From an uncultured Opitutales bacterium (GTDB lineage Bacteria; Verrucomicrobiota; Verrucomicrobiia; Opitutales; Intestinicryptomonadaceae): a stretch of 32,000 nt of DNA. The translations under genes and the position numbers were made by a program. The notes below the pieces were generated by a model. It did not search any database, was not told the DNA's origin, and saw only the letters and a program-made list of their open reading frames with translations. The stretch is taken from contig CAKUIA010000011.1 in assembly GCA_934660865.1 (NCBI GenBank), positions 30,001-62,000 on the forward strand, read 5' to 3'. This document shows positions 1 through 32,000 of this stretch, piece after piece (within the stretch, counting starts at the first letter, position 1; every line of letters begins with the position of its first letter).

Positions 1-2
1 CC

Positions 3-959
3 TGTGTTTTCGGTTTCGGTTTCAAACTCGAAGTCGGCACTTGCCGTGCCAATCGTAAGCTTGTTGTCGCCGTATTGGTCGCCATGCGCTTCGAATGTAA
101 TTTCGTCCATAAGAGCGTCTTTTGCGGAGAACGTCGCTGTGGGATCCTTGCAGGCCGCCGATTTAAGCGTAAACAAAAAGTCCCCCTGTTTTGCCCCGCG
201 CAACACCAAATCGGGATAGCTGGCTACTCCCGCAAACTTGCCGATTTCGTCTGTGGTTGTAATGCCCGTAAGTTTTTGCCAATTTGCAAGGCTTATGTTG
301 CGCGGTTTAAACTTGGCCGACACCGATATGTCGGTAATGTTTTTGCCGTATTTAATTAAACGGTCGTTTTGCGCGTCTTCGGTAGATAGCGATATTTCAA
401 TGCTTGCACCGTCGGTATCAAAATCTATGGCTGTATTGCCGCTGCCGTAAATGCCCAAACACCTAAGCATAAATTTGCCTGCGTCTTCAAGGTCGCCGAC
501 TGTGGGTGCTGCGGTTAATTCGGTGGTCGTTACAAGCGGTGTAGTCGGGTTTAGAGGATCGGGGTATACAGTCCAACCGTGCTCGCCCAAAGGCAAATTT
601 GCACCGAAAGTAATCGAGCCTATTGTATCGTGGATAGCGGGTGCAAACGCCCACTTAACCCATTTGCCCGAGGCAACGCGGGCAACGATGGACATATTTT
701 CGACTTTAGGCAAACGCGTACCCTTTACGAGCGACAACTCTTTAAAAAGCGCGTCTGTATTGCTAAAAGCCACGGGCGAGCCCTTAATCGAAATCGACTG
801 GTCTGTTAATATGTCGCCCGCCTTTATCGAGTTAGACGTCGCTACGTCCAATTTTGTCGAGGTTTTGCTAACCTTAATCGAGTCTTTTATGTACAGCACA
901 GAGCTCCCGATGAACAGAAACGCCGGTGCTTTAATGTCTTCTAATGGGTATGCTTTCAT
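3..959 (-). CDS. phage tail structural protein, probable major tail (tube or sheath) protein; N-terminal 319 codons, C-terminus off-window
   Basis: Missing from the supplied ORF track because it has no stop in the window. I checked every minus-frame triplet from 957-959 (ATG) down to 3-5 and found no stop. Translation starts MKAYPLEDIKAPAFLFIGSS. It lies directly downstream of the head-tail joining genes. The overlapping plus-strand ORFs (4-219, 75-359, 238-450, 451-1161) are fragmented. Confidence 0.7.
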   Translation of the reverse strand, partial: MKAYPLEDIKAPAFLFIGSSVLYIKDSIKVSKTSTKLDVATSNSIKAGDILTDQSISIKGSPVAFSNTDALFKELSLVKGTRLPKVENMSIVARVASGKWVKWAFAPAIHDTIGSITFGANLPLGEHGWTVYPDPLNPTTPLVTTTELTAAPTVGDLEDAGKFMLRCLGIYGSGNTAIDFDTDGASIEISLSTEDAQNDRLIKYGKNITDISVSAKFKPRNISLANWQKLTGITTTDEIGKFAGVASYPDLVLRGAKQGDFLFTLKSAACKDPTATFSAKDALMDEITFEAHGDQYGDNKLTIGTASADFEFETETENT

Positions 960-981
960 TTATATCCTTTTTTGTTTTATG

Positions 982-1434
982 TTAAAAATTAACTTGAAAT
1001 TTTATCTTCTGAACGAGAATCATTACGGGTTCGTTTTCTGGCGAAGCGTCTTCCAACGGCTGAAACTGCGGAATGCTACCCTCGAAACGCTCGTTGTAAA
1101 TCGCGTGTACCACACACTCGAGCAAGTTGTCCGCATGGATTTCTACATCGTCTTTTTTTAAATCGTTTGTGGTAACGTTTTCCACTACGCTTACGGCTAT
1201 TAATCCATTTTCGGCCACTATCCCGACAACCCTGTCAGCGTAATCCTGCACCAAATACGGAGATACAACCACGGCAAGCCCGACGCGCGAAAGAGATTCT
1301 TCTATGTCGCTTGCGATGTCTCCTTTTAGGCGCGAAAATATCTGTATGTTTTCGTTCGGTAACACGGCGCGGATTTTTGCGACAATCCATTCCTGTAATT
1401 CGCGCGATTTCGATTTTTTAAAGTGATAGTCCAT
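982..1434 (-). CDS. hypothetical phage protein, head-tail joining / tail terminator-like by position
   Basis: 150 aa. Overlaps the upstream gpG-like gene by 17 nt and sits between that gene and the tail protein. I can name no motif. Confidence 0.6.
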   Translation of the reverse strand: MDYHFKKSKSRELQEWIVAKIRAVLPNENIQIFSRLKGDIASDIEESLSRVGLAVVVSPYLVQDYADRVVGIVAENGLIAVSVVENVTTNDLKKDDVEIHADNLLECVVHAIYNERFEGSIPQFQPLEDASPENEPVMILVQKIKFQVNF

Positions 1435-1975
1435 AGTACTGGTTTATGTATAGGTTTATTGTTTCGTTTGCGCCCTTGAGCATTTCGGCTTCGGTCGGGA
1501 ATTTGTCTTTATGCGGCTTAATTACCGCTTTCGGCGTAAGCAAATAGGCGATGCGTATTGCGGCTCCGTCTTTGTAGGCAAGATACCTTTTGCCCATCGC
1601 TCTGCGTTGTCCAAATGTAAAGAGCCTTTTGTAGGTAATTTCACGTGGGTTTCGCCCGAAGAATTCGGACTTAAGCGGTATAGCCAAGTTTTTGCCGTTT
1701 TTCGGACGAACGGTTCCGCCGTAATACTGCAACGCAACGCCGACTTTTTTTACGGCAACAGTTGCCGAAGAATCGGTATTCTTCTTGTAGATTGCTTGCG
1801 AAGCTTCCTGCCAAAAGCGTTTGCCGCCGTTCGAAACAAACTTGTCGCGTAAGTCAACTTCCATGCGTTTGGCAATTTTGCCCATCAATATACTGCGATT
1901 TTTACCCAAACATGAAAGCAATGTATCTAGGTGTTTGCGGGCGTTGTCATTCTGCGATATTGTGATTTTAAGCAT
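1418..1975 (-). CDS. virion morphogenesis / neck protein (Mu gpG or HK97 gp10-like)
   Basis: 185 aa. GGAGG Shine-Dalgarno 7 nt upstream of the ATG. The segment VGVALQYYGGTVRPKNGKNLAIPL resembles the conserved core of gpG/gp10-type tail-completion proteins. It follows the F-like gene, as G follows F in Mu. Confidence 0.6.
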   Translation of the reverse strand: MLKITISQNDNARKHLDTLLSCLGKNRSILMGKIAKRMEVDLRDKFVSNGGKRFWQEASQAIYKKNTDSSATVAVKKVGVALQYYGGTVRPKNGKNLAIPLKSEFFGRNPREITYKRLFTFGQRRAMGKRYLAYKDGAAIRIAYLLTPKAVIKPHKDKFPTEAEMLKGANETINLYINQYYGLSL

Positions 1976-2285
1976 TTAAATCCTCCGCTTTTAATTGGTT
2001 GACATTCCGAAAATTAGTCCGATGATTGGAAGTATGAAACTTGAAGGTGGATATGATTCGGTTGAAGAGCGCGACTTTTTTCAGTGGCTCAATGCCGAAT
2101 ATGCGCGTGTTCGCAACGATAAAAATATGCCGCAAGAAGAAAGTAGCGACCGCCGTAACGAGCTTACCGAACTCCACAGCATTTCGCAACCGAACAGACA
2201 CCCCGATACAATCCCGTATTTTGTGGAACGGTATGTTGCCCGCCTTAAAAGCGGCAGAAATTATTACAGCCAAAGACCTCTTCAT
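1968..2285 (-). CDS. hypothetical small basic protein (105 aa), candidate partner of the upstream toxin module
   Basis: Its ATG overlaps the upstream TGA (ATGA at 2285-2282). A GGAGGAA Shine-Dalgarno lies 7-8 nt upstream, inside the preceding gene. Its stop overlaps the next gene start by 8 nt. A codon-aligned antisense ORF (1995-2309 +) also stays open, so the strand call is not fully certain. Confidence 0.5.
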   Translation of the reverse strand: MKRSLAVIISAAFKAGNIPFHKIRDCIGVSVRLRNAVEFGKLVTAVATFFLRHIFIVANTRIFGIEPLKKVALFNRIISTFKFHTSNHRTNFRNVNQLKAEDLNA

Positions 2286-3622
2286 TGGACTTCCTCCACT
2301 GTTAAATAAAGCGTATCTCCGCGAACTTCATTTTTTAGGATTTTCATTTTTCCGCCTTTCGAGAATAGCACTTCCATTTCTTCAGCATTTGTATTGAAGT
2401 AGCGTTCTACTAGTTTGCCTATATATTTTGCGTTTCCGTGTTTTACTACGGTAATGAAAACCTTTGTCGGTCTTGTCATATATTTATCTAGCACCATTCC
2501 AGCGTCGGTTGAATACGACTCGAACGTTGCGCGCTCGAAATACCCCTTGTCAACCTGCTCCATAAAACTATAGTAAGCCTCTTTTTGTTTAGGATATTTT
2601 GTATTCCAGCTCATACCGCGATAAATTGGGGTATCGCTTTCCATAGGCAAAATGCGTTTTAGCAATCTGCCGAAATGGTATGCCTTATCGCTTGTCGTAT
2701 GGTGCTTTATGTAGTTGGAATTTTCCGACCATTCTGCAAGGGCGTCCCTTTGGTGGTATGGGCTTTTGCCGTCGCCGTAAAAATTTTCAGGCAAAGGCTT
2801 ATTTAAGACATCGACTATTTCAGTTGCCGAATACGGTTTTGTGCCGTTGGGATCCGTAAAAACAAGTTTGTCTCCGTCCCACTTTGCAAGGCCTTTCATT
2901 CTTTCGGATATATCCTTTTTTAAGGCGTCATTTGCTCCCGAAATTTCCGTTTCCAAATTTTCGTTCATAGACGGCAACTCCTGCGGTTGGGCAAAATGGT
3001 CGGCGTCAATAACACCCGATTCTACTGCTTCCTTTCTGGAGACATCGCGCAACCCCATGCCCGAGTTGAAATCGAACGGCGGATAAGGTTGCTTAAAGCG
3101 TGAAATTTCAGTCCAAATCGGCGAGTTTACTTCGGCAATCATTCTGCCATTGTATAGTTTCCCGCCTGCCGCCTGCCAACGGCTTGCCCAATCTCTCGGT
3201 TGGCGCGACTGCCTAATGCGAATAAGCTCGAAGCACGGATATAAATCGAGGTCTTCCTGCGCCTCTGCAAAACGTGCATAACCTTGCGCCATTTCCAAAT
3301 TAGTGCGCAAAATCAAATCTTGACGCCTAAAAGAATTCAAATCCTTAACGCTGCCTTTCGTACCATCGGCAGGTTTGTAGCCTGTAGAATCCAATGCGTG
3401 TTGTATTGCCAACCTTGCGTCCGACATGGATAACTTGCCTGCTGCATAGTCGTTGCAAGCCCTGTGCATTGCATTCACAACCTTTGCATTATTTACCGTT
3501 GCAGACCAAAACGCACGTTCGCGGATTTGATAATCAAGCTCCGCCATTTCCCGCGATGTCAAATTCGTGGGAACGTCTTGCTTGCGTTTTAAATACGCTT
3601 CGGCTGTATCGTCGTATGGCAT
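2282..3622 (-). CDS. MuF / SPP1 gp7-like minor head protein fused to a C-terminal ADP-ribosyltransferase-like (R-S-E) domain
   Basis: 446 aa. The central region RIRQSRQPRDW...PIWTEISRFKQPYPPFDFNSGMG resembles the MuF core. The C-terminal ~115 aa carry Y-R335-G (2618-2620), S371-T-D (2504-2512) and E415-M-E417 (2372-2380), spaced about 36 and 44 residues apart. Confidence 0.75.
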   Translation of the reverse strand: MPYDDTAEAYLKRKQDVPTNLTSREMAELDYQIRERAFWSATVNNAKVVNAMHRACNDYAAGKLSMSDARLAIQHALDSTGYKPADGTKGSVKDLNSFRRQDLILRTNLEMAQGYARFAEAQEDLDLYPCFELIRIRQSRQPRDWASRWQAAGGKLYNGRMIAEVNSPIWTEISRFKQPYPPFDFNSGMGLRDVSRKEAVESGVIDADHFAQPQELPSMNENLETEISGANDALKKDISERMKGLAKWDGDKLVFTDPNGTKPYSATEIVDVLNKPLPENFYGDGKSPYHQRDALAEWSENSNYIKHHTTSDKAYHFGRLLKRILPMESDTPIYRGMSWNTKYPKQKEAYYSFMEQVDKGYFERATFESYSTDAGMVLDKYMTRPTKVFITVVKHGNAKYIGKLVERYFNTNAEEMEVLFSKGGKMKILKNEVRGDTLYLTVEEVQ

Positions 3623-3632
3623 GGGTTAGGTT

Positions 3633-4085
3633 CTATAGGCCGTTAAAATCGCTTCGTTGCGGTACACCGCGTGCTGGACGCACAAGCACACAACCGCCCG
3701 AATTCTGTGTTGTTGGAGCGTTTTCGGGATTTTCAGGTATGGATACGGCAAAGTCTCCAGCGGCTATTTTGTCGAGCAACTCCAACGCCTTTAAATTGGC
3801 GGTTTTTTCGTCGTCTTTTAATTCTAGTGTTAAACGTGGTTTTGCTACGGCAACAATTAGCGCGAGGGCATCGCGTTCGAGTTCGGCTGGGATTTTCCCT
3901 GTATCCTTGTCGCACAAATATCCGCCTGCTTTTATTGCGCCGCGAATTTTTGTAACAACAATACGCACGGCATCGGGCAATGGGTTTTCTTGTCCCTCTG
4001 CGCGGGCTTTCGTTTTCATTGCATCGACAAGCTTCCCCGCTTGATAGGTTGCCAAATTAGATTCTGTAAGTGTTATCCAAGACAT
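3633..4085 (-). CDS. head-tail connector/adaptor protein (Mu gp36 / DUF1320-like)
   Basis: 150 aa. Has an N-terminal 'ITLTESNL' type start and a C-terminal NLKALELLDKIAAGDFAV segment typical of DUF1320/gp6-like connectors. Located in the head module. Confidence 0.55.
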   Translation of the reverse strand: MSWITLTESNLATYQAGKLVDAMKTKARAEGQENPLPDAVRIVVTKIRGAIKAGGYLCDKDTGKIPAELERDALALIVAVAKPRLTLELKDDEKTANLKALELLDKIAAGDFAVSIPENPENAPTTQNSGGCVLVRPARGVPQRSDFNGL

Positions 4086-4093
4086 AAATTATT

Positions 4094-4915
4094 TTAAGCT
4101 GCTTTACGCTGTATAGTTGGCGTTTTTACGGCGTTGAAATTGTTTTGCAAGGCACTTGCAAGGGCATCGCAAGCGACAATCATTTCGGACTTTTCGGGGC
4201 GTATTCTGTCGCCCGTGCCCGCCGAATATTTAAAGGGGATTTCCACCCTTGCAAAGTCTGCAAAGATTTTTCGACAAATGTCGGAGCCGTCGCAGGATAG
4301 CAACCACTTGCCTTTAATGGTATAAAGTTTGTTGCGCAAAATCTCCATATCTTCTGGCGAAAATGCGTCGTATGTGCCAGAATTGCCCGTGCAGTACGGC
4401 GGATCAAAATAAACAAATGCGTTTGCATTGTCGAAATACTCAACAACGTCGCGCCAGTCGCGCTGCTCGATATAAACGTTTTTTAGACGGTCGTGCAGCT
4501 CCTTTATCATTGGCACATGGCGGTTTTTGTCGAAACCTCGATAGCCGCGATTATCCCTTGCGTAGTAGTCGCCAAATCCCGAAAAGGACGAAACTTTAAG
4601 CAAATACCAGCGGGCAACCTTTTGTAGTTCGGTAAGCCCTTGTGCGTCGCGCAGGCGGTTGAAAATGTCCACCGAGTGCAAATACCATTCGAGCTCCGAC
4701 AACAACGCCTCCAAATGTTCGCGCACATATAGATAAAACCCCGACACATCGGCGTTAATGTCGTTTATAACCTCAACTTTAGCGCGTGGTTTTGCCAAAA
4801 ATACGGCAAGGCCGCCTGCAAAAGGCTCAATATAAGTGCTATGCTCGGGGATTACAGGCAGAATGTATTTCAACAATCTGCGTTTTCCACCAGAATATGT
4901 AAATACGGGATTCAT
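4094..4915 (-). CDS. dam: DNA N6-adenine methyltransferase, Dam / D12 class
   Basis: 273 aa. AdoMet motif EPFAGGLAVF near the N-terminus and catalytic DPPY (VYFDPPYCTG). N-terminal YSGGKRRLL is typical of Dam-family enzymes. Confidence 0.9.
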   Translation of the reverse strand: MNPVFTYSGGKRRLLKYILPVIPEHSTYIEPFAGGLAVFLAKPRAKVEVINDINADVSGFYLYVREHLEALLSELEWYLHSVDIFNRLRDAQGLTELQKVARWYLLKVSSFSGFGDYYARDNRGYRGFDKNRHVPMIKELHDRLKNVYIEQRDWRDVVEYFDNANAFVYFDPPYCTGNSGTYDAFSPEDMEILRNKLYTIKGKWLLSCDGSDICRKIFADFARVEIPFKYSAGTGDRIRPEKSEMIVACDALASALQNNFNAVKTPTIQRKAA

Positions 4916-4935
4916 TGTTAAAAAAATTGCGTGTT

Positions 4936-4974
4936 AAAGAGAAAATGGGGAGCGGAAGCAGTTGTCCGCTCCCC
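4936..4974 (-). terminator. hairpin terminator/attenuator downstream of the major capsid gene
   Basis: Perfect 9-bp stem GGGGAGCGG / CCGCTCCCC (4947-4955 and 4966-4974) with a 10-nt loop. On the minus strand it is followed by ATTTTCTCTTT. Confidence 0.6.
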
Positions 4975-4981
4975 GACAGAT

Positions 4982-5911
4982 TTAGGAGTTCGAGATGGAA
5001 AGGCCTTTGCAGGCGCCTACGCCAGTTTGCGCGAGCAACGAATAGTGTTCTACCGTTACAATGGTGCGCTTTGTCTTTTTCTCGACATAGACTTTAAAGC
5101 CTTCTTCGCCCACAAAACGCTTAAACGTCGAGGCGTCGAATTTGCTAATGCCGTCTTTGCCGCAGAATGCCAAAACGTAGTTTGCCAAAAACGCCTTGTA
5201 CTCTTTTGCTGCTTTGCCGTCGCTATCCTTTACCTTTGTTTCGAAGCGTTTGTCGCAGGTAAGGATTTTGTCTACGCCTACAAAACCGCGCAGGTTGTCC
5301 AACGTAAGCATTGCCTGCCCGCCAGCTGCAGTGTTTGTGGAGCCTAAAAGGCTTTCCATACGGCATGTCCATGCCCCAGCACCGATAAGCACACGGTTTG
5401 CGTTCAAGCCGCCTTTGTCACCTACCGAGGATATAAGTTTTCTTATGTCCAAATCGGGGTTTGTACCGCCGCCACTCTTCCAAGTTTTATTTTCGAGAGT
5501 GCCCGCTGCAGTTTTTGCCATTTCGATTGCGCGATTTAACTCGTTTGCAATAAGGCGGTTTTTAAGAATTCTCACGGCTTCCTGCTCGTAGTCGGCAAAA
5601 TACTCATCTTCGTCGATTGCCAAAGTAAGGCCGCGGTTTACAAGCTTTGCGTTTACAACGTCGCCGCCGATGTTGATTTCCTTAAAAGTGCCGCGCACCG
5701 CTCTGGAGTCGTCATCGTCGACCAACATTGTGCCGTCGCCGAATTTGTTGTACTCAAAGCGTTTTGCCGTCTTTACCTCGGGCGCAATAAACGCCAAAAG
5801 TTCCGCAGCGTCTTCGTCTATGGGCAACCCCGCGCAATAGCTGGACAAAGGTTGCGACAAATTTGCGGCATTGTAGGCGTCGCTGTTTGCAAATATGATT
5901 TTGTTTTTCAT
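4982..5911 (-). CDS. major capsid protein
   Basis: 309 aa. AAGGAAAA Shine-Dalgarno. Follows the decoration and protease-scaffold genes and is followed by a hairpin. Size and position are typical of HK97-fold capsid proteins; the sub-family is unresolved. Confidence 0.75.
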   Translation of the reverse strand: MKNKIIFANSDAYNAANLSQPLSSYCAGLPIDEDAAELLAFIAPEVKTAKRFEYNKFGDGTMLVDDDDSRAVRGTFKEINIGGDVVNAKLVNRGLTLAIDEDEYFADYEQEAVRILKNRLIANELNRAIEMAKTAAGTLENKTWKSGGGTNPDLDIRKLISSVGDKGGLNANRVLIGAGAWTCRMESLLGSTNTAAGGQAMLTLDNLRGFVGVDKILTCDKRFETKVKDSDGKAAKEYKAFLANYVLAFCGKDGISKFDASTFKRFVGEEGFKVYVEKKTKRTIVTVEHYSLLAQTGVGACKGLSISNS

Positions 5912-5940
5912 TCAGTTTTCCTTTTTTTGTGATTGTTTTG

Positions 5941-6354
5941 TTAGGCTGCGGCTATTGTGAGGCTTTGCGGACGCTGTCCGATGATTTCAACTAGGTCGCC
6001 TTTGCCGACCGATTTTGCAAGCGCAATGCCGACTAGCTGTACAGTTTGTGCGCTTGCGCCTTTTGCAGGCACTGCCTTTACGGCTCCGTCGGCCGCCAAG
6101 CATACAGCGGCACCTGCCGCAATTTCGCCGTCTGCAAGGGCAACTATTGTGCGGTTTGTAACGCCGAGCAGTTCAACGGCAACGTTGTCGCCCTGTTTTA
6201 CGCTATCCAGCAATACGCCGATTGCATCGGTATCGGTTGCGGCACACGCCTCAACTTTGTTGGCGTCGGCCGCAGTAAGTTTTACAACAGCCCCGCGCGG
6301 CAAATCCGCAGAGGCAATGCGTGTAATGTTGTTTATGTGTGTTCCTTCGTTCAT
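5941..6354 (-). CDS. head decoration / capsid cement protein (DUF2190-like)
   Basis: 137 aa, Ala/Gly/Val-rich and beta-rich (GDNVAVELLG, GDLVEIIG). Sits between the scaffold and capsid genes, as DUF2190 proteins typically do. Confidence 0.6.
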   Translation of the reverse strand: MNEGTHINNITRIASADLPRGAVVKLTAADANKVEACAATDTDAIGVLLDSVKQGDNVAVELLGVTNRTIVALADGEIAAGAAVCLAADGAVKAVPAKGASAQTVQLVGIALAKSVGKGDLVEIIGQRPQSLTIAAA

Positions 6355-6378
6355 GGTTATCCTTTGTTTTGGTTTAAA

Positions 6379-7554
6379 TTATTTCGTTTCGCCGAACGCG
6401 CCTTTGTATTTCTCGTTGGCTTCCTTCCAAGCCCTGTTGTAGGCTTCTTGGCCGCCGCCGTATTCGGCCGTTTTTGTTTTAACGTATTCGTCGAATTTTT
6501 GGCGCAGTTCGTTTTGTTTGTTTTCGGCTGCCGTTATACCGTCCGTTTTAGGCTCGGTTTTTACGACTTTGTCGGCGGCATTAAGCGCGGCTTCGTCTTT
6601 GTCGAAGTCGGCAGAGTTCGCCAAAATCATTTCAGCCGAGTTGCGCTGGAATTCCGCAAGTTTGCCGTCCTTAATTGCGTTGGCGACAACAAGCTTCGCT
6701 CTCGCGGTCTGTGATTTTTTCAGAGCCGCCTGCGAATTTGCCAATGCAACTTTTGCCGTTTCAAGCTGCTTGTCTTTCTCGGAGCCGTCTTTTTGTGCGA
6801 CCTCGAGGTTGTTGGCAATTTCGGTCTTTTTTGTTAGAGCGGTCTTTATACGCTCGAGCACGTCGGTAGGCGCATCGGCCGCTTTGTTGATTATCTTTTG
6901 CGCTGCTTCTTCGGAATAGCCCAAAAGTCTTAATATTTCCATGTCCATTATGATTGTTTCCTTTGTTTGAGTTTCGGAGTTTACGAAAGAGGTTTGTTTT
7001 ATATTCGGGGTACGCGTAAGCCCAATGGAGATTAGGCGGTTCGGGCGCGCAACTTTGTCGGCAATGTCAAAAGCGTTCCAGCGCGGGGAAATCTGCAGCC
7101 TTTGCGGCAACGTTTCAAAGCCGTTTAGCCATTCGATATTGGCGTAAATACCGTCATCTCCGTTTTCCAACGAAAGCACTTTGCCGTAGGGCGTCTTATC
7201 TGGTGTGTCGGGGATTACATAATCGTCTTCATCGTCCGGGTGCTCGTAATACACGGGGCACGCATTGCCGAATACGTTTTTTATACGACTCCAAATTGTG
7301 CCGAGATTGTTTTTTAAAATTTCACCCGCTGCACTGTCGACGCGCTGAATGTAGTCGCCTTTTTTAAAGTCGCCATAGGGGGCAATTAAATATTTTCCGT
7401 GTTTTTCGGTCGGTCGGTCGATTTCAATGCCGTTGCAAAACGTCAAAACACCGTTGCAAAAGCCGTTTGATTGCTTTTTCGATAATTTATCCGTCCTTGA
7501 GGCAAAAAGGCCTAAAATCGCCGAATTTTTGCTTTTCCTGTTTTCGCTATTCAT
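6379..7554 (-). CDS. prohead protease with C-terminal scaffold domain (Mu gpI-like)
   Basis: 391 aa. The N-terminal half (YLIAPYGDF..., ISPRWNAFD, ISIGLTRTPN) resembles the Mu I / S77 protease. The C-terminal 189 aa are Ala/Lys/Glu-rich and coiled-coil-like. An internal AAGGAAA Shine-Dalgarno plus ATG occurs at 6948. Confidence 0.75.
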   Translation of the reverse strand: MNSENRKSKNSAILGLFASRTDKLSKKQSNGFCNGVLTFCNGIEIDRPTEKHGKYLIAPYGDFKKGDYIQRVDSAAGEILKNNLGTIWSRIKNVFGNACPVYYEHPDDEDDYVIPDTPDKTPYGKVLSLENGDDGIYANIEWLNGFETLPQRLQISPRWNAFDIADKVARPNRLISIGLTRTPNIKQTSFVNSETQTKETIIMDMEILRLLGYSEEAAQKIINKAADAPTDVLERIKTALTKKTEIANNLEVAQKDGSEKDKQLETAKVALANSQAALKKSQTARAKLVVANAIKDGKLAEFQRNSAEMILANSADFDKDEAALNAADKVVKTEPKTDGITAAENKQNELRQKFDEYVKTKTAEYGGGQEAYNRAWKEANEKYKGAFGETK

Positions 7555-9037
7555 TTCCGATACTTTTCTTTAAAATCTTTTCCATTTCGGCGGCTTCATT
7601 TTCGCCGCCGTTAGACAGTTTCAAAATGTCGTCGTAAAGCTTTTGCATGGCGTCGGCATAATCGCCTGCGTCGGTAATTTTGCCGATTTCGTCGAGGCGT
7701 TTTATAAAAGGTGCAATATCTTTTCCTTTTGCCCTTGCAAGCTCGTCGAGCATTGCGTCGATTTCCGCTTCGGGTGACCGTGAATTTGCAAACGTAGGCA
7801 ACGACATTGGCGTTTGCGAAACTGCAGCAAGCTCTACAGTAGCCTCTCCATCTTCGGGTTCTCGTAGCTCTAAAGCCTCGTACACGTCGCGTTTTGACAC
7901 TTTGCAACCTAGCTCTGCAGCTCCCTTGTAAACGGCAAGCTGATTGAGTTTGTCTTTGCGGTTTTTGCGGGTAAGTTGCAAATATGCTGCAGGCTTTACC
8001 CCTTTGCCGAAACGCCACTGGAGTGCTGGCAGGCTTAGGTAATGTGCGATTGTTTCCTCTACAAGGGCGCAGTCGGCGTCTTCCAAGATTTCGCTTTCTT
8101 CGGCTTGCAAGCTTGCCCCAGTGTTGTTTTCGGCCGAAAGCGTGGACAAATCCGAACCGCGCCATATTAGCGCAATGTATCTATCCATCGCCTCCGACAA
8201 AGTTTTAAAAGGTTCGCTTGTGCCGTTGGGCAGTTTTAGGTCGAATGTTTCGCCGCTGGCACAAACAATACCGCAACCATTCATCAACCCTGAAATAGCC
8301 TCTACGGCGGATTCAAATTCTGGCGTATTGCGTTGCGCGGTTGTGGCATACACGGGCGTAGGCATTCCAAAACGTTGCGAGCAAACAGCCCAGTCGCCCT
8401 GCGCAAAACGCTTTACAATGTAACAAACGGCAGTAGCCTCCATTAATGCCGAATCGGCGACAGAAACCATCCACCCGTTTTTCTCCAGCGCAACACCTTC
8501 GGTAGCATAGCTGGATTTTTTAAAGCGCAGCACGCCGTCTATATTTTCGAAAAACCATAGAGGCACATAGCGCACTTCGGCCGAGAGGTTCGGAGCCTTT
8601 TCTGTGTGCCAGATAATTTCCGAAACGGCATATTTGTTTTCTAAAGCCGACAATATATTCTCTATCAACATTGACATAGAGCCATGCTTATTGGCGTCGG
8701 CCGCGCTCGATACCGTAATATTGTTGTAGAAATCCTCTAAAAATGCCGATTGCTCCGCGCTTGCATTGCCGTCGTCGCCCATTTCTACTATTGTCCATTC
8801 AAGGCGAGATGTGGCGCGTTTGCGTTTCTGCACGCATGCTTGTACAATGGCGTCTCTGCGGCGAATGGCGTCGTAGATTTTTGCGGCCTCGCTTAAATAG
8901 CCGCAATGGAAATCGTCCATAGCCTTTGTTATGCGCTTTGGATCGAGGTTTTGCAAGGGGTTATACCTTAGCCTTGCTTCCTCTTTTATGCGGGCTATGC
9001 CTATATGTTTTGTTTCGGTAATGTTGCTGTCTACCAT
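7547..9037 (-). CDS. portal protein (Mu gp29 / DUF935-like)
   Basis: 496 aa. Overlaps the TerL stop by 7 nt and the protease start by 8 nt. Size and order (TerL, portal, protease) match Mu-type head modules. Confidence 0.8.
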   Translation of the reverse strand: MVDSNITETKHIGIARIKEEARLRYNPLQNLDPKRITKAMDDFHCGYLSEAAKIYDAIRRRDAIVQACVQKRKRATSRLEWTIVEMGDDGNASAEQSAFLEDFYNNITVSSAADANKHGSMSMLIENILSALENKYAVSEIIWHTEKAPNLSAEVRYVPLWFFENIDGVLRFKKSSYATEGVALEKNGWMVSVADSALMEATAVCYIVKRFAQGDWAVCSQRFGMPTPVYATTAQRNTPEFESAVEAISGLMNGCGIVCASGETFDLKLPNGTSEPFKTLSEAMDRYIALIWRGSDLSTLSAENNTGASLQAEESEILEDADCALVEETIAHYLSLPALQWRFGKGVKPAAYLQLTRKNRKDKLNQLAVYKGAAELGCKVSKRDVYEALELREPEDGEATVELAAVSQTPMSLPTFANSRSPEAEIDAMLDELARAKGKDIAPFIKRLDEIGKITDAGDYADAMQKLYDDILKLSNGGENEAAEMEKILKKSIGNE

Positions 9038-10443
9038 ACAAATCTCCTAGATTGTTCTACTCTTACGGATTCTGCGAAAGACGGCGTTTGCGTGCCCGCA
9101 GCTTCCACTCCAAGCGCCATTGCCCAAAAGCGGTCGCAGTGGCCGTTTGCATTGCGAGCGGCATCGAAGCGAATTGAACCCGAAGCACCTACCGTCTTTT
9201 TAACACCGCGCAAATCCGCGCGTATTGTGTCGGTATCGGGTATGCGAATTGTGCTATCTTCGAATTCTGCGCGTAAAGGGTATGCCATTTTTTCTTTGCT
9301 CGATGCGGTAAATTGAATGCCCTCAACGCGGTATTTGCCGAATTTTTCGGCGGCGCGTTCGGCGAATTGTCGCCCAAGCCCAGTTTGGTCTATGCAACAC
9401 CTTCGCATTTTAGGTAAAGCCAGATACGGATATAAAACAGCCTCTTGTTCCGCAAACGTCATATTTTTAAGCGTTTCCACGCGTCGCGTAAAAAGCATGC
9501 CGCCGAGTTTTTCAAACACCCAAATTACGGTTAAGTCGTTATCGCGGCCTACGTCTACGCCAATATACAAATCTCCAGCGCAATTTTCTATGTCCGTTTC
9601 CCAAACTTCGCCGATTCTGTAAAAGCACCCCTCCGATACGTCGGGCGAAATAAACATACTCGTATCGTCGCAGGGTACGCACATATATTCCTGCAAAAAG
9701 CTTTCTCTGTCGGCGCACTTGCTTTTTACGTCGGCAAAGTATTCGGCTTCGTCCATATCCTGCCGAGGATCGTTGTCGGACAAGTTTTGCTGGAGCTTGA
9801 AAAGAAACCCGTCGTTTAAGGCGTCTTCCAGCGTAACTCTATGTAGCGAAATCTTTTTGGGATTGCCGCCGAACTTAGCCTCCATAACAAGTTTGTTAAA
9901 AAAATTGTCGGCTCCCCTGTGGGTTGAAATTATCGCCATTTGCCCGCCCCAGGTTATACCAGGGTATGCAATGGCGTAGAGCTTTACTGGATCGGGGTGC
10001 AGGGCAAATTCGTCTAAAACACGGGTGCCGCGCTTGCCTGCCTGTGCGTCGGCGTTTGAACTCATCGAATGTATAGCAACGCCGTTGTAAAATTTTAGGT
10101 CGAAAGAGGTATAAGGCTTGCCACCTATGTCGGTGTAAATATTTTGCCCGGCAACGGCCTCGACCATTTTTTTGTAGCCGTCTGCAAAGCTCTTGCAATC
10201 CTGCAAAAATAGGCGAGCTTGCATTTCGTCGCGCGAACTTACCCAAAAATCGTATTTTGCGTCCGAACGTATTGCTTGCGCTACAAGGTCGTTTGAAGTT
10301 GCCCATGAAAAGCCTACCTGTCGGGATTTTTCTACAAGCTTTATGCGCGAACGGTCTTCGCACCAACGCACCTGATACGGCAAAAACGCCGCTTTAGGGT
10401 TTTTCGGTACGCATTTCGCCTTTACTGTCTTTAAGCCGTCCAT
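9031..10443 (-). CDS. terminase large subunit (Mu gp28-type)
   Basis: 470 aa. N-terminal ATPase with the deviant Walker A region KSRQVGFSW and Walker B RVLDEFA. The C-terminal nuclease-like half carries acidic motifs (IGVDVGRDNDLT). Confidence 0.9.
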   Translation of the reverse strand: MDGLKTVKAKCVPKNPKAAFLPYQVRWCEDRSRIKLVEKSRQVGFSWATSNDLVAQAIRSDAKYDFWVSSRDEMQARLFLQDCKSFADGYKKMVEAVAGQNIYTDIGGKPYTSFDLKFYNGVAIHSMSSNADAQAGKRGTRVLDEFALHPDPVKLYAIAYPGITWGGQMAIISTHRGADNFFNKLVMEAKFGGNPKKISLHRVTLEDALNDGFLFKLQQNLSDNDPRQDMDEAEYFADVKSKCADRESFLQEYMCVPCDDTSMFISPDVSEGCFYRIGEVWETDIENCAGDLYIGVDVGRDNDLTVIWVFEKLGGMLFTRRVETLKNMTFAEQEAVLYPYLALPKMRRCCIDQTGLGRQFAERAAEKFGKYRVEGIQFTASSKEKMAYPLRAEFEDSTIRIPDTDTIRADLRGVKKTVGASGSIRFDAARNANGHCDRFWAMALGVEAAGTQTPSFAESVRVEQSRRFVW

Positions 10444-10445
10444 TC

Positions 10446-11078
10446 CTATTTTAAGCCCATTTCTCGCTGTATCTCGTCCAAAAATTCGGGGGTTATATTT
10501 TTACCTTGTGATTTTTTTGCCAAGGCCAACAATGCCGCCTCGCGTTCGGCAACTTTGCGCTTAATTTCTGCGATTTCACTTTTCAAAATTTCAACTTGCG
10601 CTTTCGATTTTTCGAGTTGTGCAGCAAGCCTGCGGTCTTCTATTACTTGACGTGATAACTGGTTAGCCGCCGAAATCCACCCGCGTAAATTCGGATCGGT
10701 ATCTTTGTCTCCGTTTTCGAGTTTTTCAATTTGGCTGTAAACATAGCCGTTTAACAGTCGCGCAGAGGCATCTGGAATGTTTGCGTTTTGCTTGATTACA
10801 GTTTGCGCACGTTCTGCGATACATTTGCGTTGCCGTTGCAAACGTTCAAATGTCCATGCTGCATTTTTCCAATTCAAGGCGGAGGTAACGCTAGGCGGCG
10901 TTTTTGTAGGGAATAAGTGTTTTATAGCATCTATAATTTCCTCGCCTGTCGGGCTATCGGAACGCTCAAACAAATATTCCACAAGCCTGTTTCGCTCTTT
11001 CCACGATAACTTGCGGTCTATCCACGTCTTGGAAAATGTCGCAAATTTTTCCATTTTATCTATCCAAAAAATCGACAC
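10446..11078 (-). CDS. terminase small subunit (Mu gp27 / DUF3486-like)
   Basis: 210 aa from a GTG start; an ATG at 11054 (MEKFATF) is an equally plausible start. Has an N-terminal HTH-like region and a C-terminal coiled coil (QLEKSKAQVEILKSEIAEIKRKVAEREAALLAL). Lies immediately upstream of TerL. Confidence 0.7.
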   Translation of the reverse strand: MSIFWIDKMEKFATFSKTWIDRKLSWKERNRLVEYLFERSDSPTGEEIIDAIKHLFPTKTPPSVTSALNWKNAAWTFERLQRQRKCIAERAQTVIKQNANIPDASARLLNGYVYSQIEKLENGDKDTDPNLRGWISAANQLSRQVIEDRRLAAQLEKSKAQVEILKSEIAEIKRKVAEREAALLALAKKSQGKNITPEFLDEIQREMGLK

Positions 11079-11313
11079 CTTTCTCTGTTATACGCCAAAT
11101 GCGTACAACGTCAGACCAATCGGCACGGCTTTCTTCAACAAAGCCTTTTCTCGTAAGCCAACCTAGAGCATCTTCCACTTCAATGTTTGGTATATTGCCG
11201 AAACCGCCTGCATTTACGCCAATTCGGAGACTGTCGAACGGCAATCCCGTGCGTACAACCTCTAATTGTCTCAATAAATTTTCTCTAAGTATCTGTTTTT
11301 GAGTTTGAGTCAT
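11056..11313 (-). CDS. small winged-helix DNA-binding protein
   Basis: I prefer the ATG at 11313, which forms an ATGA overlap with the upstream stop and has GGGAGA 8 nt upstream, over the TTG at 11328 in the track. LGWLTRKGFVEE...WRITEKGVDFL looks like a MarR/PadR-type recognition helix plus wing. Confidence 0.6.
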   Translation of the reverse strand: MTQTQKQILRENLLRQLEVVRTGLPFDSLRIGVNAGGFGNIPNIEVEDALGWLTRKGFVEESRADWSDVVRIWRITEKGVDFLDR

Positions 11314-11726
11314 TTTATTTTCTCCCAAATCCTATCTATTTTTTGCTCCATTGAACAGAGGCGTTGCGTCTGAATTTCGTCGGTCGCCTTTAAAGCGGCT
11401 ATGTTTTCAGACTGACTTTTTATCATAGAATACATTTCTTTACGCGAATTTGCTGAGTGTCCGCTCATTGCCGTCATGCGCTCGCTAAATTCGCGTTCCA
11501 AACGGTCATGCTGGACGAGGTTTGCATTGCAACGTTTTTCGCATTCATCGGCGTGTCGATATTTTTCCGAGTCGGAAGGCGATTTCCAAATCCAGCTACG
11601 AATCATAGTTGCAAGCGTTACAAACGCCGTTAGAATTATCAAAAGCTGGGTAAGAAAATTGCCATCAACATTTTCAAAACCTGCTGCAGATGCCAAAAAT
11701 GCTAAGTTGAAAACATGCTGCTTCAT
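11310..11726 (-). CDS. membrane-anchored coiled-coil protein, i-spanin-like
   Basis: 138 aa. Hydrophobic segment FLTQLLIILTAFVTLATMI followed by a long helical, charged region. ATGA overlap with the upstream lipoprotein gene. Confidence 0.55.
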   Translation of the reverse strand: MKQHVFNLAFLASAAGFENVDGNFLTQLLIILTAFVTLATMIRSWIWKSPSDSEKYRHADECEKRCNANLVQHDRLEREFSERMTAMSGHSANSRKEMYSMIKSQSENIAALKATDEIQTQRLCSMEQKIDRIWEKIK

Positions 11727-11959
11727 TGTCTTTCCAGTTCCAATTCTAGGTTGTTAATTGTCGTTAAGGCGTCTTCTACCCAGTAGCGTGCGTGTATTGC
11801 GGCATCGTTAAAGTCTTCGCGTTGCATAAGTCTTTCTGCATTGTTATAGCGCAAGTGCGATTGACAGCCTCCAAGCGTTAATACCACCAAAACAGCGGCA
11901 GTAAGTATTGCACAAAAGGCATGCAATGGTTCAGTTGTCATTTTTTGAAACCTTATCAA
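11723..11959 (-). CDS. small lipoprotein, o-spanin-like
   Basis: 78 aa from a TTG start (alternative ATG at 11941). Signal peptide ending in the lipobox LTLGGC. Confidence 0.55.
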   Translation of the reverse strand: MIRFQKMTTEPLHAFCAILTAAVLVVLTLGGCQSHLRYNNAERLMQREDFNDAAIHARYWVEDALTTINNLELELERQ

Positions 11960-12116
11960 GTGCTTGCTTTACGGCATTATTCTTGGATTTCCAGCGTTCT
12001 ACTGCTTCGGCGACATTTGCCGATTGCGATGCCTCAAGGGCTATCCCGACTAGTTCGCGTAAACTTGGGATTGCCATAAATAAGGCCGCCAAAAGGTTTA
12101 TTATCGCCGAAACCAT
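11931..12116 (-). CDS. small membrane protein (holin/antiholin-like)
   Basis: 61 aa. N-terminal hydrophobic helix MVSAIINLLAALFMAIPSL followed by a charged tail. Located in the lysis-like cluster. Confidence 0.45.
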   Translation of the reverse strand: MVSAIINLLAALFMAIPSLRELVGIALEASQSANVAEAVERWKSKNNAVKQALDKVSKNDN

Positions 12117-12124
12117 ACTATTTA

Positions 12125-12358
12125 CTACTTACCGAACCTTACACTTACCCAGCTTAAGAGCTTATACCACCAAGACTCTTTGCTATTCGGGAAAAACGAC
12201 AATATCGCGTTTATAACCGCAATTAAAGCGGCTATAACATAGCCCCAACTGCCGCCGTCCGATACGGTTTCGCCAGTGCCTGTTGCGGCTTCCTGCGCAA
12301 AGGCAATTCCGCAAAACGTGAAGATTGCAATCAATATAATCGATAGGTACTTTTTCAT
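12125..12358 (-). CDS. small two-TM membrane protein, holin-like
   Basis: I prefer the ATG at 12358 (MKKYLSIILIAIFTFCGIAFAQ), which lies 4 nt after the upstream stop, over 12409 in the track. A second hydrophobic helix is WGYVIAALIAVINAILSFF. Confidence 0.55.
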   Translation of the reverse strand: MKKYLSIILIAIFTFCGIAFAQEAATGTGETVSDGGSWGYVIAALIAVINAILSFFPNSKESWWYKLLSWVSVRFGK

Positions 12359-12362
12359 GGTT

Positions 12363-13064
12363 TTATTTCTTTCCTTTGGTTTTTGGTGAAATGCTTTTTG
12401 TGGACACAATACACGAAGTTCTGCCGTTTTTGGTCTTTATGCGCTGGGCTACTGCTTGTTTTTCAAGCCCCGAAGTTAATGCTGTTAGCCTTTCTGCTAC
12501 GTCTGCCATAAGCGCAGACATTGCGGAAAATTCGTTGTACAAAGGCTCAAATTCGGCCGAAAATACTTTGCCGATTTCGTCGGCAATCTTTGCCGCGATG
12601 GTGTCGGAGCGGGATAACCCCGACTCCGACGGGGCGACACAAACAGATTCGCCCGTGTGGCTAGTAGGCAAAGTTTGACGCCCCACAACTGGGGCGGACG
12701 CTTTTTGTTTTGCACCGCTTGTCATCGCGGATTTTGCAAGGACGCCGTCTGCGTCAGCTGCGCCCCGTCTTTCAACAACAGAATATGATTGAAATTCATT
12801 GCGAATGCTTTTCAGCAACTCTTCATTCGCCAAAAAGGTTTGTCCGCCAACGGTAAATTCGCATGCGCCGTTTACAATGGCGGCATTAAGTTCCTCAACC
12901 AAGTTGGCGAGCTTATAAACGGAAATCGAACAAGTTTTCGGCGAATAGCCAAACACCCAAACTTTAAACGAAACATAGTCGGGGTTAATACGGCTTACAT
13001 TAAAAGCGTAGGCCTCGCCGAGATTGGCGGTTTTTAATTGACTGTTTACAGAGCCGTGTTTCAT
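12363..13064 (-). CDS. hypothetical protein, first gene of the late operon
   Basis: 233 aa. AGGAG Shine-Dalgarno 7 nt upstream of the ATG. No recognisable motif. Lys-rich C-terminus (KSISPKTKGKK). Confidence 0.65.
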   Translation of the reverse strand: MKHGSVNSQLKTANLGEAYAFNVSRINPDYVSFKVWVFGYSPKTCSISVYKLANLVEELNAAIVNGACEFTVGGQTFLANEELLKSIRNEFQSYSVVERRGAADADGVLAKSAMTSGAKQKASAPVVGRQTLPTSHTGESVCVAPSESGLSRSDTIAAKIADEIGKVFSAEFEPLYNEFSAMSALMADVAERLTALTSGLEKQAVAQRIKTKNGRTSCIVSTKSISPKTKGKK

Positions 13065-13163
13065 AACGGCTCCTACAATATCATAAGCCCAAAACTAAGT
13101 CAAAACGCGGGCTTACAGCGTTAACGTCCATTACTAAAAAAGTTTTTATTTTTGTGTGTTTAG

Positions 13164-13199
13164 AAAAAAAGGGGCTATCTATATCGAAATGATAGCCCC
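13164..13199 (-). terminator. rho-independent terminator closing the repressor / 109-aa ORF unit
   Basis: Perfect 9-bp stem GGGGCTATC / GATAGCCCC (13171-13179 and 13191-13199) with an 11-nt loop. On the minus strand it is followed directly by TTTTTTT (plus-strand A-run 13164-13170). Confidence 0.8.
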
Positions 13200-13217
13200 C
13201 GAGAAGAGTTTTTTTAT

Positions 13218-13547
13218 TTAATCAAAAAACTCAACTTCAGCAAATCCTTCACAAGCAAATCCATCATACGGGTTCATATTTATATCATATACGTTTGAAA
13301 CCATATACTTTTTCACTTGAAACAGACCTAATGGTAACGAAGATGCCAATTCTTTGGATGGAACTTCACCGCTATCCCCATTCCGAAACAATAGCCATTT
13401 TATTAGGTATTTATTGCCTACCTTTTTTGAGCCTGTGATATCTACTTTTATATACACTTTACATACACCCCCTTTCTCTATACATCGTGTACTGGGTGTA
13501 ACACGGATTATAGAGAAATGTAAAGATTTTATTTTAGAATTTTCCAA
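13218..13547 (-). CDS. hypothetical beta-rich 109-aa protein (accessory 'moron' candidate)
   Basis: 109 stop-free codons in a visibly AT-rich stretch, followed 19 nt later by a strong terminator. The only available start is TTG at 13547 and no Shine-Dalgarno is seen, which lowers confidence. Confidence 0.5.
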   Translation of the reverse strand: MENSKIKSLHFSIIRVTPSTRCIEKGGVCKVYIKVDITGSKKVGNKYLIKWLLFRNGDSGEVPSKELASSLPLGLFQVKKYMVSNVYDINMNPYDGFACEGFAEVEFFD

Positions 13548-13576
13548 TCGTTGGAAATTTCAAGTGTTGATTATTA
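13540..13576. repeat. 37-bp direct repeat, copy A, containing the inverted repeat TTCCAA-N3-TTGGAA
   Basis: TTTTCCAATCGTTGGAAATTTCAAGTGTTGATTATTA. 32 of 37 positions match copy B. Overlaps the TTG start of the 109-aa ORF. A perfect minus-strand TATAAT lies at 13578-13573. Confidence 0.85.
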
Positions 13577-13693
13577 TATAGTTGCGTGTTTATGCGTTAA
13601 AGTTTTAACAGGCCATTTAAATTTTTTTATAAAAACTTGTAGCCCAGCTTTCATAGCATTTATTTTCTTTTCCTGTTTTAGTGCAGATACCAC

Positions 13694-13730
13694 TTTTCCA
13701 ATCGTTGGAATTTTCGGATATTGATTATTA
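13694..13730. repeat. 37-bp direct repeat, copy B
   Basis: TTTTCCAATCGTTGGAATTTTCGGATATTGATTATTA, 154 bp from copy A. The first 17 nt are identical to copy A. Confidence 0.85.
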
Positions 13731-13819
13731 GCAAATTACAAAATTTAGTGTTAATATTTTTCGGAAGCGCATATTGTTCTCTTATGGCATAAAAACATCG
13801 TTGCACGCTACATTTTAAA

Positions 13820-14194
13820 TTAAAAATTTTTATTGTTTAGAATCTTTTCTATATTTGTAAGTCTCTTATCAAACATTGTCGCAAATTCGGAAAACGACTC
13901 CGTTATTTCATTTCTTAGTTGAACAAGTTTTTCGAAGTCATCTCTGACTTTGTCTACAGGCTTATTCACTGGAACAAGCTGAGTATCAGTATTAAAATCG
14001 TCATTAAGCAAATATTCATCACTTACGCCCAATATTGCTGCTATACGTTTTATTTTAGATATGCTAGGGACGACTTTTCCCGTCATCCAGTTACTTACAG
14101 TTTTCTGTCCAACACCGAGTCGTTCCGCTGCTCGTGTTTGGTTTAATCCGTTTTCGTAACATAAATTTTGGAATTTTTCTGCGAATTTAGCCAT
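13820..14194 (-). CDS. c-type immunity repressor, XRE-family HTH
   Basis: 124 aa. HTH segment LNQTRAAERLGVGQKTVSNWMTGK and a helical C-terminal half. No S24 peptidase domain. Divergent from the early operon, as Mu c is. Confidence 0.8.
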   Translation of the reverse strand: MAKFAEKFQNLCYENGLNQTRAAERLGVGQKTVSNWMTGKVVPSISKIKRIAAILGVSDEYLLNDDFNTDTQLVPVNKPVDKVRDDFEKLVQLRNEITESFSEFATMFDKRLTNIEKILNNKNF

Positions 14195-14260
14195 AATAGT
14201 AAAAATATTACTAAAATATTGTTGACAATTTAGTATTTTTAGTAATTTTATGACTACATA
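14195..14260. promoter_or_regulatory. divergent promoter/operator region between the repressor and the early operon
   Basis: TAGTAA-N5-TTACTA inverted repeat (14197-14213). TTAGTA (14230-14235) and TTAGTAA (14239-14245) form direct half-sites. A consensus -35 TTGACA (14222-14227) faces the early genes. Confidence 0.65.
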
Positions 14261-14503
14261 ATGAACGCAACCGAAATAAAACGCAACATAAAACGTGGTA
14301 GACCTAAAGGTGCTACTGTAAAATTTCCAGGGGTTGTAGAAGATGCAAAAATACTTGGGGTAAACAGAATTACCCTTTATCGCACGCTTATAGGTGCCCC
14401 TGGGTTTAGCGGATTGAAAACGCTTCGTCGTCGTTACGACGAGCTGCTTAAGCGAAAACCACGCGAATTACGCGACTATATCAATGCAAATAAGGCGTGG
14501 TAA
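14261..14503 (+). CDS. Ner/Cro-like HTH DNA-binding protein
   Basis: 80 aa. HTH segment EDAKILGVNRITLYRTLIG. First gene of the early operon. Confidence 0.7.
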   Translation: MNATEIKRNIKRGRPKGATVKFPGVVEDAKILGVNRITLYRTLIGAPGFSGLKTLRRRYDELLKRKPRELRDYINANKAW

Positions 14504-14715
14504 TGGAAACTTTTTTTAAAAGCAAAATTCTGTCCAACAAAATTTCATATCGGCAATGTGCATTAGCAATGGGCATTCCTTCTGGCGCTCCACAATACAT
14601 TTCTGCCGTTGCTAACGGCAAACGTAATCCAAGTCGCAAATGGCGTATGAAATTTTTGCAGGCTATGCAAAAAATCGAGTTAGGAGAAATTAAATTCCCT
14701 AAAAAACGCCTCTAA
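14503..14715 (+). CDS. second Ner-like HTH protein
   Basis: I prefer the ATG at 14503, which overlaps the upstream TAA (TAATG), over the GTG at 14497. HTH segment ISYRQCALAMGIPSGAPQYISAVANGKRNPS. Confidence 0.65.
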   Translation: METFFKSKILSNKISYRQCALAMGIPSGAPQYISAVANGKRNPSRKWRMKFLQAMQKIELGEIKFPKKRL

Positions 14716-14740
14716 AAACACCAAAAAATCAATCAAAAGT

Positions 14741-15067
14741 ATGCCCACAAACATACAGCAACTTACATTCTTCCATAGCCTTGATTTTCCAGGGCGCACC
14801 GTGCTGTATGTCAACGAAATTGGCAATAAACTGGGTATTTCTCGCCAACAGGTCGTAAACCTTATGGATTGTGGTGAATTGGGCTACATTAACGTGGCAA
14901 CCGATCCTACAACAAGACCTTGCCGCAGGATACCCATAGAAAGCTACCGCAATTTTATAGTGCGACGTCTCGATTCGGACGAAAGATTGCAATTTTTGAG
15001 AGATTTACCCGTTTCAACCCGTCTTGAACTAATTTCCGAACTACAAAAATCACTGAAAAGAAAATGA
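14741..15067 (+). CDS. excisionase/MerR-type (HTH_17-like) DNA-binding protein
   Basis: 108 aa. LYVNEIGNKLGISRQQVVNLMDCGELGYINV...RRIPIESYRNFI matches the Xis/AlpA-type pattern. Confidence 0.6.
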   Translation: MPTNIQQLTFFHSLDFPGRTVLYVNEIGNKLGISRQQVVNLMDCGELGYINVATDPTTRPCRRIPIESYRNFIVRRLDSDERLQFLRDLPVSTRLELISELQKSLKRK

Positions 15068-15816
15068 AAAAGAATTCACAACAAACACAATTAACCCCGC
15101 TTGAAACGGCCTTGCAAAGGCAGTTCAGCGCAAATGCAGACAACTACGAAACCTTAATTAAAAAGGCCTACGATTGCACGGCAAAGTTGCAAAGTGCCAA
15201 TATTGCGGCAATGGTTGGCTTTGGCCTATTAGCCTTGTCTATTAGACCGCAAATTGGGTACGGCAAGTTTGGAGAGTGGCTTTCTAAAACTTTAGGCGGA
15301 GCACTTTCTAAATCTACGGCATATTCGTGGATAAAAGCTGCAGAATGGCTTATTTACAAAATAAGCGTAGCCGACAAACAAACCGACATAATCTCCACAC
15401 GCATTTGCGATTTTATAAAGATGGCGGGAATAAAAAATGGTGCCGAAGAAATTTTCGGCGACAAAAAACTTTCATCGGAGTTTGTTGCTTATGTTTCCTC
15501 GGGATTGCCGTTTAAAACCTTTTTAAATATCTTAAAAACGGCCAATGCCGCCGCTTTAGAAGCCGAAGATGAGGAAAACAACCCCGAAAAGCATCTAAGC
15601 AAGAAAGACCTAAAAGCATTGTCGGGCAATAACAGCGAACGCCAAATAAATTTTTTCGACGATCTTTTCGATGACGTTAGAGCAGTAACCGAAATCAAGC
15701 GTCAAAATGATCCTGGTTTTTTGAACCTCACAAAAGATGAACTTACAGAATACGGCAACTATCTTGTAAACGAAGGCAAGACCGTTCTACAACTTGCCGC
15801 AAACAAAAAGGACTAG
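15064..15816 (+). CDS. DUF3102-like phage protein
   Basis: 250 aa. ATGA overlap with the upstream gene. GYGKFGEWLSKTLG...STAYSWIKAAEWL resembles the DUF3102 core. Confidence 0.5.
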   Translation: MKKNSQQTQLTPLETALQRQFSANADNYETLIKKAYDCTAKLQSANIAAMVGFGLLALSIRPQIGYGKFGEWLSKTLGGALSKSTAYSWIKAAEWLIYKISVADKQTDIISTRICDFIKMAGIKNGAEEIFGDKKLSSEFVAYVSSGLPFKTFLNILKTANAAALEAEDEENNPEKHLSKKDLKALSGNNSERQINFFDDLFDDVRAVTEIKRQNDPGFLNLTKDELTEYGNYLVNEGKTVLQLAANKKD

Positions 15817-15819
15817 TAT

Positions 15820-17895
15820 ATGGATACGTCGCTTTCTTCGGCACAAAGCTTTCTACCAAAGCCATTCGGCATTGCAAACCACGAACAACTTGCATTCGTG
15901 CGGCTTGGTCGCCGTGAACAGGTTCGCATTATAGACCTGCTTGCGGCATTCAAGACGATAGCAACCTTCAATGGCAAAAAGGGAGAAGCTTTTGCGTCGG
16001 TTGCGGCGTGCAACGGCGGAAGATTGGGCTTTTCACAAAAAAGTCTAGAACGCCTTTATTATAAATACATAAAAAGTCATTACGATTGGACTGTACTTGC
16101 ACATAATTGGCGCGGTAACAAACCTGGACAACCAAAAGAATTTTTGGATTTTCTAGGCAAACTCGTTTGCGAATGCAACGGTAGAACTGACGTTATAGGC
16201 GGTGTTTGTGATAGGCTATTTAACGAATTTTGGGCAGCTGGAAAAGACGTTCCTGGTTATGGTACATTTAAAGCGTTTTGGGATAAAACAAATCCAGACA
16301 AACCGTATCCATCACGCATACGCCCAAGACAACCGTTTGTGCCACAAGGGTGGTCGCGCGGAAATATAAGCAAGCTTATTTGTAAAATTGCGCCAAAAAA
16401 CGGAGCTTTGCGCCTTAGGGCTGCACACGGTGAACTTAGGGCACATAATGCCGAAGCCCAAGTGCGCAGAGATATGTCAAAGCTAAAACCCATGCAACTA
16501 GTTACAATGGACGACGTTGAGCTTGACATTCAAGTTATGTTTAAAATCGGGCCTCACATGCGAATGCGTACAGCACAAGCCATCGTTGCGATGGACGTTG
16601 CCACAAGAATGATTATCGGTTGGGGTGTACGTCCGATTTTGACCAAAGACGACAAACCGTATATGTCCGAAACAGACACCAAAGTATTAAGTCGCAAAGA
16701 GGTTAATACGGTTTTACTCAATACTATCTTAATGCACGGATTGCCCGCAAATTATCCAATGCGTCTATTGTTGGAAAATAATTCCGCACGTTTAAATCGA
16801 ACCGACGAAAATATGCTTTTTGCAATGTTGCCTGGACGTTTTGTTATAGAAAACACCCGAATGGCCGACCGTGAATACCTAAATAGTGGTTTTAAAGATT
16901 CTCACGGGTTCCCTTTTCAAAAAGGCTGGTTGGAAAGCGGTTTTAAACCAATGCACATAAAACTATGCCACTTACCTGGGGCGACCGCACCTAGGTTCGA
17001 CGATAGGCACAGCGTACACGAGGCCGTTACCGAATATTGCGAAAAACTCGAAAGACTAGCTGTTACGAAGAATATTGATCCTACAAAACTAAAATACCCC
17101 GTTCTTACAGAAAACGAATTTTTCGTTGTTTTCGAAAGGCTTGTTGCAATGTTCAACAATCGAACAAACCATAAGCTGCAAGGTTTTGATACTGTTTACG
17201 AATGCTTACTTCCGAACGGCGAATATTGCCGTCGGGAAGATTTGCCCAATAACCTTTCGGCTGAAGAATTGTCGAAACTTTCATTTGAGTGCCGTCCCGA
17301 AAGTCCATTTGAACGTTGGACAAGACTTCGTTCACAAAACGAATTTACAAAAGTTCCGACTGCCGCTTTATATCCCTGCCTATGCGATAAACGTACAGTG
17401 AAAATCCGCAACGGCGAAATCAAAATGGAAATTGCCGCATTTAGTCGGGAACCGCTTTATTTTCGCTCTCAAAATCTTCGTCAATTCGAGGGTAAAGAAT
17501 TCATCGCTGCATTTACCCCAGACCATAAAACGGCTTGGTTGTTCGGCAAAGATGAAGGCTTCATTTGCGAGGTTCCAAGAATCGACTATGTAGACATAAC
17601 AAATCAAAACGAAATCATACGTCAAAGCGGAATAGTCTTTAGAGACAGACAAATAGAAAATGAAAAACTGGCTCAATTTCATTCTGATAGGGATAACCTC
17701 TATAAGGAAATCCGCGTTCACAACCAAAATATTTTAAACGGCAATATAGCGGTGGGCACCGCAATGAAACTCGAGAAAGAAAACGCTGCCATTGACACGA
17801 CAAAGAAAAAAAAGGCACAAGCAAAGGCAAATTCAGCCCGCAGAGCCGCCATAGCCGCAGCCGCAAGAGCCGTCGATAACTCCGAAGAATTTTAA
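15820..17895 (+). CDS. Mu-type DDE transposase (MuA-like)
   Basis: 691 aa. Several segments run parallel to the MuA sequence as I recall it: AMDVATRMIIGWGV (MuA WQDVKTRKILGW), HGLPANYPMRLLLENNSA (MuA YGIPEDFHITIDNTRGA), VAMFNNRTNH (MuA VAMFNARTGR) and EGFICEVP (MuA GRFICEAE). Confidence 0.9.
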   Translation: MDTSLSSAQSFLPKPFGIANHEQLAFVRLGRREQVRIIDLLAAFKTIATFNGKKGEAFASVAACNGGRLGFSQKSLERLYYKYIKSHYDWTVLAHNWRGNKPGQPKEFLDFLGKLVCECNGRTDVIGGVCDRLFNEFWAAGKDVPGYGTFKAFWDKTNPDKPYPSRIRPRQPFVPQGWSRGNISKLICKIAPKNGALRLRAAHGELRAHNAEAQVRRDMSKLKPMQLVTMDDVELDIQVMFKIGPHMRMRTAQAIVAMDVATRMIIGWGVRPILTKDDKPYMSETDTKVLSRKEVNTVLLNTILMHGLPANYPMRLLLENNSARLNRTDENMLFAMLPGRFVIENTRMADREYLNSGFKDSHGFPFQKGWLESGFKPMHIKLCHLPGATAPRFDDRHSVHEAVTEYCEKLERLAVTKNIDPTKLKYPVLTENEFFVVFERLVAMFNNRTNHKLQGFDTVYECLLPNGEYCRREDLPNNLSAEELSKLSFECRPESPFERWTRLRSQNEFTKVPTAALYPCLCDKRTVKIRNGEIKMEIAAFSREPLYFRSQNLRQFEGKEFIAAFTPDHKTAWLFGKDEGFICEVPRIDYVDITNQNEIIRQSGIVFRDRQIENEKLAQFHSDRDNLYKEIRVHNQNILNGNIAVGTAMKLEKENAAIDTTKKKKAQAKANSARRAAIAAAARAVDNSEEF

Positions 17896-17915
17896 CCAAT
17901 ACCAAACAACAGAAT

Positions 17916-19019
17916 ATGAAAAACATAGAAGAAATCAAAAACGCCATAAAAGACTATCCTGCCGAGGCACAAGGCTATGTACTAACGCTTGCCGAGTTTT
18001 GCAATACACATTGCGACGGCTCCGAACAGCGCATTGCCGCACAATTCAACGGCAAGTTTCACTACTCTAAAGACTGGTTTTACCAGCTCTTTTCTGGACG
18101 CCGCTACAATAAAAAGCTTGGCAAGTTTCAAGTTGACATGGAAAAGCTTGCCGAAATCGCCAGCGATGCAAAAAGCATAACCGAAGGAGGCACGATAGGC
18201 GACGCAATTCCGCATGTTGAAACGGAAACAGTCCGCGAAATCAGAGACGCAATAGACTCCATACGCCCAGAAACAAACGTATGCAAATGGCTTATGGTAT
18301 GCGGCACTACGGGAGCACAAAAAACCTACGCCGCGCGTTTTTATGCGTTAACGCACCCCGACGTTTACTATCTCGAAAGTCCGACGGTACCGAGCATTTG
18401 CGAATTGTCTATGATTATAGGCGAGGTTATTCCGACCTGCAGGGCTGATTACTCGGGCGCGAGACTCCGCCGCGAAATCATCAAAAACGTAAAACCCCGC
18501 AACTGCTTTATCTTCGACAATGCACAGCGTATGTACGATCCGAAGAAAAAGCTAAATCAACCGCTCTTTGGCTTTTTACAGGCTTTGCAAGACGCAACAA
18601 AGTGCTCGATTGTACTGATTTTTGTGGACGAAGCGACTGGTGAAAACTCCCTGCGCCGCGTAGTATTCGGTAAAGACGCGGGCTACTTCGAACAACTTGT
18701 AGGCCGTGCGGGTGGCGAAGAGTCGATTTTGTTTTTGCCCGATAGGCCTAGTGACTCCGATTTAAACGCATTTGCAAAGGCAACGGGCTTTCGTGACGTA
18801 GCACAACGCAAGGCAATGTTGCCTATAATGCGCAAGTTGGCATCGCAAAAAGGTAGGCTAAGGGTTGTTTTAAACGCGCTTCAACAGGCGGCACGCCTTG
18901 CGATAGCGGCTAAGCGAGAAATTACCACCGACGATTTTTTCAACGTAATTCCCGAAAATGACATAGCCATTTTAAAAACCATAGATAGCGTCAGAAAGGC
19001 TCTTCCATGCAACGCATAA
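17916..19019 (+). CDS. MuB-like AAA+ transposition target-capture protein
   Basis: 367 aa, immediately downstream of the transposase. P-loop-like GTTGAQKT (18303-18326) and Walker-B-like CFIFDNAQ (D201-N202 at 18516-18521). Confidence 0.75.
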   Translation: MKNIEEIKNAIKDYPAEAQGYVLTLAEFCNTHCDGSEQRIAAQFNGKFHYSKDWFYQLFSGRRYNKKLGKFQVDMEKLAEIASDAKSITEGGTIGDAIPHVETETVREIRDAIDSIRPETNVCKWLMVCGTTGAQKTYAARFYALTHPDVYYLESPTVPSICELSMIIGEVIPTCRADYSGARLRREIIKNVKPRNCFIFDNAQRMYDPKKKLNQPLFGFLQALQDATKCSIVLIFVDEATGENSLRRVVFGKDAGYFEQLVGRAGGEESILFLPDRPSDSDLNAFAKATGFRDVAQRKAMLPIMRKLASQKGRLRVVLNALQQAARLAIAAKREITTDDFFNVIPENDIAILKTIDSVRKALPCNA

Positions 19020-19237
19020 AAAAGTTTTTCGCCGAAATCTTCGGTAAGCGGCAGACAAAGAAGCCAGAAATTTCGAAAATCCGTATTTTTGAAGCCGAAC
19101 CAGGCCGTTGGAAGTTTCAGACAATCGACGGCGCAATAACATTCGGCAATTTCGACAGCTACCAAAGGGCACGATATTTTGCCAGAGAATACAACTTCTG
19201 GGAGGTTATAGATGACGGAACGGCAAGCAATCGATAA
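19007..19237 (+). CDS. hypothetical early protein
   Basis: 76 aa. AGAAAGG upstream of the ATG. Overlaps the MuB-like stop by 13 nt. Confidence 0.5.
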   Translation: MQRIKKFFAEIFGKRQTKKPEISKIRIFEAEPGRWKFQTIDGAITFGNFDSYQRARYFAREYNFWEVIDDGTASNR

Positions 19238-19421
19238 GGCGATGAGTATCTGCAAAGACAAGTTGGGTTACGTTAGCCGAAACGAGTTTTTACTTGCTAT
19301 GTCCGACACTTCAATCGCCTTGCTAATCGCCGCAAAAATACAACTTAACCGTGGCTTAAAGCCAGTAAAAAAGCCAAAAGCCACGTTAGGTAGACAAACT
19401 CAATTCAATTTTTCACGTTAA
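19212..19421 (+). CDS. hypothetical early protein
   Basis: 69 aa. Strong GGAGG Shine-Dalgarno 6 nt upstream of the ATG. Confidence 0.6.
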   Translation: MTERQAIDKAMSICKDKLGYVSRNEFLLAMSDTSIALLIAAKIQLNRGLKPVKKPKATLGRQTQFNFSR

Positions 19422-19451
19422 AAATCATTCACCAGAAAGATAAATAAAAAA

Positions 19452-19967
19452 ATGGCACGCACAAACATATCCCTTACACAATATAAAACACGCGACGAAT
19501 TTGAAGGCGCAATCGACGAAATAGCCCGCTTACAGGTTAAAATCAAAAAACTTGAGGCAGAAAGAGACACAGAAAGTCAAAAAGTTTTAGATAGGTTTAA
19601 CCCCGAAATCTTGGAGCTTACCGACAAAGTTACGGCTTTGCAAAACTCGGCAATGCCGTTTGCAATGCAAAACGCTGAAAGGCTTTTCGGCAAAGGCAGG
19701 TCGGCAAGTTGCTCTTTGGCAATTTACGGGTTTCGCAAAGGGGCAAAGAAAATCGTCAACATAACAGGACAAGCCGATAATATCGTAGCAAAAGAGCTGT
19801 ACGACGCCGAACGCTTCGCCTGTGTGGAAGTTGCCTACAAACTGAATCGCAAGGAAATCCAGAAAGCCTTGAAGAATAACGACGCCTTTGTTTGCGCCCG
19901 CTTTGGAGAGCAGATTGAAGAACGTTTCTATGTGGACGCTAAAACCGATAAAGATATAGGAGAATAA
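19452..19967 (+). CDS. gam: Gam-like host-nuclease inhibitor (Mu Gam family)
   Basis: 171 aa. An N-terminal coiled-coil (RDEFEGAIDEIARLQVKIKKLEAERDTESQKVLDRF...) is followed by a beta region (LAIYGFRKG), parallel to Mu Gam. Confidence 0.8.
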   Translation: MARTNISLTQYKTRDEFEGAIDEIARLQVKIKKLEAERDTESQKVLDRFNPEILELTDKVTALQNSAMPFAMQNAERLFGKGRSASCSLAIYGFRKGAKKIVNITGQADNIVAKELYDAERFACVEVAYKLNRKEIQKALKNNDAFVCARFGEQIEERFYVDAKTDKDIGE

Positions 19968-19971
19968 ACAA

Positions 19972-20556
19972 ATGCCAGCAATTCTTGAAAAGTCAGCAAA
20001 AGTACTCCGCAGAAAGCTTGCAAATCGCAAATGGACAGCTCAACTGCAAAAGTACCAACTCCAGTGGACGGCGATTTACAATAAGCACGGTTGGGCGAAC
20101 CGCTCAGCCGCCGAAAAGCGAGAGCTGCGACATTCAATTCTTGCCGATATTTTCGGTGATAAGAATTTCAACGTATCTTTAGCCACAAACCGCGAATTCG
20201 ACCTTATCTTTCTGGCACAGGATTTTTTATTAGACAACGGCATTTTGGCTTGGTCTAAAGAAACAGCAAAGACAGCCATCGAATTGGGCATGCGTAGAAA
20301 ATATATCTGGAACATCGAACATGCTGGCTACGATTTAAAAGAGGTTTGCGAATTTGGTGCCCCCGAAGAGTATATAACGGCGATTTCGGTCGATAAGTTC
20401 GGGGTTGCTAACTGGCGCGCTTTAAACTCAAAACAGCTTTGGCAGCTTTTCATAACTATAAAAAACCGCGTACGCAATGCCGCTGAATTGGGCAATTCAC
20501 TTTACCCGACAGCTTCTAAACCCGTCGAAGCCGAAGACGATAATCTCCCGTTTTAG
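19972..20556 (+). CDS. GemA / gp16-like (DUF1018-like) protein
   Basis: 194 aa. GGAGA Shine-Dalgarno. Sits after gam, as gemA does in Mu. The sequence resemblance (NSKQLWQLFITIKNRVR type segment) is loose. Confidence 0.45.
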   Translation: MPAILEKSAKVLRRKLANRKWTAQLQKYQLQWTAIYNKHGWANRSAAEKRELRHSILADIFGDKNFNVSLATNREFDLIFLAQDFLLDNGILAWSKETAKTAIELGMRRKYIWNIEHAGYDLKEVCEFGAPEEYITAISVDKFGVANWRALNSKQLWQLFITIKNRVRNAAELGNSLYPTASKPVEAEDDNLPF

Positions 20557-20571
20557 AAAGGCTTTTATATT

Positions 20572-20937
20572 ATGCCCACAATCCACGACATTCTAAGAAC
20601 CCGTTTGCTCCACCAAGCGGGTATTTTTGACTCCGTAGAACCTGCACCATGCCTTGAGGAAATCGCCAAAATCCAGTCTTGCCCAGAATTTGAGGAATAT
20701 CGCAAAAACCGCATGATTATGGGCTATTTCCGTTACGGCTCGCTTACCAGCCAAATCGGCAAGGCCAAGTACGACAATATAGGCTCCATAAACAGGCGTC
20801 TTGCACTATATAATAAAGACCACAATAGAGAGCACCTTGTAGACATTGCAAATTTGGCCATGATAGAGTTTGCCACACACCCAAATTATCCGTTCATATC
20901 TGTCGACGATGGAGAGCATGCCGTCATTCGAAAATAA
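20572..20937 (+). CDS. hypothetical protein; tentative all-alpha NTP-pyrophosphohydrolase (MazG/dGTP-diphosphohydrolase-N)-like motif
   Basis: 121 aa, the last gene of the early arm. RMIMGYFRYG...YDNIGSINRRLALYNKDHNREHLVDIANLAMIEF resembles the R..G..KYG ... RHL..Y......HL...A.N pattern of that family. The function call is weak. Confidence 0.6.
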   Translation: MPTIHDILRTRLLHQAGIFDSVEPAPCLEEIAKIQSCPEFEEYRKNRMIMGYFRYGSLTSQIGKAKYDNIGSINRRLALYNKDHNREHLVDIANLAMIEFATHPNYPFISVDDGEHAVIRK

Positions 20938-20965
20938 TTTGCAATGCCTTTGCAAACATAAAACA

Positions 20966-21000
20966 AGGCTCTTGCAACACATTTGCAGGAGCCTCTTTTT
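20966..21000 (+). terminator. rho-independent terminator ending the early arm
   Basis: 12-bp stem AGGCTCTTGCAA / TTGCAGGAGCCT with one G-U pair and a 5-nt loop, followed by CTTTTTAT. A second 7-bp hairpin (20938-20956) precedes it. Confidence 0.8.
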
Positions 21001-21068
21001 ATATTCTAAAACCACCTCGGCGGCCGAAAATTTTTCAAAAGGCCTCTTATGCGATATATGATTAGTTT

Positions 21069-21217
21069 TTCCCTCAAACGCTCGATTTTCTATTATAAAA
21101 GCAGGCATCTTTTTAAAATTTCCCCTCAAAACACGCTTGGAACAAAAAAATCTTATTTCCCCTTGTATTTTAAAGGCATTTAAAGCTTTTTTTAACTTTT
21201 TAAGCTTTCCTCAAACC
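21069..21217 (+). repeat. array of same-orientation repeats TTTCC(C)CTCAAA(A)C; candidate transposase end-binding sites
   Basis: Copies at 21069-21082 (TTCCCTCAAACGCT), 21119-21137 (TTTCCCCTCAAAACACGCT) and 21206-21217 (TTTCCTCAAACC), plus a partial copy at 21156-21165 (TTTCCCCTTG). Confidence 0.45.
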
Positions 21218-21278
21218 TTTTGAATAAAATCATTAAAGATTTCCGCAAATTTCCGATTGGAAGACAAAAGGGTTTTAT

Positions 21279-21605
21279 ATGGAAAACAAATTGGAAGAAT
21301 CGGAAGTTTTGGATTTTAAAAACTCGGTCGAATACGAGTTCGACAGCATTGTAAGCCGCCGCGTATTGGACAAAAACTCGGGAACGATAACGCTGTTTTC
21401 GTTCGACAAAGGGCAAAGGCTAAGCCCGCACAGCGCGCCATTCGACGCGCTTTTGCAGGTTTTAGACGGGCGCGCCGAAATTGTGATAGGCAAAAAACCG
21501 CTTTCGCTAAAAAGCGGCGAATCGGTTATTATGCCGGCAAACATAACGCATTCGGTATATGCGGTAGAGCCGTTTAAAATGCAGCTTACAATGCTTAGAA
21601 ACTGA
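21279..21605 (+). CDS. cupin-domain protein
   Basis: 108 aa. SPHSAPFDALLQVLDGRAEIVIGKKPLSLKSGESVIMPANITHSV is a typical cupin_2 two-motif core. Confidence 0.85.
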   Translation: MENKLEESEVLDFKNSVEYEFDSIVSRRVLDKNSGTITLFSFDKGQRLSPHSAPFDALLQVLDGRAEIVIGKKPLSLKSGESVIMPANITHSVYAVEPFKMQLTMLRN

Positions 21606-21613
21606 AATTTATA

Positions 21614-21639
21614 CGCGGCAAAATAGCCGCGTTTTTTTT
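21614..21639 (+). terminator. rho-independent terminator
   Basis: CGCGGC-AAAATA-GCCGCG followed by T8. Confidence 0.85.
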
Positions 21640-21689
21640 GAATATTTTTGTTGAGGGCAAAATTTTGCGGCTTATCGTATTTGCCTTGT

Positions 21690-23279
21690 ATGTTTAACTG
21701 CCCCGAAATTTTTACCACATTTAAGAACGCGATACAACTAGCCAACGACTGCCAGCTGCGCAAAATTCCGTTTTTTATTATGGTAGACTACGAAATGCAA
21801 AAGGCGGTGTTTTTGCGCGGGTGCAATTTTAAAAAATACGCAAATTTTGTGAAGTTTAGGTTCGGCAATTTTACAAACGCAGCCGCAAAAAAGGACGCAG
21901 ATTTAAACGCAACCTTAAGCGTGCTTTTGCCCGACAAGCGCAAATATTTTGCAAAATTTGAAAGGCTGCAAAATCACATAAGGCGCGGCAACTCTTTTTT
22001 GGCCAATTTAACCGAAAAGACCGAGGTTGTTTTAAACGCGTCTTTTAGCGACATTTTTTATTCCGCAAAAAGCGAATATGCGGTGTGCTTGGGCGAAGAT
22101 TTTGTATGCTTTTCGCCCGAATGCTTTGTGAAAATCAAAGGCGGCAAAATATATTCGTACCCGATGAAGGGCACAATTAACGCCGACATTCCCGACGCCG
22201 AAAGCATCTTGCTAAACGACCAAAAAGAGCTGCAAGAGCACAATACCATTGTAGACCTAATACGCAACGATTTGGCCGTTGTTGCCGACTCGGTTAAAGT
22301 GAACCGCTTTAGGTTTGCTACCCGCGTAAAACGCGCTAACAAGCCCGACATTATACAGACAAGCTCGGAAATTTCGGGCAATTTAAAGGATATTTTAATA
22401 GGCGACATTCTAAAAAACATTTTGCCCGCAGGTTCAATTTCGGGCGCGCCAAAGCCCAAAACGATAGAAATTTTACGTGAGTGCGAGGGCGAAAAAAGGG
22501 GCTTTTACACGGGCATATTCGGCTATTTCGATTCCGAAAATTTCGATTCGGCAGTTGCCATTAGGTGTATGGAAAAGTCGGGCGCAAAAACCTACTACAA
22601 AAGCGGCGGCGGCATTACCTATTTAAGCGACGCAAATTCGGAATATGCCGAAATTGCCGAGAAAATATACATTCCGCTTAAGCCGAAGTTTATAGAGACA
22701 ATAAGGGTAAAAGACGGCGTTGCCGATTTTGCCCTTAACGAAAAGCGCTACTTAAAAACCCTGCGCGACTTTTACCCCGAAGCTACGCCCGAAAATTTTT
22801 CGGAAATTGTGCGGACCAATGCAAAGCCGGGGTGCAACGGAACATACAAGCTAAGAATCGAATATTCCGACAAAATCGAAAAGGTTGAAATTGCAAAATA
22901 TGCGCCAAAAAAAATAGATTCCTTAAAGGTTGTAGAAGGCGGCGACATAAATTATGCCTACAAGTTTGTCGACAGAAGCCGCCTAAACGAAATTGCCGCC
23001 CAAAAGGGCGAGTGCGGCGATGTAATTATATGCAAAAACGGCTTTGTTTGCGATAGCTCGTACGCAAACTTGCTGTTCGAAAAGTCGGGCAAATTCTATA
23101 CGCCAAAAACCCGTTTGCTAAACGGCACAAGACTTGCAAAACTTATTGCCGAAAAGAAAGTTATGGAAACTGAAATCTGCAAAAGCGACATAAAAAATTT
23201 CGACAGCGTCTATTTTGTAAACGCAATGCTCGACATTGCCGACAACGTTAAAATTCCCGTAAAAAACGTTGTTTTTTAA
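21690..23279 (+). CDS. pabB: aminodeoxychorismate synthase component I fused to an aminodeoxychorismate lyase-like (class IV aminotransferase fold) domain
   Basis: The chorismate-binding core includes SGAPKPKTIEILRECEGEKRGFYTGIFGYFD. The C-terminal ~200 aa (FIETIRVKDG...YKLRIEY...SYANLLF...TPKTRLLNGTRLAKL) look PabC-like. I prefer the ATG at 21690 over the TTG at 21648, which lies only 9 nt after the terminator. Confidence 0.85.
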   Translation: MFNCPEIFTTFKNAIQLANDCQLRKIPFFIMVDYEMQKAVFLRGCNFKKYANFVKFRFGNFTNAAAKKDADLNATLSVLLPDKRKYFAKFERLQNHIRRGNSFLANLTEKTEVVLNASFSDIFYSAKSEYAVCLGEDFVCFSPECFVKIKGGKIYSYPMKGTINADIPDAESILLNDQKELQEHNTIVDLIRNDLAVVADSVKVNRFRFATRVKRANKPDIIQTSSEISGNLKDILIGDILKNILPAGSISGAPKPKTIEILRECEGEKRGFYTGIFGYFDSENFDSAVAIRCMEKSGAKTYYKSGGGITYLSDANSEYAEIAEKIYIPLKPKFIETIRVKDGVADFALNEKRYLKTLRDFYPEATPENFSEIVRTNAKPGCNGTYKLRIEYSDKIEKVEIAKYAPKKIDSLKVVEGGDINYAYKFVDRSRLNEIAAQKGECGDVIICKNGFVCDSSYANLLFEKSGKFYTPKTRLLNGTRLAKLIAEKKVMETEICKSDIKNFDSVYFVNAMLDIADNVKIPVKNVVF

Positions 23280-23282
23280 TGC

Positions 23283-23969
23283 CTACTTTTCGGCGCAAAT
23301 CACGGCAAAATCGAGATATTCAAAAACGCATTTGCAGTTTTTAAACCCCGCGTTTTGCAGCATATTTATGTTTTCTAAAATTGTGGCGCACCTGTCGCAT
23401 TTAAGGCGCGTTCTTGCAACCGCGGCCTCTTCGGGCGTCATATACTTTAAAATTAAGTCTTCGCGGGCTTGGGCGTTCCTTTTTATTTCAAATTGGTCTT
23501 TGCCCAGAATTTGCTCGGCGTTTACAAAAACAGCGCCTTCTTTAAGCGAGGCGTAAATGTTGTTGTATAATGCCTGCTTTTGCGGGTTTTCTATGTGGTG
23601 TATGGCCAGCGCCGAAACTACCGCGTTGTAGGCATTGTGCGGCAAATCGGGCTTTGTAAAGTCGGCAACCTTAAAGGAAACGTTTTTGTTTTCGCCGAAG
23701 CGCTTTTTTGCAACTTCAAGCATTTTGTCGGAAATATCGCTACATTCAATTTCGGCAAATGGCAGGCGTTCCAGCACTTTTGCGGCCAAAATCCCCGTGC
23801 CGCAGCCTATGTCTATAATCCTTGCATTTTCGGGCAGGCTTTTAAGCGCATTTACCGCCGCGCTGTAAAATTCGTCGAAGCACGGTATTAAGTTGCGCCT
23901 TTGCGAGTCGTATATTTTTGATATTTTCGAAAACTGCTCTTTGGTGTTCATACTTAAAGTATATGGCAA
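23283..23969 (-). CDS. class I SAM-dependent methyltransferase
   Basis: 228 aa. Motif I is IIDIGCGTGILAAKVLE. The substrate is unknown. Confidence 0.85.
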   Translation of the reverse strand: MPYTLSMNTKEQFSKISKIYDSQRRNLIPCFDEFYSAAVNALKSLPENARIIDIGCGTGILAAKVLERLPFAEIECSDISDKMLEVAKKRFGENKNVSFKVADFTKPDLPHNAYNAVVSALAIHHIENPQKQALYNNIYASLKEGAVFVNAEQILGKDQFEIKRNAQAREDLILKYMTPEEAAVARTRLKCDRCATILENINMLQNAGFKNCKCVFEYLDFAVICAEK

Positions 23970-24060
23970 TTTTTTTAAGATAATGCAAAATTTTTAGACA
24001 AATAAAATTGACGTATATTTCCGAAAAAACCAACATAAAAGAAAAAACCGTATCGTATAT

Positions 24061-25407
24061 ATGAAAAGAAGAAATTTTGTAAAAGGTTTGGCCTCTTTGC
24101 CTGCTTTGGGCTTTGCGGGGTGTGTAAGCAATGCAGTTGCCGCGGGCAATTTAAAATGCGAAGCCAGTTTCGACGTTGTTGTAGTTGGCGGCGGTACTGC
24201 CGGCACAATAGCGGCGCTGCAGGCGGCCAGATTGGGGGCAAAAACGCTTGTTGTAGAGCGCGCTTCGCAGCTTGGAGGGACAATGACAACTGCGGGTGTA
24301 AACTTCCCCGGGCTTTTCCATATAAACGAAAAGCAGATTATTGCCGGCATTGGCTGGGAGCTTGTCTGCAAGGCTGTAAGGGAAAATTCCGACAGCCTGC
24401 CCGAATTTAAAAAGCAAAAAAGACACTGGCAAAACCAGATAAGGGTAAACGACTATCTTTATGCGTGTTTGGCCGAAGAGGAGCTGATAAAGGCAAACGC
24501 CGAAATTTTGTATTACAGCTATCCCGAAAAAATCGAGGAGGCCGAAAACGGGTATAGGCTTTACTTAAGCTCGTCGTTCGGGCGCGGGTGCATTTTTGCG
24601 AAAAAGGTAATAGACTGCACTGCAAGCGCAAGCGCCGCCGCCTTGGCGGGCTACGAAAGAATGCGCGAAGCGCGCCGCTCGCCCGGCACTCTCGTTTTTA
24701 GGATAGGCAATTTCAATTTAAAAGATGTAGACTTAAAAGCGGTGCGCAAAAACTACAACGAGGCCGTAGCGCAGGGCAAACTCGGCAAAAAGGATATTTG
24801 GACAAGCATAGAGCACCTGATTGCCGAGCGCGGCGAAAACTGCCTGTATGTTAAAGACGCCGACAATTCCACCCCGCTTGCATTTTCGAAAAGCAATATT
24901 TTCGGCCGCAAAATTTTGTTGGGAATTTTCAGGTTCCTAAAAACCCAAAAGGGGCTTGAAAACCTTAAAATGGAAATGATAAAAACCGAAGTTGGCGTGC
25001 GCGAAACATACAAAGTTGTGGGCGAAAAGGTGATGACTATAGAGGAATATGCCTCGGGCAAACTTTTCGGCGACAGCCTTTGCTATTCGTTTTACCCCAT
25101 AGATTTGCACGATGTTAACGGGCTAAAAACAATACACCTAAAAGACGGTGTTTTCCCCGCAATTCCGCTTTCGATACTAACGCCTAAGGGCGCAAAAAAT
25201 ATGCTGGTTGCAGGCCGCTGCGCCAGCGCCGACAGATACGCAAGCTCCGCCATGCGCGTTCAGGCTTCGTGCATGGCAATGGGGCAGGTGGCAGGCTGCG
25301 TAAGCGCGCTGGCCGCGCTAAAAAATATAGACAATACCAAGCTTGATTTGCTTGAGGTTCGCAAAACCCTAAAAGAGCACAAAGCCATTGTTCCTCCCCA
25401 AGTTTAG
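24061..25407 (+). CDS. FAD-dependent oxidoreductase with Tat-type signal and lipobox
   Basis: 448 aa. Signal MKRRNFVKGLASLPALGFAGC, then the dinucleotide-binding motif DVVVVGGGTAGTIAALQAARLGAKTLVVE. Confidence 0.85.
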   Translation: MKRRNFVKGLASLPALGFAGCVSNAVAAGNLKCEASFDVVVVGGGTAGTIAALQAARLGAKTLVVERASQLGGTMTTAGVNFPGLFHINEKQIIAGIGWELVCKAVRENSDSLPEFKKQKRHWQNQIRVNDYLYACLAEEELIKANAEILYYSYPEKIEEAENGYRLYLSSSFGRGCIFAKKVIDCTASASAAALAGYERMREARRSPGTLVFRIGNFNLKDVDLKAVRKNYNEAVAQGKLGKKDIWTSIEHLIAERGENCLYVKDADNSTPLAFSKSNIFGRKILLGIFRFLKTQKGLENLKMEMIKTEVGVRETYKVVGEKVMTIEEYASGKLFGDSLCYSFYPIDLHDVNGLKTIHLKDGVFPAIPLSILTPKGAKNMLVAGRCASADRYASSAMRVQASCMAMGQVAGCVSALAALKNIDNTKLDLLEVRKTLKEHKAIVPPQV

Positions 25408-25422
25408 GGGGTGTGTTTACCG

Positions 25423-25467
25423 CAAAAAAAACGCCGCAAAGCACAATTTCGTTTGCGGCGTTTTTTG
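25423..25467. terminator. bidirectional rho-independent terminator between convergent genes
   Basis: 10-bp stem ACGCCGCAAA / TTTGCGGCGT with an 11-nt loop, flanked by an A-run upstream and a T-run downstream. Confidence 0.85.
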
Positions 25468-25484
25468 TTTATTTTGGGTTTTTG

Positions 25485-26807
25485 CTATTTAATTTCCTTT
25501 ACAAGGCTTAGCGAATTGTCGAATGCCAGTTCGCTTTGTTTTGCCAATTTTTCGAATTCGCCTTTTACGAATTTTTCCTTTTCGGCAAGCTGCTTTATGC
25601 GCATATCAAGCATTTTTACGTTGCCCAAAAAGAATTGCGATTGCGAGAAAAGCGAAATGCCCTGCACAAGCAAATTTTCGGCGTTTTGGGCTTCGCTTTC
25701 GGCTTGCAGGCGCTCGTTTTCGTAGGCCGCGCATATTGCGTTTGCGTTTTGCGCCGCCTTGTTTAAAACGCGCGTTGCATACTCTATTTGCGCAAAATCC
25801 CGGATAATTTTGCCTGTATCGTAGGCCGCGCTTTCGCTTTCAAATTTAGCGTCTTTATACGAGGCCGACATTGGCAACTGCGAATTTGCCGACTTTGAAA
25901 GATAGCGGTTTTTTGCTTTTGTGGCCAAGGCAATCGAATCGCTTTCGGTGCAGGCCGAAAAGCCGAAAGGCGACGAGTTTAAGCTTGTGTCGCAATCTTG
26001 AAATTTTGACGGGTTATTTATGTATGCCCTTGTAAATTCGGTAAAGGCCGCAAGTGTTTGCGCCCTTGTGTATGCCTCCTTTTCGGAAAGGGCTGCATAG
26101 CTTTTTTGCAGCGCCTTTAATGCCGCCTTTGCGCCGTCAAAACTTTTTTTCATTTTGCCGAATTTTTCGCTTTGGCCATCCATTGCGCTTTGCGCTTTTT
26201 GGGCATAGCTTTTTGCGCTTGCCAACGACGACGCTGCGCCCTCGGTTGCAACCGCGTTCATCGGGGCCGTAAGCATGTACGACACCGCGCGTTTTTGCGC
26301 GTAGCTAAGCGAGTTTACCGCCGCATTGAAATTCGACTTTACAATTTCAAACTGCCTTTTGTTCTGGAAATTTTCGCCGGGGGCGGCCATTACGGTTTTC
26401 TCGGTTTCGGCAATTTTGTCTTTTGCCGATTGTATTGCGTCTTTCGAAAAGTCGTATATGTTGGCGACGCTTTTCAGCTTGTCGGCAAATTCGCCCAAAG
26501 CCTTTTTGTGCCCCGCCAAGTTGCCTTCGGTTTTTTCCAGATTGCAGTTGAAAGCCTTAAGCGATTTCTCGAATTCGCACAGCTGCTTTTTGTAGTCGGC
26601 ATAAAGCTTTTGGGTAGAGGAATACGCCGAGGAGAAATCCTGCGCCATATTGTAGGCGTTGTTTTTTGTCTCTATTGCAGAATTGAATTTTGCGGCCGCC
26701 GCGCTTGGTGTTGCCTGCGGTTTTGCAGCCGTTTGTGCAAACGCGCACGAGCACAGCAACAGTGCCGATACAAATAAAAATTGGGTATGTAAATATTGTC
26801 TTTTCAT
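25485..26807 (-). CDS. secreted or lipid-anchored alpha-helical protein of unknown function
   Basis: I prefer the ATG at 26807 (MKRQYLHTQFLFVSALLLCSCAFAQ signal peptide) over the TTG at 26813. The rest is Ala/Lys/Glu/Ser-rich and helical. No motif recognised. Confidence 0.7.
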   Translation of the reverse strand: MKRQYLHTQFLFVSALLLCSCAFAQTAAKPQATPSAAAAKFNSAIETKNNAYNMAQDFSSAYSSTQKLYADYKKQLCEFEKSLKAFNCNLEKTEGNLAGHKKALGEFADKLKSVANIYDFSKDAIQSAKDKIAETEKTVMAAPGENFQNKRQFEIVKSNFNAAVNSLSYAQKRAVSYMLTAPMNAVATEGAASSLASAKSYAQKAQSAMDGQSEKFGKMKKSFDGAKAALKALQKSYAALSEKEAYTRAQTLAAFTEFTRAYINNPSKFQDCDTSLNSSPFGFSACTESDSIALATKAKNRYLSKSANSQLPMSASYKDAKFESESAAYDTGKIIRDFAQIEYATRVLNKAAQNANAICAAYENERLQAESEAQNAENLLVQGISLFSQSQFFLGNVKMLDMRIKQLAEKEKFVKGEFEKLAKQSELAFDNSLSLVKEIK

Positions 26808-26879
26808 ACCCAAAATTATACGGAATTTTTCCGCAATTTGTAAAGCCCATTAAGGGCAAATTTTTTCAAAAATGTCCAA

Positions 26880-27656
26880 CTAAGACTTGGGTATTGCAAG
26901 CGAATTTTTTTCGGCAAATTTCGCAAAGTCTTCGGTTGGAGGCGCCGTAAACGAAAAGTCCTTTATGGCCGCGCTTAAGTCCAGCTTAAAAGCGTGCAGG
27001 GCCTGCCTTTTCATCGGCAAAAGTTTTGCCATTTCGGCGGTAAAACCCTTTTCGATAAAGTCCAGATACAAAGTTTCGTCGGGTCCGTATATTTTGTCGC
27101 CCACAACGGGGTAGCCCAGCCATTGGGCGTGTACTCTAATTTGATGCTTGCGCCCCGTAATAATCCTTACCTTGCAAAGAGTGTAGTTGTTGGCAACGCT
27201 TTGGGGGGTAAAATAGGTACACGCCTTTTTGGCTGTGGTTTTGCGCATTGCGCACATTTGCTTTATGGCCACAAGCGAATTTTTGTCTTCTATAAGCGGC
27301 TGCGAAACGGTTGCCGAAAAGTTCATGGAGCCCTGCAAAATGGCCAAATATTCTTTTTTTGCCAAGCCGTGCTCCAGGGCTCGCTGCGCAACCGACGCCG
27401 CCTTTTTGTGCTTTGCAAGAACTACAATGCCGCTGGTTTCCCTGTCTAGCCTGCTTACCAAATGCAGCGAATCCAGCTTTGTATATACGCGGCTAGCCCC
27501 CACTAAACTGGAAAGGTCGCCGTTTTTTGATGGGTGGCAAACAAGCCAGCCGGGTTTGTTCAAAACAAGGTAGTCGGCGTCTTCGTATATAATCCACTTG
27601 GGAAATTCGTTTATGTCTACAAGCGGGGCTTCTTCGCCGAAGGGGTCGTGCGTCAT
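26880..27656 (-). CDS. RluA-family pseudouridine synthase
   Basis: 258 aa. Catalytic motif VSRLDRETSGIVVLAK, plus HQIRVH. Confidence 0.9.
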   Translation of the reverse strand: MTHDPFGEEAPLVDINEFPKWIIYEDADYLVLNKPGWLVCHPSKNGDLSSLVGASRVYTKLDSLHLVSRLDRETSGIVVLAKHKKAASVAQRALEHGLAKKEYLAILQGSMNFSATVSQPLIEDKNSLVAIKQMCAMRKTTAKKACTYFTPQSVANNYTLCKVRIITGRKHQIRVHAQWLGYPVVGDKIYGPDETLYLDFIEKGFTAEMAKLLPMKRQALHAFKLDLSAAIKDFSFTAPPTEDFAKFAEKNSLAIPKS

Positions 27657-28369
27657 AATTTTTCGCCCTCCATTATGGAAACGCTGTTTAGCGAGGTTAA
27701 AAAGTAGCGTCTTTTAAAGTTGCAAAAGTTTGCCTTTTTAAACATTTCCTCCATTTTTGCGCCGTCGGGGAAAAGCTTTGCCGTTTTCGAAAGATAAATG
27801 TAGTCGTCTTTGTTCGAGCCCGCAAAAGCCGCAATTTGCGGGGTTATTTTGTCCATAAAAAACGACACGATTTTGCCCGACAAACTTTTCGAAAGCGCAA
27901 CCTCCAAAATAAACAGTTTGCCGCCTTTTTTCAGAACGCGGTTAAATTCCGCAAGGCACTTTTGGCGGTCCTGAAAATTCCTGAACCCGAACGCCACGGT
28001 AATCGCGCCGAATGTATTGTCGGCAAAGGCGTGCAGGTCTAAGCAGTCGCACTCGGCAAATTCGGCGTTTTTAAACGCCGCCAATTTGGATTTTGCCAGC
28101 CGCAATAGCTCGGGGCAAAAATCGGCGCATACAACGCCGCGGGGCAGCCCGACTTTCAGCGCCGAAAGCGCCACGTCGCCGCTGCCGCAGGCCGCGTCCA
28201 GCAAGGGGGCGTTTGAGCATAGCTTTGCCGCCTTTTTTGCCAAGACATTGCGCCAATATTTGTCCAGCCCAAAGCACATAAGGCGGTTTGCCCTGTCGTA
28301 GTTTTCGGCAATGCCCGAAAACATTTTTTTTACCTCTTCGGGATTCCTCTTTTCGAAATTATTGTTCAT
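27653..28369 (-). CDS. ubiE: demethylmenaquinone/ubiquinone C-methyltransferase (UbiE/MenG family)
   Basis: 238 aa. N-terminal FSGIAENYDRANRLMCFGLDKYWR signature and the SAM motif LDAACGSGDVAL. Confidence 0.85.
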   Translation of the reverse strand: MNNNFEKRNPEEVKKMFSGIAENYDRANRLMCFGLDKYWRNVLAKKAAKLCSNAPLLDAACGSGDVALSALKVGLPRGVVCADFCPELLRLAKSKLAAFKNAEFAECDCLDLHAFADNTFGAITVAFGFRNFQDRQKCLAEFNRVLKKGGKLFILEVALSKSLSGKIVSFFMDKITPQIAAFAGSNKDDYIYLSKTAKLFPDGAKMEEMFKKANFCNFKRRYFLTSLNSVSIMEGEKL

Positions 28370-29951
28370 TTTTCTTTTCGTTGAACGAGCTTACAACCCA
28401 CTTCGACAAAGTTTCGTCGGGGTTTTTAACCGTCTGGGCGTCTATTGTAAATTTCGTCTTTTTGTTGTTTCTCGAAATTATCGACAATGCGTGCTTAAAG
28501 TCCTTGAACTTTTCGGCGCACAATGTGGAAACTTCCTTGTCGCATTCGGCGGCCTCGGCTATTATTTCCCTTTGCGCCCCCTCGTCGAATTCAAGCTTAA
28601 AGCCCGTTTCGCTTTCGAAAGCGGCCGCAAATTTCGAGATGTCCTTTTCCAGCACGCTTCGGCGCAAAGGTTCCGAATTTTCCAAAATTTCCTTCAAATA
28701 CTCCTTCGGGTTTTCGAGGGTGTCGGTTGTAATTTCGAACCTTGTAATGCCCGCGCTTGGCAGCTCGAATTTAAAGTCGCGCAAGAGCTTTTCCATTACG
28801 GTAAGCAGGCCGCGCGCGCCCGTCTTTTCAAGATAGGCCTTTTCGGCTATTTTGTCGATTGCCTCTTTTGTTATTTCAAAGTCTATGCCGTAGCCCTCGA
28901 AATCGCGCGTGTACTGCTTTAAAATCGAGCCTTCCGACGACTTTAAAATGTCGGCAAGGTCTTTTGCCGTAAGGGCGTCGCACGCAACCCTTACCGGAAG
29001 CCTGCCTATAAATTCGGCCTCGAAACCGTATTTTACAAAGTCCTGCGTTTCGGCAAATTTCAGGTATTCGCTAGGGTCTTTGTCCGACAATTCGCTTTCG
29101 GTGCCGAAACCTATTGTGCCTTTATTGAAGCGCTTTGCTATGTTTTCGGAAAGCTTGTCGAAAGCGCCGCTTACAATAAACAGAATGTGGCGCGTGTTTA
29201 TGGTGCGCTTTTTGGATTTGCCGTCGTCGGCCATCATCTGCATTTGCGCCATCATATCCTGCGGGCTTAGAACGTTTACGTTCGAGTCTTCCATAAGCTT
29301 TAGCAGGTTTATCTGCACGCCGCGTCCCGAAACGTCTTTGCCGCGCGGGTCGGCGCTGCCGGCAATCTTGTCGATTTCGTCTATGTATATTATGCCGTAT
29401 TGGGCTATGTCTACATTGCCGTTTGCGGTTTTCACCAAATCGCGCACAAGGTCTTCAACGTCGCCGCCAATGTAGCCCGTTTCCGAGAATTTTGTGGCGT
29501 CGGCCTTTACAAAGGGAACCCCTATAAGCTTTGCTATTGTGCGCATTAAATAGGTTTTGCCCACGCCCGTAGGCCCCAAAATAAGTATGTTGGGCTTGTT
29601 GTATTCGGCGTCTTTAAGCTTGGGGTTTTGCAGGCAGCGCCTCACATGGTTGTAGTGGTCGCATATTGCAACCGACAAAACTTTTTTCGCCTCCTCCTGC
29701 TTTATGACGTATTTGTTCAGAAAATCCCTGATTTCCTTAGGCTTCATCGAAAAGTTGCGGATATTTTCCAAAACCTTGTTAGCCTCGTCGTCGCCTTCGG
29801 GCTTGGATTGTGCGTTTCTCGTAAATTGCGGGCGCTCAACCTTTATGTTTGTGCCCTTAAAAAGATTTTCCAACTGCCTTTGAATTTCGTCGATTGGATT
29901 GCCTGTTTCTTTGCCGTTGTTTTCGGGCGTATTGTTTTTGTCGTTTTCCAT
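28359..29951 (-). CDS. ClpX-family AAA+ unfoldase paralogue lacking the N-terminal zinc-binding domain
   Basis: 530 aa. Contains PKEIRDFLNKYVIKQEEAKKVLSVAICDHYNH, Walker A GPTGVGKT, pore loop GYIG, Walker B IIYIDEIDK, an IGF loop (GTIGFGT) and sensor TGARGL. No cysteine occurs in the first ~95 residues. About 110 extra C-terminal residues. Confidence 0.85.
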   Translation of the reverse strand: MENDKNNTPENNGKETGNPIDEIQRQLENLFKGTNIKVERPQFTRNAQSKPEGDDEANKVLENIRNFSMKPKEIRDFLNKYVIKQEEAKKVLSVAICDHYNHVRRCLQNPKLKDAEYNKPNILILGPTGVGKTYLMRTIAKLIGVPFVKADATKFSETGYIGGDVEDLVRDLVKTANGNVDIAQYGIIYIDEIDKIAGSADPRGKDVSGRGVQINLLKLMEDSNVNVLSPQDMMAQMQMMADDGKSKKRTINTRHILFIVSGAFDKLSENIAKRFNKGTIGFGTESELSDKDPSEYLKFAETQDFVKYGFEAEFIGRLPVRVACDALTAKDLADILKSSEGSILKQYTRDFEGYGIDFEITKEAIDKIAEKAYLEKTGARGLLTVMEKLLRDFKFELPSAGITRFEITTDTLENPKEYLKEILENSEPLRRSVLEKDISKFAAAFESETGFKLEFDEGAQREIIAEAAECDKEVSTLCAEKFKDFKHALSIISRNNKKTKFTIDAQTVKNPDETLSKWVVSSFNEKKNEQ

Positions 29952-30047
29952 AAAATCTGCTTGTTTTGCTTGACTTGAATGTTGAAAAAACCCAAGATCA
30001 GCGGTTTAATTTTTATTACACATTCTTATTTAAAAACGAAAAACGCA

Positions 30048-30404
30048 ATGCAAAACCTAACAAAAAGAGAAATTGTCCACACAATATACGAATCTAAAGA
30101 AGAATGCAAACAGGGTTTCGTTCTTCAGAACGACGTAAAAGATATCGTTCAAAAAACTTTGGATATAATTCGCGATTCGTTGGTTCAGGGCAGAAATGTG
30201 GAACTGCGCAACTTCGGCGTGCTTGAAGTTCAGGTTCGCAAGCCCAGAATTGGCCGCAACCCCACAAAGCCCGAAACAGACATTGAAATTCCCAAAAGGG
30301 CTATCGTAAAATTTAAAGCGGGCAAAGAAATGAAGGCAGCCCTAAGCAAGCTTAACTTGGCAACGGTTGAAACGTCTAAGGCCGCCAGAGCAAGAGGAAA
30401 ATAG
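30048..30404 (+). CDS. HU/IHF-family DNA-binding protein
   Basis: I prefer the ATG at 30048 (MQNLTKREIV). Contains LRNFGVLEVQVRKPRIGRNPTKPETDIEIPKRAIVKFKAGKEMK, an IHF/HU arm motif. Confidence 0.85.
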   Translation: MQNLTKREIVHTIYESKEECKQGFVLQNDVKDIVQKTLDIIRDSLVQGRNVELRNFGVLEVQVRKPRIGRNPTKPETDIEIPKRAIVKFKAGKEMKAALSKLNLATVETSKAARARGK

Positions 30405-30409
30405 GCCGT

Positions 30410-31708
30410 ATGTTTAAAACGCTTCCGGGTTTTAGGGAATTTTATCCCGAAGACAGAGCCAAGCGCGACTTTATCTTCGACAAGTGGCGCAACGCCGCAA
30501 AAAGCTTCGGCTTTGTCGAATTCGACCCGCCCGTGCTCGAACCGTTGGAGCTTTTTACCGAAAAATCGGGCGAGGAAATAAAGTCGCAGCTTTTCGAATT
30601 TGTAGACAAAGGCGACAGAGCCGTGTCGTTGCGTCCAGAAATGACGCCGTCGTTGGCGAGAATGGTTGGCGCGCACGCAAAGGGCATACGCAAGCCCGTA
30701 AAATGGTTTGCCATAGGCGAAAACTACCGCTACGAGCGCCAGCAAAAGGGCAGGCTAAGGGCGTTTTACCAATACAACGCCGACATTTTGGGCGAGGAAT
30801 CGCTTGCTGCCGACGCCGAAGTTATTGCCCTGCTTATAGAGTCTTTAAGGAGCTTTTCGCTTACCGAAAACGAATTTAAACTGCGCTTGGGCGACAGAAA
30901 GCTTTGGGTGTATTTCCTGCGCATGGCGGGCATTACCGAAGAGCTTGACATGAAAGTGTTGTCGGTGGTAGATAAAATCGAAAAGGTTAACGCGCAGGCT
31001 TTCGACGAAATGTTGTCCGAAGCACTAAGCGGCACAAACCTGAACGTTGCCGAAATTTCCGAAAAAATACATTCGTTTGTAAAAACTTCGTCGATAGAGC
31101 AGATATGCGGGATTGCCGAAACTGCAAGCGACGACTTTAAGGCCCGCGTTGGCGATTGGCAAAGTCTTTTGGCATTGCTTGGCAGTATGGGCTACGGCGG
31201 CTATATAAAACCCGACATGGGCATAGTTAGGGGCTTGGCATACTATACGGGTTTTGTGTTCGAAGCTTTCCAAACCGTAGGCACGGGCAGGGCTTTGGCA
31301 GGCGGCGGCAGGTACGACAACCTTGTAAAAAAGCTCGGCTACCCGGATATGCCCGCAGTGGGCTTCGGTATGGGCGATGTTACCGTAGGCGATTTGCTTG
31401 AGCTGACGGGGAAATCGGGGGCTGTAAGCGACGCTTTGGACATCTACGCCGTTATAGGCGACGAATCTTTGCGCGCCAAAGCGCTGCCGTATATTTTCGG
31501 GCTTCGCCGCAGGGGCTTGAAGGTAGACTATTCCTTTAAGGAAGCGTCTTTCGGCAAGCAGTTTAAAACGGCCGATGCGCTAAAGGCAAAGTACGCCGTT
31601 ATTTTCGGCGGCGACGAATTTGCAAACGCAAGCGTTAAGATTAAAAACCTTGCAAACGCAAGCGAAACACTTGTAAAGCTTGGCGATTTGCAGGAATTCG
31701 ACTTTTAA
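30410..31708 (+). CDS. hisS: histidine--tRNA ligase
   Basis: 432 aa. Contains LPGFREFYPED, RPEMTPSLARM, YRYERQQKGRLRAFYQ and GGGRYDNLV class II motifs. Confidence 0.95.
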   Translation: MFKTLPGFREFYPEDRAKRDFIFDKWRNAAKSFGFVEFDPPVLEPLELFTEKSGEEIKSQLFEFVDKGDRAVSLRPEMTPSLARMVGAHAKGIRKPVKWFAIGENYRYERQQKGRLRAFYQYNADILGEESLAADAEVIALLIESLRSFSLTENEFKLRLGDRKLWVYFLRMAGITEELDMKVLSVVDKIEKVNAQAFDEMLSEALSGTNLNVAEISEKIHSFVKTSSIEQICGIAETASDDFKARVGDWQSLLALLGSMGYGGYIKPDMGIVRGLAYYTGFVFEAFQTVGTGRALAGGGRYDNLVKKLGYPDMPAVGFGMGDVTVGDLLELTGKSGAVSDALDIYAVIGDESLRAKALPYIFGLRRRGLKVDYSFKEASFGKQFKTADALKAKYAVIFGGDEFANASVKIKNLANASETLVKLGDLQEFDF

Positions 31709-31725
31709 TTAAAATAAAACTAAAA

Positions 31726-31765
31726 AAGCCCCCTTTGTCGCAAAACGGCATGGGGGCTTTTTTTG
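31726..31765. terminator. rho-independent (bidirectional) terminator after hisS
   Basis: Stem AAGCCCCC / GGGGGCTT flanked by an A-run and a T-run; 18-nt loop. Confidence 0.75.
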
Positions 31766-31803
31766 TTGCAGAATTTTCGGTTTAACAATTAGGCGGAGTT
31801 TTT

Positions 31804-32000
31804 TTACTTGCCTGGTTGTTGTTTTTGCGGAGGTTTTAGGGTTATTACATATTCCTTTACCTTTTGCGTTTGGGCGGGCTTGCTTTGAGCTTTGTCGGCT
31901 TTTGCGTTGTATGCCTGCAAAAGCGACTGCAAAAAGGCGATAGACGCAACTACAACCGCCGCAATAATCGTAAAATACACAATTTTTACAAGCGATTTTG
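31804..32000 (-). CDS. hypothetical membrane protein, C-terminal 64 codons (N-terminus off-window)
   Basis: Not in the ORF track. I checked the minus-frame triplets from 31807 to 31998 and found no stop; TAA lies at 31806-31804. Translation is ...IVYFTIIAAVVVASIAFLQSLLQAYNAKADKAQSKPAQTQKVKEYVITLKPPQKQQPGK, with one TM helix. Confidence 0.45.
   Translation of the reverse strand, partial: KSLVKIVYFTIIAAVVVASIAFLQSLLQAYNAKADKAQSKPAQTQKVKEYVITLKPPQKQQPGK

Follow-up and report, generated by a model that had tools for sequence, protein, structure and literature searches.

The window analysed here, a stretch of 32,000 nucleotides, contains a Mu-like prophage that lies in the chromosome of a member of the Verrucomicrobiota. 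Genes for the terminase, the Mu portal, a cement protein, the major head protein and a gp36-like protein are present, together with MuB-like, Gam and repressor genes, and the element is flanked by host housekeeping genes, host genes being found from ca 21.3 kb. The repressor, MuB-like and Gam genes and the host flanks bear out the temperate-phage setting assumed in a preliminary description of this DNA. The gene considered in the present work, which encodes a fusion of a phage head domain (MuF) to an ADP-ribosyltransferase (ART) domain, is located in the head/packaging module of this portal–terminase phage, after the gp36-like gene and away from the portal gene. The relevant features are as follows, in positions of the window.

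2282–3622, minus strand: complete gene for the MuF-ART fusion, 446 aa, ending in a stop codon at 2282–2284 (ORF list and translation)
2837–3622, minus strand: divergent MuF (phage head morphogenesis) module, residues 1 to ca 262 (hhalign, BFVD folds, phrog_220, AF2)
3053–3088, minus strand: PYPPFDFNSGMG, residues 179–190, corresponding to the 'PP..N-C-R-C' signature of MuF (opposite YPPNGWNCRCRV of Mu F in the alignment)
2285–2836, minus strand: C3/VIP2-like R-S-E ADP-ribosyltransferase domain, residues ca 263–446 (PF03496, Foldseek, phmmer)
2618–2620, minus strand: predicted catalytic Arg335, in Y-R-G on strand beta-1 (invariant; model strand 333–339)
2510–2518, minus strand: S369-Y370-S371, the true S-x-S/T ('STS') motif (S369 invariant; model strand 369–371)
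2372–2380, minus strand: E415-M416-E417, [E/Q]-x-E motif of the ARTT loop, where a beta-strand begins (model strand 417–420)
2034–2309, plus strand: convergent small gene, 91 aa from the ATG at 2034 (104 aa if from the TTG at 1995), candidate immunity protein
1968–2285, minus strand: 105-aa ORF on the strand of the MuF-ART gene, a shadow ORF and no gene (codon-position variation, protein conservation)
1418–1975, minus strand: conserved 185-aa phage gene, here called F0 (phrog_6367, function unknown)

The 446-aa reading frame named in the preliminary description is real according to the ORF list and the translation, and the latter contains both strings quoted from it, RIRQSRQPRDW and PYPPFDFNSGMG. 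The motif codons are also where they had been placed, with R335 of Y334-R335-G336 at 2618–2620, S371-T372-D373 at 2504–2512 and E415-M416-E417 at 2372–2380. The protein has 246 homologues at 97–29% identity. The nearest relatives of the gene are found in uncultured Opitutales MAGs, and relatives occur in MAGs that bear the names Akkermansia, Akkermansiaceae and Opitutales.

We consider first the N-terminal ca 262 residues, which are a divergent MuF/gp30-type minor head domain. Using the alignment of the N-terminal family, hhalign relates the module to phage Mu gp30 (F) with a probability of 96.5% (E 7.5e-10) over 252 columns, covering residues 8–277 of Mu F, and PYPPFDFNSGMG falls onto HYPPNGWNCRCRV of Mu F. 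In Mu and SPP1, it is through the MuF domain that the protein comes to lie within the capsid, at the portal. The best viral fold matches of the N-terminal model in BFVD are nearly all annotated as 'phage head morphogenesis domain', MuF-like or minor capsid, and at the sequence level the module matches phrog_220, 'minor head protein'. The AF2 model has a pLDDT of 91.4. The MuF/SPP1-gp7-like core proposed earlier is therefore borne out by hhalign, the BFVD folds and phrog_220. The Pfam check suggested for it, on the other hand, fails: PF04233 (IPR006528) matches neither the 446-aa protein nor any of 30 homologues. An NCBIfam search of the protein gives no MuF match either, and when the N-terminal model is compared with the PDB by Foldseek, nothing is obtained below E 0.48 and no solved MuF-like structure is found.

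The divergence is seen in the PP-x(3)-N-C-R-C signature itself. The two prolines and the asparagine are retained, while Cys-Arg-Cys has become Ser-Gly-Met, a replacement that is invariant across the MuF-module family; P182, F183, S187 and M189 are invariant among 45 of its members. The module also occurs by itself, as stand-alone proteins of 255–285 aa. The present protein thus shares with phage Mu gp30 and SPP1 gp7 a homologous N-terminal domain, and its head module and portal are of the Mu type. It differs from Mu F in that the latter adjoins the portal gene, keeps N-C-R-C and carries an inactive PBECR C-terminus (PMC5512222).

The evidence from Pfam, residue conservation and fold supports the assignment of the C-terminal ca 185 residues as a catalytically intact mono-ADP-ribosyltransferase of the C3/VIP2 (R-S-E) class. 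PF03496 (ADPrib_exo_Tox, cut-off 23.4 bits) scores 23.7 bits on the C-terminal 205 aa and a borderline 21.9 bits on the whole protein, and it matches 10 of 30 homologues, with a best E of 8.9e-6. The AF2 model of the domain (pLDDT 87.9) has the ART fold, namely a helical N-subdomain and a split beta-sandwich. Its Foldseek matches in the PDB include Vis, C3bot, Tre1, Plx2a, Certhrax and iota/CDTa at E 5e-7 to 1e-5; there are 79 matches at E ≤ 1e-3, and the best 50 of the 79 are all C3/VIP2-class ARTs. The alignments extend over ca 180 columns of toxins of 200–215 aa, with TM-scores of 0.5–0.6 when normalised to the target. The earlier ART assignment, for which Pfam and AlphaFold/Foldseek had been named as checks, is accordingly upheld by a Pfam match at threshold, by conservation and by fold matches to Vis, C3, Tre1 and iota-type toxins down to E ca 5e-7. 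The module is C-terminal, as had been said, but its length, with the N-terminal helical part included, is ca 185 residues (263–446) and not ca 115, in agreement with the ca 180 Foldseek columns. It is important to note that a protein with the ART fold and an intact triad may also be an NAD+ glycohydrolase instead of a transferase.

Single-sequence and profile searches of the PDB sequences yield only a weak match to Vis (E 0.11). A phmmer search of 1.84 billion representatives returns 22 matches, which makes this a narrow subfamily. The homology covers query positions 1–184 of the domain, and all 22 matches are C-terminal in proteins of ca 280–590 aa or are shorter fragments. At the single-sequence sensitivity of this search, the domain is not seen to be shared with other toxin-delivery families.

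As to the catalytic motifs, R335, S369 and E417 are invariant in 30 homologues with 29–84% identity, which confirms the aromatic-Arg-Gly and Glu-x-Glu hallmarks recognised before. The R-S-E triad is retained in 85 of 106 ART-type tails, down to ca 30% identity. Of these 85 intact domains, 82 have Y, W or F at position 334, 81 have W, Y or F at position 370, and all have S or T at position 371; at position 415, Glu is present in 73, Asp in 8, Gln in 3 and Asn in one. The triad is lost in full-length homologues from Akkermansia and Luteolibacter that retain the domain. The preliminary description had taken S371-T372-D373 as an unusual S-T-D form of the middle motif. T372 and D373 are unconserved in the family, and this assignment is therefore two residues out of register. 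In the alignment with the Vis toxin, it is S369 that falls on the first Ser of S-T-S, and the family consensus S-[WYF]-[ST] likewise identifies S369-Y370-S371 as the motif. The third motif lies on the ARTT loop, which is the substrate-recognition loop of these enzymes, and its E-x-E form points to arginine as the predicted acceptor.

The domain thus has the fold of Vis, C3bot, Tre1, Plx2a and Certhrax (PF03496), with aromatic-R-G, S-x-S/T and E/Q-x-E in the same order, on strands 1, 2 and 5. Compared to the C3/VIP2/iota-type ARTs, the identity is only 10–18%, an aromatic residue replaces Thr in the middle motif (S-Y-S), and delivery would be by a phage head module instead of secretion or a type VI secretion system.

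We now consider what else is attached to this MuF module. Clustering of 202 proteins that carry it gives ART tails in 106, PBECR3-like tails in 29, PBECR2-like tails in 9, PBECR1 in 2 (match of 37 bits) and no tail in 53, in addition to three singletons, one of which has an HExxH motif (zinc-peptidase-like). The PBECR-type tails are nucleases. One conserved N-terminal module is hence combined with alternative, unrelated C-termini, as is characteristic of polymorphic toxins, and the polymorphic-toxin framing of the preliminary description is thereby justified. The mosaicism is also intragenic: between the window and a related locus, L083, the MuF part is 86% identical and the ART core 37%.

On this basis, we assign the 446-aa protein, with a probability of about 0.8, as a virion protein that is built of two modules and encoded by a Mu-like temperate phage, belonging to the class of MuF polymorphic toxins or head-packaged effectors. 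The two-part interpretation given earlier, a MuF-like core followed by an ART module, is thus supported, and its errors are minor. In the proposed mechanism, the fusion would be made late in infection alongside the head proteins, be packaged by means of its MuF module and exit the capsid together with the DNA. The ART domain would then modify a target in the bacterial cytoplasm using NAD+, while the product of the small gene would protect the lysogen or the producer cell.

The architecture has been described previously by Zhang et al. in 2012 (PMC3482391), Jamet in 2017 (PMC5576092) and Iyer in 2017 and 2022 (PMC5512222, PMC9503650). ARTs are one of the common toxin types, at 14% of 191 MuF toxins, among them the EFV toxin, a MuF polymorphic toxin of an Enterococcus faecalis V583 prophage (PMC5576092), and Alt/VIP2-family ARTs are often fused to MuF (PMC9503650). 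A further MuF-ART is Bxa, from a Bacteroides stercoris prophage, which has the immunity proteins Bsi and BAH (Alexei et al. 2024, PMC11699363). The novelty implied in the preliminary description does not hold, since such fusions are already well documented (PMC5576092, PMC9503650, PMC11699363). The present locus is a good but ordinary example, of a toxin type already known from other phages. What it adds to an established class, of which few members (EFV, Bxa) have been studied, is an occurrence in prophages of Verrucomicrobiota and with a form of MuF that escapes curated models. It shares with the MuF polymorphic toxins the N-terminal head module, the variable C-terminal toxin and the temperate phage or prophage origin. 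The differences are that the MuF module is too divergent for Pfam and lacks Cys-Arg-Cys, that the host phylum is Verrucomicrobiota, which has 0 mentions in Jamet et al. 2017 (PMC5576092), and that the adjacent small ORF, a putative immunity gene located downstream on the same strand in those systems, is here convergent and overlaps the 3' end of the toxin gene.

This small gene, at 2034–2309 on the plus strand, overlaps the toxin gene by 28 nt. It is a real gene that is linked to intact ART versions. Variation by codon position follows the order 3>1>2 in its frame only, dN/dS is ca 0.19–0.26 in this frame and 0.5–0.66 in the opposite one, and independent gene finders call it in related contigs. 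The protein family comprises 89 clusters, and no domain is found in the protein by Pfam, NCBIfam or PHROGs. A promoter-like sequence, TTGACA-16-GATGAT, is present at 1999–2026, but the number of such sites equals the shuffle expectation and we give it no weight.

The 105-aa ORF at 1968–2285 on the minus strand was also considered as the immunity gene and was rejected. Its codon-position variation is non-canonical, its protein is less well conserved than that of the antisense frame, dN/dS favours the opposite strand, and gene callers elsewhere pick the opposite strand. There is a lesson for annotation here, in that the obvious same-strand 'immunity' ORF is the shadow of the real gene.

The linkage of the small gene to the ART domain is seen from the gap that follows the toxin gene. 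Where the ART gene is intact and uninterrupted, which is so in 13 loci, at least 118 nt always separate it from the next conserved gene, and an antisense small ORF is present in every gap examined after intact ART genes. There is no such gap in two loci with a degenerate triad and in 11 of 15 loci that have the N-module only and are toxin-less; in the latter 11, F0 directly abuts the MuF gene, F0 being found downstream of the MuF gene in 43 loci. The identity of the small protein does not correlate with that of MuF (rho 0.16) but does so with that of the ART core (rho 0.65; p 0.004 in a Mantel test), a co-variation that could reflect mere physical linkage. The product is most likely a binding-type immunity protein. 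We also put forward, tentatively and at somewhat less than even odds, that the gene founds an undescribed family of ART immunity proteins, antisense to the late operon and expressed in the lysogen, as part of a kin-discrimination or superinfection system in Verrucomicrobiota prophages. If this is true, gut and environmental Verrucomicrobiota prophages, including those of Akkermansia relatives, pair a virion-delivered toxin with a lysogen-expressed antidote, whose expression would be independent of the toxin by way of antisense transcription. Should the antidote role hold, the locus would show that immunity to a phage-borne toxin can be tied to expression in the lysogen instead of to late expression.

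Another scenario is that the protein acts in the manner of T4 Alt, i.e. as an effector for host takeover or anti-defence. The injected ART would then modify the host RNA polymerase, translation factors or defence proteins, favouring the incoming phage or biasing the choice between lysis and lysogeny; it would be no lethal inter-strain toxin, and the small gene would be a regulator or an unrelated moron. Packaging of an ART in the head via MuF has been proposed for polyvalent and MuF effectors (PMC5512222, PMC9503650), the fold class is common to this domain and Alt/VIP2, and Jamet et al. have suggested that ARTs of low toxicity may guide the lysis–lysogeny decision (PMC5576092). Like Alt and the polyvalent-protein ARTs (PMC5512222, PMC9503650), the present ART would travel in the capsid and enter the cell with the DNA, but the packaging would use MuF and not the T4 capsid-targeting sequence, and the phage is temperate rather than virulent. 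The small gene, however, is tightly linked and accompanies only ARTs that are catalytically intact, and its divergence goes with that of the ART core, as would be expected of a toxin–immunity pair. In addition, tblastn of 50,697 phage records finds no ART of a sequenced phage that resembles this domain, the N-terminal module alone being matched, in three Akkermansia phages. We consider this scenario a serious competitor, yet on balance unlikely.

An improbable option is a released fitness factor similar to Bxa, which would be freed upon prophage-induced lysis and act on neighbouring bacteria or animal cells instead of being injected from the capsid. Bxa has the same MuF-ART architecture in a prophage of a gut bacterium, with action on epithelial cells and antibacterial action (PMC11699363), and its N-terminal module is also found on other toxins, the likeness here being one of architecture; the MAG names of the relatives listed above fit this option as well. 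The MuF-ART protein, however, has no signal peptide and gives no evidence of an uptake module, and nothing like BAH, an ARH1-type hydrolase, is found nearby: a Pfam scan of the 30 larger ORFs and of the small gene reveals no ADP-ribosylhydrolase (ARH) or macro-domain partner. In the Bxa system a small non-enzymatic protein neutralises the ART, and the small protein here, from a family without a known domain, is a candidate for such a role. That the C-terminal domain is mainly structural (head-internal or portal-associated), its ART chemistry being dispensable or vestigial, is very improbable, as the triad and its flanking aromatics are intact here and conserved in 85 of 106 relatives, despite the triad-less Akkermansia and Luteolibacter homologues and the inactive PBECR domain of Mu gp30 itself (PMC5512222).

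Taken as a MuF-ART toxin with a candidate antidote, the locus offers a compact test system: the ART is intact, the tightly linked candidate antidote is encoded on the other strand, and both divergent cognate pairs (window type and L083 type) and naturally decayed versions exist. F0 was also examined as a possible homologue of Mu gpG, which is unsupported (hhalign probability 0.6%). Finally, lineages with a decayed ART triad no longer have the small gene either, and they represent natural 'knock-outs'.

The window holds a 446-residue open reading frame on the minus strand (2282-3622; ORF list and translation), whose product had been described from sequence alone as a MuF-like protein ending in an R-S-E ADP-ribosyltransferase (ART) toxin module. 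Translation places the proposed motif codons Y334-R335-G336, S371-T372-D373 and E415-M416-E417 exactly where that preliminary description had them, and both profile and structure searches returned the ART class it had anticipated. Pfam family PF03496 (ADPrib_exo_Tox) matches residues 326-435 with 21.9 bits in the whole protein and 23.7 bits when the C-terminal 205 residues are searched alone, the curated cut-off being 23.4 bits. An AlphaFold2 model of the C-terminal domain, built on the family alignment (mean pLDDT 87.9), has 79 Foldseek matches in the PDB at E<=1e-3, and every one of the best 50 of these is a C3/VIP2-class ART. The matches include Vis, C3bot1/2, C3lim, Plx2a, C3larvin, Certhrax and Tre1 (6dre/6drh), and further a Listeria ART-ARH toxin, iota, CDTa, C2-I and BECa. 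Since ca 170-190 columns align to the known ARTs, the domain comprises approximately residues 263-446, and not the last ~115 residues first assigned to it. In the model, strand 333-339 bears R335, strand 369-371 is formed by S369-S371, and strand 417-420 begins with E417, the canonical layout of R, S-x-S and E in the ART fold.

Across 30 aligned full-length relatives (29-84% identity), R335, S369 and E417 do not vary, and G336 hardly does. The middle motif, previously read as S371-T-D, was two residues out; conservation and a profile search against PDB sequences show that S369-Y370-S371 is what corresponds to the ART S-T-S motif: it aligns with S-T-S of the Vis toxin, as does E-x-E-VLF with its E-A-E-VLF. 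The triad is retained in 85 of 106 ART-type tails. An aromatic residue (Y, W or F) fills position 334 in 82 of these 85 and position 370 in 81; position 371 is invariably S or T, and position 415 is E (73), D (8), Q (3) or N (1). This gives the family motif [YWF]-R-G ... S-[WYF]-[ST] ... [EDQ]-x-E. Because the E-x-E motif is linked to arginine as acceptor in ARTs generally, the predicted acceptor is probably arginine. The ART subfamily is narrow: a phmmer search of 1.84 billion proteins finds 22 representatives with E<=1e-3, and in all of them the domain is C-terminal in proteins of ~280-590 residues, or the sequence is a shorter fragment.

For the N-terminal module, the expected Phage_Mu_F match did not appear, as no curated model (Pfam including Phage_Mu_F, NCBIfam) matches it; yet the MuF relationship itself was recovered by hhalign. 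The 45-member family alignment matches phage Mu gp30 (F) with a probability of 96.5% (E 7.5e-10); the 252 aligned columns cover Mu F residues 8-277 and pair 'PYPPFDFNSGMG' with Mu F 'HYPPNGWNCRCRV'. In PHROGs, residues 8-149 match phrog_220, 'minor head protein and DNA pilot' (E 6.7e-6). Residues 1-262 were modelled separately (pLDDT 91.4). A Foldseek search of the PDB found no similar solved structure, and a search of the BFVD viral structures gave a best E of 2.4e-4 and TM-scores up to 0.54, nearly all named matches being 'phage head morphogenesis domain', 'GpF-like', 'MuF-like minor capsid' or 'minor capsid protein'. Weak relatives occur in three Akkermansia phages, two of them annotated 'head morphogenesis'. 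On the basis of the hhalign, BFVD and Akkermansia phage results, the module is a MuF domain that has diverged and no longer has the Cys-Arg-Cys signature.

The gene sits among the head genes of a Mu-like prophage, which has the following features.

Features of the prophage in the window:
9031-10443, minus: large terminase, head module
7547-9037, minus: Mu-type portal, head module
6379-7554, minus: 391-aa protease/scaffold-like protein, head module
5941-6354, minus: cement protein, head module
4982-5911, minus: major head protein, head module
4094-4915, minus: Dam-type (D12-class) DNA adenine methyltransferase, between the major head and gp36-like genes
3633-4085, minus: gp36-like protein, head module
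2282-3622, minus: MuF-ART gene, last in this head-module order
13820-14194, minus: HTH_3/CI-like repressor, divergent regulatory region
15820-17895, plus: 691-aa ORF directly upstream of the MuB-like ATPase, in the MuA transposase position
17916-19019, plus: MuB-like ATPase, early block
19452-19967, plus: Gam, early block

The MuF gene adjoins the portal gene in Mu, whereas here the two are apart. The prophage-chromosome junction lies at ~21.0-21.3 kb, and host housekeeping genes follow from ~21.3 kb (to 32000: cupin, PabB-like chorismate-binding enzyme, FAD oxidoreductase, RluA-type pseudouridine synthase, UbiE, ClpX/HslU-like AAA ATPase, HU and HisRS). This puts the early genes at one end of the prophage, with the late genes running the other way, an arrangement unlike that of Mu. 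Between the two blocks, at 13000-14700, the GC content falls to 0.33-0.39. The 691-aa ORF has no Pfam match and possibly encodes a highly diverged DDE transposase. The methylase region looks like an insertion hot spot for morons: two related loci (L086, L088) have merely a ~280-295-nt gap there, and in a third (L083) there is no methylase, but a gene for a 118-aa 23S_rRNA_IVP four-helix bundle lies on the opposite strand, just ahead of that locus's toxin gene.

A search of 5.8 billion proteins gave 246 relatives of the 446-aa protein. In species-representative genomes these are nearly all from Verrucomicrobiota (Opitutales, Akkermansiaceae, Verrucomicrobiaceae, Kiritimatiellia), the top matches being two uncultured Opitutales MAGs with 77% identity. 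We then clustered 202 proteins with the N-terminal module, taken from protein hits and 80 genomic loci, by the sequence following it. The tail is ART-type in 106, of a ~160-aa type in 29, weakly PBECR2-like in 9, PBECR1 in 2 (37.4 bits, above threshold), an HExxH type in 1 and another singleton in 2, while 53 have none. Conservation in the ~160-aa tail (e.g. L019, L021, L031, L053, L060, L072) outlines a motif similar to H..F...PL..GD.EL.P..WR.PD.V; a single one of 15 members matches Pfam PBECR3 (E 9.8e-6), and the tails probably form a diverged family of PBECR-type RNases. The HExxH protein is the 'head morphogenesis' protein of Akkermansia phage Chambord (ON453894; locus L001, 5884-7557), with the same divergent MuF module; the 277-aa tail behind it contains the zinc-peptidase-like motif HEIGH and matches LPD1 weakly. 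This adds an effector variant from an isolated phage. The tail types have already been described as effector domains on MuF proteins, and the C-terminus of Mu gp30 is itself an inactive PBECR domain (PMC5512222). Between the window and L083, the MuF module is 86% identical and the ART core just 37%, so recombination occurs within the ART class too.

We now turn to immunity. The obvious candidate, a 105-aa same-strand ORF overlapping the toxin stop codon (1968-2285, minus), was rejected as the shadow of a plus-strand gene at 2034-2309. The product of the opposite-strand 104-aa ORF (1995-2309) is much better conserved among the four closest loci. Variation in the aligned DNA follows codon positions 3>1>2 in the plus-strand frame only, and the approximate dN/dS is 0.19-0.26 in that frame versus 0.5-0.66 in the opposite one. 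Independent gene callers report this gene in related contigs, with the 28-nt overlap with the 446-aa gene every time. From comparison with homologues, the start is likely ATG 2034, giving 91 aa. Profile searches collect 89 clusters of the small protein (90-104 aa), a family in which no Pfam domain was found. All four closest loci keep the 105-aa ORF uninterrupted, which can mislead annotation; one gene caller chose it in the related locus L085.

In 11 of 15 toxin-less relatives, F0 (the family of the 185-aa gene at 1418-1975, minus) abuts the MuF gene. All 13 intact, uninterrupted ART loci have a gap of 118-622 nt before the next conserved gene, with an antisense small ORF in every gap examined, and the two loci with F0 downstream of an ART that is full-length yet catalytically decayed (L016, from Akkermansia muciniphila, and L028) have none; these are small samples. 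Over the 8 loci with the small-protein family, and with overlap-encoded residues left out, small-protein identity correlates with that of the ART core (Spearman 0.65, Mantel p 0.004), which adjacency alone could yield, and not with that of the MuF module (Spearman 0.16, p 0.29). The convergent overlapping gene is thus put forward, from these sequence comparisons, as a candidate antidote.

The nearest precedent for the two genes comes from a Bacteroides prophage, whose MuF-ART Bxa is neutralised by the small binding protein Bsi and the ARH1-type hydrolase BAH (PMC11699363). No ADP-ribosylhydrolase partner was found among the window ORFs scanned, whereas Bxa has BAH. Most likely, the ART would be packaged in the capsid, delivered together with the phage DNA and act as a mono-ADP-ribosyltransferase, which the small protein encoded by the lysogen would restrain. 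This reading has three rivals: an effector like Alt that serves takeover or anti-defence, a released factor like Bxa, and a mainly structural C-terminal domain. The third is plausible for the decayed homologues, and unlikely here because the R-S-E triad is intact.

MuF fusions to Alt/VIP2-type ARTs are well documented (PMC3482391, PMC5576092, PMC5512222, PMC9503650), and EFV (PMC5576092) and Bxa (PMC11699363) have been tested experimentally. The class is thus already known and the window protein adds a further member. It is distinguished by a MuF variant that curated models miss, a narrow ART subfamily, Verrucomicrobiota hosts, for which no MuF-ART description was found in the literature searched, and the convergent overlapping candidate antidote.

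The ART-like domain is kept with the triad gone (e.g. K/A/A) in L016 (an A. muciniphila MAG), L028, L033, L034 and L039 (Akkermansia sp.) and in L020/P0068 (Luteolibacter), and L016 and L028 also lack the convergent small gene. This suggests that toxin and antidote decayed together, or that the domain turned structural. Two further relatives have the MuF-ART gene broken into two ORFs, of 344 + 117 aa in L008 (1051-2085 and the next ORF) and 344 + 94 aa in L089 (4255-5595). The break is due to a frameshift or assembly error, or else marks a toxin gene inactivated in nature.
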